NCBI GenBank assembly: GCA_965206955.1
Contig: OZ242252.1
Span: 2,179,771-2,243,770 of the forward strand
Length of the DNA: 64,000 nucleotides
Direction: 5' to 3'
From: Candidatus Foliamicus sp.
GTDB taxonomy: Bacteria; Pseudomonadota; Gammaproteobacteria; Steroidobacterales; Foliamicaceae
The notes under the pieces were generated by a model. It had not been told where the DNA came from. It ran no database searches and saw only the letters and a list, made by a program, of their open reading frames with translations. Below, piece by piece: positions 1 to 64,000 of this stretch (position 1 is the first letter of the stretch; every line of letters begins with the position of its first letter). The position numbers and the translations under genes were made by a program.

Positions 1-992
1 ACTGAGACAAGGTCTACGGTTGCGGAAGGCCTGCCCGTGTTACGCACGCTCATAAGACGCAGCAGCTGCTCAACCAGGCGAGTCATTCGCCGAAGATCGT
101 CCTTCAGGTCCTCCTTGTCCGGCCCGTCCGGCAGGTTCTCGAGGCGAGTTCGGACTATCGCCAGCGGAGTACGCAGTTCGTGCGCAGCCGCGGCAAGGAA
201 GAAAGCCTGTTCCTCGTTGGCTTCGTCAATTCGCCCAATCATGCTGTTGATGGCACGCACCATCGGCAGTATTTCCGCAGGAAGCCCTTTTTCCGGCAGG
301 CTGTGGCTGGGCGCCTGCGGGTCGAGCGATTGCGCAACGTTCGCCAGGCGCCGCAGCGAACGTACCAGGACATAGAGCAGGCAAAGCACTCCCAGCAAGA
401 TGGCGCCGCCGACGGCCAGGTACCTGCTCGACGCTGACCAGAAAAGGAAGAGATTCCAACCGGCCAGCCAACCGGTCGCTCGCTCTATGGGGAATTCCAC
501 CCCACCGATTTCATAATAGTATTCCTGCCCTTCGTACAGCCGGTAACTGGACATGCCTACGGCGGCGCCCTCGCTAAAGTTGAAATTGGAAAATGAACTC
601 GCGGGCGTATAGTCGTTTGTTGCTGATTCTCCCTTACTGGACCACAATTCGGAATAAGAGAAAACGCTTGACCAGCGGGGGGGCGCTCCAATTTGCATCT
701 CTTCGGTGCCTCGCCGAACGTAGAGGCGGAACTGGCTGTTTGCCGCCATCACTTCGCGTATATCTTCAGCGTCCGCGATCGTGCTCAAGGGCTCTTCGGA
801 GTTGTTCAGCGCATGGAACATACTGCTGCTTACGAGGTAAAGGGTGCTTCGTTGGGGATCGGGACGCTCCATGGTGAGTATTGGCAGAAACACGAAATAG
901 GTCAAAGACAGCAGCAACAGCGCCAGGGAAAGCAATGTTGTTTGTCCCACCAGCGATCGGAATATGGGGGGAATGCGCCGTGTTTTCTTCAT
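1..992 (-). CDS. sensor histidine kinase (3' end beyond window edge)
   Basis: Absent from the ORF track because it has no stop in the window. Manual minus-strand translation from ATG at 992 (ATGA overlap with the regulator stop) gives MKKTRRIPPIFRSLVGQTTLLSLALLLLSL..., a second TM (AVGGAILLGVLCLLYVLV), a HAMP-like linker and the H-box FFLAAAAHELRTPLAIV. Confidence 0.85.
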   Translation of the reverse strand, partial: MKKTRRIPPIFRSLVGQTTLLSLALLLLSLTYFVFLPILTMERPDPQRSTLYLVSSSMFHALNNSEEPLSTIADAEDIREVMAANSQFRLYVRRGTEEMQIGAPPRWSSVFSYSELWSSKGESATNDYTPASSFSNFNFSEGAAVGMSSYRLYEGQEYYYEIGGVEFPIERATGWLAGWNLFLFWSASSRYLAVGGAILLGVLCLLYVLVRSLRRLANVAQSLDPQAPSHSLPEKGLPAEILPMVRAINSMIGRIDEANEEQAFFLAAAAHELRTPLAIVRTRLENLPDGPDKEDLKDDLRRMTRLVEQLLRLMSVRNTGRPSATVDLVS

Positions 993-1663
993 GAATCTTC
1001 CCTCAACATGTATCCAACGCCGCGTACCGTGTGGATTCTTACGCCGCAGCCACGGTCAGCTATGGATTTGCGTAAACGCGACATATGCGACTCCAGCGTG
1101 TTGGATTCGAATTGTTCATCGTAGCCGTACATGGCCTTCTCCAGCACATCGCGGCCCACTACGCGGTTGGCGGAATGGATGAGCTGCTCAAGGATAACCA
1201 TCTCGCGCCGCGGCAGGACCAACGTTTCACCGTCGACTTCGAAGTTGCGTGAGTCGCAATCCAGCTTCAGGGCGCCCAGTTGCAGCACCCGCCCGACCTC
1301 GGGTACCGGCCGCCGTTCCGCGGCTCGAATCCTGGCCAGCAGTTCCTCCGGTTCGAACGGCTTGACCATGTAGTCATCCGCGCCCAGATCCAGGCCCTCG
1401 ATCCGCTCCTGCAGCTCCCCCAGCGCGGACAGCACCAGGAACTTGCAGGTCAGGTTGTTGCCTTGCGCGAAATGGATCAATTCCACTCCGTCGCCGTCCG
1501 GCAGGCGCCGGTCAAGCAGGACAATTTCGTATTGGCTGTTTTGCAGCGCGGACCGCGCTACGGACAAGTTCTCGGCTATGTCCACGATGTAATTAAGGCG
1601 CCGCAGCAGACGCTGGGTAGCGGTGGCCAGATCAGGTTCGTCTTCAACGAGCAGGATTTTCAT
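989..1663 (-). CDS. OmpR/PhoB-family response regulator
   Basis: MKILLVEDEPDL...VLLDRRLPDGDG receiver domain plus a C-terminal winged-helix (IHTVRGVGYML). Translationally coupled to the downstream kinase. Confidence 0.95.
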   Translation of the reverse strand: MKILLVEDEPDLATATQRLLRRLNYIVDIAENLSVARSALQNSQYEIVLLDRRLPDGDGVELIHFAQGNNLTCKFLVLSALGELQERIEGLDLGADDYMVKPFEPEELLARIRAAERRPVPEVGRVLQLGALKLDCDSRNFEVDGETLVLPRREMVILEQLIHSANRVVGRDVLEKAMYGYDEQFESNTLESHMSRLRKSIADRGCGVRIHTVRGVGYMLREDS

Positions 1664-1949
1664 GGGGTGTAGGGGTAAGGGTTTGTGTGGAATAGATTGG
1701 AACGAGGGCGGGACGCCCTCGTCGAGGGCAGGATGCCCTCGTTCCCAGGGGGGATGCGCTGGTTCCCAGGGGGGGAGGTGTTTGTTGTTGTGTCATTGCT
1801 GAGACTAATATCGCTCCAAAGCATTATCGCAACCTTACGCCGCCTATCTCGGGGGCCCTCTTTTTTCCGTTGGTACTTGTGACGGGCAAGCCGGGGTTTG
1901 GTGCGGCGCCCGCAGTACAATGCGTCCGCTCGATTTGGCATTCAAGGCG

Positions 1950-2663
1950 ATGAAGAGAGTACTTGTAATCCGCAACGTAAGTTACGAGACCGAGGGCATG
2001 CTCGAGGGTCTCCTTCGCGACGCAGGGCTTGATCTCAATATCGTGGATTTTCAGGAGGATGCCACGGCTGAGGCGAGCCTTGACGGGCATGCCGGCCTGG
2101 TAGTGATGGGCGGACCTATGGGCGCCAACGATACCGATCGTTTTCCGTACCTGTTGCAGGTTGAGCGCTTGTGCGCAGAGGCAATGGATCGCTCGGTGCC
2201 CCTGGTGGGCGTGTGCCTGGGGGCCCAGATCATGGCCAAGATTCTGGGCACCGAGGTATACCCCAATCCCGTGAAGGAAGTAGGGTGGTACGACCTTGCA
2301 ACAACCCATGCGGCTGCGGGAGATCCCTTGTTCTCCGGGCTTGATTCACGCGAAGTCGTATTGCAATGGCATGGAGATACCTTTGACTTGCCGGAAGGGG
2401 CCGTTCTCCTGGCCTCCTCTCCCGATTGCGTCAACCAGGCATTTCGCTATGGCGAGAACGGCTACGCAATCCAGTTTCATCTTGAAATCATTGAGTCGAT
2501 GATCAGGGAGTGGGTTGGACGGGACGCGGCGCGCGGTTGGTTGGGCCAGGACGGACGCATGAGCGCAGACAGGATTCTCGCCGATACGGTGACTTACATG
2601 GCCCGCTCGGAAGAAATCGGCCGGCGCGTGTATTCGCGTTTTGCTCGTTTGATCGCTGCCTGA
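1950..2663 (+). CDS. class I glutamine amidotransferase (GATase1) family protein
   Basis: MKRVLVIRN..., nucleophile elbow VGVCLGAQIMA, QWHGDTF and QFHLE motifs. The internal ATG at 1950 is preferred over ORF start 1920. Confidence 0.85.
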   Translation: MKRVLVIRNVSYETEGMLEGLLRDAGLDLNIVDFQEDATAEASLDGHAGLVVMGGPMGANDTDRFPYLLQVERLCAEAMDRSVPLVGVCLGAQIMAKILGTEVYPNPVKEVGWYDLATTHAAAGDPLFSGLDSREVVLQWHGDTFDLPEGAVLLASSPDCVNQAFRYGENGYAIQFHLEIIESMIREWVGRDAARGWLGQDGRMSADRILADTVTYMARSEEIGRRVYSRFARLIAA

Positions 2664-2682
2664 GTTTCCTTACGGTCGGGCG

Positions 2683-3951
2683 ATGCATGTAGTGATTGTC
2701 GGTTGTGGCGTTATCGGCGTCACCACGGCCTGGTTTTTGATCCAGGCCGGCGTTCAGGTAACCGTAGTGGAACGCCGGGAAGGGCCGGCGCTGGAAACCA
2801 GCTTCGCCAATGCCAGCATGCTGACGCCGAGCCTGTCGGCGCCGTGGAACTCACCGGGAGTGTGGCTCAAGCTTCTGAAGTATTTGGGCCGCAAGGAAGC
2901 GGCGCTGCTTGTCAGGCCGGCTGCGTTTCCCGGACTGCTGCACTGGGGTTACCGGTTCTTGCTTAACAGCCGTTCCAAGTACCACGAAATTAACCTTCGA
3001 AAGAATTTGAGAATATGCAATTACTCCATTGAAATAATGAAGGAATTACGATCCGACACTGCGGTCGAGTACGAGGCTGATCTTTCGGGTGTAATGGAAG
3101 TGTGCCGGGAAGAAGCTTCGATGCGTGCGGGGCGGGAGCGGGCCCGGGTTCTGGGAGCCGATCAGGTTCCGACCCGGGAATTGACTCCCGCCGAGGTGGT
3201 GGAAATGGAGCCCGCCCTGGCTGCCATTCAGCAGGAGTTGGTGGGCGGTTTCTATTTTCCGGCGGATGAAGTCGGCGACGCTTACAAGTTCAGTTGCAGC
3301 TTGCAGCGCCATTCGGCCCGCCACGGCGCGGTGTTTCGCTTTGGGGAGACAGTGCAGGAAATGCTGGGGAAGCAGGGGCAGGTTCAGGGTGTACGCTTGG
3401 AAGATGGCGAAGAAATTGAAGCCGATCAGGTTGTGGTTGCCGCGGGTAGCTACACGCCCGGGCTTGTGCGCTCCCTGGGTGTTCGGGTGCCCGTTTGTCC
3501 CGCCAAGGGTTACTCCCTGACCACGCCCATGCCCGAAGGATTGCCTCCTCTAGGTCACGCGGTGCTGGATGACGGCTACAAGGCCGGCGTGGTGCCGTTG
3601 GGCGGAAGGCGTATTCGCGTTGGCGGGACGGTGGAATTCACCGGTTTCAACCAGGAGCTCTCGCCTGAGCGGGTGGCGAACCTGCGCAATCTTCTCGCTG
3701 GAGTGCTTCCGCGCCATGCCGAGCGTATCCCGGTGGCGGAAATGCGTCCCTGGTGCGGCCTGCGCCCGGCTTCCCCTGACGGAGTGCCTATCGTCGGCGC
3801 CAGCGGACTGGACGGGTTGTCCCTGGCTACCGGGCACGGACACCTTGGATGGTCGATGGCAGCGGGAACCGGCAAGGCGCTGGCGCAGCAATTGATCGGC
3901 GAACAGCAGGATTTCCCGCTGGCGGACTACCAGCTGGCAAGGTTCGGATGA
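2683..3951 (+). CDS. dadA: FAD-dependent D-amino-acid dehydrogenase (DadA-family) oxidoreductase
   Basis: N-terminal Rossmann motif VVIVGCGVIGVTTAWFL. The 422 aa are collinear with DadA as I recall it (PAKGYSLT, RVGGT.EF.GFN, GLRP.SPDG.P, TGHGHLGWSM). Confidence 0.8.
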   Translation: MHVVIVGCGVIGVTTAWFLIQAGVQVTVVERREGPALETSFANASMLTPSLSAPWNSPGVWLKLLKYLGRKEAALLVRPAAFPGLLHWGYRFLLNSRSKYHEINLRKNLRICNYSIEIMKELRSDTAVEYEADLSGVMEVCREEASMRAGRERARVLGADQVPTRELTPAEVVEMEPALAAIQQELVGGFYFPADEVGDAYKFSCSLQRHSARHGAVFRFGETVQEMLGKQGQVQGVRLEDGEEIEADQVVVAAGSYTPGLVRSLGVRVPVCPAKGYSLTTPMPEGLPPLGHAVLDDGYKAGVVPLGGRRIRVGGTVEFTGFNQELSPERVANLRNLLAGVLPRHAERIPVAEMRPWCGLRPASPDGVPIVGASGLDGLSLATGHGHLGWSMAAGTGKALAQQLIGEQQDFPLADYQLARFG

Positions 3952-5105
3952 TGTTCGAGGCGCGTAAACTCAAGCGTTGCTTCAACCTGGAAGACCTGCG
4001 CAAGGTGGCGCGCAAGCGCCTCCCTTCCCCGATGTATCACTATCTTCGGGGCGGCGCTGACGACGAACGGTCGCTGCACAACAACACGGCCGCGTTTGAC
4101 AACTACGAATTGCTTCCGCGCTACCTGGTCAACGTGGAAAAAGTGGATGCAAGCGTCACGGTTCTGGGCCAGGAGCTGGAGTGGCCGCTGTTCTGTTCCC
4201 CCACGGGCATGTCGCGTATCTTCCACCACGATGGCGAGGTGGGCGCGGTGCGGGCGGCGCATCGATCGGGCACCATGTATTCGCTTTCGACGCTGGGGTC
4301 CACCACCATAGAGGACGTGGCCGCCGCCAGCGAAGGGCCGCGTATGTTCCAGATCTATGTGCTCAAGGACGCCGGTCTGAACCGGGAGTTCATCGAGCGA
4401 TGCAAGGAGGCGAATTACTCGGCGCTGTGCCTGACGGTGGATGTTCCGGTTGGAGGCAACCGGGAGCGCGACTACCACACCGGCATGACGGTTCCCCCGA
4501 AACTTACCCTGATGAGCCGGCTTGACGTGGCCCGCCACCTTACATGGTCCTATCACTATGTCCGCTCAGGACCCTCGGTTATGGCTAATTTTGCTCACCG
4601 GATAAAGGATAGCGACGACACCAACCTGATGGGCTATGTCGGACGCCAATTCGACATGACGGTGAACTGGGATGACGCCGCGCGCATGATCGAGCAATGG
4701 GGCGGGCCGTTCGCCATCAAGGGTGTCATGTGCGCCGAAGATGCCCGCCGCTCGGTCGAGGCCGGCGCCAGCGCAGTAATGCTCTCCAATCATGGGGGAC
4801 GCCAATTGGATGGCGTTCCCGCGCCGGTTGATCTGGTGCGGGAAGTTCGCGACACCATCGGCGGCGACGCCGAGGTGATCGTGGATGGGGGAGTGAGGCG
4901 GGGCACGCACGTACTGAAGGCGCTGGCACTGGGCGCCACCGCCTGTTCCACCGGTCGCGGCTACCTGTACGGTCTCGGGGCCGGCGGCGAAGCGGGCGTG
5001 GGTCGTGCCTTGCAGATACTCCGCGAGGAAGTGGAGCGAGACCTGGCCCTGCTGGGCTGTGTTCGCGCCCGCGACCTGGATCAGCGATTTGTGCGGGAGG
5101 TCTAA
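3948..5105 (+). CDS. FMN-dependent alpha-hydroxy-acid dehydrogenase/oxidase (LldD/glycolate oxidase family)
   Basis: Motifs YHYLRGGADDE, FQIYVLKD, SNHGGRQLDG and DGGVRRG. The ATG at 3948 overlaps the dadA stop (ATGA), and the ORF-track N-terminal extension lies inside dadA. Confidence 0.9.
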   Translation: MMFEARKLKRCFNLEDLRKVARKRLPSPMYHYLRGGADDERSLHNNTAAFDNYELLPRYLVNVEKVDASVTVLGQELEWPLFCSPTGMSRIFHHDGEVGAVRAAHRSGTMYSLSTLGSTTIEDVAAASEGPRMFQIYVLKDAGLNREFIERCKEANYSALCLTVDVPVGGNRERDYHTGMTVPPKLTLMSRLDVARHLTWSYHYVRSGPSVMANFAHRIKDSDDTNLMGYVGRQFDMTVNWDDAARMIEQWGGPFAIKGVMCAEDARRSVEAGASAVMLSNHGGRQLDGVPAPVDLVREVRDTIGGDAEVIVDGGVRRGTHVLKALALGATACSTGRGYLYGLGAGGEAGVGRALQILREEVERDLALLGCVRARDLDQRFVREV

Positions 5106-5122
5106 CGTCAAGGAGCAATGCG

Positions 5123-6097
5123 ATGACAAAGCATGAACCCCCTTCACTCGGTGAAATTCGCGAATACCGGGAAGTTGTCAGAGATCGTGTGGTGCGCACG
5201 CCGGTGCACGAATGGCGTGGCGCGGCGATTCAGAAATTGGCGCCGGACATGCGGATTTCCGTGAAGTTCGAATTGTTGCAGATGACCGGCACATTCAAGG
5301 CCCGCGGCGCCCTGGCCTGGATGCTGTCTTTGCCCAGGGAACAACTTGATAAGGGTGTGACCGCGGTAAGCGCCGGAAATCATGCCATTGCGGTGGCCTG
5401 GGCGGCGCACGTGATGGGCGCTTCAGCTCATGTCGTGATTGTTTCCCCGGCCAACCCGGCGCGAGTCCAGCAGGCGCGCGCCTGGGGCGCAAAGGTGGAG
5501 TTGATAGACAACGCGGAAGCTGCCTTTAATCGAGCCATGAATATCGAACGCGAGGAAGGACGGACCCTGGTGCATCCGTTCGAGGGCCTCCCCATCGCCA
5601 TAGGCACAGGCTCGCTGGCTATGGAATGGCTGGAGCAAGCCCCGAACCTGGACGCCCTGGTGATACCCGTGGGTGGTGGCGGGCTGGTTGCCGGCATAGC
5701 CGCGGCGGCAAAGCGAATACGGCCTGAAATCAGCGTGTATGGGGCCGAACCGGTAGGCGCCGACTCGATGTTCCAGAGCCTCGCCAGGAAAGAGCCCGTT
5801 AATGCGTCCCGGATTGACTCGATTGCCGACAGTCTGCGGGCTCCGAATGCACGTGAATACAGCTTTGCGCTGACCAGCCGTTACATGGATGACCTGGGAC
5901 AGGTGACCGACGATCAAATACGCGATGCCATGCGGCTGATTCTGCGCGAGTTGAAGATGATGGTAGAGCCAGCCTGCGCCACTGCTACAGCGGCCGCTCT
6001 GGGCCCATTACGGGAGCGTCTGCAAGACAAGTCCGTAGGCGTGCTGCTGTGCGGATCAAACATCGATCTCGCCACTTTTCAACGCCTCCTCGCATAA
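5123..6097 (+). CDS. PLP-dependent threonine/serine dehydratase family enzyme
   Basis: PLP-lysine motif LQMTGTFKARGA, a glycine loop VGGGGLVAG and SAGNHA. The 324 aa length fits the catabolic-type fold. Confidence 0.85.
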   Translation: MTKHEPPSLGEIREYREVVRDRVVRTPVHEWRGAAIQKLAPDMRISVKFELLQMTGTFKARGALAWMLSLPREQLDKGVTAVSAGNHAIAVAWAAHVMGASAHVVIVSPANPARVQQARAWGAKVELIDNAEAAFNRAMNIEREEGRTLVHPFEGLPIAIGTGSLAMEWLEQAPNLDALVIPVGGGGLVAGIAAAAKRIRPEISVYGAEPVGADSMFQSLARKEPVNASRIDSIADSLRAPNAREYSFALTSRYMDDLGQVTDDQIRDAMRLILRELKMMVEPACATATAAALGPLRERLQDKSVGVLLCGSNIDLATFQRLLA

Positions 6098-6106
6098 GAC
6101 AACTCT

Positions 6107-6240
6107 CCCCTGGGAGCGAGGGCTTCCAGCCCTCGGAGGACAGGATGTCCTTCTTCCCAGGGAACACCCGAAGCGTCAGGGTCTCTCCTGGGAACGAGGG
6201 CTTCCAGCCCTCGGAGGAAAGGATGTCCTCCTTCCCAGGG
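6107..6240. repeat. REP/BIME-like composite, two ~54-bp units
   Basis: The unit CCTGGGA(G/A)CGAGGGCTTCCAGCCCTCGGAGGA.AGGATGTCCT.CTTCCCAGGG occurs twice. Each has nested hairpins GAGGGC-N5-GCCCTC and AGGACA/TGTCCT. Confidence 0.9.
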
Positions 6241-6250
6241 CTGTAACCCG

Positions 6251-6772
6251 TCAGTAATTGAGGGCCAGTGTTCGCGGTTGGCCGAAACCGGGCAGGCTGA
6301 TCAGGTGAAGACGCCCGGGACCGAAGTCGGCGAACTCCAGAGCGCCGGCGTCCCATTCCGCCAGCAGGGCCGACGCCAGACTGGTGGGGGCCACGATGAT
6401 CACGACCCTACCGCGGTATTGTCTCTCCAGCCCTCGCGCGAAGCCGGCGGGCTCCTCGATCAAAACGTCGGCAATGGGCTCCCGGAGCCGTTCGGCCAGC
6501 AAGCGTACGGTTTCGCGCTCGGGTTCTCCTCCGGCGCTCAAGATTCCGCCGAGCAGCTCCGGCTTGGCGAGATCTCCCACCAGCCGGCTCAATGCCTGGG
6601 AACTCGCCTTTCCTTCGGCGCTGAGCGATGCAGAATCACCGTCTTGCCGCTGGGCGGCTGTCAGCAGCAGCACAGTGGTAGTCGCCTCGCTGCCCTGGAG
6701 GCGCCAGAACAAAACCAGAACGCCGACAAGAAAAGCGGCGACCAGCAGATTGCGGTATCGGGCGCGCATCAA
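6251..6772 (-). CDS. hypothetical membrane-anchored protein (possibly a degenerate histidine-phosphatase fold)
   Basis: 173-aa ORF with an N-terminal TM (LLVAAFLVGVLVLFW). It shows weak SixA-like layout but lacks the RH catalytic dyad. Confidence 0.5.
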   Translation of the reverse strand: MMRARYRNLLVAAFLVGVLVLFWRLQGSEATTTVLLLTAAQRQDGDSASLSAEGKASSQALSRLVGDLAKPELLGGILSAGGEPERETVRLLAERLREPIADVLIEEPAGFARGLERQYRGRVVIIVAPTSLASALLAEWDAGALEFADFGPGRLHLISLPGFGQPRTLALNY

Positions 6773-6876
6773 TTTCAGTTGGCAGCCAGCACGGACATGA
6801 GGCCGATGGTACTACTCCGATCCGCGTAAAATAAAGAGGTTGCGGAAGCGTTTCCGGAAAAAAGCGAGGCGACTCT

Positions 6877-7074
6877 TTGTTCGATTGGTATATGTTCATT
6901 ATGGATAACATTGGCGCAGTCGTTGCTGTCGTTCTCGTACTGTTCAATCTCGCCATATGGGTGGCGAGGCGGGTTCGTCAGAAACGTGAGCAGGAACGTT
7001 ACGGGCAATATCCTCCGGCCGTACGATCAGGCCGTTTGAACTATGACGAATACAAAAAGCGACGCGACGGCTGA
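6877..7074 (+). CDS. possible small single-pass membrane protein
   Basis: 65-aa ORF with a hydrophobic core (IGAVVAVVLVLFNLAIWV) followed by a basic tail. No clear RBS. Confidence 0.3.
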   Translation: MFDWYMFIMDNIGAVVAVVLVLFNLAIWVARRVRQKREQERYGQYPPAVRSGRLNYDEYKKRRDG

Positions 7075-7155
7075 TTCGTGCATCAAGTATGGAAAGGCTC
7101 CTCCGTCGTTTGCCGGTGGTATGCTTGAATAACTTGCGTGGATAGACCAATAGAC

Positions 7156-8394
7156 ATGAAAACCATAGTTCGCATATTGGGTGTTTCCTTAGCGCTGTCC
7201 GCGGGGCTGCTTCTCGGAAGTTGCAAGACCGTTGGCGGAAATTCTCCGCCGTCGGGCGGTTCCTCGGTTCCCATGCCTTCGCCCGGCGGCAGTTCCGGAT
7301 CATCCGGTGGCGCGGGCGGTTCGATGGGCTCGTCCGGAGGCTCGATGGGTTCCGCGGGCGGTTCGATGGGCTCGTCCGGAGGCTCGATGGGTTCCGCGGG
7401 CGGTTCGATGGGCTCGTCCGGAGGCTCGATGGGTTCCGCGGGTGGCTCGAAAGGCTCGTCCGGAGGTTCAATGGGTTCCGCGGGTGGTTCGATGGGCTCG
7501 TCCGGAGGCTCGATGGGTTCCGCAGGCGGCTCGATGGGCTCGTCCGGAGGCTCGATGGGTTCCGCGGGCGGCTCGAAAGGCTCGTCCGGAGGCTCGATGG
7601 GTTCCGCGGGTGGCTCGAAAGGCTCGTCCGGAGGCTCGATGGGTTCCGCGGGCGGTTCGATGGGTTCCGCGGGCGGTTCGATGGGTTCCGCGGGCGGTTC
7701 GATGGGCTCGTCCGGAGGCTCGATGGGTTCCGCGGGTGGCTCGAAAGGCTCATCTGGCGGCTCAAGGAGTTCTTCCGGTGGCGCCAGTGGTTCATCTGGA
7801 AGCTCCAGGGGGTCAGCCGGCAGTTCAGCAGGATCGGCCGGTGGCGGCATGGGAACAGGAGGCGGTCCCAGCGGCGGACAAGGCAGTGGCGCAAGCGGCT
7901 CCGGCGGCTCCGGGGATCCCGAAGGCGTTCTGCGTGAATCCATGGAAGGATACGATCGCGAAATCGCTCGTGAGCGCGATGCTATGGCTTCATCCGGGCA
8001 AGGAACACCTGGCGGTAGCGGCGGCATGGGTGGTACGACAGGCGAAGGCGGCGGAGCCGGCGGGCCAATGGTGACTATCCCCAGCATGTCTGGAGGCAGT
8101 TCCGGCGGCGGCCAGGGTGAAGGTGGCGAAGCCGCAGGCGGCAGAGCTAGGGGCGGTGGCAGCGGAGGCGCCGGCGAGAGCGGCCTGGAGGAAGGCGACG
8201 GCAGCAATGCCGGTGACCAACCCGAATCGAAGATTGATATTCCGGAAGATATCGCCGAAGCCACGGGCAGCGAAGACCAGGTAGCGCGGCAGATACGCGA
8301 GGCGGCGGAACAGGAAGAGGATCGACGTATTCGCGACGCGTTGTGGGAAGAATATCGCAGGCACATGGGACTGAAATCAGCGAGGTCGAAGTGA
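7156..8394 (+). CDS. lipoprotein with 21 tandem Gly/Ser heptads and an acidic C-terminal helix
   Basis: MKTIVRILGVSLALSAGLLLGSC lipobox. Positions 7315-7755 hold 21 x 21-bp units encoding GGSMGSS/GGSMGSA/GGSKGSS. C-terminus: EDQVARQIREAAEQEEDRRIRDALWEEY. Confidence 0.8.
   Translation: MKTIVRILGVSLALSAGLLLGSCKTVGGNSPPSGGSSVPMPSPGGSSGSSGGAGGSMGSSGGSMGSAGGSMGSSGGSMGSAGGSMGSSGGSMGSAGGSKGSSGGSMGSAGGSMGSSGGSMGSAGGSMGSSGGSMGSAGGSKGSSGGSMGSAGGSKGSSGGSMGSAGGSMGSAGGSMGSAGGSMGSSGGSMGSAGGSKGSSGGSRSSSGGASGSSGSSRGSAGSSAGSAGGGMGTGGGPSGGQGSGASGSGGSGDPEGVLRESMEGYDREIARERDAMASSGQGTPGGSGGMGGTTGEGGGAGGPMVTIPSMSGGSSGGGQGEGGEAAGGRARGGGSGGAGESGLEEGDGSNAGDQPESKIDIPEDIAEATGSEDQVARQIREAAEQEEDRRIRDALWEEYRRHMGLKSARSK
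7315..7755 (+). repeat. 21-bp (42-bp super-period) coding tandem repeat
   Basis: ggcggttcgatgggctcgtccgga / ggctcgatgggttccgcgggc alternate, with occasional aaa (Lys) variants. I counted 21 heptads in the translation. Confidence 0.9.
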
Positions 8395-9620
8395 ACAGAA
8401 CAACAACCTTCGTCGGCATAGCCGCGTGCGCCGTGCTTCTGGGAGCATGCACGTCGGCGCGCGAGATTCAGTACACCCAGGTGAGACTGAATCGCGCGGA
8501 GACCGAGATTGCCCAGGAAGCTCTGCTCAATGTGGGAATCCTGGTGTTCGATCCTGGTTTGCCGGAGAACTTGAGTGACCAGGAAATGAACGAAAAGCTG
8601 ATTTTCCCGGAAATTCGGCGCGCGGAGGCGCGCTACATGCCGTTTCACCTCAAGAACACGCTGGAGTCCACGGGTTATTGGGGCGCAGTGAGTGTCTTGC
8701 CGGAGTTCAGTCCGGTTGCGGACATCCTTATATCGGCGCGGATCGAAGAATCGGATGGTTACAGTGCCAAGCTGCAGGTTGCCGCCTGGGACGCGTCGGC
8801 GAAGGAGTGGTTCAACAAGAGCTACGAAATGATGGTGGCGGAACAGGCTTATGTGCGCAACACCGACCGCGGCCAGGATCCGTATCAAAACCTCTACAAC
8901 GAGATCGCCAACGATCTGCTGCAGGTCCGCTCCCAACTCAGCGATGCCGAGTTGCAGCGGATACGGGAAATAGGCGATTTGCGCTACGGCCTGAGCGTCG
9001 TGCCGCAGGCGTTCGAAGGCTACCTGGAAAAGACCGACAAAGGGCATTACCAGGTCAAGAGGCTGCCGGCAGAAGATGAACCCATGGTCGGCCGCATGCG
9101 CGAGGTCCGAGAGCGTGAATATGCACTTGTTGATGCGGTGAATGAGCACTACGCGAACCTGTACTACGGTCTGGATGAACCGTACGCGGACTGGCGGCGG
9201 ATGGCGCGCGAAGGCCGCCTGAGCTACGAGGAAATGCGAAGTGCCTCCAACACGCGAATGTTGCTGGGTATTCTCGGAATCCTGGGCGCAATCGCCTACA
9301 ACGACCGTGGCGGCAACAACAGGGCCGTCACCCAGACGATGATCCATGGCGGCATCATGGGCATCCAGGCGGGCCTGGGTCGGCGCGCGGAAGCCAAGAT
9401 GCATGCCGAGGCGCTACGCGAAGTGGGTGAGTCCTTCGACGCCGAGGCCGAGCCCATGGTGGTGGAACTGGAAGGTCAGACCCGGCGGCTGACTGGATCT
9501 GCGGAAGAACGCTTTCGGGAATGGCGCCGTTTGCTGAGGGAGATTTACAGCCGTGAGACCGGCAATCTCGAAATGCCAGGCGCTGCCAACTCCCAGGAAA
9601 CAACTCCGCCGCGACCCTGA
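8391..9620 (+). CDS. lipoprotein of unknown function with a C-terminal glycine-zipper-like hydrophobic segment
   Basis: The GTG at 8391 overlaps the upstream stop (GTGA). Lipobox FVGIAACAVLLGAC. Late segment MLLGILGILGAIAY...GGIMGIQAGLG. Confidence 0.75.
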   Translation: MNRTTTFVGIAACAVLLGACTSAREIQYTQVRLNRAETEIAQEALLNVGILVFDPGLPENLSDQEMNEKLIFPEIRRAEARYMPFHLKNTLESTGYWGAVSVLPEFSPVADILISARIEESDGYSAKLQVAAWDASAKEWFNKSYEMMVAEQAYVRNTDRGQDPYQNLYNEIANDLLQVRSQLSDAELQRIREIGDLRYGLSVVPQAFEGYLEKTDKGHYQVKRLPAEDEPMVGRMREVREREYALVDAVNEHYANLYYGLDEPYADWRRMAREGRLSYEEMRSASNTRMLLGILGILGAIAYNDRGGNNRAVTQTMIHGGIMGIQAGLGRRAEAKMHAEALREVGESFDAEAEPMVVELEGQTRRLTGSAEERFREWRRLLREIYSRETGNLEMPGAANSQETTPPRP

Positions 9621-9762
9621 ACGCGAGCGCATCGGTCCAGGTACTGCCTTGCGATCGCCCGGCAGGCGAATTCGCCCGCCTTCGCCCGTATCATTCGCCC
9701 CACGGTGAGGCGCAGGTGCTGGCGTGCGTAACAATTCAATAAACAAACCACGCGAAGGCGGG

Positions 9763-12051
9763 ATGCTGATATCCCGGTTTCGGCTGATTCGCCTGCTGGG
9801 CTCGGGCGGGCTTGGCGAAGTCTGGCTGGCGGAGGATGTCCGGAACCGGCGCGAAAAGGCATTGAAGCTGCTCAAAGCCAAGTATTGCCGAGAGCCTTCT
9901 CATGTGGAGCTGTTCCGGCGCGAATTCTCCGTAGCCCAGTCTCTTGTTCATCCAGCCATTGTGCGCCCGGAGGAATTCTTTTCCGCCGACTCGGTCCATT
10001 TCTTCGCCATGCCTGTCGTGCCGGGAGGGCATATCGGCGCATCCCGAGGGGCCACATGGAACGAAAGCGTGCGGCGACTCCTGCCGGTATGTGATGCCCT
10101 GGCCTATGCACACCGGAAGGGCGTCGTTCACGGGGACATCAAACCTCAGAACATCCTGTTGGATGAGTCCGAAGCCGCTTGCCTGACTGATTTCGGCGCC
10201 GCCCATATTCCGGAAGGACCCGGCGAAAAGAGGATTCGGCGCCCGGGAGGCACGCTTGCCTATATGAGTCCTCAGCAACTGGAGGGCCAGCCTGCGCAAG
10301 TCAGCGATGATGTGTATGCGCTGGGATGCGTGTGCTACGAGCTGTTCTGCGGGTTTCCGCCGTACGCGCCCGACATAAGCGAGGAAAGAGTCCGCAGTGG
10401 GAAATTTGCGGCTCCGGAGGCGTCGCTTGGGTCTCCGCAGCTTCCCACAGCTCTCTGTGAACTGGTCAAGGCCATGTTGGCTGGCGAAAAGTCGCGCCGG
10501 CCGGTGACCATGCAGGCGGTGCGCTCCACGCTGGAAGAGATTCTTGAAGAGCCCGCCACTGCCGGACAGCCGGAGGGGGCCGGCGCTATTGTTGCGCGGG
10601 CTCGCAATCGTCCCGCGGATGGAGCGCCGGCTGCGATGCTGCAACGGCGCTCGGGCGTGCCCCTGTGGTTGGCGTATGTGTTGGGGGCACTGTTGCTGGC
10701 GGTAGCGGTATCGCTGTTTGTCGCGTTGCCTCGCTTTGCCGAGCAGCGCGCCGCGACACGTCCGCCACCGCAGCAGGTTGCGCAGCAGGCCGAAGCGCCG
10801 CAAGAGGACAAGCAGCTCTTGAGGATTCAGCGCGACGCCGCGGATGAAGCCATGGGAGACATGCTTCAGGACCGCAATTACCTGGCCTCATTGCAGCCGG
10901 CCTTGTGGTCCGGTGGCGCCTGGGAACAGGCCATTGCGCAAGAACAACAGGCAGACGACTTCTACCGCCGCCGCGAATACCCGGACGCCCAACTGGGGTA
11001 CCGCAAGGCGGCCGAAATGCTGCGCCAATTGCGCGAGCAGGCGCCGGAGATCGGGCGCAAATCCCTGGAGCAGGCACAAGAAGCGATCGAATCCGGCGAC
11101 CAGGCTTCCGCATTGGAAGCGCTTGAGAAGGCCGAGATCCTGTTGGGAGCAACCGAGGCTGCCGTGCAATTGGCGCGGCGCCGCGTAAGGAAACTTCCGG
11201 AAGTCATGCCGGCGGTGGAGAAGGCGCGGGCCGCCCGGAGGGACGCAAGCCTTGAGGACCAGCGGCAGGCCTGGCAAGCGGTACTTCAGCTAGACCCCGA
11301 CCGGCAGTCCGCGCGCCGGGCGCTGGCAGCCGTGAATGCGGCCCTCGATCAGCAGTTGTTCGATACGCGGATGTCACGAGGGCATGCGGCGCTGGGCGAT
11401 GGGGATCTCAGTTCCGCACGAAGCGCGTTTGAAGCAGCGAAGAAGCAGCGCCCGGGTGACCCGGCGCCTGCAGAGGCACTGACCGCGCTGGAATTGGAGG
11501 AACGCGGCCAGCGTCTGGCGGAACTGCAAGCCGGGGCGATAGCCGGAAAGTTCCGGGAGGATTGGCGCACGGCGGTCGCTAACTACCAGGGCATGCTGGA
11601 GATTGACGCCAATATCATCGCGGCTCAGAAAGGATTGGCCGAAGCGCAGCGGCGGGTGCGCCTGGATGACGGGCTGGAGAACACCATTGCCAATGCCCAG
11701 ACGCTGAATCGCGAAGATGCCTGGCAACGTGGTAAACGCCTGCTTGATGAAGCCGGCGCCATTGCCAATTCCGGGCGGCGGCTCAGCACGCAAATTTCAA
11801 GTCTTGAGCAGGCTCTGACGGTGGCGGCTACCCCGGCGCCCGTGCAGTTGCGGTCCGATGGTCTTACCCAGGTGACCATTTATCACGTGGGCCGATTGGG
11901 GAGTTTCGATAATCGTGTGATGCAGCTTCGGCCCGGCGCCTATACGGCGATCGGCACCCGCGACGGCTATCGTGACGTGCGTCGCGATTTCGTAGTCGCT
12001 CCGGAGGGGCTTTCCGATCCGCTGGTTCTGGTCTGCACCGAACCGATCTGA
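9763..12051 (+). CDS. Hanks-type Ser/Thr protein kinase with TM, TPR-like periplasmic region and C-terminal PEGA-like domain
   Basis: Motifs LGSGGLGEVWLA...ALKLLK, HRKGVVHGDIKPQNILL, DFGAA and YMSPQQ. TM WLAYVLGALLLAVAVSLFVAL. Start at 9763 (MLISRF) or GTG at 9724. Confidence 0.9.
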   Translation: MLISRFRLIRLLGSGGLGEVWLAEDVRNRREKALKLLKAKYCREPSHVELFRREFSVAQSLVHPAIVRPEEFFSADSVHFFAMPVVPGGHIGASRGATWNESVRRLLPVCDALAYAHRKGVVHGDIKPQNILLDESEAACLTDFGAAHIPEGPGEKRIRRPGGTLAYMSPQQLEGQPAQVSDDVYALGCVCYELFCGFPPYAPDISEERVRSGKFAAPEASLGSPQLPTALCELVKAMLAGEKSRRPVTMQAVRSTLEEILEEPATAGQPEGAGAIVARARNRPADGAPAAMLQRRSGVPLWLAYVLGALLLAVAVSLFVALPRFAEQRAATRPPPQQVAQQAEAPQEDKQLLRIQRDAADEAMGDMLQDRNYLASLQPALWSGGAWEQAIAQEQQADDFYRRREYPDAQLGYRKAAEMLRQLREQAPEIGRKSLEQAQEAIESGDQASALEALEKAEILLGATEAAVQLARRRVRKLPEVMPAVEKARAARRDASLEDQRQAWQAVLQLDPDRQSARRALAAVNAALDQQLFDTRMSRGHAALGDGDLSSARSAFEAAKKQRPGDPAPAEALTALELEERGQRLAELQAGAIAGKFREDWRTAVANYQGMLEIDANIIAAQKGLAEAQRRVRLDDGLENTIANAQTLNREDAWQRGKRLLDEAGAIANSGRRLSTQISSLEQALTVAATPAPVQLRSDGLTQVTIYHVGRLGSFDNRVMQLRPGAYTAIGTRDGYRDVRRDFVVAPEGLSDPLVLVCTEPI

Positions 12052-12071
12052 TGCAGGACGCTTCCGCAAAC

Positions 12072-12420
12072 CTGGGACCGAGGGCATCTTGCCCTCAACG
12101 CCGGGAACGAGGGCATCCTGCCCTCGCCGCTGGGACCGAGGGCATCTTGCCCTCAACGCCGGGAACGAGGGCATCCTGCCCTCGCCGCTGGGACCGAGGG
12201 CATCCTGCCCTCAACGCTGGGACCGAGGGCATCCTGCCCTCGACGCTGGGACCGAGGGCATCCTGCCCTCAACGCTGGGACCGAGGGCATCCTGCCCTCG
12301 ACGCTGGGAACGAGGGCATCCTGCCCTCGCGCATCCTGCCCTCACGCTGGGACCGAGGGCATCCTGCCCTCGACGCTGGGAACGAGGGCATCCTGCCCTC
12401 GCGGATGTCCTCCTTCCCAG
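12072..12420. repeat. tandem array of 11 REP hairpins, 29-bp period
   Basis: GAGGGCATC(C/T)TGCCCTC cores start at 12080, 12109, 12138, 12167, 12196, 12225, 12254, 12283, 12312, 12355 and 12384, plus one half-unit at 12331-12343. There are no unique spacers. Confidence 0.95.
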
Positions 12421-12429
12421 GCTTGAGAA

Positions 12430-14898
12430 ATGACCGCTAAAGTAACGATCACGCTGCCCGATGGGGACCGCATCCTGACGGCGGATGAGCTGCCGATCAC
12501 GCTGCCCGATGGGGACCGCATCCTGACGGCGGATGAGCTGCCGATTCTGTTGGGCAGCGGGCCCGGTTCGCATATCCGCCTTCCCGGTCCGGCAGGCGCC
12601 CCTCCGGCTGCCAGCATCAATCTTCTCGACGAGCGTGCGCTGGTGCAGTGCTCCGCGGGAATCTCCGGCCTGCAACTGAACGGCGAGGCGATCAGCGGCG
12701 CCAAGTTGCTTAGGGAAGGGGACCGGCTTTCCATCGCAGGAGTCGAAGTGGCTCTTGATGGCGTATCCGCCAATTCACTAAGACTCCGGGTGGAATACCT
12801 GGCGAGTGCCTGGGATACCCGGCCTCCGGAAATTGCCGCAGATGAAGAAGGAAGATCCGCGGTTCCCCTGCGCCCGGCCCGATCCAAGGCTACGTCCTCC
12901 CGCCCGTCCAGAGCCCGGCTTTGGCTGCGCCTGGCGGTCGGCCTGATGTTGGCGGTTCTTGGCGCCTGCACGATTTTCGTATTCACCGCCGCCGGCGTAT
13001 TGATTGAAGTCGAGCCGGCGGAAGCTCAAGTGCAGGTCGAGGCGCTCAAACCGATGCCTCACGTCGGACCCCGCTACCTCCTATGGAGCGGCCAGTACCG
13101 GGTGCGCTCCGAACTGGAAAGGTATTACCCGCTGGATGAGCAGATTGAAGTGCGCGCCGTAGGCGGAGAGGAATTTCGTTTCGCCATGCAGCTCTTGCCT
13201 GGCCGCGTGGTGGTGGATACGGTAGCCGGCGCGGAGATTCGCATCGAGGGACAGGAAGGTGTGTTCACCGCCGGTGAGGAAATAGAACTCGAGCCTGGAA
13301 CCTACATAGTGAAGGTGAGTACGCCTCGCTACAAGGAATTAAACGCTGCGCTGGTTGTCAACGGAGGCGGCGAAATCGAGCCGTTCAGCGCGGAATTGGA
13401 ACCGGATTGGGCGGAGATCACGGTGAGCAGCGAGCCGGCCGGGGCGGAATTACGGGCTGAAGGCGAAGTATTGGGCGAAACACCGGCAACCGTGGAATTA
13501 CTCTCCGGAGAACGGGTGCTCTCACTCGCCAAGGCCGGTTTTGCAACGCACAGGGAACAACTTGCCATTGTGGCAGGCGAGCCTCAGATCTTGCCTTCCA
13601 TTCGCCTGCGGCCCGCGTCCGGTGTTCTTAAGGTGCAAACCGACCCGCCGGGCGCGAGCATCACGGTGGACGGAAATTTCCGTGGCGGCTCTCCGGCCAC
13701 TGTGGAAGTAAGCCCTGACCGCGCGCATCGCGTGGTGGTCTCGCGGGCCGGGTATGAATCGCAGGAACGCTCGGTAAGGCTGGGCCGAGGCCAGCAGCAA
13801 TCGCTGAATATCGCTCTCAAGCCGCGCCTGGGCAGGATTCGCGTAATGAGCCGGCCGGCAGGGGCTGAAGTACTGGTAAACGGGAAGGCCGCCGGCAGCA
13901 CGCCAATCGATTTGGACCTGCCATCCACGGAGCACACGCTTGAACTGAGGCTGGAAGGCTACGTGGCCGATTCCCGCCAAGTCATCCCCCAGCCTGCCTA
14001 TCCGCAGGAAATAGCCATAGAACTACTTACCCCGCCGCAGGCCAGACTGGCGGCCCAGCCCACGGAGATCCAGACATCCCTGGGCGCCAGGATGATATTG
14101 CTGCTCCCCGGCGAATTCGAGATGGGATCGCAACGCGGTTCCCAAGGATGGCGTAACAACGAGGTGCGCCGCAAGGTGCGCATCACCAAGCGCTACTATC
14201 TTGGCGTCAAGGAAGTAAGCAACCGGGAGTATAGGGCGATTGTGCCTACGCATACCTCGGGAGCTGAGCGCTTCAAGTCGCTCGCAGCCGACAGCAGTCC
14301 CGCGGTAGATCTGGACTGGCGAGCCGCGGCTGCATTCTGCAATTGGCTGAGTTCGCAAGAGAATCTGCCGCTCCAATACGTAAACCGAAGCGGCCGCCTG
14401 CAGCCGGTTGCCGAGCCGGGGACCGGCTATCGCTTGCCCACCGAAGCCGAATGGGTCTGGGCGGCGCGCTACGCCGGCGGGGTAGGGGATTCACGCTATC
14501 CATGGGGCGAACGCATGCCGCCCTCACCGCTTTCGGGGAATTACGCCGACCAATCCGCCAGCAGTCTGGTGACAATCACCCTAAGTGGCTACAACGATAA
14601 TTTCGCTTTCACCGCCGCGGCCGGCTCGTTCCCCCCCAACGCCAAGGGCTTTTACGATCTGGGCGGCAACGCGTCCGAATGGATGGGCGATTTCTATGGC
14701 ACCGACACGCTGTACCCGAACTTCGAAGTAGACCCGCGCGGTCCCACAGAAGGGCGTTTCCACGTGATCCGTGGCTCCAGCTGGCTTCACGGCGCGCTGC
14801 GCGAACTGCGCTGGGCCTACCGTGACTTTGGCGAAGAAGAGCGAATCGATGTAGGATTTCGTTTGGCGCGCTACGCCGAACTGCAGGAACCGGAATGA
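12430..14898 (+). CDS. FHA-like / TM / multi-PEGA / formylglycine-generating-enzyme (FGE-sulfatase, SUMF1-type) domain protein
   Basis: N-terminal FHA-like fold (LLGSGPGSHIRL...LNGEAI...GDRLSIAG). TM LAVGLMLAVLGACTIFVF. At least 3 PEGA units (SEPAGAELRAEG..., TDPPGASITVDG..., SRPAGAEVLVNG...). C-terminal FGE motifs YRLPTEAEWVWAAR, GNASEWM and RGSSW. Confidence 0.85.
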   Translation: MTAKVTITLPDGDRILTADELPITLPDGDRILTADELPILLGSGPGSHIRLPGPAGAPPAASINLLDERALVQCSAGISGLQLNGEAISGAKLLREGDRLSIAGVEVALDGVSANSLRLRVEYLASAWDTRPPEIAADEEGRSAVPLRPARSKATSSRPSRARLWLRLAVGLMLAVLGACTIFVFTAAGVLIEVEPAEAQVQVEALKPMPHVGPRYLLWSGQYRVRSELERYYPLDEQIEVRAVGGEEFRFAMQLLPGRVVVDTVAGAEIRIEGQEGVFTAGEEIELEPGTYIVKVSTPRYKELNAALVVNGGGEIEPFSAELEPDWAEITVSSEPAGAELRAEGEVLGETPATVELLSGERVLSLAKAGFATHREQLAIVAGEPQILPSIRLRPASGVLKVQTDPPGASITVDGNFRGGSPATVEVSPDRAHRVVVSRAGYESQERSVRLGRGQQQSLNIALKPRLGRIRVMSRPAGAEVLVNGKAAGSTPIDLDLPSTEHTLELRLEGYVADSRQVIPQPAYPQEIAIELLTPPQARLAAQPTEIQTSLGARMILLLPGEFEMGSQRGSQGWRNNEVRRKVRITKRYYLGVKEVSNREYRAIVPTHTSGAERFKSLAADSSPAVDLDWRAAAAFCNWLSSQENLPLQYVNRSGRLQPVAEPGTGYRLPTEAEWVWAARYAGGVGDSRYPWGERMPPSPLSGNYADQSASSLVTITLSGYNDNFAFTAAAGSFPPNAKGFYDLGGNASEWMGDFYGTDTLYPNFEVDPRGPTEGRFHVIRGSSWLHGALRELRWAYRDFGEEERIDVGFRLARYAELQEPE
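12448..12543 (+). repeat. perfect 48-bp in-frame tandem duplication
   Basis: atcacgctgcccgatggggaccgcatcctgacggcggatgagctgccg occurs twice (ITLPDGDRILTADELP x2). Confidence 0.95.
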
Positions 14899-15269
14899 AA
14901 AAGATACCGGGAGTAATCGCGATCATCGCCCTTGCCATCGGGCTGACCTGGGCCGCTGGAAGAGTGGGCGACTGGCTGGGGTTTGCTCAACAGGTGGACC
15001 CTGCCGCGGAAGAGAAGCCCTCCGGGAACCAAGACATCCCCCCTGGGACCGAGGGCATCCTGCCCTCGAATAACGGCTCTCCCGGCGCAGAAACGGACAC
15101 CGAAGGGATCACCCCCGCTCCACCACAAATATCCGCCGAAGTAGCCTCCATCGAAGAAGACCTCGCCCGTATCGAGGAAGCCCTGCAAAGCGACGAAGTC
15201 CTGGAGGAATTCATCCCCTCCGAGCCCCTGTCCGCCGACAACCCCATTCCCTTTCCCACCGACATCTGA
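14895..15269 (+). CDS. small secreted/membrane-anchored acidic protein
   Basis: The ATG overlaps the upstream stop (ATGA). Signal/TM MKKIPGVIAIIALAIGLTWAAG. It contains an in-frame REP hairpin at 15051-15067. Confidence 0.6.
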   Translation: MKKIPGVIAIIALAIGLTWAAGRVGDWLGFAQQVDPAAEEKPSGNQDIPPGTEGILPSNNGSPGAETDTEGITPAPPQISAEVASIEEDLARIEEALQSDEVLEEFIPSEPLSADNPIPFPTDI

Positions 15270-15300
15270 TCGGTCCGCAAAAAAACGGGGCGTTCCGCTT
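15262..15300. repeat. left 39-bp target-site duplication of the IS
   Basis: acatctgatcggtccgcaaaaaaacggggcgttccgctt is identical to 17209-17247. Confidence 0.9.
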
Positions 15301-17208
15301 CCTGACTTCGACGGTTGATGCGGCTGCGGGGTGGGTTTTGGCGGAAAGAGTCGTGTAATTCCGGGGATTTATTGGCGAGGGGTTCGGGATGGGCCAGCGT
15401 AGTGCCTAGTCCTTTTCTTTAGTTGACAAGCGTGCCCCCAGACGTTACCGTGCGTCCATGTTCATCCGCGTCAAAACCACCCCCAACAGCCCCCGGCGTT
15501 CCGTTCAACTCGTCGAGTCCGTGCGCGCCGGCGGAAAGGTCCGGCAACGCATCGTCCGGCACGTCGGCATCGCCATGGATGACGACGAACTGGTTCGGCT
15601 TAAGGAACTGGGGGAATTCATCAAGGCGAAGATCAGCGATGAACGCCAGCCGGGACTGTTCCCGCCCGAACCGATCGCCGAGCAGGCGATCCGGGCGTCA
15701 CGGGCGGCGAATAAGGCGCTGCGGGTGGACTTGAAGCAACTGGAGGAAGAACAGCGCGTGGTCACCGGCATTCACGAAGTGTATGGCGCGACGTATCGCC
15801 AACTGGGTTTTGACAAGCTGTTGCCGAGGTCCCGCTACCGCGCTTCCCACGACAGTCTGCTGCATACCGTCATGGCGCGGATCGCCAACCCCGACAGCAA
15901 GCGCGGCAGCGTGCGGCGGCTGGAGCAGGACTTCGGGGTGGGGCTGCCGCTGGAGAAGCTCTACCGGATGATGGATCACCTCGCCGGGCGGGTGATTGAG
16001 CGGCTCAAAACGCGGGTCGGCAGCGCCACGCAGGCGCTGCTGCCGGAGCCTTTGAACGTGCTGTTCTTCGACTGCACGACCTTGTATTTCGAGTCGTTCA
16101 CCGAGGATGAACTCAAACAGAATGGTTTCAGCAAGGACGCCAAGCACCATCAGGTGCAGGTGCTGCTGGCCCTGATGGTGACGCGGGAAGGTTTGCCGGT
16201 GAGCTATGCGGTGTTCCCGGGCGCCACCTACGAGGGACACAGCTTCATCCCGGTGCTTAAGGACGTGCAGCAGCGTCACCCACTCGGGCAAGCGGTATGG
16301 GTGGCTGACCGGGGGATGTTCAGTGACGATAATCTCAAGGAGTTGGAAGCGCAGGGCTGCGGATACATCGTGGGCGCCCGGATTAAGAACCTTCCCAAGA
16401 CGCTTGCCGAGCAAATTCTCGACACCGGCGCCTACCGGCCGCTGGAAGGCGTTGCGGGTAGGCAGGTTGCGCAATGGCGCCACGGTGACCGGCGGCTGGT
16501 AGTGACCTACAACCCGGCGCGGGCGCGCAAAGATCAGCACGAGCGCCGCAAGGCGGTTGAGAAGCTGATCAAAAAACTGGGCAAAAGCGATAACCCCAAG
16601 GCCCTGCTCGGCCATCGCGGCAACCAGCGCTTTATCACCATTGACGGCGACGCGCGGCTGATGCTCAACGAAGCCAAGGTCAAGGAAGCGGCGCGCTGGG
16701 ACGGGCTGCAGGGGATCATCACCAACCTTGAGGATATGCCGCACCACGAACTGCTGTCGCGCTATCGTGGCCTGTGGCAGGTCGAGGAAAGCTTCCGCAT
16801 CACCAAACATGACCTCAAGGTGCGCCCGATCTACCACTGGACGCCGCACCGGGTGCAGGCACACATCGCCATCGCCTTCATGGCTTTTGCCTGCATACGC
16901 CATCTCGCCTACCGGGTCGCGCTGCAGAAGCGCCGCATGTCTCCGGAAGTCATCCGCAATGCTCTCGTTCACCGCCAGTGTTCGGTGCTCCGGCACCGGC
17001 GCACCGGGAAACGCTATGCGGTGCCGTCAAAACCTTCCCGCGAAACAGAGGACATCTATCGAGCCATGGGGCTGCCACTTCCCACCACGCCCTGCGAACT
17101 CACCTGAACTCACCACTTCTCCCGGCGCTGCTGCTGAATGTAGTGCCTTGGCGCTGATGTGAATTCAGTTAAATCAACACGTTACGAAATCCAACCGTCG
17201 AAGTCAGG
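15301..17208 (+). mobile_element. IS1634-family (IS4 superfamily) insertion sequence
   Basis: 17-bp terminal inverted repeats CCTGACTTCGACGGTTG (15301-15317) and CAACCGTCGAAGTCAGG (17192-17208). Single transposase ORF, flanked by a 39-bp direct repeat. Confidence 0.9.
15458..17107 (+). CDS. IS1634-family DDE transposase
   Basis: The N-terminus MFIRVKTTPNSPRRSVQLVESVRAGGKVRQRIVRHVG is characteristic of this family as I recall it. 549 aa. Confidence 0.85.
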   Translation: MFIRVKTTPNSPRRSVQLVESVRAGGKVRQRIVRHVGIAMDDDELVRLKELGEFIKAKISDERQPGLFPPEPIAEQAIRASRAANKALRVDLKQLEEEQRVVTGIHEVYGATYRQLGFDKLLPRSRYRASHDSLLHTVMARIANPDSKRGSVRRLEQDFGVGLPLEKLYRMMDHLAGRVIERLKTRVGSATQALLPEPLNVLFFDCTTLYFESFTEDELKQNGFSKDAKHHQVQVLLALMVTREGLPVSYAVFPGATYEGHSFIPVLKDVQQRHPLGQAVWVADRGMFSDDNLKELEAQGCGYIVGARIKNLPKTLAEQILDTGAYRPLEGVAGRQVAQWRHGDRRLVVTYNPARARKDQHERRKAVEKLIKKLGKSDNPKALLGHRGNQRFITIDGDARLMLNEAKVKEAARWDGLQGIITNLEDMPHHELLSRYRGLWQVEESFRITKHDLKVRPIYHWTPHRVQAHIAIAFMAFACIRHLAYRVALQKRRMSPEVIRNALVHRQCSVLRHRRTGKRYAVPSKPSRETEDIYRAMGLPLPTTPCELT

Positions 17209-17247
17209 ACATCTGATCGGTCCGCAAAAAAACGGGGCGTTCCGCTT
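17209..17247. repeat. right 39-bp target-site duplication of the IS
   Basis: Identical to 15262-15300. Confidence 0.9.
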
Positions 17248-17264
17248 GGTCACGAAACGCCCCG
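17225..17264 (-). terminator. intrinsic terminator of the TonB-dependent receptor gene, site of the IS insertion
   Basis: Stem cggggcgtt (17233-17241) / aacgccccg (17256-17264). On the minus strand it is followed by a T7 run (17225-17232). The IS sits in what would be the loop. Confidence 0.7.
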
Positions 17265-17288
17265 CTAACTGCGCGAAGTATCTACCAA

Positions 17289-20262
17289 CTAGCCCGAGCC
17301 GCCAAGCTCCCAGTGGACCTCCAGGAAAAGAATCTGGCCGCGCCCATTCCAGCGAGTGGGGTCATATGGCAACAGGTGACTACTGGAAACCGTCGCCGGT
17401 GGATCGGCATCCAGGATATTTCGCCCGCCTGCCCGCAACCTGATGCGCTCGATTTCGCCCGCCTGCCCGCAACCTGATGCCGTTTTCAAACACGTAGGTG
17501 GCGGTAACATCCACAGTGGTGCTCGAACCCACATCAATCGCAACGGTGTCACCAAAGTTCTGGCAACGGCCAATTCCAATCAGATCGCCGTAACAAGTAA
17601 CCGCATCCTCGTTGACATAACTGGGCTTGTAATAGACAAACATGTCCAGGCCAAATCGTCCTCGCTGCCAGGTCAAGGAACCTGTAATCCTGTATTCGTC
17701 GCTTCCCTTTTGGGTTCCTACACGATCCACGGGTTCCGTCTCTGGCGTGATGCGGAAGAATTCGTCGAGCACACGGTAGTAATTGATCCGAGGAGTGAAA
17801 TGGCCCCAGGAAGTATCGAAGGAGTACTCCAGGTGAACATCCACGGATTCACTGATCTTCTCCGCGATATTGATGCTCGTGTTGTAGATGGTTACAGCTC
17901 TGCCGGTTGCGTCGCGCTCCACCAACTGCGGGAGCCTGAATGCGATATCGGCGTAGTTGTACAAGAGCGTGCTCCCGTACTCGATCTTGTCCTTGAAATC
18001 GGTGCGTTTCCAGTCAACAATCCAACGCAGACCGGGAATGGAAGTAGAGGACCAATCAAAACCAAGCGACCACTTGTCGCCGTGCTCCGCATTGATATCC
18101 AGATTATTGGACTGGAATTGTGTCGGGATAGGCCCGAAACTCGGGCCGCCGGGCGCGTAGGGGTCCGTGTAATAGGAATTGAACTCGCGGGAATTGCGGG
18201 TATTGAAGGTGTCGCTGAAAACGGGCGCCTTGAATGATCGTGACCAGGCGGCGCGAACAAGCACACTCCGCGTGGGCCGGTAAGCTATGCCAAAGCGTGG
18301 ACTGGTCCGGCTCTGTTTAGTCTTGACAATATTTGGCATGCCGACCTGGCTGGACACAAAACCTGGAACGCTTATCCAGCCTTCGCTCGGTACGAATTGA
18401 CGCCGCGTTCCAAATCCGCCAACAAAGTCAATGCCCCCGTCCGCACCCTCTGCTTCATAGCTGTCGTAGCGCGCCTGTGCCGTTAGCGTCAGCAGGTTGA
18501 TTCCGGGTCTTGCGTTTTGTTCACCCACGATGGGAAATGCGAATTCGGCAAAATAAGCACGTAATTCCTGTGTGGGTTCCGATACTCCAATAAACTCCTC
18601 TTCGCCCTCTTCCTCGATGCCGCCTTCTGCGTACCTTTGATACTTGTCGTATATAACAGTCTCGCGATACTCTGCGCCTACCGCATACTTGATCGCTCCG
18701 CCCCAAATCTCAAAGAGTTCGCCGCGCAGCAGTGGGTCAACCGTAGTCTTCTCGGTAAACCCGAGAGATGGCCCCAGCGCGTTGGTAAAGAGTTCGGCAA
18801 ATCCCTGTGATTGCGCAGTTCCATTTCCGAAGACGTTCAACGCAACATTGGGATCCGGGCTTGCAATGGCCGCATAGAAGGTGTCCTGTGTCGGGTCCCA
18901 TTCACTGCGCCGGTAATCAGGCCTGACCTGGTACGCAATGCTCTCGGAATCCGAAAGGGTTACGTTCAATTGAAATTGATGCACGTCTGCGAATTCCCAA
19001 AGAAAACCCACATTGTGATTCCGCTGTTTCTTTTCCGACTCAGTGTATGACCGCGGAATCAGGCCGGACTCAACCTCGGCGTTCGGCCAATAACCCACAA
19101 CCATGGTCCTGCCGAACGGGTTGAAGGCGTTACTGGCGGGGACCAGGTAGCCCGTCATGCTGGTCTGGAATTGCTGATAGGAATCAAGGTCGGAATACAG
19201 CAGATCGACATAGACGCGAAAATCGTCTGTGAGGTACTGCTCGAATATTACGTTGAGAGCATTTCTGCTCCAATCCGATCCGTTTTGCGGAGGCACGTAG
19301 TCAACAGGCACGACTTGATTGACCAGGAAGTCATCTACCGTAGCGCCGACTCCGCTGTGATCGGCAGGCAGCTGGTAGATGGTGGGATTAAAGAAAGAGC
19401 AACCGGGGAACAGATACGATCCATTGAACTCGCACACAAGCCCGGGTTGGCCATAAAAAGTTCGCCGCAAGTCAAACTCGGGCCCGAAACGGTCACGGTA
19501 GTCGCTTGACGTCCAACCTGCCTTACGAACATCGATCGGCTCACTCCCGGAGTGCGAAATGGAACCCGAAATGCTTCCGCTGGCCCAGGTGTAGCCGGCC
19601 TGCACGCTGCCCTTTTGACGATCCGCGTCTGTAGAACTCCATTCGTTGCGAATCGTTGCGCCGATGCCCGAGTAATTCTTCTTGACAATAAAATTGACGA
19701 CCCCCCCGATGGCGTCTGCTCCATACACGGCCGAAGCGCCGTCCAATTGAATATCCACTCGCTCAATTGCTTCCAAGGGCACCGTCAGGATATTGGCAAA
19801 ATCATCCTGATCACCCGGGTTGCCTGCGACGCGGCGTCCATTGATCAGCACCAGTGTGTTGGCTGAACCGAGTGCTTGCAGGTTGACGGTTGATGTTCCC
19901 AGGCCCAGTGCACCGAGGTTCTTGTCCGTATCTGATGCGCCGCCCCCGAAAAGCATGTCGGTTTGGGTAGTAATGGAGGAAAATGCGAAGGGCAAAGTTC
20001 GGAACAAGTCCTCCAGGCTGGACAAGCCTCGAACGGCAATGTCCTCGGCGGAGAAACTGTAGACTCGCGCCGAAGGATCGCCACCAACCATCCGTGAACC
20101 GGTGACGGTCTGGGTGGCCAGCTCAATCGGCTCTTCCTCGGTGACGGCGGTTGCGTCGTCCGCTTCCACCTCGTCTTGCACATCCTGGGTCAGGCCCAGG
20201 ACCGGTGTGACAAGCGCCGCTGCGAAAACCGCAAACCAGCGACTGCATGATGAATTACGCAT
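17289..20262 (-). pseudogene. TonB-dependent receptor, C-terminus frameshifted by a 34-bp tandem duplication
   Basis: Plug and barrel motifs are present (QTVTGSR, LEAIERVDIQLDGASAVYGADAIGGVVNFI). ORF 17380-20262 ends in the aberrant RAHQVAGRRAKYPGCRSTGDGFQ. The expected barrel end GGRNILDADPP...GRGQILFLEVHWEL continues in another frame to 17289. Confidence 0.75.
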
Positions 20263-20395
20263 TAGGTGTCCCCTCCCAATTGTCTGAATGTGAAGGGCAC
20301 CCTAATAGGCTGCATTCAATTGCGCAGCGTCATGTCACCCTTCAATAAGGGAAAGAACTTACCATATCAAACTTGAGAAAACCTTACGGATTCGA

Positions 20396-21889
20396 TCAGG
20401 CGCGAAGGAGAATTTTGTGATCCAGGCCGAGGCTGCGTGCCAGGGTTCTTAGTCGGCGTTGTACCGTGTCGCCCACCAGGATATGGGCGCCTTCCGAGCC
20501 CCTGAGGGTTAGCTGTTCTTGGTTCCGCGTCAGCCGAAATTGCTCAAGCACGCTCACGGCTCCGCCTGAAATGGTATAGGCCAACCGCATCGCCAGCCCG
20601 ACACTTGAAGCCTGACGTTTCTCTTCCTTGCCAAGGAGTTTGTCGAGTCCAAGCCGTTTCAGTGTTGATTGCAACGCGCTGTGGCGGGAGGCGACCGCAA
20701 GGCCCAGCATGACCCGCTCTCGATGATCCGCTCCGGTCAGCGGCATACGCATGATGCGCAGGAAGACCTGTTCGGCCCTGTAATCGGGGTGTTCGGACCA
20801 GCCGATGTCGGAAAGGTGGCAGGCGGCCAGGCGTAGCTTGTCCGGCACGGTGCCTTTGAGCGCCGGCGCGATCCAGTCGGCCAGATACTCGCCACTGGAA
20901 CCCCCACGACCCATGCGCCGGGCGGCGGATTCGCAAAGCCACAGAAGAGGGTCAATTTGCCGTTCCAGGGGAGTCAGGGCTTCATAAAGGCAGCCTTCAC
21001 GCAAACCGCTGGCGGAAAACACCACTTGTTCGGCGCCGGTGCGCTGCAACAGGCATTCCAGCGCCACCGCTGCAAAGGGAAGGGATTCCAGCCGGTCCGG
21101 GCGCAAGCCCTTGGCGGACTCCAGGCGCTCACGAGGCCAAGCAGCCAGCGTTGTGCAGAATTCTGATGCGCTGGCCGCGTCCAACACGTAGTTGTGAATC
21201 ACATGCAGCGGGTAGCCGGTTTCGTCCATGTGAATGCGCGCCAGCGCTCGCCAGGAACCTCCCACAAGGTAAAGAGAATGGCCCCCCGCCTGCTGCAACC
21301 AGCCCAGGTTTCCAAGGTGGTCCCGGACAGCTCTCTTGCTTTCCCGGATTGACTCATCGCCGTTTCTTCGCACCGTTCCGAGCGGCAGAGAAATTCGTTC
21401 AGTTACCCGGCCTGTGTCGAGAAGCGTTAGTTCCAGACTGGCCCCCCCGAGGTCGGCGGCGATACCGTTGGCATGCGGTATTGCACTGACGACACCGCCG
21501 GCGGAGATTTCAGCTTCGCGGTCTCCTGATAGCAAGCGGACTTCGAGGCCACATTCACTGCGCACCGTTTCGAGGAACTCGGTCCCGTTGCTGGCCTCGC
21601 GCACCGCAGCGGTGGCTACGGCTTGTATTTCCCGCACACCCATTTGCGGACACAGCTGCGCGAACCGGTGCAGGCTCGCCAGTGTCAGCCGCATGGCTTT
21701 GCCCGGCATCCTGCCGGTACGGTCGAGTCCGCGCCCCAGGCCGCACAACACTTTCTCGTTGAAGATCGGCAGCGGCGCCCGGCCGCCGTTCTCGTACACC
21801 ACCAGGCGGACGGAGTTCGAGCCCACGTCAATTACCGCCACCGGCGCCTCGCTTGGGGTGGCGGGGCTGGTTCGGAGTACGCCCGGCAC
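20396..21889 (-). CDS. ppx: exopolyphosphatase (Ppx/GppA family)
   Basis: VAVIDVGSNSVRLVVYE... with the Ppx/GppA actin-like fold. 497 aa, 7 nt downstream of ppk. Confidence 0.9.
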   Translation of the reverse strand: MPGVLRTSPATPSEAPVAVIDVGSNSVRLVVYENGGRAPLPIFNEKVLCGLGRGLDRTGRMPGKAMRLTLASLHRFAQLCPQMGVREIQAVATAAVREASNGTEFLETVRSECGLEVRLLSGDREAEISAGGVVSAIPHANGIAADLGGASLELTLLDTGRVTERISLPLGTVRRNGDESIRESKRAVRDHLGNLGWLQQAGGHSLYLVGGSWRALARIHMDETGYPLHVIHNYVLDAASASEFCTTLAAWPRERLESAKGLRPDRLESLPFAAVALECLLQRTGAEQVVFSASGLREGCLYEALTPLERQIDPLLWLCESAARRMGRGGSSGEYLADWIAPALKGTVPDKLRLAACHLSDIGWSEHPDYRAEQVFLRIMRMPLTGADHRERVMLGLAVASRHSALQSTLKRLGLDKLLGKEEKRQASSVGLAMRLAYTISGGAVSVLEQFRLTRNQEQLTLRGSEGAHILVGDTVQRRLRTLARSLGLDHKILLRA

Positions 21890-21895
21890 GAGCGG

Positions 21896-24172
21896 CTAGA
21901 CGGCGGCTTTGATCAAAGTGGGTCGGGGTGTCTCTTCCGCCGATGCGGACACTCGGGGTTCGGGAGCAGCTTCGCCAAGCATGGGTTGAGGGCAAGATGC
22001 CCTCTCTCCCAGGGGCGTTTCGGCTTCGGGTTCGGGAAAGAGTTCGCCAGGCATGGCGGGCCGCGAGTCGCGCAGCGCGCTGCCTCGGCCCGACAGACTG
22101 GGGTTGGTCATGAACCATGTGTGAGCACTGAAACTTTCGGGAGTGCGGGGAAGGCGGAGATACTCGCCGTCGGGACCGAGCTGCCAGCTTTGCATTTCGT
22201 CGATGCGATTGGCCATCATCACCTGTTCCAGGAGCTGCCGCTTCACCGTTTCGTTCTCGATCGGCACCAGCGACTCAACCCGGTGGTGCAGGTTGCGGGG
22301 CATCCAGTCCGCGGACGAGAGATAAACCTTGCTCTCGGTGGAAGGCAATGCGTGTCCGGCCCCGAAGCAAAGAATTCTGGAATGCTCGAGGAATCTGCCG
22401 ATCATGCTGCGGACCAGGATATTCTCCGACATGCCGGGCACGCCGGGCCGGAGGCAGCAGATGCCACGCACATACAGTTCGATCTTCACGCCCGCCTGGC
22501 TTGCACGGTAGAGACAATCGATGATTTCAGGGTCCACCAGCGAGTTGAGCTTGGCCCAGATTTCCGCCGGCCGGCCTGCGCGGGCGTGGGCTATTTCGTC
22601 TTCGATCAGCTCCACCAGAACGTTCTTCAACTGCGCGGGAGCGTAGACCAGCTTTTCCATTCCCTCCGGCGTGGCATAGCCGGTCATGTAGTTAAACAGC
22701 TTGGCCGTGTCCCGCCCGAGCGCGGCATCGCAGGTGAAAAAACTGAGATCCACATACACCCGCGCGTTGACGGGGTGGTAATTGCCGGTGCCGAAGTGGG
22801 TATAGGTGCGCAGTTCGCCGGCTTCGCGCCTGACCACCAGCGACACCTTGGCATGGGTCTTCAGTTCGACGAAACCGTATACCACCTGAACGCCGGCCCG
22901 CTCCATCTCGCGCGCCCAGCGAATATTGGCTGCTTCGTCGAAACGCGCCCTGAGCTCCACCATCGCGGTGACCAGCTTCCCGGCTTCGGCGGCGGCGATC
23001 AGCGCTTCCACAATCGGCGAGTCTTCCGATGTGCGGTACAGAGTCTGCTTTATCGCCACGACCGCGGGATCGGCCGTTGCGCGGCGCAGGAATTGCACCA
23101 CCACGTCAAAGCTCTCGTATGGGTGCTGAACCACGAAGTCCTTGGCTCGGATAGCGGTAAGTATGTCGCCGCCGTATTCCCGCACCCGCTCGGGGTAGCG
23201 CACGTTCAGGGGTTCGTGCTGCAGGTCGCGACGCTGGTCGGTAATGATCTGCTTGATGTCCGCCAAGCCCAGCATACCGTCGATATTGAAGACGTGGGCA
23301 TGCGAGGCATTGAACGCCTTGAGAACAAACCTGCGGAAGTTCTTGGGCATTCCGGCGGCCACCTCCACCCGGATGACGTTGCCCCGCCTGCGGCGCAGCA
23401 ATGCGGTCTCAAAGGTCCGAACCAGGTCCTCAGCTTCATCGTCGATCTCCAGATCGCTGTCGCGGCTGATTCGGAATATCCCGTGGCCAAGAATCTCCAT
23501 GCCCGGGAACAGCCGCTTGAAATTTTGCGCGATGATCTCCTCAACCACGACAAACCGCAAAGGCTTGCCCGGCACTCGAACGAAGCGTTCAACCTGCTGC
23601 GGAACCAGCACCAGGCCGTTGAATTCCCGCTTGTCCTGTGGCCGCTTGAGCCGCAGAACGTAAACAAGAAAGCCGGTCTGAATGAAGGGGAAGGGATGCG
23701 CGGGATCCACAGCTTGCGGGGTCAGAACCGGAAACAGCTGGTTCTCAAACCATCGCGAAAGCCACTCCTGGCCACGATTGCCGAGATCTTCGGGCTTTAC
23801 GACCGCCACACCGGCCTCTCGGCATTCGTCGAGCAATTCGGCGCTCAGTTGTGATTGGGCGCTCAGCAGTTTCTTTACCTGCTCGCGGATGGCCTGAAGT
23901 TGCTCGCTGGGTTGCAGGCCATCGTCACTGAGCTTGGTAACGCCTGCCGCCACCTGAGCCATCAGGCCCGCGGCCCGCACCATGTAGAACTCGTCTAAGT
24001 TACTGGCCGATATGGACAGAAAGCGTACACGTTCCAGCACCGGGTGGCTGTCGTTGGCCGCCTCCTCCAAGACACGGGTGTTGAATTGCAGCCAGGACAA
24101 CTCCCGGTTGATCAGCCGGGCGCCGGCGCGCTCCACCTCGCTCAGCGCCCTGGGTTTAGTGCGGGACGTCAT
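21896..24172 (-). CDS. ppk: polyphosphate kinase 1
   Basis: INRELSWLQFNTRVLEEA...RFLSISASNLDEFYMVR. Start taken at MTSRTKP (ATG 24172). The ORF-track N-terminal 116 aa run through REP repeats. Confidence 0.9.
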   Translation of the reverse strand: MTSRTKPRALSEVERAGARLINRELSWLQFNTRVLEEAANDSHPVLERVRFLSISASNLDEFYMVRAAGLMAQVAAGVTKLSDDGLQPSEQLQAIREQVKKLLSAQSQLSAELLDECREAGVAVVKPEDLGNRGQEWLSRWFENQLFPVLTPQAVDPAHPFPFIQTGFLVYVLRLKRPQDKREFNGLVLVPQQVERFVRVPGKPLRFVVVEEIIAQNFKRLFPGMEILGHGIFRISRDSDLEIDDEAEDLVRTFETALLRRRRGNVIRVEVAAGMPKNFRRFVLKAFNASHAHVFNIDGMLGLADIKQIITDQRRDLQHEPLNVRYPERVREYGGDILTAIRAKDFVVQHPYESFDVVVQFLRRATADPAVVAIKQTLYRTSEDSPIVEALIAAAEAGKLVTAMVELRARFDEAANIRWAREMERAGVQVVYGFVELKTHAKVSLVVRREAGELRTYTHFGTGNYHPVNARVYVDLSFFTCDAALGRDTAKLFNYMTGYATPEGMEKLVYAPAQLKNVLVELIEDEIAHARAGRPAEIWAKLNSLVDPEIIDCLYRASQAGVKIELYVRGICCLRPGVPGMSENILVRSMIGRFLEHSRILCFGAGHALPSTESKVYLSSADWMPRNLHHRVESLVPIENETVKRQLLEQVMMANRIDEMQSWQLGPDGEYLRLPRTPESFSAHTWFMTNPSLSGRGSALRDSRPAMPGELFPEPEAETPLGERASCPQPMLGEAAPEPRVSASAEETPRPTLIKAAV

Positions 24173-24245
24173 GGCCGGCTTGCTCCTGGGATAGAGAGCG
24201 TGCCTGGCCTTGGTGGGCAGGATGCGAACGCTCCCATGGCACAAC

Positions 24246-24417
24246 CCTGGGAACGAGGGCTTCCAGCCCTCGACGAGGGCAAGATGCCCTCGCTCCCAAA
24301 GTGTTCCCTGCGCGTCAGCGCAGCGGGGGCCGCTGCGAGAACTCCCAGGAAGGGCTTGCTCGGCGGTGGAGGGCAGGATGCCCTCTTTCCCAGCGAGGGC
24401 GTACTCCTCCTTCCCAG
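24246..24417. repeat. REP composite (MITE-like, ~170 bp) in the ppk/sixA divergent intergenic region
   Basis: CTGGGAACGAGGGCTTCCAGCCCTCGACGAGGGCAAGATGCCCTCGCTCCCA, then GTTCCCTGCGCGTCAGCGC...CTCCCAGG, then GAGGGCAGGATGCCCTC. Confidence 0.85.
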
Positions 24418-24523
24418 CGTGGGGCTGCCGCGTGGAATGGAATCCATGATCGGAGTAGCATACAGGACTGATGAGGTTTTTGACTCCATTCAAGAGTGAC
24501 TCCAGGCCGCCGCGAGCCAAGGC

Positions 24524-25057
24524 ATGACGCGCTTATGGTTGCTGCGACACGCCAAGGCCGGGCCGTATTCCGCGGACGACTTCGGAAGGGCTCTGGCGCC
24601 GAGGGGGCGCCGCAACGCGCCGGCGATGGGCGAGAAGCTGGCGGCTGTGGGATGCGCACCGGAACGCGTGCTTTGTTCGGCTGGCCGGCGAGCGGTGGAG
24701 ACAATGCGCGGGGTGCTGCCCTGGTTGCCGGCCGACCTCAGCGTGGAGATCATGCACCGGCTGTACACCTTCAGTCCGGGCACGGTCTTGCATTGCTTGC
24801 GCGAGTTACCGGAGAACGCCGGCGACATCATGGTTGTAGGGCACAACCCGGCGCTGCAGGAGTTGGCCCTGTACCTGGCCGGAGCGGGCGAAGAGGATGC
24901 CTTTGCGATGCTGCACGGCAAGTTTCCTACCTGCGCGGTGGCCGAACTCGAATTTCCCGAGTCGCCTCATCCAACCGATTGGGCCGAGAGCAGCGCATAC
25001 CTGCGCCGCGTTCTCACGCCAAGGCCACCTGGATGGAAGAGGCGAACCTATCCTTGA
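24524..25057 (+). CDS. sixA: SixA-type phosphohistidine phosphatase
   Basis: MTRLWLLRHAKA... RH catalytic motif and VVGHNPAL. 177 aa. Confidence 0.8.
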   Translation: MTRLWLLRHAKAGPYSADDFGRALAPRGRRNAPAMGEKLAAVGCAPERVLCSAGRRAVETMRGVLPWLPADLSVEIMHRLYTFSPGTVLHCLRELPENAGDIMVVGHNPALQELALYLAGAGEEDAFAMLHGKFPTCAVAELEFPESPHPTDWAESSAYLRRVLTPRPPGWKRRTYP

Positions 25058-25090
25058 TTATTCGTACCTTAAGGTGCGACAATCTCGCAT

Positions 25091-25297
25091 ATGGACGGAA
25101 CGGAATTCGTCAGGCGCGCCAGGAGATACGCCAAGAGTGTTGACACGTTTTTTCTCTTTGATCCTCGGCGAGGTAAGGGTAGTCATGGGATTCTGTATCT
25201 CGGTGAGCGGCGCACAGTGGTCAAACGTGGAGAGATTAAACCGGGAGCATTTCGTAGCATGCTTAAGCAGTTGGGCATTCCAAAGGAGAAGTTCTGA
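25091..25297 (+). CDS. hicA: HicA-family toxin
   Basis: 68 aa with RRGKGSHGILY and a C-terminal LKQLGI. Stop and start overlap with the downstream antitoxin. Confidence 0.8.
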   Translation: MDGTEFVRRARRYAKSVDTFFLFDPRRGKGSHGILYLGERRTVVKRGEIKPGAFRSMLKQLGIPKEKF

Positions 25298-25725
25298 TGC
25301 AATACGCCTATCCTTGCGTATTGACCCGTGAAGCCGCCGGCGGATACTCCGTCAGCTTTCCGGATGTTCCGGAAGCCATAACATGCGGCGAAAACCATGT
25401 CGATGCCCTTTCGATGGCCGAGGATGCGCTTGTGGCTGCTCTGGGCGCATACATAAGCTGCAAAGAGGACATTCCGCTTCCGAGTCCCGCAACTGACGGA
25501 CAATCGCTCGTTGCCGTCCCGCCGATAATTGCAGCCAAGACGGCGCTTTACATTGCGATGCGCCGAAAAGGACTGACCCAGGTCGCGCTTGCGCGCCGTC
25601 TTGGGCTTAGCGAGAGCGCCGTGCGTAAACTGTTGAATCCCGGCCATCGTTCCCATATCGGCCAGATCGAGAAAGCACTTCGCGCCGTAGGCCGTGGCCT
25701 GGTGGTTCGCGACCGGGCTGCCTGA
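25297..25725 (+). CDS. hicB: HicB-family antitoxin with C-terminal HTH
   Basis: MQYAYPCVLTREAAGGYSVSFPDVPEAITCGEN (HicB fold) plus GLTQVALARRLGLSESAVRKL. Confidence 0.85.
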   Translation: MQYAYPCVLTREAAGGYSVSFPDVPEAITCGENHVDALSMAEDALVAALGAYISCKEDIPLPSPATDGQSLVAVPPIIAAKTALYIAMRRKGLTQVALARRLGLSESAVRKLLNPGHRSHIGQIEKALRAVGRGLVVRDRAA

Positions 25726-25823
25726 CCCAATCGTTACGAGCATGTTCAGGATACTTTTTCCCCGGAGATCTTTCTCGCGCGGCTGTTTCTTCCCGTGCAC
25801 GCTTGGCTTTGTTGAAACAGCCT

Positions 25824-25875
25824 GCGAACGAGGGCATCTTGCCCTCGTGGAGGGCTGGAAGCCCTCGTTCCCAGC
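25824..25875. repeat. REP pair
   Basis: GAACGAGGGCATCTTGCCCTCGTGGAGGGCTGGAAGCCCTCGTTCCCAG. Confidence 0.9.
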
Positions 25876-25944
25876 GCCGAGGATGTTCGCTGAGGAGTTG
25901 CGGGACCATACTCCTTACTTCGGCTCAAAATTAGGCGGCAAGCC

Positions 25945-26742
25945 ATGAGAAGACAGTTACCGGTAGAGTTTGTTTTCCAGCTGTTCTCGCTGTTTCTGTC
26001 GGTGATCCTTGTGCACGCCATGTACGTGGCGTGGATTCGCCCGCAGGCCAACGCGGTCCTCGAAGAGCAGCGAATGCTCCTGGAGCAGGATGGGGAATAC
26101 GTTCCTGAACGGTCTTTGTATGTGATCGTGCGCGATTTTGAGCAGGAGGCCTGCCTGATTCTGGCGCTTTGGGCCCTGGCGATCATGGGATACAAGGCGC
26201 GGGTAGCGCTGCGCGAGCGCTCTCTGTTGCAGCGTGACCTGCTGCCGCTGGCGGAAGGGGTGCGTATCCTTCCGGAAGACACGCGCGAGCACGCGCGGCA
26301 GTTGCGGGCAATGCCGGCTACCCAGCAGCGATTGCTCTTGCCGCGTGTATTGCTGAGCGCACTGCAGCGGTTCGGCGCCACGGGCAGTGTGCAGGATGTG
26401 TCGTCGGCCACCCAAACGCTGGTGAACTCCGAGGCCGAGCGCCTGGAGTCCGAGTTGTCGATGATTCGGTATATCGCATGGGCGATACCCTCGATTGGTT
26501 TTATCGGAACCGTTCGCGGAATCGGTGAGGCGCTGGCGCTTGCCTATCGGGCCGTGGAGGGCGACATCAGCGGGGTAACCGAGAGCCTGGGCGTGGCGTT
26601 CAATTCCACGTTCTTTGCGTTGCTGGTCAGCATATTCATCATGTTCCTTGTCCATCAACTTCAATTGCTGCAGGAGCGCCTGGTATTCGAAACGGCCGAC
26701 TACTGCGACGAACGGCTGATCCGGCGCCTGCAGGGTGATTGA
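25945..26742 (+). CDS. MotA/TolQ/ExbB-family proton-channel protein (divergent)
   Basis: Four hydrophobic helices. C-terminal signature IAWAIPSIGFIGTVRGIGEAL...LGVAFNSTFFALLVSIFIMFLV resembles the AP.LGLLGTV.G motif of ExbB/MotA. Confidence 0.8.
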   Translation: MRRQLPVEFVFQLFSLFLSVILVHAMYVAWIRPQANAVLEEQRMLLEQDGEYVPERSLYVIVRDFEQEACLILALWALAIMGYKARVALRERSLLQRDLLPLAEGVRILPEDTREHARQLRAMPATQQRLLLPRVLLSALQRFGATGSVQDVSSATQTLVNSEAERLESELSMIRYIAWAIPSIGFIGTVRGIGEALALAYRAVEGDISGVTESLGVAFNSTFFALLVSIFIMFLVHQLQLLQERLVFETADYCDERLIRRLQGD

Positions 26743-26758
26743 GCCGCAGGCAACTCGC

Positions 26759-28177
26759 ATGGCGCTGGTCGCCCTTGAAGTAAACAGCGCGGCGCTGGTG
26801 GGCGCCACGTCACAGGGTGTATTGTTCAACGAGCCGGGCGTGGCTCTGGTAGAGAAACGCCGCGTGCGCTTCGGGCGCGAGGCAGCGGCCGAAGCGCGAC
26901 TGAACCCGGGTCGGAGTTACGAGAACTACTGGGAGATGCTGTCGGACGAGCCGCTTCCCAGGCCGGCGCGGGGGTTTAGAAGCTACGCCGACCTGGCCCA
27001 CGGCCAGTTGCAGGAGCTCCGAAAGCGCTTTGAGCAGTCGGCGAGCAGGATTGACGGCTGCGTTCTGGTCGTTCCCGCAGGCACTGGGGACGAGCGTCTG
27101 GCGCTGCTTCTGGGAATAGCCGAAGAAGCCGGATTGCGGGTGGCCGGACTGGTCGAGAGCGGCGTGGCCGCGGTGCGTGGAATTCCCGCGAACCGTTCCT
27201 GCCTGCATATTGAGGCTACCGCCGAACGCATGATTGTGTGCCGCCTGGAGCAGCGTAGCGGCCGGGTTTACAGCGAAGAAGTGCTGTTCACCAGCCGTCC
27301 CGGGCTGCGTCACTTGCGTGCCGCAATGACTCGATATGTAGCGGGCCGCTTCATATCCGCTTCACGCTTCGACCCTCTGGAACTACCCGCTACGGAGCAA
27401 GAGCTGGCCGGCCAGCTGGATACATGGCTCGAGGCGGTGGTGACTGGCGGGGAACTGAAGGTCGAATTAAGCGGTGCGCCGATTCCCGCCGCTGCCGTCC
27501 TGCGGCGTGAACAGTTCATGGCGGCGCTCGAACGCCAGTTGGGGGCTCTGGGTAATAGTCTGCGTTCCTGGTGCACGGGGCCGCAACCCGCTGAAATACA
27601 GCTCGCCGGGTCCTTGGCGGCTGCTCCGGGTTGTGCCGGCGTGTTTGCGCGCATGCTGTCGTCCGAAGTACACCTTCTTCCGCCGGGGGCGTCGGCGCTT
27701 GGCGCTCTTGCACGATTCAGGCCGGGCGTTGAAGCCAGGGATCGCTACGTGCTGTTGCGTTCGCTTCCAGCCTTGGATTCACCGATGGAGGGCGGCGCCC
27801 CGAGAACCATTCGCTCCGAGGCCAATAGTCCGGAAGGCCGGGCAAGCGGAGGCGGCAATAGCAGTCCGCCGACGCCGACCCACCTGGTGCATGACGGCCA
27901 GGCCTGGCGCATCAATGAGACCGGCCTGCGCATCGGCTCATCTCCACAAGCGGGCAGCCTGTCGATTGTGCTTTCGCCCGAGGCCGGGATTTCGCGCAAC
28001 CATTGCACCGTGGCCCTGGAGAACGAACAAGCTGTATTGCATGATCACAGCCGCTATGGCACCAAACTGAACGGCGCTCCGGTAGTGGAGTTGGCGCCTT
28101 TGCGCGGGGGCGACGTGGTCAGCGTGGGCTCTTTGGAGTTTCTCGTGGCATGCGAGGTTCAAAGCGATGGCTCGTAG
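26759..28177 (+). CDS. degenerate Hsp70/actin-like ATPase-fold protein with C-terminal FHA domain
   Basis: N-terminus MALVALEVNSAALVG, VLVVPAGTGDERLALLLGIAEEAGLRVAGLVESGVAAV (compare VITVPAYF...AG..V..ll.EP.AAA), with no DLGGGT loop. C-terminus GISRNHCTV...HDHSRYGTKLNGAPV...GDVVSVG is FHA. An alternative GTG start at 26735 overlaps the upstream stop. Confidence 0.75.
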   Translation: MALVALEVNSAALVGATSQGVLFNEPGVALVEKRRVRFGREAAAEARLNPGRSYENYWEMLSDEPLPRPARGFRSYADLAHGQLQELRKRFEQSASRIDGCVLVVPAGTGDERLALLLGIAEEAGLRVAGLVESGVAAVRGIPANRSCLHIEATAERMIVCRLEQRSGRVYSEEVLFTSRPGLRHLRAAMTRYVAGRFISASRFDPLELPATEQELAGQLDTWLEAVVTGGELKVELSGAPIPAAAVLRREQFMAALERQLGALGNSLRSWCTGPQPAEIQLAGSLAAAPGCAGVFARMLSSEVHLLPPGASALGALARFRPGVEARDRYVLLRSLPALDSPMEGGAPRTIRSEANSPEGRASGGGNSSPPTPTHLVHDGQAWRINETGLRIGSSPQAGSLSIVLSPEAGISRNHCTVALENEQAVLHDHSRYGTKLNGAPVVELAPLRGGDVVSVGSLEFLVACEVQSDGS

Positions 28178-29264
28178 GCCGTTCCATATCTTCAGCATGT
28201 CGTTTCTGGACATCATTTCCTGCGGCTTTGGTGCGGTCGTGCTGTTCTTCGTCATCATCAACGCCCAGGTGCGCCTGCGGGCCGACGCCCAGCGAAGTGA
28301 TTTGCTGAGCGAATCCACTCTGCTGGAAGAGGAGGTTCTTGAGGGGCGCAAAGACCTGTTGCAGCTTCGCGGTGAGCGCAATACTCTGGACGATCAGCGC
28401 GCGGCGGCGATCGAAGAATTGCGTAAATTGCGTGAACGCCTGGCCGCACTGCTGACGGAGTTGGCTCAATTTGAACGCCTCGGCACGCAGAGCCAGGAGT
28501 CCATTGAGAAATTGCGTTCCGATGTCGACCGCCTCAATCAATTGCAGGAGCAGTTGGAGGCCAAGATCGCTGAGTCGGAGGAAGGCACGGGCCAGCGCTT
28601 GCGCGGCTTCGAGGGCCAGGGCGCTCGCCAATACCTGACTGGAATGCAAATGGGCGGCAGCCATGTCTTGATCCTGGTGGATTCCTCGGCCAGCATGCTC
28701 GGGCGCACCTATATCGACGTGCTGCGCTTCCGCTTGATGGATGAGGAGCTCAAGCCGCGCGCGCCCAAGTGGCTGCAAGTGGTCAATTCGGTGGATTGGA
28801 TCACTACCCGTCTGACTCCACAGCAGAAGTTTCAGGTGTATATCTATGGCGTGGAACACCGCAGTATTCTGGAAGGGAGTGACGGAGAATGGCTGACCGT
28901 GGGGGACGGCAGCCGTGTCACCGAAGCGGTTGAGGCCCTTCGCAGCTTTGCTCCAAAGGGCGGAACCAGCATGCATGCGGCGGTTCGGGCCGTTCGGGCA
29001 ATGACTCCGTGGCCGGTTAACGTGTTCCTGCTCACCGACGGGCTTCCCACGCAAGGGGACCGACCGCCGTCGCGAGTGGGCTGGGTGGGCTCCCGCACCC
29101 GGGAAAGCCACTTCAGCCGCGCGGTGCGTGACTTGCCGCCACGCATTCCGATTAACGTGCTCTTCTTTCCGATGGACGGCGATCCGGCCGCGACCGGCCA
29201 TTACTGGCAGATCGCTTCCCGGTCGCGCGGTTCCTTCATCAGCGTCTCCCGCGACTGGCCCTGA
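28167..29264 (+). CDS. ExbD/TolR-like TM anchor - coiled coil - von Willebrand A (vWA) domain protein
   Basis: The ATG overlaps the upstream gene by 11 nt. The TM FSMSFLDIISCGFGAVVLFFVII has an Asp placed as in ExbD/TolR (TPFIDVMLVLL). About 120 aa of heptad-rich coil follow. vWA MIDAS motif LVDSSASM...GGTSM...LLTDG. Confidence 0.75.
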   Translation: MARRPFHIFSMSFLDIISCGFGAVVLFFVIINAQVRLRADAQRSDLLSESTLLEEEVLEGRKDLLQLRGERNTLDDQRAAAIEELRKLRERLAALLTELAQFERLGTQSQESIEKLRSDVDRLNQLQEQLEAKIAESEEGTGQRLRGFEGQGARQYLTGMQMGGSHVLILVDSSASMLGRTYIDVLRFRLMDEELKPRAPKWLQVVNSVDWITTRLTPQQKFQVYIYGVEHRSILEGSDGEWLTVGDGSRVTEAVEALRSFAPKGGTSMHAAVRAVRAMTPWPVNVFLLTDGLPTQGDRPPSRVGWVGSRTRESHFSRAVRDLPPRIPINVLFFPMDGDPAATGHYWQIASRSRGSFISVSRDWP

Positions 29265-29266
29265 TG

Positions 29267-29358
29267 TCTGGGCACGAGGGCATCCTGCCCTCGCGGAGGA
29301 CAGGATGTCCTCCCTCCCAGCCACGGCATCCCCCTGGGAACGAGGGCATCCTGCCCTC
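29267..29358. repeat. REP composite
   Basis: CTGGGCACGAGGGCATCCTGCCCTCGCGGAGGACAGGATGTCCTCCCTCCCAG ... CTGGGAACGAGGGCATCCTGCCCTCG. Confidence 0.9.
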
Positions 29359-29449
29359 GTAAATGGCAAGTGCCCTCACTTCAGCTTAGCCAACACGAAT
29401 CAAGCATAGTATCGATAGTGATATCATACAAGCGCGTAAGGAGACGCCC

Positions 29450-29686
29450 TTGGACCTTGACACGCTGCGACGCAATCCAGGAGGAGTGCGCTTCCGCGAC
29501 CTTTGCAGGATATGTGAGGCATATTTTGGAAAACCCCGGCAAGCCGGGACCAGCCACCGGTTTTACCGCACTCCGTGGCCCGGCGATCCGCGCGTGAACA
29601 TTCAGAACGATCATGGGATGGCAAAGGCTTATCAGGTCCGGCAAGTAATCAAAGCAATCGAAAAGCTGGAGAAGCAGAGTGATTGA
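29450..29686 (+). CDS. HicA-like toxin
   Basis: TTG start 6 nt after AGGAG. GTSHRFYRTPWPGDPRVNIQNDHGMAKAYQVRQVIKAIE resembles the HicA GSH...P.H core. It overlaps the downstream antitoxin by 8 nt. Confidence 0.65.
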   Translation: MDLDTLRRNPGGVRFRDLCRICEAYFGKPRQAGTSHRFYRTPWPGDPRVNIQNDHGMAKAYQVRQVIKAIEKLEKQSD

Positions 29687-29999
29687 CCATTACACCTATC
29701 GAGTTACCTGGTCCGCCGAAGACCGCGAACATGTCGCTCTTTGCGCCGAATTTCCGTCACTCAGTTGGCTGGCCTCTACCCCACAAGGCGCCCTGACCGG
29801 GATTCGGAAGCTCGTAGGCGAAGTGCTGGCGGACATGCACACTGCTGGCGAATTGCCGCCTGAGCCGCTTGCCGACCGGGCATTTAGCGGTAAGTTCGTG
29901 GTGCGTATTCCGCCTGCGATGCACCGTGAATTGGCCATCAACGCAGCCGAGGAAGGCGTTAGCCTGAATCGCCTTGTTAGTTCCCGCCTGGGCCGCTGA
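29679..29999 (+). CDS. HicB-like antitoxin with RHH C-terminus
   Basis: YTYRVTWSAEDREHVALCAEFPSLSWLASTPQGAL plus FSGKFVVRIPPAMHRELAINAAEEGVSLNRLV. Confidence 0.75.
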   Translation: MIDHYTYRVTWSAEDREHVALCAEFPSLSWLASTPQGALTGIRKLVGEVLADMHTAGELPPEPLADRAFSGKFVVRIPPAMHRELAINAAEEGVSLNRLVSSRLGR

Positions 30000-30043
30000 A
30001 CCGGAAACATGCGGGATAATGCGCGCGCCGGGAGAATGGCAGC

Positions 30044-30835
30044 ATGAATTTGCAGTTGGATGGAAAGGTAGCGTTGATTACGGGGGCCACCGGGGGCCTC
30101 GGCGCGGCCTGTGCGCGCGAGTTAGCCCAAGAGGGCGCCAAGCTGTTTCTTGCCGCCCGCACGGACAGCGCACTGTTGGAGCTGGCCGAGAGCCTGCGGG
30201 AAAAAGAAGGCGGCGAAGTGAGGTGGCTGGCTGCCGATTTGACTTTGCCTGAGGCTGCAAAGGCCGTTAGCACGGTCGCAAGCAATGCGTTTGGAAGGGT
30301 GGATATCCTGATTAACAGCGCGGGCGCGTCCGCCGGCGGCCTGTTCTGGGAAATCCCCGATTCCGCCTGGGAAAGCAGCATGGAACTCAAGTTCATGGCT
30401 ACGGTGCGGATGATTCGCGCAGTATTGCCGGGCATGATCGAAAGGAGCTACGGGCGGATTGTGACGCTGGTGGGGAATACCGGGCGAGAACCCGATCCTC
30501 GCCTTTTGCCGAGCGCGGCGGCGAACGCCGGATTGCTGGCCGTAACCGCAGGTCTGGCGCGTGAAGTGGCCCAATACGGCGTGGTTATCAACGCGGTAAA
30601 CCCGGGGCCCACGCGGACCGGCCGCTGGGAGGGAATGATGCAATCATTTGCTGCTCGCAGCGGAAAGACGCCGGAAGAGGAGGAGCAGCGCTTTCTGGAC
30701 CAAATTCCTCAGGGCCGGCTGGGGGACGCCGAAGAAATTGCCCGGCTGGTGGCATTCCTGGCAAGCGATGCCGCTCCTCACGTTACCGGCCGCTCGATTA
30801 CGGCCGACGGTGGCGCTTCCCGGGCTATTCTGTGA
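30044..30835 (+). CDS. short-chain dehydrogenase/reductase (SDR)
   Basis: GKVALITGATGGLGAACA cofactor motif and the NSAG motif. 263 aa. Confidence 0.9.
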   Translation: MNLQLDGKVALITGATGGLGAACARELAQEGAKLFLAARTDSALLELAESLREKEGGEVRWLAADLTLPEAAKAVSTVASNAFGRVDILINSAGASAGGLFWEIPDSAWESSMELKFMATVRMIRAVLPGMIERSYGRIVTLVGNTGREPDPRLLPSAAANAGLLAVTAGLAREVAQYGVVINAVNPGPTRTGRWEGMMQSFAARSGKTPEEEEQRFLDQIPQGRLGDAEEIARLVAFLASDAAPHVTGRSITADGGASRAIL

Positions 30836-30850
30836 AGGTGCAAATGGCCT

Positions 30851-30928
30851 CCCCTGGGAACGAGGGCTTCCCCCCTGGGAACGAGGGCTTCCCAGCCCTC
30901 GACGAGGGCAAGATGCCCTCGCTCCCAG
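30851..30928. repeat. REP cluster
   Basis: CCTGGGAACGAGGGCTTCCC x2, then GAGGGCTTCCCAGCCCTCGACGAGGGCAAGATGCCCTCGCTCCCAG. Confidence 0.9.
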
Positions 30929-30950
30929 CGGTTACTCGGAACTGACGGAT

Positions 30951-32099
30951 ATGGATAAGGAACAACTTTCCGAAATTCGTGAAGCGGTGCGCGTGGTTTG
31001 CGCCGATTTTCCGGGCAAGTACTGGCGCGACCTGGACCGCGAAAGGGCCTACCCCACCGAGTTCACGCGCGCCATGACAGAGAGCGGGTTTTTGGGCGCT
31101 CTGATTCCGGAACAGTACGGCGGAAGTGGCCTGGGGCTGGTAGCCGCCGCGGCGATTCTGGAGCAAATACACCGCTCGGGCTGCAACGCCGGAGCCTGCC
31201 ACGCGCAGATGTACACCATGGGCACGGTGCTGCGCTATGGTAGCGACGAACAAAAGCAACGATGGTTGCCCCCTATTGCGTCCGGCGATTTGCGCCTGCA
31301 GGCATTTGGAGTGACCGAGCCCGGCAGTGGAACCGATACCCTGGCGCTGCGGACCACGGCCAAGAGGGAGAACGGCGAATACGTCGTTACCGGTCAGAAA
31401 ATCTGGACCTCCCGCGCCGAGCATTCCGACCTGATGGTGCTGCTGGCCCGCACTACACCACGCGAGGAGGTGGCTCGCCGCACCGAGGGCCTGTCGGTGC
31501 TCATGGTGGATATGCGCGATGCGCCAGGCTTAAGCATCACGCCGATTCGCACGATGATGAACCACGCCACAACGCAAGTGTTCCTCGACGAAGTTCGGGT
31601 GCCAGCGGAGAATTTGATCGGCGAGGAAGGGCAGGGCTTTCGTTACATTCTTGACGGGATGAATGCCGAGCGCACTCTGATCGCCGGCGAATGCATCGGC
31701 GATGGGCGCTGGTTCATCGATAAAGCCGCCGCCTACGCCGGTGAACGGGAGGTATTCGGCCGTCCCATCGGACGCAATCAGGGCGTGCAGTTTCCGATCG
31801 CGCGTGCCTACGCTTCCGTCGAGGCGGCGGCGCTTATGGTGACGGACGCAGCAGAAAAGTTCGACCAGGGCCTGTCCACCGGCAAGGAAGCCAATATGGC
31901 CAAGCTACTGGCTTCCGAGGCCGCCTGGGAGGCTGCCGAAGCCTGCGTGCAGACCTTCGGCGGATTCGGTTTCGCGGAGGAATACGACGTGGAGCGCAAA
32001 TTCAGGGAAACCCGCTTATATCAGGTCGCCCCGGTCTCCACCAACATGATCCTGAGCTATCTCGGCCAGCACGTCCTCGGAATGCCCCGCTCCTACTAG
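30951..32099 (+). CDS. acyl-CoA dehydrogenase
   Basis: MDKEQLSEIREAV..., GVTEPGSGTD, QIWTSRA and QTFGGFGFAEEYDVERKFRE. The ORF-track upstream 101 aa cross SDR and REP sequence. Confidence 0.9.
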   Translation: MDKEQLSEIREAVRVVCADFPGKYWRDLDRERAYPTEFTRAMTESGFLGALIPEQYGGSGLGLVAAAAILEQIHRSGCNAGACHAQMYTMGTVLRYGSDEQKQRWLPPIASGDLRLQAFGVTEPGSGTDTLALRTTAKRENGEYVVTGQKIWTSRAEHSDLMVLLARTTPREEVARRTEGLSVLMVDMRDAPGLSITPIRTMMNHATTQVFLDEVRVPAENLIGEEGQGFRYILDGMNAERTLIAGECIGDGRWFIDKAAAYAGEREVFGRPIGRNQGVQFPIARAYASVEAAALMVTDAAEKFDQGLSTGKEANMAKLLASEAAWEAAEACVQTFGGFGFAEEYDVERKFRETRLYQVAPVSTNMILSYLGQHVLGMPRSY

Positions 32100-32232
32100 C
32101 TGGGAGCGAGGGCATCTTGCCCTCGACGAGGACAGGATGTCCTCGTTCCCAGGTTGTTCCCTGCGCGCCAGCGCCGCCGGAACGGGGGTGAAAACTCCCA
32201 GCCTCGAGGGCAGGATGCCCTCCTTCCCAGGG
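32099..32232. repeat. REP composite (same MITE-like architecture as 24246-24417)
   Basis: GAGGGCATCTTGCCCTCGACGAGGACAGGATGTCCTCGTTCCCAG, then GTTCCCTGCGCGCCAGCGC...CTCCCAG, then GAGGGCAGGATGCCCTC. Confidence 0.85.
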
Positions 32233-32236
32233 GGGG

Positions 32237-35200
32237 TTAGAAGGATTTGTGGAGTGACAGGCTGTACGCGCGGCCCTGAGTCCACTCATAGACGGGATTC
32301 ACTCGGTAGTTCAAAGTCTCGCCCGTTTCAGGGTTCAACCTGGTGGATTTTGCGTATGCATCCGTAATGTTGTTGACCGTCAGGGTTGCGCTGAAGTTGT
32401 CCATCCATGCCGGTGCGTCAAACAGGGAATCCTCTCCAAATTCGTAACTCAGCACCAGGTCGTAATTGGCGGCCGGCTCGGTAATGAAGTGGCTCGTGGC
32501 TATCCATTTTCTGACCACATCGTCGGAGTCCTGCATGTCAAGGCTGAGGAACAGGCCGCCGCGCGCCCAGGTAATTTGCATGCTGGTCTGGTGCCTGGGA
32601 ACCGGCAGGATGGTTACTTCTTCCTCACCGGTATCGTCACGCTGCCCCACAAGGTCGTGCACAACTTTTGAGATGGCGGATTGTTGAACGTCATAACGAT
32701 TGGTGTATGAGCGCCGTAGCTTAACGCCGAAGTCGTTGAGTCCCCGGCTCCACTCATAGCGGAGCTCGTAATCCACGCCTGAACGGTTGACGGCGTAGCT
32801 GTTGATCCAGCGCTCGTCAAGCACGTACAGGTCATCATCCGGAAAATAGGTAAGGGTGGGAGGAAGGTTGTTCAGGTCTTCAACGATCCCCGTGCTGAGC
32901 TTCGAAATGCGATTGGTGAATTCCGTGTCGCTCCAGCCAACCTTGAACAACAGGCCCGGCAGGAAGGCAGGTGTAAGTTCCGCCACCAGGCTGAGGTTCT
33001 CGGCGGTCTCAGTCTCCAAAGTATCGTTGCCGCCCCTTAACTTAACCACGCCACGCTGTATGACAAATTCGCCGTTCTCGTCGACGTAAACAAAGAGACT
33101 GAATGGGCTCGGATCCAATCGCTCCACCCGCTGCAGCAATTGGTTCAGTTGCGGCGCGACAAAGGAAGTGCTGAACTTGCCCCGAAACTGCATGGCGCCG
33201 TTGGGTCGGTACACCAGCCCTCCACTCCATGTGAACTCGCTTCCGGGGTCATCGGCATCCAGTGCGCCGGCATCGCCATTGGAACTCTGGCCGTATTCCA
33301 CTTCCGCGTTGGAATAAGAATCGTAACGGCCTGAAAAGGTGAGGCTCAACTGTTGCACGCCTGCCATGGCATTGCCTGAACCGACCAGTGGAACCAATCC
33401 TTCCACGAATCCCGAGTGGCTGGCACGGCTGATGCGCGTGTTGAATGCCGTATAGCCCGTGGGTGTGTCATTGCTCAGGAAATTACCCAGCAATGCCAAC
33501 TCAGAGAAGGAATCCAGCACATCCTCACGGTAATCGTAGCCTACCGCCAGCGCAACGGGTCCGCCCGGGGCGTTGAACAGGTTACCGCGCGCCAGCGCTT
33601 CAAACTGCTGTTGCTCGTTTTTGGACCCCGCGTCCAGGCCGGGGATGATATATGGATTGGCGTCGGCAAAAGGATTAACGGGATCAGGCGGCTGGCCGAG
33701 AACACGGCAGATGCCGATGAAGAAGCGATTAGGGGTGTAGGTGTAGCTCCAGCCCCCTAACTCTACCCGTCTGGCCTCACACTGCTCCTCGGTAACACGA
33801 AGCAGAAACGCTATCGCGGCGCCGGTTACTCCATCGCTGTTCAGGCCGCGAGTATAAGAACTGTCAAGGACGTTGTAACGAGTGGTGGCGATTTTCTGCC
33901 GCGAGGAGCTGTACTCGGCCTGCCAGGTCCAGCTTCCCAGCGAACCCTCGGCGCCGAGCCGGGCAAACATCTCGTCCGTCTGGGACTCATAAGTTTGCGG
34001 TGGAGTGCCAACCAGCAAGCCAACTATCCGCACCTGAACTCCGAAAGGGTTAAAGGGGTTATGTTCGTGCAGAATCTGAGTACCAAGAGAGCTCGTAGCG
34101 TTGAGTCCGTCGCCGGAATTGGAATCCTTCCTTGTCATACGCAGGTTGGCGTGCAGGGCCAGCGAATCCGTCAATTGCTGATCCACGCCCAGGTTCACTG
34201 TGTTGTAACTCTGTTCCGGTCGCAGGCTATAGCCCTCCTCGGCCTCGCCGCGCCAGTGCTGCTCGCCGAATAGTTCGATGGAATTAAGATCGTCCGTGTG
34301 CTGGAACCCAAGCGGCAGGGTTACGTCCTCGCGGCACGTTGCATTGGCCTTGCCGGCCTCGTCCAGCGCCAGGTAATCGGCGTGGGTAACCTTACTCCCA
34401 TCCGCCAGTTCCCATAGCACCGGCAACTGGGCAAGACGATTGGTCCGGTGGGGTGGGGGCGGGCAGTCACCACTCGTACGGTGGCCGAAAATCCGCCATT
34501 GCGGGCCGGCCGCCGCCTGTTTGTTCCCGGGGGTGTAGCCCAGATCAGTGCGTAAAGGAATAACAGCCGAATCCCGTTGCGAGGCATCCAGCCCGGAATC
34601 CTGGAAGTGCTCAAAACCAAACGTGGCTCGCCCTCCTGACCATGCCAGTCCGGCGGCCAGACTTACTTTCCTTTCGTCATAGCCGCTCTTATGCGGGCGG
34701 GAATAGTTGATGTCGAGTTCCACACCCGAGTAGTCCTGCCGGGTAATGATGTTCACTACGCCGCCCACCGCGTCCGACCCATACACGGCGGATGCCCCAT
34801 CCAGCAAGATTTCAACCCGCTCAACCATGGATAAGGGGATCGTGGAGATGTCGGTGACACCACCCAAGATTCCGCTGTAGCCAACCCGGCGGCCGTCCAC
34901 CAGGATCAGCGTGGATTCGCTGCCCAGGCCGCGCAGGTTCACGGTGGCGGCGCCGGTCTTGTTCCCGGCCGTGTTCAACAGCGAGCCGTAGGTCTCGTTG
35001 GTTGGGTTTGCGTTCTGGGGCAACTGACGGAGCAATCGCGCCAAAGTGAGTTCTCCACTCGCTCTAATGTCATCGCGGTCCAGCACGATGAGGTTGCCGG
35101 AGATCTCCGACGGCGAGCGGCTGAGCCGGCTGCCGGTTACCCGGACGTCCTCCAACTGCAATGCCTCGTCTTCTTCATCGTCCGCATCTTCCTGAGCCGA

Positions 35201-35308
35201 CGCGAAGTTCAGGCTGAGCGCCAAACCGGCGAGTATTGCCAGCATGAGGGAAGCAGCCAAGTGAAAACTGCGCCACCCGCGCAGGCAGAGGTTTGCAGAG
35301 TGTGCCAT
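32237..35308 (-). CDS. TonB-dependent receptor (large, ~1020 aa)
   Basis: Signal peptide, acidic linker, plug (LEDVRVTGSRL, VERVEILLDGASAVYGSDAVGGVVNIITR) and terminal ...SLSLHKSF. Start at MAHSAN (35308) or 35365. Confidence 0.9.
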   Translation of the reverse strand: MAHSANLCLRGWRSFHLAASLMLAILAGLALSLNFASAQEDADDEEDEALQLEDVRVTGSRLSRSPSEISGNLIVLDRDDIRASGELTLARLLRQLPQNANPTNETYGSLLNTAGNKTGAATVNLRGLGSESTLILVDGRRVGYSGILGGVTDISTIPLSMVERVEILLDGASAVYGSDAVGGVVNIITRQDYSGVELDINYSRPHKSGYDERKVSLAAGLAWSGGRATFGFEHFQDSGLDASQRDSAVIPLRTDLGYTPGNKQAAAGPQWRIFGHRTSGDCPPPPHRTNRLAQLPVLWELADGSKVTHADYLALDEAGKANATCREDVTLPLGFQHTDDLNSIELFGEQHWRGEAEEGYSLRPEQSYNTVNLGVDQQLTDSLALHANLRMTRKDSNSGDGLNATSSLGTQILHEHNPFNPFGVQVRIVGLLVGTPPQTYESQTDEMFARLGAEGSLGSWTWQAEYSSSRQKIATTRYNVLDSSYTRGLNSDGVTGAAIAFLLRVTEEQCEARRVELGGWSYTYTPNRFFIGICRVLGQPPDPVNPFADANPYIIPGLDAGSKNEQQQFEALARGNLFNAPGGPVALAVGYDYREDVLDSFSELALLGNFLSNDTPTGYTAFNTRISRASHSGFVEGLVPLVGSGNAMAGVQQLSLTFSGRYDSYSNAEVEYGQSSNGDAGALDADDPGSEFTWSGGLVYRPNGAMQFRGKFSTSFVAPQLNQLLQRVERLDPSPFSLFVYVDENGEFVIQRGVVKLRGGNDTLETETAENLSLVAELTPAFLPGLLFKVGWSDTEFTNRISKLSTGIVEDLNNLPPTLTYFPDDDLYVLDERWINSYAVNRSGVDYELRYEWSRGLNDFGVKLRRSYTNRYDVQQSAISKVVHDLVGQRDDTGEEEVTILPVPRHQTSMQITWARGGLFLSLDMQDSDDVVRKWIATSHFITEPAANYDLVLSYEFGEDSLFDAPAWMDNFSATLTVNNITDAYAKSTRLNPETGETLNYRVNPVYEWTQGRAYSLSLHKSF

Positions 35309-35566
35309 GCGTGTGCCCCAAGTCCCCAGAGGAGTTTCACTATACGGCACTACCGAATCTTGCACAATTTACCATAGCGTTGGCTGGCGATTCGGAGGCT
35401 GCGCTCCTACTGATCGGCTCTTGCTCCGCTCAGGTTCTTGTCAGAATTCGGGGGAAAAGGCGCCTGAATGCGCTCCTGCTTCCGGCTGAGAAGTCCTGTG
35501 CCGCCGCCATGCGTGCAACACTTGAACCAGGACCGAGCTGAAGGCCGTGCTGCGGGGTCGTATTTC

Positions 35567-36847
35567 TTAGCCTGAAGCAGCGGACTCCGCGGAGTCGGCG
35601 CTTTCGTCTTCAGCGGCGGGAGGAGCGATGCCGTCGATCAGTTCCGCGAGTTTCTCGTTCAGCTTTTCGCCGCGCAGGTTCTTGGCCACCAACACGCCAT
35701 CGGAATCCAGCAGGAAATTCATGGGTATTCCCAATACCCCGAACTGCTCCGGAACGGGGCTGTCGTAGGCCAGCAAATCGCTGGTATTGATCCAGGGAAT
35801 TCCGTCTTCTTCACTGGCTTCGGCCCAGTCGTCGCCGTCGTCGTCCAGAGAGAAGGCGAAGACCTCAAAGCCCTTGGGACCGTAATTGCCGTAGCTGGCG
35901 ATGAGATTCGGGTTCTCGGCTCGGCAAGGCCCGCACCAGGATGCCCAGAATTCGATCAAGGTGTACTGGTTGGCGGTGCGCGCGTCCTGCAAGTGGTAAT
36001 CCAGTCCATCCAGCCCAAGGCTGGAGAAGTCCTCAATTTGTGCGCCTTCCTTTAAGGCTGCGGCCGTGGCCCGCATCTCTATGCCCTGGCTGACTCGGCT
36101 GTGCATGGCCATCAGCGCGGGATGTTCGCCCAGTTCGGCCTTCAAGGCATCCAGCCGCGTGAGGGCGTCTTCACCCCCCATGCCGCCCATCAGCACCGCA
36201 TAGAGACTCGCCAGCGGGTCCTCTTCGGATTCCGCGATGGCGCGCAGAGCATTATTACGAACCTTGTGCTGTGCGTTGTAGAGGTCCCACGATTCCTTCT
36301 GGAGCTCCTCAAAACCTTCGTCGCCTTCTTCCATGTCGCTGCGCCTGGCCATCACGTCCCGGTACGCGGCGATTGCCTGTTGGTAGTCTTCACTATCCTG
36401 CCAACTGGCAACGACCTGCTGGTTGTAGGTTCCGCCGCGAGCCCTCAGCCCGGATACTTTCCCTGCGTACTCGATGACAATGTCACCCGGCTCCAGGATG
36501 AACTGCACCGACCCTTTGTTGCTTTCCTCGCTGTCATAGACGACCAATCGAACCACTGCGCCGTCGCTGAATTCCCCGCTCATGGAGAATTCACCATTGG
36601 TGAGCGCCACCCGGCCGGTTTCTTCCGTGCCGCCGAGAACAGCCGTTCCCTGAGTGAGGGCGACCTCACCTTCGTCAAGCAGTTCCGCCACATTGCCGGA
36701 AATCGTGTACTGGGGTGTTGCCTCTTGTGGCTCGACGGACTTTTGGGGATCTGCGCAGCCCGCTAACGCCGTGGCTGCCCACGCAATGAGCAGGAGTGAG
36801 GGTAGCATTGTGCCGGAGACAGTTGGCTGAGAATGCCTTGCTTTCAT
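35567..36847 (-). CDS. TlpA/AhpC-like thioredoxin-fold lipoprotein
   Basis: Lipobox ATALAGC and thioredoxin active site FWASWCGPCRAENP in the C-terminal domain. Confidence 0.85.
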   Translation of the reverse strand: MKARHSQPTVSGTMLPSLLLIAWAATALAGCADPQKSVEPQEATPQYTISGNVAELLDEGEVALTQGTAVLGGTEETGRVALTNGEFSMSGEFSDGAVVRLVVYDSEESNKGSVQFILEPGDIVIEYAGKVSGLRARGGTYNQQVVASWQDSEDYQQAIAAYRDVMARRSDMEEGDEGFEELQKESWDLYNAQHKVRNNALRAIAESEEDPLASLYAVLMGGMGGEDALTRLDALKAELGEHPALMAMHSRVSQGIEMRATAAALKEGAQIEDFSSLGLDGLDYHLQDARTANQYTLIEFWASWCGPCRAENPNLIASYGNYGPKGFEVFAFSLDDDGDDWAEASEEDGIPWINTSDLLAYDSPVPEQFGVLGIPMNFLLDSDGVLVAKNLRGEKLNEKLAELIDGIAPPAAEDESADSAESAASG

Positions 36848-37184
36848 TTGTATTCTCCCGAGGGGAAGCATTTGTTCAGGTATTGGGCGAGTTTCCTGAT
36901 CAGTTTAACTCGGCGCAAGCTCCTTGGCCACAAGCTTTCAGTAGGGTTCGAGCAAGGAACTGGCGGTGCAGTCAGCTTGATCTTCCTCTTGCACAATAGC
37001 CGGCTTCCCAAGACCGCACTAGACGTCCAACTTCAATACCACTGACACAATTCTGGGCCGGAACGCATTGTGTGGAGAACCAAAGCTGCGCAGCTTGCTT
37101 GGTCAAGGGTCTGTGATAGTGTTGGCGATCTAAGCATTGGTTCCGCCAGATGGCGCGGTGTTGGGTTCAACTCGGGAGGCATGT

Positions 37185-39179
37185 ATGGTGGCAAGGAAGC
37201 TAAGGGTATCCAGATCTGGTGCGTTCCTCGCGGCTGCCTTGTTGGCGGCATGCGGAGGCTCGGGGGCCAGTGACCCTTCTGAGCCTCCTCCTCCACCTCA
37301 GAACAGAGCACCGACGATTACGGTGAGTGGCACTGCGTCGGTGGATGAAAACGCCGCAGGGGCGGTAATTGCGTCAGTTCAGACCAACGACGCCGATGGG
37401 GATTCGGTTACAGTCTCGGTGAATGATGACCGGTTTGAAGTAACTGGAGGCAATCTAAAGCTAAAAGAAGGTATGTCACTTGATTACGAGGTTGATTCGT
37501 CGATAAATGTCACAATCACCGCGAGCGACGGGAATGTCTCTTCAAATGCGACAGTCACGATCACCGTCAACGATGTCAAGCTAAACGTGGAGTTCACCGA
37601 CGCTACAAGCGCATCCGGCATAAACTTCCAGCGCGGCTACCAGGAATCCACTGCGGATAGGGACTTTCGCCTGGACCCCGACGTACAGGAGTTTGGGGGC
37701 GGAGTGGCAGCGGGTGACTACGACAATGATGGCCGGGTGGATCTGTTTGTAGTGCGCGGAGACATTGGCCCCAATCTTTTGTACAAAAATTTGGGCGACA
37801 ACACCTTCCAAGATGTCGCTGCCGGTGCCGGCTTGGCCAATACCAAGTCCGCCACAGAGAACTATCCCCATAGCGGACCCGGCTTTGCAGACATGGACGG
37901 TGATGGTGACCTGGACTTGTTCATCGGCGGGATTTCAGGCGGTCCGGCAAAAATATTTGCGAATAACGGCGACGAAACCTTCAGCGACGTTACCGAGGGG
38001 TCGGGCCTGGAATCGATGATCGCGCGTTACACGATATCTTCGGCTTTCGGGGATTACGATCTGGACGGGGACCTGGACATGTTCCTCGCGCATTGGGGAA
38101 CGCCAAGGAACTTCGAGAACGAGCCCGACCTGAGTACCGAGAGCCTCTGGCGCAACGACTCGACGGGTGGCGTCATTCGCTTTATTGACGTCAGCCGAGA
38201 GTCCGCGATCGCACCCAGCATCATTGCTGATAGCCCCAATAACTCAGCTGCTGGCGGTAAACACGACTACACGTTTAGTCCGACATTTGCGCGCATTACG
38301 GACGATCTCTATCCCGACATCGTGATTGCCGCGGACTTTCTTACCTCCCGGTACTATGTCAACAACGGCGACGGAACGTTTTCGAACCGCACGGATCCCG
38401 GCGTGATTATTGACCGCAACGGGATGGGTTCGGCGCTCGGTGACTATGACGGAGACGGCGATCTGGATTGGTTCGTAAGTTCCATCTGGACTGATCCCGA
38501 CGAAGAAGGTGAGCAGTTGTTTACGGTTGGGAACCGCCTGTACCGCAACGATGAGGGTGTGTTCTCAGATGTAACGGAGGAAGCCGGTGTTCGCCACGGT
38601 AGTTGGGGCTGGGGTTCCTGCTTTGCGGATTTCGACAATGACGGGCATCTTGATCTCTATCACACCAACGGATGGCCACACAGGGAAGAATTTGCAGAGC
38701 ATGAGTTTGATGTTGATCCCAGCCGACTCTTCATGTCGAACGGACAGGGCGTGTTCTCGGAAGACGCGGAAGAGGCAGGGATCTTCGATACCGAGCGCGG
38801 GCATGGCATTGTGTGCGGCGACTTTGACAATGATGGTGACGTCGACATCTTTCTGATGCATCACAATGAGCACAACGCCGGTACGCTATGGCGCAACGAC
38901 ACGGCGGTGAACAACTACCTGCGTGTCAAACTCAACGGGCTTGCGCCCAATACTGCGGCCGCAGGCGCACGGATTACGCTTACCGTAGACGGAGTGAAGC
39001 AGTTACGGGAAATCATCATCGGCAGCAATTTCACATCGCAGAATCCCTTGACGCAGATGTTTGGACTGGGAAGTGCATCACAGGCTGACGTCTTGGTGGA
39101 ATGGCCGGATAGGGAAACTACCACGATGAGCAATGTGGATGCCAACCAGCTACTTACGTTGAATCATCCACATCGCTAG
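37185..39179 (+). CDS. cadherin-like + FG-GAP/VCBS repeat + ASPIC/UnbV (CRTAC1-family) lipoprotein
   Basis: Lipobox LLAACGGS. Cadherin-type segment VDENAAGAVIASV..NDADGD. Repeated DxDxDGxxD FG-GAP motifs. C-terminus NNYLRVKLNG...GARITLTVDG. Confidence 0.85.
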   Translation: MVARKLRVSRSGAFLAAALLAACGGSGASDPSEPPPPPQNRAPTITVSGTASVDENAAGAVIASVQTNDADGDSVTVSVNDDRFEVTGGNLKLKEGMSLDYEVDSSINVTITASDGNVSSNATVTITVNDVKLNVEFTDATSASGINFQRGYQESTADRDFRLDPDVQEFGGGVAAGDYDNDGRVDLFVVRGDIGPNLLYKNLGDNTFQDVAAGAGLANTKSATENYPHSGPGFADMDGDGDLDLFIGGISGGPAKIFANNGDETFSDVTEGSGLESMIARYTISSAFGDYDLDGDLDMFLAHWGTPRNFENEPDLSTESLWRNDSTGGVIRFIDVSRESAIAPSIIADSPNNSAAGGKHDYTFSPTFARITDDLYPDIVIAADFLTSRYYVNNGDGTFSNRTDPGVIIDRNGMGSALGDYDGDGDLDWFVSSIWTDPDEEGEQLFTVGNRLYRNDEGVFSDVTEEAGVRHGSWGWGSCFADFDNDGHLDLYHTNGWPHREEFAEHEFDVDPSRLFMSNGQGVFSEDAEEAGIFDTERGHGIVCGDFDNDGDVDIFLMHHNEHNAGTLWRNDTAVNNYLRVKLNGLAPNTAAAGARITLTVDGVKQLREIIIGSNFTSQNPLTQMFGLGSASQADVLVEWPDRETTTMSNVDANQLLTLNHPHR

Positions 39180-39378
39180 TCCATTAGGGGTTCTATCTCG
39201 TTGGCTTGGATCGCATGTCGCGCGCCACAAATTCGTTGACAATAACCTATTCGGCCGGAACCGGATCACCTGTAGGGCCGACGAAAAGTACTGCGCCCAG
39301 CACCGCCATGTAGGGCAGAACTGGGCGCAGATTTTCTTGAAAGCTTCGCATCCTCAAGCTGCCGAGGTGCTTACATCA

Positions 39379-42300
39379 TCAGAAGGACACGTGTATGTTC
39401 AGACGATATGACCGACCTTGCGTCCACTCATAGAAAGGGTTGATGCTGTAATCCTCAATCTCGCCCGTTTCCGGATTCAACTCGTAATTGTCAGCATAGG
39501 CGTCGGTCAGGTTGTTGATCGTAAGAGTGGTGCTTACGCCGTTCAGCCAAGCGGGTGCATCGAAAAACGTGTCATTGCCGAATTCGTAACCAATGACCAT
39601 GTCGTAGATTGTCGCCGGCTTGGTTACGTATTCCAGATTCGAAGAATAGCGCGTGCGGGTTTCGGCAGCGCCCTGCAGATCAAGGCTGAGGAACAATCCG
39701 CCGCTTGTCCAAGTGAATTGCATACTGGTCTGGTGCTTGGGAACCGGATACAGCAGCGCTCTACGCGGCGTCGTGTTGTCCTTCACTGTCAGGAGGCTCT
39801 GGACATCGTCCTGAGCAGGATCAACCAGAACATCAAACCGGTTTGTGTAGGAGCGCCGGGTCAAAATGGAGAAGTCATTGAGGCCCATTGACCAGTCGTA
39901 GCGAAACTCAAAGTCAATGCCGGTGCGATTTACGTAGGAAACATTGACCCAGCGGTTATCGCGCAGGTAAATGTCTTCTGCCGGATCGTAGATAACATTG
40001 CTGGGAAGATTATTGGGGTCGATGTTTGTAACCGAACGGAAATAGGCGATGCGATCCTCGAACTGCGTGTCGCTCCAGCTGGCCCGAAGGAAAACTCCAG
40101 GCAGGAAATTAGGCGAAATCTCGGCAGTTACACCAATGGTTACGGCTGTTTCGGGTACTAGCTTGTCGTTGGCGCCAAGGTTGTCAAAGACGTTGCCTTG
40201 GGCCTGCGTTCTATCCTGTGAGTCCGGTTCCGTGAAGTACAGTCCTTGGAAGGCCGGCGCTGCAATACGCTCCCGGGTACGTTGAATCAACTGGTTCAAT
40301 TGCGGAGCAACGAAAGCCGTTTGCCGGTCGGCCTTGAACTGCAGCTCGTCGTTGACCCGCCACACGATGCCCGTGCTGTAGGTGAATTCGCTACCCGGGT
40401 CGGCGGGTTCGTCCGTTCCGGCCGATCCGGATCGGGTTTCGCGGTAGTGCACTTCCACATTGGAATATGAATCGTAACGGCCAGAGAATGTCAGGTTGAA
40501 GCGCTGAACGCCGGCCATCGCATTGTCGCTGCCGATCAGTGGTATCAACCCCTCAAAGAAGCCGGCTTGGGTCTGACGGCCGATGGAAGTGTTGAATGCT
40601 TCGGCGCCTGCCGGCGAGTCATTCGGGCAAGCAACCGGCGAGCATTGGCCGCCGGAGGCGTGAAACTCCGAAAAGGAATCAAGCACATCTTCGCGGTAGT
40701 CGAAGCCCACGACCAGCGCTATCCTGCCTCCCGGTGCGCTGAACAATTCTCCGCGCAATGACGCCTCGAACTGGGTTTGCTCGTTCTGTGAGCCGCTGTC
40801 CAAGCCCACTGCAAGATACGAGGATAAGTCGCCAAAGGGGTTGATGGGTGTCGGTGGAGCGCCGTAGACGCTGCAGTTTCCGCCGAAGAAGGACGAATAG
40901 CTAAAGCGCGTGCCGCCGATTTCCATTTGCTTCGCTTCGCATGCGGCCCGGTCGATTCCACTGAATCTGCCGATGATTGCCTCAGTTACACCGTCGCTGT
41001 TCATTCCGTTGCGGATGGCGTTGGAATTTACAACGTTCATCTGCCGGGAAGCAATCTCTTGCTCCGAGCGGCTGAATTCCCAGTCCCAGGCCCAGTTGTC
41101 GCTGAATGATCCATCCATGCCCAGCCGGGTGAACAATTCGTCCGTATCGGAATCGAACAAGCGTGGCGGCGTGTTCGGAATCTGGCCAAAAGCTGTGACG
41201 GTAATGCCAAACGGGTTGTAGGGACTATTGCCATGGAAGTTACCGTAGAAGACATTTATCCCGCTGTTTGAGATGGTCTTCTTGGAGCCCCAACGTACAT
41301 TGGCGTGCGCCGTAATGGTGTCCGTGATGGCCTGATCAACGGCCATGTTTACAACATTCTGGTCCTGTTCGGGTCGCAGGCTATAGCCTAATTCAGCACC
41401 CTCTCCGAACCCGGCTGCACCAAAGAGATCGATCGAATTAAGGTCGTCGCCCGGCATAAAGCCCAGAGGCACGGTGATGTCCGCATGACAAGTTGCCATC
41501 GCCTGACTTTCGGCGCCCAGCGCGGCGTATTCATCGCGCGTAAGGATATTGCCGTCGAGTTCATACACGATGGCTCTGGCCTCATTACAGGAACGATCGA
41601 AGAAGTAGCTAAACATGCGTACCTGAGGTCCCGACAGACCGCGCTGCTGTGTACCGGAATCATCACGGTTGGCAAGAATGATTGAATCCCGATTCGAAGC
41701 ATCGAGTCCGGAATCGCGGAAATATTCGTAACCCACGTTGATGCGACCACCGTCCCACGCGAATCCGCCAGCTAGGTTTGCCCGAGTTTCATCAAATCCA
41801 CTCTTATGTGGACGGCTGTAATTCAAGTCTAGTTCAATGCCGGAATAATCCTTCCGCGTAATGATGTTTACTACACCTCCAACGGCATCCGAGCCATATA
41901 CGGCGGAAGCGCCGTCCAACAGAATCTCAATTCGGTCCACCATCGAAAGCGGGATGGTGGAAATATCGGTGACGCCGCCCAACAGGCCGCTGTAGCCAAT
42001 GCGCCGCCCGTCCACCAGAATCAGAGTGGATTCACTGCCGAGCCCGCGTAAATTTACGGTTGATGCTCCGGTAATGTTGTTTGTTCCGTTAAGGTCCGAA
42101 CCGTACGTCTCGTTCGTACCGTTTATGTTTTGGGGCAGTTGACGAAGCACGCGGGCCAGCGTCAACTCGCCGGAAGCACGGATCGCATCCCTGTCCAAAA
42201 TGATGAGATTGCCCGAGAGCTCGGATGGTGAGCGATTCAGCCGGCTGCCGGTGACCCTTACGTCACTCAGCTCCAAGGCTTCTTCGTCTTCCTCGTCCGC

Positions 42301-42426
42301 ATCGTCTTCCTGGGCAAGCGCAAAGTTCATGCTGAGCGCCAACCCGGTGAAAATCGCCAGCATCCAGGAGCAGGCCAGGCCCGCTTTGCCCAAAGCGTGG
42401 CCGAAGGGTTTATCGGAATGTTCCAT
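39379..42426 (-). CDS. TonB-dependent receptor, paralogue of 32237-35308
   Basis: Near-identical plug region (SGNLIILDRDAIRASGELTLARVLRQLPQN, STLILVDGRR) and C-terminus YEWTQGRSYRLNIHVSF. Confidence 0.9.
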   Translation of the reverse strand: MEHSDKPFGHALGKAGLACSWMLAIFTGLALSMNFALAQEDDADEEDEEALELSDVRVTGSRLNRSPSELSGNLIILDRDAIRASGELTLARVLRQLPQNINGTNETYGSDLNGTNNITGASTVNLRGLGSESTLILVDGRRIGYSGLLGGVTDISTIPLSMVDRIEILLDGASAVYGSDAVGGVVNIITRKDYSGIELDLNYSRPHKSGFDETRANLAGGFAWDGGRINVGYEYFRDSGLDASNRDSIILANRDDSGTQQRGLSGPQVRMFSYFFDRSCNEARAIVYELDGNILTRDEYAALGAESQAMATCHADITVPLGFMPGDDLNSIDLFGAAGFGEGAELGYSLRPEQDQNVVNMAVDQAITDTITAHANVRWGSKKTISNSGINVFYGNFHGNSPYNPFGITVTAFGQIPNTPPRLFDSDTDELFTRLGMDGSFSDNWAWDWEFSRSEQEIASRQMNVVNSNAIRNGMNSDGVTEAIIGRFSGIDRAACEAKQMEIGGTRFSYSSFFGGNCSVYGAPPTPINPFGDLSSYLAVGLDSGSQNEQTQFEASLRGELFSAPGGRIALVVGFDYREDVLDSFSEFHASGGQCSPVACPNDSPAGAEAFNTSIGRQTQAGFFEGLIPLIGSDNAMAGVQRFNLTFSGRYDSYSNVEVHYRETRSGSAGTDEPADPGSEFTYSTGIVWRVNDELQFKADRQTAFVAPQLNQLIQRTRERIAAPAFQGLYFTEPDSQDRTQAQGNVFDNLGANDKLVPETAVTIGVTAEISPNFLPGVFLRASWSDTQFEDRIAYFRSVTNIDPNNLPSNVIYDPAEDIYLRDNRWVNVSYVNRTGIDFEFRYDWSMGLNDFSILTRRSYTNRFDVLVDPAQDDVQSLLTVKDNTTPRRALLYPVPKHQTSMQFTWTSGGLFLSLDLQGAAETRTRYSSNLEYVTKPATIYDMVIGYEFGNDTFFDAPAWLNGVSTTLTINNLTDAYADNYELNPETGEIEDYSINPFYEWTQGRSYRLNIHVSF

Positions 42427-42497
42427 GTTGTTTCTCCTCAGTGCAACGGAGAGCGTGGAAATCGCGCCCCATTAGCAGGGCTACTATACACCTTTGG

Positions 42498-42515
42498 ACC
42501 GTCCAATTGGACGGT
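42498..42515. promoter_or_regulatory. perfect 18-bp palindrome upstream of the TonB-dependent receptor gene
   Basis: ACCGTCCAATTGGACGGT lies ~70 nt upstream of the receptor ATG at 42426. Confidence 0.4.
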
Positions 42516-42614
42516 GTGCTTGACGCTTCCTTGGGGCCGTAGAGGTGCTGCGAAGCAACCGGCTTGCTTGCTCCGGCTGGCCATTGCAGAAGGGTTCAAG
42601 CGGCCCTTAAGTGG

Positions 42615-42671
42615 TAGAATTGAAACTGTCTCAATTGTTGCGCGCCGCCTCTGTCGCGGCGCGTTTTTTGC
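42615..42671 (+). promoter_or_regulatory. gyrA-type promoter (-10 TAGAAT with upstream TG) and leader hairpin+U6, copy A
   Basis: gTGgTAGAAT at 42611-42620. Hairpin cgcgccgc(42641-48)/gcggcgcg(42656-63), then TTTTTT (42664-69), then GC-ATG. Confidence 0.5.
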
Positions 42672-43064
42672 ATGCCCGGCCCAACCCCCGAAATCGTCCC
42701 GGTAAAGCTCGAAGAAGAGATGCGCCGGTCCTATCTGGACTACGCGATGTCTGTCATCGTGGGGCGTGCTTTACCTGACGTTCGCGACGGTCTAAAGCCG
42801 GTCCACAGGCGCATCCTGCATGCCATGCGCGAACTCGGAAATCTGCACGATCGGCCGTACAAGAAATCGGCCCGGATTGTCGGTGACGTCATAGGCCGCT
42901 ACCACCCGCATGGCGATACGGCCGTGTACGACGCAATCGTGCGCATGGCGCAGGATTTCTCGCTGCGTTATCCGCTGGTGGACGGACAGGGCAACTTTGG
43001 TTCGGTGGACGGGGACTCGCCGGCCGCCATGCAACTTTCTTTAGGGGCTTGGCAAGGACATTGA
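42672..43064 (+). pseudogene. gyrA: truncated duplicate of the gyrA 5' end (codons 1-120 plus 10 unrelated codons)
   Basis: Near-identical to 45726-46086. It diverges after ...DGDSPAAM into [10 protein letters not shown]-stop, two codons before the catalytic Tyr of the AAMRYTE motif. Confidence 0.9.
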
Positions 43065-43224
43065 AGGCGAGCTGAAGAAGGCGCGTTCCGTCCTCGTTTG
43101 GGAGTTCGTAGCTGGCGCGCCATGCAAACGCTCTCAAAGAACCTACAGATCAGGTGTATGCCGGGGGCGTTGCCCAGGTAGGTGCGGAACACGACGGGGC
43201 AGCCGTTTCCGCAGGAAGTTCCGG

Positions 43225-43614
43225 TTAAAGCGTTTCCAGACCCAGATGCTCCTTGATTGGATCAAAGTCCCGGTCGGAATGGAGCAGAATATGCCTGTTC
43301 TCCATGCAAAAGGTTGCGATCAACATGTCGATGGTCTTGCGCACCGTCACCCCTTTGGCGCGAAGGGTGCGGTAGTTGCCGGCGCTGATCAGGGCGATGT
43401 CCCGTCCCACCATGGGTTCGAATATAAGGGTGTCCAGCGCCGCACGCGCTCTACGAACCTCGTGATCGGAGCGAAAGCCTTGTAAGACCTCAGCGAGGAT
43501 AAGGTCGCCGATAACAATTGGCTCCAGGCCGAGAATGTCATCGAGCAGCGCGGTTTCTCGAGTCTCGACACCTTTGAAGTAGTCAATCCAGACGGAGGAA
43601 TCGACCACGATCAC
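43225..43614 (-). CDS. vapC: VapC PIN-domain toxin
   Basis: MIVVDSSVWIDYF..., 129 aa, 4-nt overlap with the upstream antitoxin. Confidence 0.9.
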   Translation of the reverse strand: MIVVDSSVWIDYFKGVETRETALLDDILGLEPIVIGDLILAEVLQGFRSDHEVRRARAALDTLIFEPMVGRDIALISAGNYRTLRAKGVTVRKTIDMLIATFCMENRHILLHSDRDFDPIKEHLGLETL

Positions 43615-43805
43615 CGGTCGCGCCGCATCTCGTCAAGCGAGCCTTCCCAAGGTAGCTTTCCGCGCAACCGCCGGACTCGTCCTTGCGCCTGGGTTCGCAC
43701 CAGCAGGCGCAATGCTTCTTCAACGGCGGCCCTCTTGGTCTTGAATCCCCCCGCCTTCAGCGCCTCCGCCATCAGGTTGTCATTGATCTCGATATTGGTG
43801 CGCAT
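43611..43805 (-). CDS. vapB: VapB-type antitoxin
   Basis: MRTNIEINDNLMAEALKAGGFKTKRAAVEEALRLLV, 64 aa. Confidence 0.85.
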   Translation of the reverse strand: MRTNIEINDNLMAEALKAGGFKTKRAAVEEALRLLVRTQAQGRVRRLRGKLPWEGSLDEMRRDR

Positions 43806-43817
43806 CGCAGCCTCCCA

Positions 43818-43846
43818 TGTGTATTATCACAAGAATTATACACATT
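43818..43846. promoter_or_regulatory. inverted repeat in the vapBC promoter region (putative operator)
   Basis: ATGTGTAT (43818-25) ... ATACACAT (43839-46), immediately upstream of the vapB start. Confidence 0.4.
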
Positions 43847-43985
43847 GAATACACGGCAAATAGTCGCCCAGCAGCGCTTCGCGCTCATCTTTCATAACCC
43901 GCCCACGCACGCGAGGATGGTCCTGACAGGCAGGTACGGCAGGAACGGGATATGCTTGTATAGCGTTTTCAATTAGGAGCTGATT

Positions 43986-44210
43986 ATGCTTGCCATCCGG
44001 CTGCCCGCCGAAGTGGAAGACCGCCTTGAAGCACTGGCGCAGGCCACTGGGCGCACCAAAACCTTTTATGCCCGCGAAGCGATCCTTGAGCACTTGGATG
44101 ACCTCGAAAATTTGTATCTCGCGGAGCAGCGGTTGATCAATATTCGTGCAGGCAAAACCCAAACTGTGCCACTCGCAGAAGCGATGAGGCCCTATGGAAT
44201 GGAGGGTTGA
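43986..44210 (+). CDS. ribbon-helix-helix (RelB/ParD/CopG-type) antitoxin
   Basis: MLAIRLPAEVEDRLEALAQATGRTKTFYAREAILEHLDDLEN, 74 aa. Confidence 0.8.
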   Translation: MLAIRLPAEVEDRLEALAQATGRTKTFYAREAILEHLDDLENLYLAEQRLINIRAGKTQTVPLAEAMRPYGMEG

Positions 44211-44466
44211 GTTTGACCCCGCAGCAGGACGGGAGTTAGGGAAGGTCGACCCACAGATAGCGCGGCGCATCCTCGCCTTTCTGCAAGACCGGCTCGTCCA
44301 TATCGATAACCCGCGTAGCGTCGGGAAAGCCCTTTAAGGTTCCACGCTGGGCGAGTTCTGGAAGTACCGCGTCGGCGACTATCGAATCATTGCACACATC
44401 GAGGACGACGCATTGCGCATCCTTGTTGTGCGCATTGGCCACCGCAGGTCGGTCTACAGGAAATAG
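44194..44466 (+). pseudogene. relE: RelE/ParE-family toxin interrupted by an in-frame TAA
   Basis: Manual translation gives MEWRVEFDPAAGRELGKVDPQIARRILAFLQDRLVHIDNPRSVGKAL-TAA(44335-44337)[42 protein letters not shown]. Same frame throughout. Confidence 0.8.
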
Positions 44467-44921
44467 AACAGCTTTGCGGCGCTGTGTCCAGCGCCGGCGG
44501 GGTCATGCGCCAAGCGTGCCCGGAAGGCGGCGGGCGTCAGTATCGGCACGGCAAATGTCTGGCTCAGCGCCAGCAGATCCTTATCGCCGGTGATCAAGGC
44601 ATCGGCATTGGCGGTCAACGCCAGTTCCAGAAACGGGCGGTCGAAAGGGTCGCGGCAATCGGGAACCTTGATCCGGTTCGGCGCGGTGACAGTTTCGCAC
44701 CATGGCAAATAATCGCCCAACAGGTCTTCGCGTTCATCGTTTGTCAGGCGAAACCTGGGATAGGACAGAACCCGGATCAGTTCCTCCGCGGTGTCGCGGC
44801 TTACCAGCGGACGGATGGCATCCGATTGCCATGCTGATCGCAGCCAGGGCAGGGCGCCCGCATGAAACAGGAGAGCTGAAAGCACGACATTGGTGTCGAG
44901 CACCGTGCGGGGCGGGGTCAT
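44454..44921 (-). CDS. PIN-domain toxin (TIGR00305-like)
   Basis: [19 protein letters not shown]...LITGDKDLL. Start ATG at 44921 with a 4-nt overlap with the antitoxin. The ORF-track 278-aa version is over-extended. Confidence 0.8.
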
Positions 44922-45160
44922 GCGCCAGACTTGCCCCCGTCGCGCGCCCAGGATATGGCCTGGGCTACGTCGTCCTCCGTAATCCCCAACTCGGATAGCT
45001 TGGCTCGCACGGCGTCGCTGCGATTGACCCGCACCGGCGTCAGCACGATACGCCCGTTGTCCTCCGTTACGTCGAAATATTCCGTGCTGCGACACGAAGC
45101 CAGCACTGCCTTGGGCAGAGTCAACTGATTCTTGGATGTCAGCTTGGCAAGCATGGCCAA
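44918..45160 (-). CDS. AbrB/MazE/SpoVT-family antitoxin
   Basis: MAMLAKLTSKNQLTLPKAVLAS... looped-hinge-helix motif, 80 aa. Confidence 0.8.
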   Translation of the reverse strand: MAMLAKLTSKNQLTLPKAVLASCRSTEYFDVTEDNGRIVLTPVRVNRSDAVRAKLSELGITEDDVAQAISWARDGGKSGA

Positions 45161-45274
45161 TCCTCAAGTAAGGAAACAAGGATGTAAGGATACAGTACAT
45201 TCGATACGCATGCCGAGATACGGAAACTTGAACAGAGCGGCATTCCCGTTCCCCATGCAGAGGCGGTAGTCGAT

Positions 45275-45583
45275 ATGGTGACCAGAGCACCGATCAATAC
45301 ACAGGTGGCCGAGGGCCTGAGGCGCTTGGAGCGCCTGGAGCAGCACATTGAGACGAATATGGCCACCAAGGCCGATCTCGCGGCCGTAGCCGCCAATCTG
45401 GAGCGCCTGGAGCGGCACGTTGAGGCGAACATGGCCACCAAGGCTGACCTCGCAACGTTGCGCACCGAGACTAAGGCCGGCCTGACGGCCCTGCGCGCTG
45501 ACTTGTATCGCGCGCTATGGCTTCAAGGCGGGGCGCTCGCGGGGCTGATACTGGTGCTCGCGGGATACGCTCTGACCTCGTAA
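45275..45583 (+). CDS. small coiled-coil membrane protein (DUF1640-like)
   Basis: Internal repeat LERLE(Q/R)H(I/V)E(T/A)NMATKADLA x2 and a C-terminal TM GGALAGLILVLAGYAL. Confidence 0.6.
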   Translation: MVTRAPINTQVAEGLRRLERLEQHIETNMATKADLAAVAANLERLERHVEANMATKADLATLRTETKAGLTALRADLYRALWLQGGALAGLILVLAGYALTS

Positions 45584-45668
45584 CGCCGCGCAAAAAAGGG
45601 GCGAGGAAAGGCCAAGCCGCGTTGTCCTGATTGATGGGGAATGCCGCTTGTTCTGACCCGTGAAGTGG

Positions 45669-45725
45669 TAGAATTACAACTGTCTTAATTGTGTTGCGCC
45701 GCCTTTCCCGCGGCGCGTTTTTTGC
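45669..45725 (+). promoter_or_regulatory. gyrA promoter (-10 TAGAAT) and leader hairpin+U6, copy B
   Basis: Same layout as copy A. Stem gcgccgc(45696-702)/gcggcgc(45710-16) with a different loop (ctttccc vs ctctgtc), then T6, then GC-ATG. Confidence 0.5.
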
Positions 45726-48311
45726 ATGCCCGGCCCAGCCCCCGAAATCGTCCCGGTAAAGCTCGAAGAAGAGATGCGCCGGTCCTATTTGGACTACGCG
45801 ATGTCTGTCATCGTGGGGCGTGCTTTACCTGACGTTCGCGACGGTCTAAAACCGGTTCATCGGCGCATCCTGCATGCCATGCGCGAACTCGGAAATCTGC
45901 ACGATCGGCCGTACAAGAAATCGGCCCGGATTGTCGGTGACGTCATAGGCCGCTACCACCCGCATGGCGATACGGCCGTGTACGACGCAATCGTGCGCAT
46001 GGCGCAGGATTTCTCGCTGCGTTATCCGCTGGTGGACGGACAGGGCAACTTTGGTTCGGTGGACGGGGACTCGCCGGCCGCGATGCGCTACACGGAAATC
46101 CGCATGGCGCCGATCGCCACCCTGATGCTGGCGGATATCGACCGTGACACGGTCGATTTCGTTGAAAACTACGATGGCGCGGAGAGCGAGCCCACCGTGT
46201 TGCCCGCCCGTCTCCCCAACCTGCTGGTCAACGGGGCGTCCGGCATTGCCGTGGGGATGGCAACCAATATTCCGCCACACAATCTGCGTGAAGTGATCGA
46301 TGCGGCGCTGGCTTTGAGCAACGACCCGGAAATCGGAATCACGGAGTTAATGGGATATGTGCCTGCGCCGGACTTTCCGACCGCGGCAATGATCGTGGGC
46401 GAGTCCGGCATGACCGAGGCCTACAACACCGGGCGCGGAAGCATTCTGATGCGCGCGCGCGCGGAGGTGGAAGAGGGGCCGGCGCGTAACTCGATCGTGA
46501 TCACCGAACTCCCCTACCGGGTCAACAAGGCCCGCTGCGTAGAGAAGATAGCGGTTCTGGCGCGCAAGAAGCAGATTCCGGGCATTCACGAGGTTCGCGA
46601 CGAATCCGACAAAGACGGAATGCGCATGGTGGTGGAGCTGCGGCGCGACGCCGTCCCGGACATTGTTCTAAACAACCTGTACCGGCGCACGCCGCTGGAG
46701 TCCACTTTCGGGATCAACATGGTGGCGCTGTGCGGAGGACGGCCGCAACTGCTGAATCTCAAGGAAATGCTTGAGCATTTCCTTGCTCACCGCCGCGACG
46801 TGGTTACTCGTCGCAGCGTCCACGATCTTCGCCGGGCCAAGGCGCGCGCGCACGTCCTGGAGGGACTGACCGTGGCGCTGGCCAATATCGATGAGGTCGT
46901 GTCCCTGATCAAGGCTTCGCAAAACGCCCAGGAAGCCCGCGAAGCTCTTACCGCACGAATCTGGGCGCCGGGCGCGGTGCGCGGCATGCTGGAACGGGCC
47001 GAGGCCGGCCCGCTGGAACTGCCCAACCTGAGCGACCGGGGGTATCGCCTTACGGAAGTTCAGGCACGAGCGATCCTGGAACTGCGTCTGCAGCGCCTGA
47101 CCGGTCTGGAGCAGGACGCCATCCTCAAGGAATACGCCGGCCTGCTGAGGACAATGCAGGAACTGACCGAAATCCTGCGTGATCCCGACCGCCTGCTGGC
47201 GGTGGTTCGCGATGAACTTGTGGAGCTGCGCGACGAGTATGGCGACGAGCGGCGGACCGAAATCATTGCCGATTACAGCCGCACCGCCGACGAGGACCTG
47301 ATCCCGCGCCGCGAGCTACTGATTACGCTTTCCTGGCGGGGCTACGTCAAGACGCAGGAGCTGGAGACTTTCCGCACCCAGGGACGCGGAGGCCGAGGTA
47401 AGCGTGGCGCGTCGGTGGGTCAGGAGGATTTCATCGATCAACTCTTCGTCGCGCAGTCTCACTCCACGCTGCTGTGCTTTACCGATCGCGCCCGCGTATT
47501 TCAGATCAGGCCGTTTGAGATTCCAACCCAAAGCCGTGAAACCCGGGGGTTGCCGATTGCCAACCTGCTGCCGGGGCTGGAAGAGGGTGAGCGGGTCAAT
47601 TCCGTCTTGCCGGTGGAATCCTTTGACGATAGCCGGTTCGTGTTCATGGCCACGCGCCGTGGCCGGGTCAAGAAGACCCGTCTGGACGCCTTTGCCAGGA
47701 TTCGCCGGACTGGAATCTACGCATTGAGCCTGAAAGGCGACGACCGGTTGGTGGAAGCGGCGATTACCGATGGTGATAGCGACGTCATCCTGTTGGCCAG
47801 CAATGGCCGCGCCGCCCGCTTTTCGGAGACGGCCGTGCGACCCATGGGGCGAACCGCAAGGGGCGTGATCGGCCAGCGCCTGAAGAAGAAACTATGGGTA
47901 GTGGCGGCATTGATCGTCAGTGCCCAGGACGCCGAGCGCGAAGACGTTTGGGTGCTGCAGGCCACCACCGAGGGATTCGGCAAACGGACCGTTGTGAGCG
48001 AATTTCCGCGCAAGGGCAGGGGGGCGCAGGGAGTGATTTCCATCCGCACGGAGGGCCGTAACGGCCAATTGATCGGCGCCGCACTGGTCCGGTCGGGCCA
48101 TGAGGCAATGCTCATGACGGCAGGCGGCACGTTGCTGCGCACGGCTGTTGACGACGTGTCGGTGCAGGGCCGGTATTCGCATGGGGTACGCCTGATGCGA
48201 CCGGACAAAGGCGACCAGGTCGCGGTGTCATGCACACTGGCAGTGGATCAGGGGGAAGATGAAGCCGACGGCTCAAGCCCGGGTCGAGTGGTCGGCGAAA
48301 ATGTCGATTGA
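45726..48311 (+). CDS. gyrA: DNA gyrase subunit A
   Basis: Full-length 861 aa. [21 protein letters not shown], catalytic AAMRYTEIR and C-terminal beta-pinwheel repeats. Confidence 0.98.
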
Positions 48312-48490
48312 ACGCCCCTGGGAGGTAGGGCGTCCTCCTGGGAACGAGGGCGTCCTCCTGGGAACGAGGGCTTCCTCCTGGGAACGAGGGCTTCCTCCTG
48401 GGAACGAGGGCTTCCAGCCCTCGACGAGGGCAGGATGCCCTCGTTCCCGGCGCGAGGGCAGGATCCCCTCTTTCCCAGGGGTGAGGGCGA
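48312..48490. repeat. REP cluster with 4 x 20-bp half-units
   Basis: CCTGGGAACGAGGGC(G/T)TCCT is repeated, then GAGGGCTTCCAGCCCTCGACGAGGGCAGGATGCCCTCGTTCCC. Confidence 0.9.
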
Positions 48491-48517
48491 GACGCCCTTT
48501 TCCCAACGGGAATGAGA

Positions 48518-49597
48518 ATGTCCAGAATCCATAACTTCAGTGCCGGGCCGGCAGGCCTGCCGCTTCCCGTTCTCGAACAAGCCCGCGACGAGCTGCTCAA
48601 CTGGCAGGGGCGCGGACTGTCGGTGATGGAGGACAGCCACCGGGGGCGGCCGTTCGTTGAACTGGCCGAGCAATCCGAGCGGGACTTGCGCGCTCTTCTT
48701 TCTGTACCCGACGAATATGCGGTTCTGTTCATGCAGGGCGGCGCCACCCTGCAATTCGCTTCGATTCCCATGACATTGGCTCGGGAAGGTCAGGGCGTCG
48801 ACTACCTCATCACCGGGCACTGGGGCCGTAAGGCGGCCTCGGAAGCAGCCAAGCTGCGTCCCATGCGGGTGGTTGCCGATGGCGAGGCCCTCGGTTACCA
48901 ATCGGTCCCGGCGCAGGAAGAATGGGCGCCTGGAAATGACGCGGCGTATCTGCACTACACCGCAAATGAAACCCTGCATGGCCTGGAGATTGACCCGCCG
49001 CCCGAGGTGGACTACGCGCCCCTGGTGTGTGATATGTCGTCCACGCTTCTGTCGCGGCCGATTTCTGTGGAACGATTCGGGCTGATTTACGCCTGTGCCC
49101 AGAAGAACCTTGGTCCCGCCGGAGTCACCGTGGTCATCATGCGGCCGGATTTGATGGAGCGAGTGCCGGCGGACACGCCATTGGCTTTCAATTACCGGAA
49201 AATCGAGGCCGCCGGGTCGATGCTTAACACACCGGCGACTTTTTCCTGGTATGTGGCCTCACTGGTGTTCCGCTGGGTGATCCGCCAGGGTGGTTTGGCC
49301 GGTATGGCGGAGCGCAACCGGCGCAAGGCCAAACTCTTGTATGACTACATCGACGGTTCGGTTTTCTACGCTAATCCGGTGAACCCGAGGTGGCGCTCCT
49401 GGATGAACGTGCCGTTTGCTCTCGGTGATTCCGCCCTGGATGGACAATTCCTCAAGACCTCCGAGGAACAGGGTCTTTACGGGTTGAAGGGGCATCGCGC
49501 CGTTGGGGGAATGCGCGCCTCGATTTACAACGCGATGCCGGAGGAAGGGGTGCAGGCGCTGGTCAGCTTCATGGAGGAATTCGAGCGCAGGGCTTGA
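48518..49597 (+). CDS. serC: phosphoserine aminotransferase
   Basis: MSRIHNFSAGPAGLPLPVLEQA... typical SerC N-terminus. The gyrA-serC synteny supports the call. Confidence 0.95.
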   Translation: MSRIHNFSAGPAGLPLPVLEQARDELLNWQGRGLSVMEDSHRGRPFVELAEQSERDLRALLSVPDEYAVLFMQGGATLQFASIPMTLAREGQGVDYLITGHWGRKAASEAAKLRPMRVVADGEALGYQSVPAQEEWAPGNDAAYLHYTANETLHGLEIDPPPEVDYAPLVCDMSSTLLSRPISVERFGLIYACAQKNLGPAGVTVVIMRPDLMERVPADTPLAFNYRKIEAAGSMLNTPATFSWYVASLVFRWVIRQGGLAGMAERNRRKAKLLYDYIDGSVFYANPVNPRWRSWMNVPFALGDSALDGQFLKTSEEQGLYGLKGHRAVGGMRASIYNAMPEEGVQALVSFMEEFERRA

Positions 49598-49688
49598 AGG
49601 ATTGACTTGGCACGCGCGACGAAGGCAGGATGCGCTCGCTGGGAACGAGGGCGTCTCGCTCCCCGATCAGCGTCGGGGACAGGCTCTC

Positions 49689-49970
49689 GACGAGGGCTGG
49701 AAGCCCTCGGTCCCAGGGATGCGCTCGCTCCAAGGGCAACGCCATCGCTGGCGGAAAGGCTTTCTGCTCTTGACGAGGGCTGGAAGCCCTCGGTCCCAGG
49801 GATGCGCTCGCTCCAAGGGCAACGCCATCGCTGGCGGGAAGGCTTTCTGCTCTCGACGAGGGCTGGAAGCCCTCGGTCCCAGGGATGCGCTCGCTCCAAG
49901 GGCAACGCCATCGCTGGCGGGAAGGCTTTCTGCTCTTGACGAGGGCAGGATGCCCTCGGTCCCAGGATCC
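49689..49970. repeat. 83-bp tandem repeat (3 full units plus a partial) built around REP hairpins
   Basis: Units start at 49689, 49772, 49855 and 49938: GACGAGGGCTGGAAGCCCTCGGTCCCAGGGATGCGCTCGCTCCAAGGGCAACGCCATCGCTGGCGG.AAGGCTTTCTGCTCT. Confidence 0.9.
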
Positions 49971-49990
49971 TGCTAGAGCCGGTACAGAAC

Positions 49991-51166
49991 ATGTTCAATA
50001 TACGCATATACAACAACCTCGCCAACGAAGGGCTGGCCCGACTCCCGTCCGATCGCTACGTGGCGCCCTCCGACCACGATGCCCCGGACGGGATACTGTT
50101 GCGCTCGCAGAATCTCCACACGGTAGAGATCCCCGATAGCGTGCAGGTCGTGGCGCGAGCCGGCGCGGGCGTTAACAACATCCCGGTCGATGCCCTGGCG
50201 GAGCGCGGCGTGCCAGTGCTGAATGCGCCGGGGGCCAACGCAAATGCGGTCAAGGAAGTGGTTGTGGCCGGCATGCTGTTGGCGGCTCGAAACCTGTTGC
50301 CGGCATGGGACCACCTGCGCGGATTGGATTTGCCTGCCGATGAACTGCACAAGGCGGTCGAAGTGCACAAGAAGCAATTCGCCGGCCGAGAGCTGGACGG
50401 AAGGGTGATGGGCGTGGTTGGACTGGGAGCAGTCGGTGTAAAGGTGGCCAACATGGCCGTGGCGCTGGGGATGCGGGTATTCGGCTTTGATCCGGGGCTG
50501 GCCCTGGATCGGGCCTGGGAGTTGTCGGCGCAGGTCGGCAAGGGACGCAGCCTTGAGCACGTTTTTGCCGGCGCCGATTTCGTCAGCATTCACGTGCCGC
50601 TGATCGACGCGACCCGTGATCTGGTGGACGGCAAGCTGATCCGCAGTATGTGCAAAGGCGCTGTGCTGCTGAATTTTGCCCGTGGCGGCATTGTGAATAC
50701 CGAAGCGGTAGTTGAGGCTCTGGATTCCGGCTGGTTGTCGGCCTACGTGTGCGATTTTCCGGAGCCCGAATTGCTTCGTCACCCCAAGGCGATTCTGCTC
50801 CCGCATCTGGGTGCTTCCACTTCCGAGGCTCAGGTCAACTGTGCGGTGGTCGCCGCCGAGAACCTGCGTGCCTACCTGGAGGACGGCAACGTGCGCGGAT
50901 CAGTGAATTTCCCCGTGATCGATCTGCCCAGGCGCGACGGCTACCGGCTGACGATCGCCAACGCCAACGTTCCCCGGATCATAGCCAATATTTCGGCCCT
51001 GCTTGCGGAAGAGAACCTCAATATCGAGTACATGATGAACATGTCCCGCGGTGAGCTGGCCTACACCATGCTGGATCTCAACGATCAGGCCCCGGCTGCG
51101 GCCCTGCAACGTCTTCGTGCGATGGAAGGCATCCTGCGGGTTCGGGACCTGGGGCGGGCTACCTAG
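49991..51166 (+). CDS. serA: D-3-phosphoglycerate dehydrogenase-type 2-hydroxyacid dehydrogenase with C-terminal ACT domain
   Basis: NAD motif GVVGLGAVGVKVA and catalytic region HLGAST. ~390 aa, adjacent to serC. Confidence 0.8.
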   Translation: MFNIRIYNNLANEGLARLPSDRYVAPSDHDAPDGILLRSQNLHTVEIPDSVQVVARAGAGVNNIPVDALAERGVPVLNAPGANANAVKEVVVAGMLLAARNLLPAWDHLRGLDLPADELHKAVEVHKKQFAGRELDGRVMGVVGLGAVGVKVANMAVALGMRVFGFDPGLALDRAWELSAQVGKGRSLEHVFAGADFVSIHVPLIDATRDLVDGKLIRSMCKGAVLLNFARGGIVNTEAVVEALDSGWLSAYVCDFPEPELLRHPKAILLPHLGASTSEAQVNCAVVAAENLRAYLEDGNVRGSVNFPVIDLPRRDGYRLTIANANVPRIIANISALLAEENLNIEYMMNMSRGELAYTMLDLNDQAPAAALQRLRAMEGILRVRDLGRAT

Positions 51167-51186
51167 TTCTCTATGGGAAGGCGCTT

Positions 51187-52491
51187 CTGAAATCCTGGCG
51201 CGTCAGTCGCTCAGGCAAGCCGCCGGCGTCTGAGCCTTTCCGGGTTCCGGGGGACAAGTCGATTTCCCACCGGGCCGTCATGCTGGCGGCGCTGGCGGAA
51301 GGAGAGAGCGAGATCGTAAATTTCCTGCCCGGGAGCGATTGCCTGGCCACGGCAGGAGCATTGGAGAGCCTTGGTGTCCCGATTTCCTGGCTGGCGCGGG
51401 ATCGATTGCTGGTGCGTGGAGGAGCGCAGCTTCGCTCGCCCGCTGGAGCATTGGATTGCGGCAACTCGGGAACGGGGATGCGCCTGCTGGCCGGCCTGTT
51501 GGCGGGCCAGGGAATAGAGGCGGAATTGCATGGCGACGCATCATTGAGCCGCCGGCCGATGCGCCGCGTGATCGAGCCTCTCGCAAGGATGGGAGCCAAT
51601 ATCGAGGCTTTGGGGCAGGGCGAGCGGCCACCGCTGCGAATCGGTGCACATTCCGGCCTGAAGGGTATTTCCTGGAATCCGCCCGTGCCCAGCGCACAGG
51701 TGAAGTCCGCTGTTCTATTGGCCGGCCTGAACGCCAAGGGCGAGACCTGTGTGCAGGAATCCACGCCGACCCGCGATCACACGGAAAGGATGTTGCCGAG
51801 TTTCGGGGCCTACATCGAGCGTACCAATGGCCGCGCCTGCCTGACCGGGCAGCATCCCTTGCGGGCCGCGCGGATCAACGTTCCGGGTGACTTTTCTTCG
51901 GCGGCCTTCCTGTTGCTGGCGGGAGTGATTGGTCCTCACAAGGTCCACGTGGGTTCGGTGGGCGTGAATACCGGACGCACAGGATTTCTGCGACTCCTGG
52001 GCCATATGGGCGCCCGCTTCGAGCTTGCGGCCCGGCGGACGGAAGGCGCCGAGCCGGTGGCCGATCTTGCCGCGGTCCCCACTGTTTTGCAGGGAGTGCC
52101 GCTGGCAGCGGACCTGGTCCCGTCAGCCATCGACGAGATGCCGGCGCTTTTCGCCGCCGCGGCCTGCGCGATGGGAGAGACGGAGATTGAGGGGGCTGCC
52201 GAGCTGCGAGTGAAAGAAAGTGACCGGATCACGGCCATGGTTACCGGGCTGAAGTCACTTGGGGTGGAGTGCGAAGAGACTCCCCACGGAGCGCGCATCC
52301 GTGGAGGCTCCGTAGGTGGCGGAGAGGTGGATAGTTATGGGGATCATCGCGTGGCGATGGCATTCTCCATCCTTGCCCTGGTGTCGGAGGGACCAATCGT
52401 GGTTCGCGGAGTGGATGCAGTGGATACCTCCTTTCCCGGGTTTGCCGACACGGCCGCGCAACTGGGTTTGAGTCTTGAGCCGGTTTCCTAG
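51187..52491 (+). CDS. aroA: 3-phosphoshikimate 1-carboxyvinyltransferase (EPSP synthase); start codon uncertain
   Basis: The conserved N-terminal motif RVPGDKSISHRAVMLAALAEG lies upstream of the first canonical start (ATG 51280). The frame is open from 51055 with no ATG/GTG/TTG. CTG at 51187 follows GGGAAGG. Confidence 0.85.
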   Translation: MKSWRVSRSGKPPASEPFRVPGDKSISHRAVMLAALAEGESEIVNFLPGSDCLATAGALESLGVPISWLARDRLLVRGGAQLRSPAGALDCGNSGTGMRLLAGLLAGQGIEAELHGDASLSRRPMRRVIEPLARMGANIEALGQGERPPLRIGAHSGLKGISWNPPVPSAQVKSAVLLAGLNAKGETCVQESTPTRDHTERMLPSFGAYIERTNGRACLTGQHPLRAARINVPGDFSSAAFLLLAGVIGPHKVHVGSVGVNTGRTGFLRLLGHMGARFELAARRTEGAEPVADLAAVPTVLQGVPLAADLVPSAIDEMPALFAAAACAMGETEIEGAAELRVKESDRITAMVTGLKSLGVECEETPHGARIRGGSVGGGEVDSYGDHRVAMAFSILALVSEGPIVVRGVDAVDTSFPGFADTAAQLGLSLEPVS

Positions 52492-52588
52492 CTGGGGGCG
52501 AGGGCGTCTCGCTAGCTGGGAACGAGGGCTTCCAGCCCTCGTCGAGGGCTGGAAGCCCTCGTTCGCAGGGTGGGATGCCCTCGTTCTG
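52491..52588. repeat. REP cluster
   Basis: CTGGGAACGAGGGCTTCCAGCCCTCGTCGAGGGCTGGAAGCCCTCGTTCGCAGG. Confidence 0.9.
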
Positions 52589-52590
52589 CG

Positions 52591-53280
52591 ATGACTGATG
52601 TGCCGGTGATTGCGATAGACGGCCCCGCCGGGGCCGGCAAGGGCGTGGTGGCTCGCTATTTGGCCGAGCGGCTGGATTGGGGCCGCCTTGACAGCGGAGC
52701 GCTGTATCGGGCGTGCACTCTGGCACTGCTCGGAGTGGGGCTGGATCAGGCGGATGAAGAGCACATCGCGGAATATCTGGCCGATTGCCGCCTTGGATTC
52801 GAGGCGAAGTCGGATGGCGATATCGTTTACCTGAACGGTGAGGATGTGAGCACCGCGATCCGCAGCGAGGAAGTGGGCGTGGCGGCTTCACGCATAGCCC
52901 CACTTCCCGTAGTTCGGCAATTCCTGCTGCCGTGGCAGCGTTCTTTTCGGCGTGAGCCGGGTCTGGTTGCGGAAGGGCGGGACATGGCTTCGGTGGTTTT
53001 CCCTGATGCGCTGCTGCAAATTTACCTGACCGCCAGCCCGGAAAAACGCGCCAGGCGTCGCCATAAACAATTGAAGCAAAAGGGAATAGATGCTAATATT
53101 CGCGACCTGATCCGCGATCTGACGGAGCGTGATCGCCGTGACTCGGTTCGCACGCTGGCGCCGCTTAGAGTGGTTCGTCATGCGGTGGTGCTGGACACCA
53201 CGGCGATGGATGTCCGGCAAAGCAAACTTGCGGCCTGGCGCCTTGTGACGGACGTATGGCCGGTAAAGGCGGCCAGGTAG
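52591..53280 (+). CDS. cmk: cytidylate kinase
   Basis: MTDVPVIAIDGPAGAGKG P-loop. aroA-cmk-rpsA synteny supports the call. Confidence 0.95.
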   Translation: MTDVPVIAIDGPAGAGKGVVARYLAERLDWGRLDSGALYRACTLALLGVGLDQADEEHIAEYLADCRLGFEAKSDGDIVYLNGEDVSTAIRSEEVGVAASRIAPLPVVRQFLLPWQRSFRREPGLVAEGRDMASVVFPDALLQIYLTASPEKRARRRHKQLKQKGIDANIRDLIRDLTERDRRDSVRTLAPLRVVRHAVVLDTTAMDVRQSKLAAWRLVTDVWPVKAAR

Positions 53281-53375
53281 CGGATCAGTATTGGCGCCGG
53301 CCAGGATGGCGGGCGCGTGAAGTAGCAACCGCGAGCGTTGCTGGATTGCACGCACGCATTACATTGGGGCCCTGA

Positions 53376-55070
53376 ATGGCAGAAAGTTTTGCAGAGTTGG
53401 TTGAGGCCAATCTCGCTGACAAGAATTTCCGGCCGGGAGAAATTCTCTCGGCGCAAGTGATCGACATATCGCCGGAGATCGTTACCGTAAGCGCCGGATT
53501 GAAGTCCGAGGCGCTGATCCCCGCCAGTCAATTCATGGATGAAACCGGCGAATTGGAAGTGGACATTGGAGATGAAGTTGAAGTAGCCCTGGATTCCATG
53601 GAGGACGGATTCGGCGAGACCCGCCTTTCCAGGGAGCGGGCCAAGCGCACTCGCGTTTGGGAGCGGCTGGAATCCGCATTCGAACAGGAAGAGATCGTCC
53701 AGGGCGCCATCAGCGGACGCGTCAAGGGCGGTTTCACCGTCGACTTGTCCAACGTGCGGGCCTTCCTGCCGGGATCGCTGGTGGATATGCACCCGATCCG
53801 GGACACGACCTACCTGGAAGGGCGCAAGCTCGAATTCAAGGTTATCAAGCTCGACCGCCGTCGCAACAACGTTGTTGTGTCCAGGCGGGCGGTGATAGAG
53901 GAACTGCACAGCGCCGAGCGCGCTGCATTGCTGGACAGCCTTGAAGAAGGACAGGTAGTCAAGGGCGTGGTCAAGAACCTTACCGAGTACGGCGCGTTTG
54001 TCGATCTCGGCGGGATTGACGGACTGCTGCATGTGACCGACATGGCCTGGCGGCGCGTGAAGCATCCGTCTGAGGTGGTCGAGGTCGGGGAGGAACTCCA
54101 GGTGAAGATCCTCCGGTTCGACAGTGAACGCAATCGTGTTTCTCTCGGACTCAAGCAACTGGGCGACGATCCCTGGGTGGACATCGGGCGGCGCTATCCG
54201 CCGCACACGAGGCTGTTCGGCAAAGTCACCAATGTGGCCGACTACGGTTGCTTTGTGCAGATCGAGGAAGGCGTGGAAGGCCTGGTGCACGTGTCGGAAA
54301 TGGACTGGACCAGCAAGAACGTGAACCCCGGCAAGATTGTTCACGTTGGCCAGGAAGTCGAGGTCATGGTCCTGGACATCAACGAGGAACGGCGCCGGGT
54401 TTCGTTGGGCCTGAAACAGTGCCTGGAGAATCCGTGGCAGGATTTCGCCAACAAGTTCAAGAAGGACGACCGGGTTAGCGGTAAGGTCCGTTCGATGACC
54501 GACTTCGGGATATTCATCGGCCTGGAAGGCAGTATTGACGGCCTGGTTCATCTTTCGGATCTTTCCTGGGACCTGCCCGGCGAGGAAGCCGTGCGGAATT
54601 ACCGCAAGGGCCAGGAGGTCGAGGCCATCGTGCTTTCGGTGGACGCTGACCGGGAACGCATATCGCTGGGTATCCGGCAGTTGCAGGGGGACCCGCTGGC
54701 CGAGTTCCTCAAGGATCATCCCAAGGGCAGCGTAGCTACCGCGGTCGTGACTTCGGTCGATCAGCGCATGATTGAACTGGAGCTGGGCGAAGGCGTCACG
54801 GGGCGTATGCGTGCTGCGGAACTTTCGCGCGAGCATGTGGACGATGCCCGCATGCACGTGAGGGTAGGTCAGTCTATCGAGGCGCGGATCGTGGGCATAG
54901 ACAGAAAGACCAGAGTCGTCTCTCTGTCGGTGCGTGCGATGGAGGAGCAGGCGGAAGCCCAGGCCTTGCGTGACTACGAGGCGGAAGTGGGTGACCAGAT
55001 CAAGGGTGCAACCCTGGGCGAACTTCTGCGCAGCCAGCAACAGCAGGGAAGCGAAGACGCGGAGGAATAA
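53376..55070 (+). CDS. rpsA: 30S ribosomal protein S1
   Basis: [13 protein letters not shown]... with six S1 domains. 564 aa. Confidence 0.98.
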
Positions 55071-55162
55071 ATGGAGACAGCGGAAGCCAGGATCGAAGCA
55101 GTCACTCGCCGGGCAGTTTCAAAGGCGAGTATTCACGGCGGCCGCGCTGCGTTGGCGCGTAA

Positions 55163-55218
55163 GGAACACGCCGGGAGCGAGGGCGTCCCGCCCTCGTCGA
55201 GGGCAAGATGCCCTCGCC
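55163..55218. repeat. REP pair
   Basis: GAGCGAGGGCGTCCCGCCCTCGTCGAGGGCAAGATGCCCTCGCCCC. Confidence 0.9.
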
Positions 55219-55243
55219 CCAAATTGTTCCATGTGGCGGCCTC

Positions 55244-55594
55244 ATGAGATCGCCGGCGTCAGGCAATGCCATCACGCGTTCCGAGCTGGTTCGGATCGTT
55301 ACCCGCAAACTGTTGGAGGATGACCGCTTCACCTATTTCTCCTCGTCCGATCTTGAAGCATCGGTCAAACACGTGATCGACCTGATGGGGCAAACGCTTG
55401 CCACCGGCGGCGGTATTGAGATTCGGGGATTCGGCAGTTTCGGTCTCAGTTACCGTCGGGCGCGCATAGGGCGCAATCCCCGCACCGGGCAGGCGGTTGC
55501 GCTTCCCAGCAAGTACGTCCCCAAGTTTCGGCCCGGAAAGCGTCTTCGCGAGCGGGTCAATGCCGCGGCGAAAGCCGGCGCTGCCAAGAAATAG
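55244..55594 (+). CDS. ihfB: integration host factor subunit beta
   Basis: TRSELVRIV...[46 protein letters not shown]. Start at 55244; the ORF-track start at 55208 lies in a REP. Confidence 0.9.
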
Positions 55595-55631
55595 CGCCAG
55601 CCGGGCCGAACAGAGTCGGGCCTGAACTCTC

Positions 55632-55910
55632 ATGAAAGCCGCGCGCTGGCTGAAACGCGGGATTTATGTCCTGCTGCTGGTGCTGGTAGTTGCGCCGGCC
55701 GTCATCCTGGCGCTGCTGAATCGGGGCGAAGTGCATTTGGATCTGGCTTTCGCCGAAGTGGTCCTGTCCAAGCCGCTGGCGTTTACCGTCGCGTTCGGCC
55801 TGGGGTGGCTTTTCGGTCTGCTGTGTGCGGGCGGAGCCCTGATCAAACGGCGCAAGAATGCGAAGAAAGTCCGGCACGACTCGAAAGGAACTTCGCCGAC
55901 TGAAAGCTGA
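55632..55910 (+). CDS. lapA: LPS assembly protein LapA (DUF1049)
   Basis: Two TM helices, 92 aa, immediately upstream of lapB. Confidence 0.75.
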   Translation: MKAARWLKRGIYVLLLVLVVAPAVILALLNRGEVHLDLAFAEVVLSKPLAFTVAFGLGWLFGLLCAGGALIKRRKNAKKVRHDSKGTSPTES

Positions 55911-55919
55911 GGTTCGCTG

Positions 55920-57062
55920 ATGCCTCCCGATCTCCTGATCTCGCTAGCGGGCATCATATTTCTTGGGGTCGGTGTGGGCTATTGGTACGGCCGCTCCGGT
56001 GATTCCAACCGAGGTCTGCACTGGCGCTTCCGAGAGTACGCGGAGGAACTGCCCAAGCGATCCGAAAAAGCCGTAAGCGCCTATCTGCGCGAGGCGGAGA
56101 AAGACCGAAGGGAACCGGGCGCGGCTTTTGAGCTGGCTGCCTATTTTCGTTCCGGGGGCGATTGGCGCCGAGCACTTCAGATCCATGAATCACTGGCGTC
56201 CAGGGAGGATCTTGATGCCGCCACCCGCGCCCATGCCGGGTTGGAGATCGGCGACGACTATCGGGCCGCCGGAATGCTTGATCGGGCCGAGGAAGCCTAT
56301 GCCCGCACTGCCGAGTTCCTTCCCCTGCGCTTGAATGCCCTGGAGCGGCAACTGGGCGTTTGCGAACAATTGTCTGCCTGGGATCGGGCAGTGAATGTGG
56401 CCGAGCAGGTGCGCCAGGAGGATGCTGCTTTGGGATCGCGCCTCCGTTGCCACTACCTTTGCGAGTTGGCGGCCCTCGCCGTCCAGGAAGGAGATCTGCG
56501 CCAGGCGCGCGGTTGCTGGCGCAAAGCAGCACGGCGTGGCGGTAGTGCGGCGCGCCTGCTGGTTGATCGCGCCGTACTCGACACCGCAAACCCGGACAGG
56601 AGCCTCGCCGTTGCGGGCCGAAATCCCGGCGAAGCCGTGCTGATCCTATTGGGATTGTCCAAGACCCTTGACGTTACCTGGGAACGAGGGCTTCCAGCCC
56701 TCGAAGAGGAGTTGAATCAACTGCTGCAGAGTCAAGTTGCCGAAACGCCGGTCATAGGCCGCCCCCTTGCCTGCGCCGTTCTGCTTGCTCCGGAACTGTT
56801 GTGCGCCACGTCCGCCGAATGCCTGTTCGAAGCCTTGCAGGAGACGCTGCCCGCGTACGCAAAGATGTATGCCTCGGGCAAGCCGGCGGATTTCACCCGG
56901 AGTTCACTCAGGAAGCTCAGCAAGGACTTGCAGGCGGTAACTGGCGGCCCGCCGGGCTGGCGCTGCACGGTGTGCGGCAACCAGGACGAGGCCCACAATT
57001 GGCGCTGCGCGGAATGTGGAGCCTGGGAGGCTGCGCGGCTAATCTCGCCTCTTTCTCCCTGA
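55920..57062 (+). CDS. lapB: LPS assembly protein LapB/YciM (TPR plus rubredoxin-type zinc finger)
   Basis: N-terminal TM, ALQIHESL...IGDDYRAAGMLDRAEEAY, and C-terminal CTVCGNQDEAHNWRCAECGAWEA. It carries a REP hairpin in frame at 56678-56703. Confidence 0.9.
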   Translation: MPPDLLISLAGIIFLGVGVGYWYGRSGDSNRGLHWRFREYAEELPKRSEKAVSAYLREAEKDRREPGAAFELAAYFRSGGDWRRALQIHESLASREDLDAATRAHAGLEIGDDYRAAGMLDRAEEAYARTAEFLPLRLNALERQLGVCEQLSAWDRAVNVAEQVRQEDAALGSRLRCHYLCELAALAVQEGDLRQARGCWRKAARRGGSAARLLVDRAVLDTANPDRSLAVAGRNPGEAVLILLGLSKTLDVTWERGLPALEEELNQLLQSQVAETPVIGRPLACAVLLAPELLCATSAECLFEALQETLPAYAKMYASGKPADFTRSSLRKLSKDLQAVTGGPPGWRCTVCGNQDEAHNWRCAECGAWEAARLISPLSP

Positions 57063-57193
57063 ACTCAGCGGGCGGTCCTTTGTTGACAAACACGGGGCCT
57101 TTCAGCGTTTCTCTCTCTTGATCCGGGAACCAGACTTCCGCCCTGTTGCCGTTGCGAAATGCAACGGATCATCGACACAGAGGAGACGCACTC

Positions 57194-57481
57194 ATGAACA
57201 AGTGGATCATAGCGGTCATTGCCGCCCTGACGCCTTTCCTGGTGTTCGCCGGGCCCGTGAACGTGAACAAGGCGGATGCTGAGACTATCGCTCGCGAATT
57301 GCAGGGAGTCGGGCCGTCGAAGGCACGGGCTATCGTGGAGTATCGCGAGACAAACGGGCCTTTCGAATCGGTCAATGACCTGTTAAAGGTTCAAGGTATC
57401 GGCCCTAAAGTATTGGAAGATAACAAGAAGAATATACTTCTAGAGGACGATGCCGAGAGCGAGCCCGACGATTCTTCCTGA
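57194..57481 (+). CDS. ComEA-like helix-hairpin-helix DNA-binding periplasmic protein
   Basis: AGGAG RBS, signal peptide, VNVNKADAETIARELQGVGPSKARAIVEYRETNGPFESVNDLLKVQGIGPK. Confidence 0.9.
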   Translation: MNKWIIAVIAALTPFLVFAGPVNVNKADAETIARELQGVGPSKARAIVEYRETNGPFESVNDLLKVQGIGPKVLEDNKKNILLEDDAESEPDDSS

Positions 57482-57525
57482 TTTGGCGGCCTGACTGGAC
57501 ACCCCCCTCCCTGAGCAAGGGCTTG

Positions 57526-57554
57526 CGGCAGGTTTATCCTGCCGCCTTTTTTTC
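57526..57554 (+). terminator. intrinsic terminator after the comEA-like gene (overlaps the mscS 3' end)
   Basis: GCGGCAGG-tttat-CCTGCCGC followed by CTTTTTTT. Confidence 0.75.
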
Positions 57555-58865
57555 GGGTGTGGGAGGCGGCGGAAGTGCGCCGCTCCTGATGTGCAGATCG
57601 CGCTGGGGATAAGGGATTTCGACGCCGTTGTCCCGGAAAAGCCGCCATGCTTCAAGCATTACATCACTCTTGACGTTGGATACGCCACTGTTGGCGTCCT
57701 GAATCCAGAACCGGATCTCCAGCTCGATCGCTGAATCCCCGAAGGCCTTTACCAGGCAGCGGGGAGCAGGATCGGAGAGCACCCGTGGTTGACTGCTGGC
57801 AGCCTCCCTTCCCAGTCGAGTGGCCAGCTCCAGGTCGGTGCTGTAGTGGACACCCACCGGCACCCGTAAACGGGTATTGGCATCGGAATGGGTCCAGTTC
57901 GAAACCGGTTCGGTAATAAGCGTTTCGTTTGGAATCAGGTGTTCGATGCCGTCGCGGGTAATGATGGAAACATAGCGCGCTCCCAGCTTGTTCACCCAGC
58001 CGTAGGTATTCTCCACCGTGATCACGTCGCCTGGCTTGATCGACTTGTCCATCAACAGGATGACGCCGCTTATCAGGTTGGAGACAATTTTCTGCAGGCC
58101 GAAACCGATTCCGAAGCCCACCGCGCCACCGATGATTGCCAAGGCTGTCAGGTCGATGCCCGCCGCGCTAATGGAGATCAGTATCGCGAGGACATAGAGA
58201 CCGGTGCGCATTGTCTTGTTGAGAAGTACCCGACCCGCCGGCGATACCCAGTCAGCCTCCTTGAGTTGATCCTCCGTAACGCGGGATATGAATGCGGCCA
58301 GGCTCAGCAGCACCGCCAACAGCAGCGCAGTCGTGAGGACCTGATACAAACTCAGATTGAAATCGCCCAGGATCAGAGTGAAATCCGGTCCTTTCAGCGT
58401 CTCGATGGTCTTGCCCAGCAAGCCCCGGATGCTCAGCACGGCCATGCCGAAAGCAATGACCGCGGTTACCCGAGACAGCATGGGGTTGCGAATCAGGCGC
58501 GATACCAGGCGGACCACAATCCAGGCAAGTAGCAGGCTCTCGAGAATCTCGAGAATCCACGCGTTCACACCAAGGGCAAAGTAGATTCCAAACAGAATGC
58601 TGAGAAGAACAAACCAGATCAGCGGCCAGAGGAGCGGCTCCAGAACACGGCGCGTTCTCTCCCAACCCGGACGCGTTTCGCACCACGCGGCGATGGCAGG
58701 ATGCATCCGCCGGCTGATCAGAAGTGCGCAAGCAAACAACGCGCCGGCAAGGGCGAGCTGGGAAGAGCTCTCCAGCGCTGTAACACCCTCGGGGAGAAGC
58801 GCGAGGACTTTGTTCCAGGCGGACTGCAGCAGTGCCTTCAGTGTATCCACTGAGCCTGCCGCCAA
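57534..58865 (-). CDS. MscS-family mechanosensitive channel
   Basis: Multiple N-terminal TMs plus the conserved core LISGVILLMDKSIKPGDVITVENTYGWV. Confidence 0.9.
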   Translation of the reverse strand: MAAGSVDTLKALLQSAWNKVLALLPEGVTALESSSQLALAGALFACALLISRRMHPAIAAWCETRPGWERTRRVLEPLLWPLIWFVLLSILFGIYFALGVNAWILEILESLLLAWIVVRLVSRLIRNPMLSRVTAVIAFGMAVLSIRGLLGKTIETLKGPDFTLILGDFNLSLYQVLTTALLLAVLLSLAAFISRVTEDQLKEADWVSPAGRVLLNKTMRTGLYVLAILISISAAGIDLTALAIIGGAVGFGIGFGLQKIVSNLISGVILLMDKSIKPGDVITVENTYGWVNKLGARYVSIITRDGIEHLIPNETLITEPVSNWTHSDANTRLRVPVGVHYSTDLELATRLGREAASSQPRVLSDPAPRCLVKAFGDSAIELEIRFWIQDANSGVSNVKSDVMLEAWRLFRDNGVEIPYPQRDLHIRSGALPPPPTPEKKAAG

Positions 58866-58902
58866 TAGATGTCAGTCTTCAATCGATACTCGACGGGGAG
58901 GT

Positions 58903-58978
58903 TGGCTCCCCGGGCCGGACTCGAACCAGCGACAAATTGGTTAACAGCCAACCGCTCTACCAACTGAGCTACCGGGGA
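58903..58978 (-). tRNA. tRNA-Asn (anticodon GTT)
   Basis: Reverse complement TCCCCGGTAGCTCAGTTGGTAGAGCGGTTGGCTGTTAACCAATTTGTCGCTGGTTCGAGTCCGGCCCGGGGAGCCA folds as a cloverleaf by hand: 7-bp acceptor stem, anticodon loop CTGTTAA, TTCGAGT T-loop and encoded CCA. Confidence 0.95.
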
Positions 58979-59010
58979 AGCGCTGCGGAATTTTAGCCGC
59001 AACGGGCCGC

Positions 59011-60195
59011 TCACGCGAGCAGGCGCCCGATTCGCCGCATGGCTTCCTCAAGGTCGTCCATGCCGCAGGCGAAGGAAAAACGTAAATGTCCTTCGGCGCC
59101 GAAAGCAGCGCCGGGCACCAGCGCGACCTCGGCTTCCGACAGGAGCAACTCCGCCATCTGTGTGTCGTTCGACAAGCCCTTGGCCTGAATAGCTTCGCGG
59201 GCGTCGACAAACACATAGAAAGCGCCCTGGGCCGGCGCGCAGCGCATTCCCGGCAATGCGTTGACCGCCTCATACATGTATTCATAGCGTTCCATAAAGG
59301 CGTTGCGCATGGTCGTAAGTATCGATTGGTCGCCTTCGAGAGCGGCGACGGCGGCCGCCTGCGAGATGCTGCATGGATTGGAGGTGCTCTGACTGCAAAG
59401 CTTGCGCATGGCGTTGACCAGGTCCACGTTCGCCGCGGCGTAGCCGATTCGCCATCCGGTCATCGCGAATGCCTTGGAAACGCCGTTTATGGTGACGATC
59501 CGATCCTGCATCCCGGTCCAGACCTGGGCGGGCGTCAACCACGGCGTATCCCCCCAGTAGATGTGCTCGTATATATCATCGGATACGGCCACAACCTGGT
59601 CATGCCCGGCCAGAACCTCGCCCAGTGCCTGGAGTTCCGCGCGCGTGTAGCTTACGCCCGTAGGGTTGTTTGGCGTGTTGAAGAAAATCAATCGGGTCCG
59701 TTCGGTGATCGCGTCCTCGACTTGTTCGGGCGTAACCTTGTAATTCTCCTCCAGCCCGGCGGAAACGATGACCGGCTCGCCATCGCACAGCTTTACGATG
59801 TCAGGGTAGGAGACCCAGTACGGCGCCAATATGATCGCTTCGTCGCCCGGGTTCAGCAGCGCCGCGCAGACGTTATAGAGGACCTGCTTGGCGCCGGCGC
59901 CGACGGAAATTTCGGCGGGCTCGAAGTCAAGGCCGTTGTCGCGTTGGAACTTGTTGCAGATGGCGCGCTTAAGCGCCGGGGTGCCGTCGGCCGCGGTGTA
60001 TCGGGTGTCGCCGGCTTCCATCGCTTCAACCGCGGCGGCGCAAACGTGCGCGGGGGTGTCGAAGTCCGGTTCTCCGGCGCTCAGGCTGAGGACGTCCCGC
60101 CCGGCCGCGCGCATTTCCCGGGCCAGAGTGGATACGGCAATCGTGGCCGAAGGCTTTACGCGCTGCACTCGTTCGGAGAGCTTCATCGTACTCAT
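59011..60195 (-). CDS. class I/II PLP-dependent (aspartate) aminotransferase
   Basis: [16 protein letters not shown] and [13 protein letters not shown] (PLP lysine). 394 aa, divergent from uvrB. Confidence 0.9.
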
Positions 60196-60236
60196 TGATA
60201 TGCCTGCTGCTAGTCTTGAGTGTGCATTTTATCGCC

Positions 60237-60264
60237 CCCTGGGAACGAGGGCAGCCTGCCCTCG
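60237..60264. repeat. single REP hairpin
   Basis: CCCTGGGAACGAGGGCAGCCTGCCCTCG. Confidence 0.85.
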
Positions 60265-60322
60265 TCACCCCGAACGGATATCTTATCGGCCGCGTTTGCC
60301 ACTGGAATGCTACAGTGCCGAA

Positions 60323-62359
60323 GTGAAGAAAGATTACTTCGATTTGCAGGCTGATTTTGAGTTGGCCGGGGACCAGCCGCAGGCCGTCGATGCCTTGTGC
60401 GAGGGGCTGGAGCAGGGCCTCGCCCGGCAGACCCTGTTGGGCGTGACCGGCTCCGGCAAGACCTTTTCCCTGGCCAACCTGGTGTCCCGTCAGCAGCGGC
60501 CGGCCCTGGTGCTGGCGCCGAACAAGACGCTTGCGGCACAACTCTACGGGGAATTTCGGGACTTCTTTCCCCGTAACCGGGTGGAGTACTTCGTGTCGTA
60601 CTACGACTATTACCAACCCGAAGCCTACGTTCCCACCACCGATACCTATATCGAGAAGGACGCCTCGATCAACAGTCATATCGAACAGATGCGGCTGTCG
60701 GCCACCAAGGCGCTGATGGAGCGCAAGGACACCATCGTGGTGGCTACAGTGTCCGCGATTTACGGGCTGGGCGACCCGGATACCTACTTTCAGATGATCC
60801 TGCACCTGGTGCGGGGTGACCGGATCAATCAGCGGGACCTCTTGAGGCGCCTGGCGGACCTTCAGTACACCCGCAACGAGGCGGAACTGCGCCAGGGAAC
60901 GTTTCGGGTGCGTGGAGAAGTCCTGGATATATTCCCGGCCGAATCGGAGCGCGACGCGGTCCGGGTGCAGCTGTTCGATGACGAAATCGAGGATATTCGT
61001 TTCTTTGATCCGCTGACGGGCGAGATGGCCCGGCGTGTTCCGCGAGTAACCATCTATCCCAAGACTCACTACGTCACTCCCCGCGAGACGCTGGAAGGAG
61101 CGATTGACAAGATCAAGAAGGAACTGCGTGAGCGCCTGAACGTGCTGCGCTCGGAACAAAAGCTGGTGGAAGCGCAGCGCCTGGAGCAACGAACCCTGTT
61201 CGACATTGAAATGATGCTGGAAGTCGGCTACTGCACCGGGATTGAGAACTACAGCCGCTATCTATCCGGGCGCAACCCGGGCGAACCGCCGCCCTGCCTG
61301 TTCGACTACGTGCCGGCCAATGCCTTGCTGTTCGTAGACGAAAGCCACGTGACGCTGCCGCAGCTGGGCGGCATGTTCCGGGGCGACCGTTCGCGTAAGG
61401 AAACCCTGGTTCAATACGGATTCCGCCTGCCCTCGGCGCTCGACAACCGGCCCTTGAGATTCGAGGAATTCGAGCGCATTTCACCCCAGACCATCTATGT
61501 CTCAGCGACGCCGGGGGCGTTCGAGCATGAGCATTGCGATGCTCTGGTTGAGCAGGTCGTGCGTCCCACCGGGCTGGTCGATCCGCAGGTGGACGTGCGC
61601 CCGGCGTCACGCCAGGTGGATGATGTCCTGTCCGAGATCGCCTTGCGGGTGGAACGCAAGGAACGCGTTCTGATTACCACGCTGACCAAGAGAATGTCCG
61701 AGGACCTGACGGAATTCATGGAGGAACATGGCGTTCGCGTGCGCTACCTGCACTCCGACATCGATACGGTGGAAAGGGTGGAAATCATCCGCGATTTGCG
61801 CCTGGGGGTGTTTGATGTACTGGTGGGCATTAACCTGTTGCGGGAGGGGCTGGACATGCCGGAAGTGTCGCTGGTGGCCATTTTCGATGCCGACAAGCAA
61901 GGCTTTCTGCGGTCCGAGCGTTCGCTGATTCAGACCATAGGACGCGCGGCGCGCAACCTCAACGGCATGGCCATCCTGTATGCCGACAAGAGCACCAGCG
62001 CGATCCGCGGGGCGTTGGAGGAAACCAACCGCCGCCGCGGCAGACAGCTGGAATTCAACCGGGAGTGGGGCATCGAGCCGCGCGGAATTCAGAAGGACGT
62101 GGCCGATATCATGGAGGGCGCGGTAGTCAGGGGACGCAGCCGGCGGCGACCGGCGCGGAGGGTTGCGGAGCGGATGTCCGAATACCGTGCACTGACGCCG
62201 GAACAGGTGATGAAGAAGATCAAGCAACTCGAGAAGCGCATGTATCGGCATGCGCAGGACCTGGAATTCGAGGAGGCTGCGTCGCTGCGCGACGAGATCA
62301 TGCTGCTGCGCCGTGATGGCCTGGGTATTCCCGACCAGGACAAAGCCTTGGCTTCCTGA
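60323..62359 (+). CDS. uvrB: excinuclease ABC subunit B
   Basis: [17 protein letters not shown], Walker [10 protein letters not shown] and a C-terminal UVR domain. GTG at 60323 gives ~678 aa. The ORF-track start at 59888 is antisense to the aminotransferase gene. Confidence 0.95.
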
Positions 62360-62382
62360 ACCGCGAGCGCAGGAAGCCCTCC

Positions 62383-62547
62383 CCCTGGGAACGAGGGCTT
62401 CCCCCCTGGGAACGAGGGCTTCCAGCCCTCGACGAGGGCAAGATGCCCTCGCTCCTAGCGTGTTCCCTATGCATCAGCACAGCGGTACCCGCGGCGAGTG
62501 CTCCCAGCGAAGCCCTCCCCCCTGGGAACGAGGGCTTCCAGCCCTCA
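62383..62547. repeat. REP composite (third copy of the MITE-like architecture)
   Basis: REP pair, then GTGTTCCCTATGCATCAGCAC...GCTCCCAG, then CCTGGGAACGAGGGCTTCCAGCCCTC. Confidence 0.85.
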
Positions 62548-62638
62548 ACCCCCGTAGCCCAACGCACCACACACAACAAGCCCGACCGCCACACGGACCG
62601 CACAACCTATAATTATCCGACAATTCGGCAGGTGAAGA

Positions 62639-63379
62639 ATGCGAATGAAATTACTGCGAAAAATTGCGCCGGCCATGTTGCTGCTGGTTCCCATTGCACT
62701 CTATTCCGACGATTCCAGTAACGCGGAAGCCGATATCGCCCACCTTAAGGAGCAATACGCGAGCGTAGACGAGGTCCGCACAACGCCCTTGCCTGGCGTG
62801 TATGAAATGCGTTTTGGCTATCGGCTGGCATACGTGGACGCCACCGGGCGCTTTGCTTTCCTGGGCTCGGGGGATCTTCAGGATGTTTCCACCGGCACCA
62901 ACCTGTCGGAGGAGAGGCGTGCGGAATTGCGGCGTGAACTGATGGCGAGCCTGGATGAATGGGACACGCTGGATTTTCTTCCCGAAGACACCCAGCACGA
63001 ACTACTCGTGTTTACCGACGTGGATTGCGGCTATTGCCGGCGGCTGCACCAGCAGATGGCCGACTACCATCGGCTGGGAATCGGTGTGCGTTACCTGGCT
63101 TTCCCGCGCTCCGGCCCGGATTCCGATACCTGGACCACCATGCAGTCCATCTGGTGCGCCGATGACCGCTCCGCTGCCCTGACCCGGGCCAAGACGGGCG
63201 GATTTACGCCGGAACGCGAATGCGATTCAGTATCTGTCAAGCGGCACTATGAACTGGGCGCGGACATCGGCCTGTCCGGGACCCCGGCGCTGGTTACCTC
63301 GACCGGCCGCCTGATTCCGGGCTATGTGCAGCCGGCCCGCCTGGCCGCCATATTGAACGAGGAGCAGCAAGCCGAATAA
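62639..63379 (+). CDS. dsbC: DsbC/DsbG-family thiol:disulfide interchange protein
   Basis: Signal peptide and active site FTDVDCGYCRRLH. 246 aa. Confidence 0.85.
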   Translation: MRMKLLRKIAPAMLLLVPIALYSDDSSNAEADIAHLKEQYASVDEVRTTPLPGVYEMRFGYRLAYVDATGRFAFLGSGDLQDVSTGTNLSEERRAELRRELMASLDEWDTLDFLPEDTQHELLVFTDVDCGYCRRLHQQMADYHRLGIGVRYLAFPRSGPDSDTWTTMQSIWCADDRSAALTRAKTGGFTPERECDSVSVKRHYELGADIGLSGTPALVTSTGRLIPGYVQPARLAAILNEEQQAE

Positions 63380-63493
63380 GAAAAATTCCTGATCATGGTA
63401 AGAGGATGAGCGCCGAGCTGCGTCTTAGCGACGCGGCGTGTAGGTGAGAGGAGTGTAAAGGGTAAGGGTTGAAAAAATCCGTGCTCTCCTCTA

Positions 63494-63514
63494 TAGTCTG
63501 ACTTGGTCAGACTA
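63494..63514. promoter_or_regulatory. 9-bp inverted repeat, putative operator of the Phd/VapC module
   Basis: TAGTCTGAC-ttg-GTCAGACTA lies directly upstream of the RBS (AAAGGAG) of the antitoxin. Confidence 0.5.
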
Positions 63515-63531
63515 TGCAAAGGAGTGAACGG

Positions 63532-63777
63532 ATGGAATTGATGCTTACACTCAGTGACGCCAAGGCGCGCCTGTCGGAAATCGTCAAGAAGGCGGTTGAT
63601 GGCGAGGAGTTTGTTATTACCCGGATGGGAAGGCCGGCAGTCAGGATTAGCCGCTACGAACCTAGGCGCAACGTTCCGAGAATCGGCGACTTGGAAGGCC
63701 AAGTTCGGATAGCAGATGATTTTGACCGCTGGCCTCCCGAGATTGCAGAGGCACTCGGCCTTGCGGATTCCAAATGA
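63532..63777 (+). CDS. Phd/YefM-family antitoxin
   Basis: MELMLTLSDAKARLSEIVKKAVDGEEFVITRMGRPAVRI. The stop overlaps the toxin start (ATGA). Confidence 0.85.
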   Translation: MELMLTLSDAKARLSEIVKKAVDGEEFVITRMGRPAVRISRYEPRRNVPRIGDLEGQVRIADDFDRWPPEIAEALGLADSK

Positions 63778-64000
63778 GATATCTGCTCGATACCCATATT
63801 TTGCTATGGGCTCGCGCCGCGCCGGGTAATCTATCGAGAGATGTGTTGGCGATTCTTCAATCGGCTGACAATGAGCTTTACGTCAGCGTGGCGACACTGT
63901 GGGAATGTGCAATCAAGGCCTCAATCGGAAAACTGGAGGTACCGGCTGATTTCTATCGCATTGTGGCCAGCGACTACCACATAGTCACTGTGGAAGTCGC
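63774..64000 (+). CDS. PIN-domain (VapC-type) toxin, 3' end beyond window
   Basis: Manual translation gives MRYLLDTHILLWARAAPGNLSRDVLAILQSADNELYVSVATLWECAIKASIGKL... Confidence 0.8.
   Translation, partial: MRYLLDTHILLWARAAPGNLSRDVLAILQSADNELYVSVATLWECAIKASIGKLEVPADFYRIVASDYHIVTVEV

Follow-up and report, generated by a model that had tools for sequence, protein, structure and literature searches.

SXT integrates at prfC and brings a replacement 5′ end to that gene. The dusA-specific islands likewise insert in the 5′ end of dusA and supply a substitute for it (PMC4482086). In suicide-plasmid insertion-duplication, mediated by a 5′ or internal gene fragment, the product is a direct duplication in which one copy is 3′-truncated and a complete copy follows the insert, and reversal by recombination between the repeats is possible. 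Toxin–antitoxin (TA) cassettes are carried by Vibrio superintegrons. A TA system also maintains SGI1 (PMC5006074). The gyrA locus described here resembles each of these systems in part. It lies in a 64,000-nucleotide stretch of the Candidatus Foliamicus sp. contig OZ242252.1 (the whole stretch analysed, hereafter the window, whose numbering is used throughout), and with a probability of about 0.68 it is a scar left by a single, old insertion-duplication event in the 5′ part of gyrA, followed by recombination among TA modules.

Self-comparison of the window reveals a 424-bp direct repeat without gaps (96% identity, offset 3054), in which positions 42609-43032 (copy c1) correspond to 45663-46086 (copy c2), as an earlier note on this DNA had proposed. 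The repeat spans gyrA from -63 to codon 120, and c1 lies ~3 kb upstream of the functional gene. The copies differ at 16 positions, of which the 63-nt promoter/leader holds 9 and the coding part the other 7 (codons 5, 22, 42, 44, 45, 46 and 119); weak similarity extends back to 42604, and counting 42606 and 42608 raises the total to 18. Only the codon 5 difference alters the protein (Thr in c1, Ala in c2), again as noted earlier, and the QRDR codons are identical; the claim that the last ~220 bp are free of substitutions was nearly right, with one found at 43028. On the right, c1 stops at codon 120 (...DSPAAM), one codon ahead of the RY in AAMRYTE, a GyrA motif which we take to carry the catalytic tyrosine (E. 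coli Tyr122). On the left, the repeat begins 3 nt before the extended -10 TGGTAGAAT at 42612-42620, presumably because gyrA is essential and a self-sufficient copy was therefore needed. The features of the region are as follows.

39379-42426, minus strand: TonB-dependent receptor gene, the ancestral divergent neighbour of gyrA (ORF; Pfam Plug/TonB_dep_Rec; adjoins gyrA in relatives L096 and L101)
42427-42608, no strand: S0, native TonB-gyrA intergenic DNA upstream of c1 (spacer length and motif)
42609-43032, plus strand: c1, relic gyrA copy from -63 to codon 120, with promoter, leader hairpin and 5′ coding part (repeat alignment)
42672-43064, plus strand: gyrA′, a 130-aa pseudogene ORF comprising GyrA residues 1-120 and a 10-residue tail read from cargo DNA (PF00521, residues 32-120)
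43033-43154, minus strand: J1a, 3′ remnant of a DUF7689 gene (91% identity to L099 9363-9482)
43155-43224, minus strand: J1b, flank downstream of vapC (common to relatives lacking c1)
43225-43614, minus strand: predicted vapC toxin gene, PIN domain (PF01850; NF047959 VapC, 162 bits)
43611-43805, minus strand: predicted vapB antitoxin gene (PF09957, E 3.6e-15)
43839-43907, minus strand: remnant of another PIN_3 toxin gene (tblastn to PIN_3 residues 56-78, 61% identity)
43986-44210, plus strand: predicted RelB-like ribbon-helix-helix (RHH) antitoxin gene (PF05509/RHH; NF048017, 110 bits)
44194-44466, plus strand: relE/stbE-type toxin pseudogene (TAA at 44335-44337, GAA in other strains)
44454-44921, minus strand: predicted PIN_3 family toxin gene (PF13470, E 1.4e-20; TIGR00305)
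44918-45160, minus strand: predicted AbrB/MazE-like antitoxin gene, partner of the PIN_3 toxin (PF04014, E 3e-4)
45196-45583, plus strand: truncated gene for a CCDC90-like (PF07798-type) small coiled-coil membrane protein (132 aa in relatives)
45584-45662, no strand: J2, a repeated 70-85-bp module abutting -63 of functional gyrA (copies elsewhere in relatives' clusters)
45663-46086, plus strand: c2, promoter, leader and codons 1-120 of the functional gene (repeat alignment)
45726-48311, plus strand: functional gyrA, 861 aa (ORF)

ORFs and domains bear out the cargo listed in the earlier note, namely vapBC, an RHH antitoxin with a relE pseudogene, a PIN/AbrB pair and a coiled-coil protein. The family domains of type II TA systems occur in adjacent or overlapping small genes as PF01850 with PF09957, RHH/NF048017 with RelE/ParE, and PF13470 with PF04014, and a plasmid-borne homologous pair of the last carries the annotation PIN toxin and AbrB/MazE. 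The RelB-like antitoxin is 100% conserved across 20 contigs; the adjoining relE is intact in sister strains (90 aa), and the intact L004 copy matches TIGR02385 below threshold. The CCDC90-like gene has lost its start through a 167-bp deletion, retaining a 102-aa ORF from 45275, and contains an internal 55-nt repeat (family D3). J1a is 100% identical across four strains of the window species; its homolog in L099 is a complete minus-strand ORF matching PF24738 (E 9e-8). In relatives the DUF7689 gene comes after vapC, and in L099 its TTG start overlaps the vapC stop. From translations judged by eye, J1b seems to encode a remnant resembling a PIN_3 C-terminus. The hairpin in J2 is weak (z = -2.05, with no convincing covariation).

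The chromosomal context before insertion is preserved in outgroups. In L096 and in L101/L102 the TonB receptor adjoins an unduplicated gyrA with no TA genes, and the gene order AhpC/redoxin, TonB receptor, gyrA, serC, serA is the same; these are the empty sites that the earlier note had suggested looking for. The TonB-gyrA spacer measures 245 and 223 bp in the two outgroup lineages, the L096 value of 245 bp equalling that in the window (42427-42671). A native upstream motif (GCCCTT|AAGTGG; GCGCCTT in L099) is kept before all c1 copies; the same motif stands before gyrA in the outgroup genome L096, with a less exact form in L103. The last ~10 nt of S0 (GCGGCCCTT) resemble the DNA preceding functional gyrA in L096, L103 and L091. 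J2 lies upstream of every functional gyrA copy except that of L091. Spacer length, synteny and motif agree with the earlier placement of the truncated copy in chromosomal context, and show that c1 sits in its ancestral surroundings. At the empty sites, one copy alone occupies the context that the truncated copy has here, and the window holds a direct duplication with one 3′-truncated and one complete copy, as Campbell-type integration predicts.

The same TA modules occur upstream of gyrA across the whole clade, in permuted, duplicated or eroded orders, including a tandemly doubled TA block in L100, and c1 is full-length, cut to +115, or absent. Relatives without c1, or with a 179-bp remnant only, still carry these modules, circularly permuted or tandemly duplicated; the circular permutation between layout types A and B is compatible with, but not proof of, circular intermediates. 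In layout type A′, c1 runs to +115 and is followed by a 'filler' and then vapC, an arrangement that one deletion from an L099-like state explains. In a neighbour-joining tree, c1 or c1′ is present in all three ingroup subclades. The joint of +360 with J1a, together with its tail-derived ORFs, is found in the window species, L098, L099 and L100, and was not found outside the clade; the joint between gyrA (+360) and cargo arose once. It sits ~11 nt past the DUF7689 stop codon, and 43032/43033 is the founding illegitimate joint of J1a with gyrA +360. In the sister lineage L097, a different TA cluster has a remnant from -63 to +95 at its far end; the remnant no longer has its original 3′ joint, and could therefore have arisen independently. 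In the tree, remnant-bearing L097 clusters with the empty-site outgroup L096. Either recombination between c1 and c2 thus deleted the insert from L096, or homologous recombination spread the cluster from one lineage to another.

The clade consists of uncultured gammaproteobacteria related to Ca. Foliamicus, and what they carry is an old insertion passed on by descent rather than an active mobile element. In the ancestor, TA-operon DNA would have become linked with gyrA through one joint at +360 and a second at -63, doubling the 424 bp between them, and only an event that rebuilt a complete gyrA with its own extended -10 promoter could have survived. One copy, c1, remained as a pseudogene in the native TonB-receptor/gyrA spacer, and c2 is part of the working gene. 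Since then the locus has been a frequent site of recombination: permutation, tandem duplication, truncation and replacement have affected the TA modules; c2 has repeatedly converted c1, which in other cases was cut back to +115 or +95 or disappeared; and cargo has been lost or relocated by recombination between the two copies. At the founding event, a circle with a gyrA fragment may have integrated through one crossover, or a duplicative insertion may have occurred by a template switch or staggered break; both routes give the same product. Informative microhomology is absent at both junctions (43032/43033 and 45662/45663). As in the TA clusters that stabilise SGI1 and superintegrons, several type II TA operons here occupy a segment that could be lost via the repeats on either side, modules turn over often, and remnants of genes are frequent. 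The three TA modules may hold back deletion of the segment by recombination between the repeats, through the death of cells that lose them, but some toxins and antitoxins are already inactivated at this locus, and such stabilisation is putative; addiction is leaky at best, because relE is a pseudogene here and half of vapB is gone in strain L003. In contrast to Vibrio superintegrons, the locus lacks an integron integrase and attC sites, and the sole repeated boundary module is J2, whose ends by eye lack RYYYAAC/GTTRRRY.

The resemblance to suicide-plasmid integration raises the possibility, favoured in the earlier note, that a foreign plasmid- or ICE-like circle bearing a gyrA 5′ segment of its own entered the chromosome through one crossover and now supplies the promoter and QRDR-encoding part of the gene. 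The layout is exactly that of insertion-duplication, c1 stands in its native context with c2 behind the non-native J2, and individual TA modules have relatives on plasmids, with the relBE module 82% identical to one on an Aeromonas plasmid. However, only such single modules have matches in plasmid and phage collections, where neither the cargo as a unit nor an extrachromosomal replicon with the duplicated segment and cargo was found, and the insert contains no genes for replication, transfer or integration. The cargo is neither a recent arrival nor a discrete foreign element, the latter because relatives without c1 keep the same modules resident upstream of gyrA. Between +116 and +360, the QRDR included, the copies differ at 1-6 sites within the window species, compared with 9-29 sites to any other genome, and both are therefore species-typical; nor is c2 more divergent from the outgroups (87-88% identity) than the adjacent part of gyrA (~80%). 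A foreign circle is therefore unlikely, and of the Campbell-type reading the layout and the empty site stand, but the discrete foreign cargo, its recent arrival and an element-borne QRDR do not. Unlike the products of suicide-plasmid integration, the locus is natural, ancient and in an essential gene, with no vector, replicon or marker; its gyrA fragment starts just upstream of the -10, making the complete copy self-sufficient; and a circular donor is putative here, the template-switch insertion giving the same product.

A site-specific integrative or mobilisable element, inserted at AAM/RYTE with a replacement 5′ end and with its integrase lost or acting in trans, is very unlikely. As in the dusA islands and SXT, the target gene is functional through a new 5′ end and promoter at the distal end of the insert, with c2 supplying promoter, leader and codons 1-120 in frame with gyrA, and a relic 5′ fragment lies at the other end. 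There are known elements that rebuild the 5′ end of the gene they enter (PMC4482086), and on the right the repeat stops one codon short of RY in a highly conserved motif. Those islands, unlike the gyrA locus, have a tyrosine integrase next to att, short core repeats, and recurrence at the same nucleotide in many taxa. Between the copies all ORFs are TA genes or remnants, with no integrase or transposase, in agreement with the earlier note, and called genes within ~10 kb, in the window or at homologous loci, gave no recombinase Pfam match. No att-like core was found, the 424-bp repeat far exceeding one, and cargo content varies freely. A search with the 130-aa c1 ORF returned, among its 120 best-scoring matches, nearly all short GyrA N-terminal ORFs; among the 23 sequences inspected, ORFs cut at AAM with the J1 tail came from this clade only, the other long-contig matches continuing past RYTE, so that a single joint type is seen in a single clade. 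A second gyrA 5′ fragment was found in 0 of 80 other species representatives. The site-specific option offered in the earlier note finds no sign here.

Retention of c1 as a useful sequence, either as a GyrA(1-120) peptide (a decoy or GyrB binder) or as a supercoiling-sensitive antisense promoter into the convergent DUF7689-vapC-vapB operon, is extremely unlikely. Its extended -10, leader and ORF are intact in several lineages, with very few amino-acid changes, and it is oriented to read into vapBC from the 3′ side of that operon; this conservation is, however, explained by gene conversion from c2, which evidently keeps the c1 pseudogene similar to the functional copy. In L004, the same strain-specific variants occur in both copies at 42734-42794. 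In the window-type c1 only two changes are private, -40C and A5T, both also present in the L098 c1. By contrast, the c1 of L099, a lineage without refreshing conversion, shows evident decay, with 15 private changes (7 non-synonymous, 5 synonymous), the non-synonymous ones falling at conserved GyrA residues. Moreover, c1 is cut to 39 codons in L087, L090 and L093, has its -10 destroyed in L097, and is absent in six relatives. Natural exchange between c1 and c2 is likewise evident from sequence comparison of L098 and L091, the c1 locus of the former (4668-5250) matching the region upstream of functional gyrA in the latter (6255-6836) at 94.5% over 583 bp, an exchange of the kind that allows reversal of suicide-plasmid insertions.

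All genomes compared are metagenome assemblies, and beyond the general risk that this brings, nothing favours an artefact in which the repeat was collapsed or expanded, a practically negligible explanation that is excluded because at least seven other, independent assemblies, megabase contigs among them, carry the same c1-to-J1 joint at +360, each with strain-specific substitutions and indels inside and outside the repeat. The duplication, which the earlier note had advised checking for an assembly artefact, is real. The joint is present in ERZ25071097, ERZ25071132, ERZ28763718, ERZ25072038, ERZ26167216 and ERZ25068966. In the window only the 424-bp segment is doubled, not the whole unit as in a simple tandem segmental duplication. 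A further 362-kb contig carries a variant of the 130-aa c1 ORF.

The DNA upstream of gyrA carries an inherited insertion-duplication scar around a toxin-antitoxin (TA) recombination hotspot and does not represent a new kind of element. The parts of the locus are listed below, with gyrA numbered relative to its ATG.

39379-42426, minus strand: TonB receptor gene
42427-42608: S0, the segment upstream of the truncated gyrA copy
42609-43032: c1, the truncated gyrA copy (-63 to +360)
43033-43154: J1a, the segment that follows c1
between the copies: vapC and vapB
between the copies: PIN_3 remnant
between the copies: RelB-like antitoxin gene and relE-type gene with a TAA nonsense codon
between the copies: PIN_3 toxin and AbrB/MazE-like antitoxin genes
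between the copies: CCDC90-like gene (cc) that has lost its start
45584-45662: J2, the segment abutting functional gyrA
45663-46086: c2, the copy forming the 5' part of functional gyrA

Alignment bears out the gap-free duplication of the gyrA promoter and 5' coding region described in the earlier note, with 42609-43032 and 45663-46086 forming a 424-bp direct repeat at an offset of 3054. The copies differ at 16 positions within 42609-43032 (9 in the 63-nt promoter/leader and 7 in the coding part), and two more mismatches lie at 42606 and 42608. All but one of the coding changes are silent, as first read, the proteins differing only at codon 5 (Thr in c1, Ala in c2); the last ~220 bp, previously thought identical, do contain a difference, the only one in the final 225 bp, at 43028. 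An extended -10 (TGGTAGAAT, 42612-42620) begins 3 nt after the repeat start, and the last codon of the repeat is number 120 (...DSPAAM), one codon ahead of RY in the AAMRYTE motif, which contains the catalytic tyrosine. From there c1 continues into the cargo DNA, giving a 130-aa ORF.

Three further ENA assemblies, all with substitutions and indels of their own (relE is intact in two), show the exact 130-aa product and the whole layout, which removes the concern about an assembly artefact; three more assemblies contain variants of the same c1 joint. No second gyrA 5' fragment or cargo homologue is present in the closest GTDB species representative (Ca. Foliamicus sp., GyrA identity 85%) or in 79 other gammaproteobacterial species. 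The empty site was found through look-ups of GyrA homologues (87-89% identity) in the outgroup lineages L096 and L101/L102, which share the synteny (redoxin gene, TonB receptor, gyrA, serC, serA) and in which an unduplicated gyrA is directly adjoined by the receptor gene. The L096 spacer measures 245 bp, exactly as long as the interval that separates the receptor start from the c1 ATG in the window, and the nucleotides immediately before -63 (GCGCCTT, followed across the boundary by AAGTGATAGAATTGAC) agree with c1, not c2. Thus c1 represents the original start of gyrA, still in its native position, as the earlier note had supposed in placing the truncated copy in chromosomal context. The left-flank 22-mer CATTGCAGAAGGGTTCAAGCGG had no match in JGI metagenome contigs, and an exact SerA look-up gave nothing new. 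The window also contains two paralogous TonB-dependent receptor genes (39379-42426 and 32240-35260), which are 54% identical.

A look-up of the invariant RelB-like protein led to ten related genomes (gyrA nucleotide identity 89-94%), with layouts derived by segment mapping. The modules are already resident upstream of gyrA across these ten genomes, contrary to the picture of a newly arrived element.

Layouts upstream of gyrA
Type A (window species, L099): c1 - J1 - vapCB - relBE - PIN_3/AbrB - cc - J2 - gyrA; L099 is counted here although its contig ends inside the cluster
L100: type A with the TA block doubled in tandem
Type A' (L087, L090, L093 in part): c1 truncated at +115 (c1')
L098: full c1, set apart from the receptor by an IS fragment plus a second cc gene
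Type B (six genomes): gyrA fragment absent; PIN_3/AbrB - cc - vapCB - relBE - PIN_3 fragment - J2 - gyrA; modules circularly permuted, with additional J2 copies within the cluster

Type-B genomes contain a 'u' segment, and a 226-bp block precedes c1 in L098 and gyrA in L091. The TA cluster of L098 includes a 243-aa ORF (3132-3863, minus strand) whose C-terminal part looks like a DDE (IS4/IS5-type) transposase, and IS-related genes lie upstream in L003 (DUF772) and L087 (DDE_Tnp_1). J2 is a 70-85-bp module with two or three copies per TA cluster in relatives (internal copies in L085-L100; L097 7807-7847), and every copy ends at the identical point, the one that adjoins gyrA at -63 (window 45584-45662). 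It folds into a weak hairpin (z = -2.05) that covariation does not convincingly support, and it may serve as a recombination substrate, a promoter region or a REP-like element.

J1a lies directly 3' of every full-length c1, and the tails of the short GyrA ORFs (130 aa in the window, 124-151 aa in relatives) are frame variants of it. Blast on all loci placed J1a in arrangement-A genomes only, and its origin was identified via the longer version in L099, in which the 457-bp interval between c1 and vapC holds a single minus-strand ORF (Pfam DUF7689, E 9e-8). The TTG start of this ORF overlaps the vapC stop, and about 11 nt separate its own stop codon from the joint to gyrA +360; of the gene, the window retains only the final 122 bp (J1a, 43033-43154). 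Outside this clade, no GyrA truncated at the same joint was among the best database matches. Judged from the sequences, the gyrA +360/J1a joint is one founding event, and type A' derives from an arrangement like that of L099 through a single deletion that starts at +116 and reaches into the 5' part of the DUF7689 gene. Recurrent cutting of gyrA at codon 120 elsewhere was rejected: short GyrA ORFs of other taxa on long contigs continue through RYTE and are interpreted here as genes with a frameshift or interruption. Two of other lineages on large contigs (P0186, P0130) end at about residue 185, which could reflect frameshifts or interruptions at one conserved spot. The DUF7689 ORF in L099 (9362-9824, minus strand, about 150 aa), third after vapB-vapC, was missed by the gene caller; its translational coupling to vapBC suggests a three-gene VapBC variant.

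After the founding event, the copies have been homogenised, have decayed and have been exchanged. In L004, variants at 42734-42794 are common to both copies and absent from other strains, and over +116..+360 c1 and c2 of this species differ at 1-6 positions, versus 9-29 to any other genome. This distance table rules out a foreign QRDR, and c2 is species-typical across it. The outgroup comparison likewise gives no sign that c2 is foreign: c2 (87-88% identity) is nearer the outgroups than the adjacent 314 bp of gyrA (about 80%). Window-type c1 has two mutations never found in a functional copy (-40C and Ala5Thr), and since both also occur in L098, common descent is supported. L099 c1 carries 15 changes of its own (7 non-synonymous, 5 synonymous), several of which hit GyrA residues that are otherwise invariant, and so behaves as a pseudogene; the short GyrA ORF in these genomes is a pseudogene. 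The L098 c1 locus matches the DNA ahead of functional gyrA in L091 at 94.5% identity, the 226 bp of unique upstream sequence included, so c1/c2 exchange has occurred.

Flanking DNA is likewise mosaic. The receptor is only 63% identical in L004 (6738-9755), against 95-100% for the island and 95-98% for flanking DNA, suggesting allele replacement or diversifying exchange, and in L093 S0 is 100% and c1' 90% identical. Such mosaicism suggests frequent homologous recombination whose breakpoints fall at or within the copies. In a neighbour-joining tree of gyrA +361..+2400, c1 or c1' is present in all three ingroup subclades, and the sister pair to these consists of L096, with its empty site, and L097, which has other TA genes upstream of gyrA (PIN_3, RES/Xre), a J2-like piece and, at the cluster's far end, a degraded gyrA fragment (-63..+95) whose -10 is ruined. 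Either the insertion is older than this split and was later lost from L096, or it passed as a block from one lineage to another. The comparisons show that in this clade TA modules accumulate in the region upstream of gyrA, a hotspot in which they are reshuffled by recombination alone, with no dedicated recombinase nearby.

The insertion would have left two illegitimate joints (gyrA +360/J1a and J2/-63) and the 424-bp duplication, either by a single crossover with a circle bearing the gyrA segment, or by duplicative insertion through template switching or staggered breaks. Joints and duplication fit both routes, which are therefore inseparable; the Campbell-type integration proposed in the earlier note agrees with the architecture, and a template-switch or staggered-break duplication agrees equally well. 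TA genes may plausibly hinder loss via recombination between the repeats. On a bolder and improbable reading, the gyrA'-TA-gyrA layout would act as a selfish island that needs no integrase. Because each flank copies a highly conserved essential gene, ordinary homologous recombination could carry the block into any plain-gyrA relative, and c1 x c2 recombination could release it again, with TA modules penalising loss. If true, this could explain the sharing across species-level divergence and the breakpoints clustered at -63 and within the 5' copies. Site-specific integration, also raised earlier, is unlikely given the missing integrase, the lack of a short core and the single joint in a single clade.

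No recombinase gene lies between the copies, in keeping with the first reading. No counterpart of the whole cargo was found on a plasmid or phage, and only the relBE and PIN_3/AbrB modules individually have matches there. Integron-like cassettes were rejected, IntI being absent and J2 not attC-like. The antitoxin beside relE is assigned to a RelB-like equivalog; for the toxin, the sole NCBIfam match is RelE/StbE, below cutoff, and the precomputed Pfam label is the joint RelE/ParE family PF05016. On these assignments a link between a ParE gyrase poison and gyrA was rejected, and a functional tie to gyrase is therefore not indicated: the toxin adjoining gyrA is RelE/StbE-like and not a demonstrated gyrase poison. 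The locus is thus neither a new class of mobile element nor a gyrase-targeting toxin system. An exact look-up of the 102-aa coiled-coil ORF gave nothing new. In ERZ25071097 contig_5 (L003/L001), a 136-bp deletion corresponding to window 43711-43846 removes the vapB start and promoter and leaves vapC 99% intact, apparently as an orphan toxin gene.

In the library searched, no paper was found on integration into gyrA or on gyrA 5' duplication. The locus is a well-resolved natural insertion-duplication at the 5' end of an essential gene, where such an insertion is fixable only if a complete, self-promoted gene is recreated, the relic then being long-lived and homogenised by gene conversion. For gyrA typing or QRDR calling, there is a risk of reading the wrong copy.

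Several minor features accompany the locus. Inside the repeat, the gyrA leader has a conserved GC hairpin and T-run directly before the ATG (GCGCCGCC-loop-GCGGCGCG, then T5-6, between the -10 and the ATG; window 42640-42668 and 45695-45721), also at the same position in L005, L096, L097, L101 and L103. The stem is unchanged over about 15% GyrA divergence, the loop is variable and there is no obvious Shine-Dalgarno; the element looks like a candidate attenuator or terminator ahead of essential gyrA. Rfam gave no match in the locus, and the sole Rfam/ARAGORN match in the window is a tRNA-Asn (GTT) at 58903-58978, minus strand. Tandem repeat arrays lie on either side of serC (48327-48505, with 20/40-nt and 28-nt units, before it; 49683-49966, after it, with 3.4 copies of an 83-nt unit at 97% identity), containing long spurious ORFs on both strands and varying in copy number among strains.
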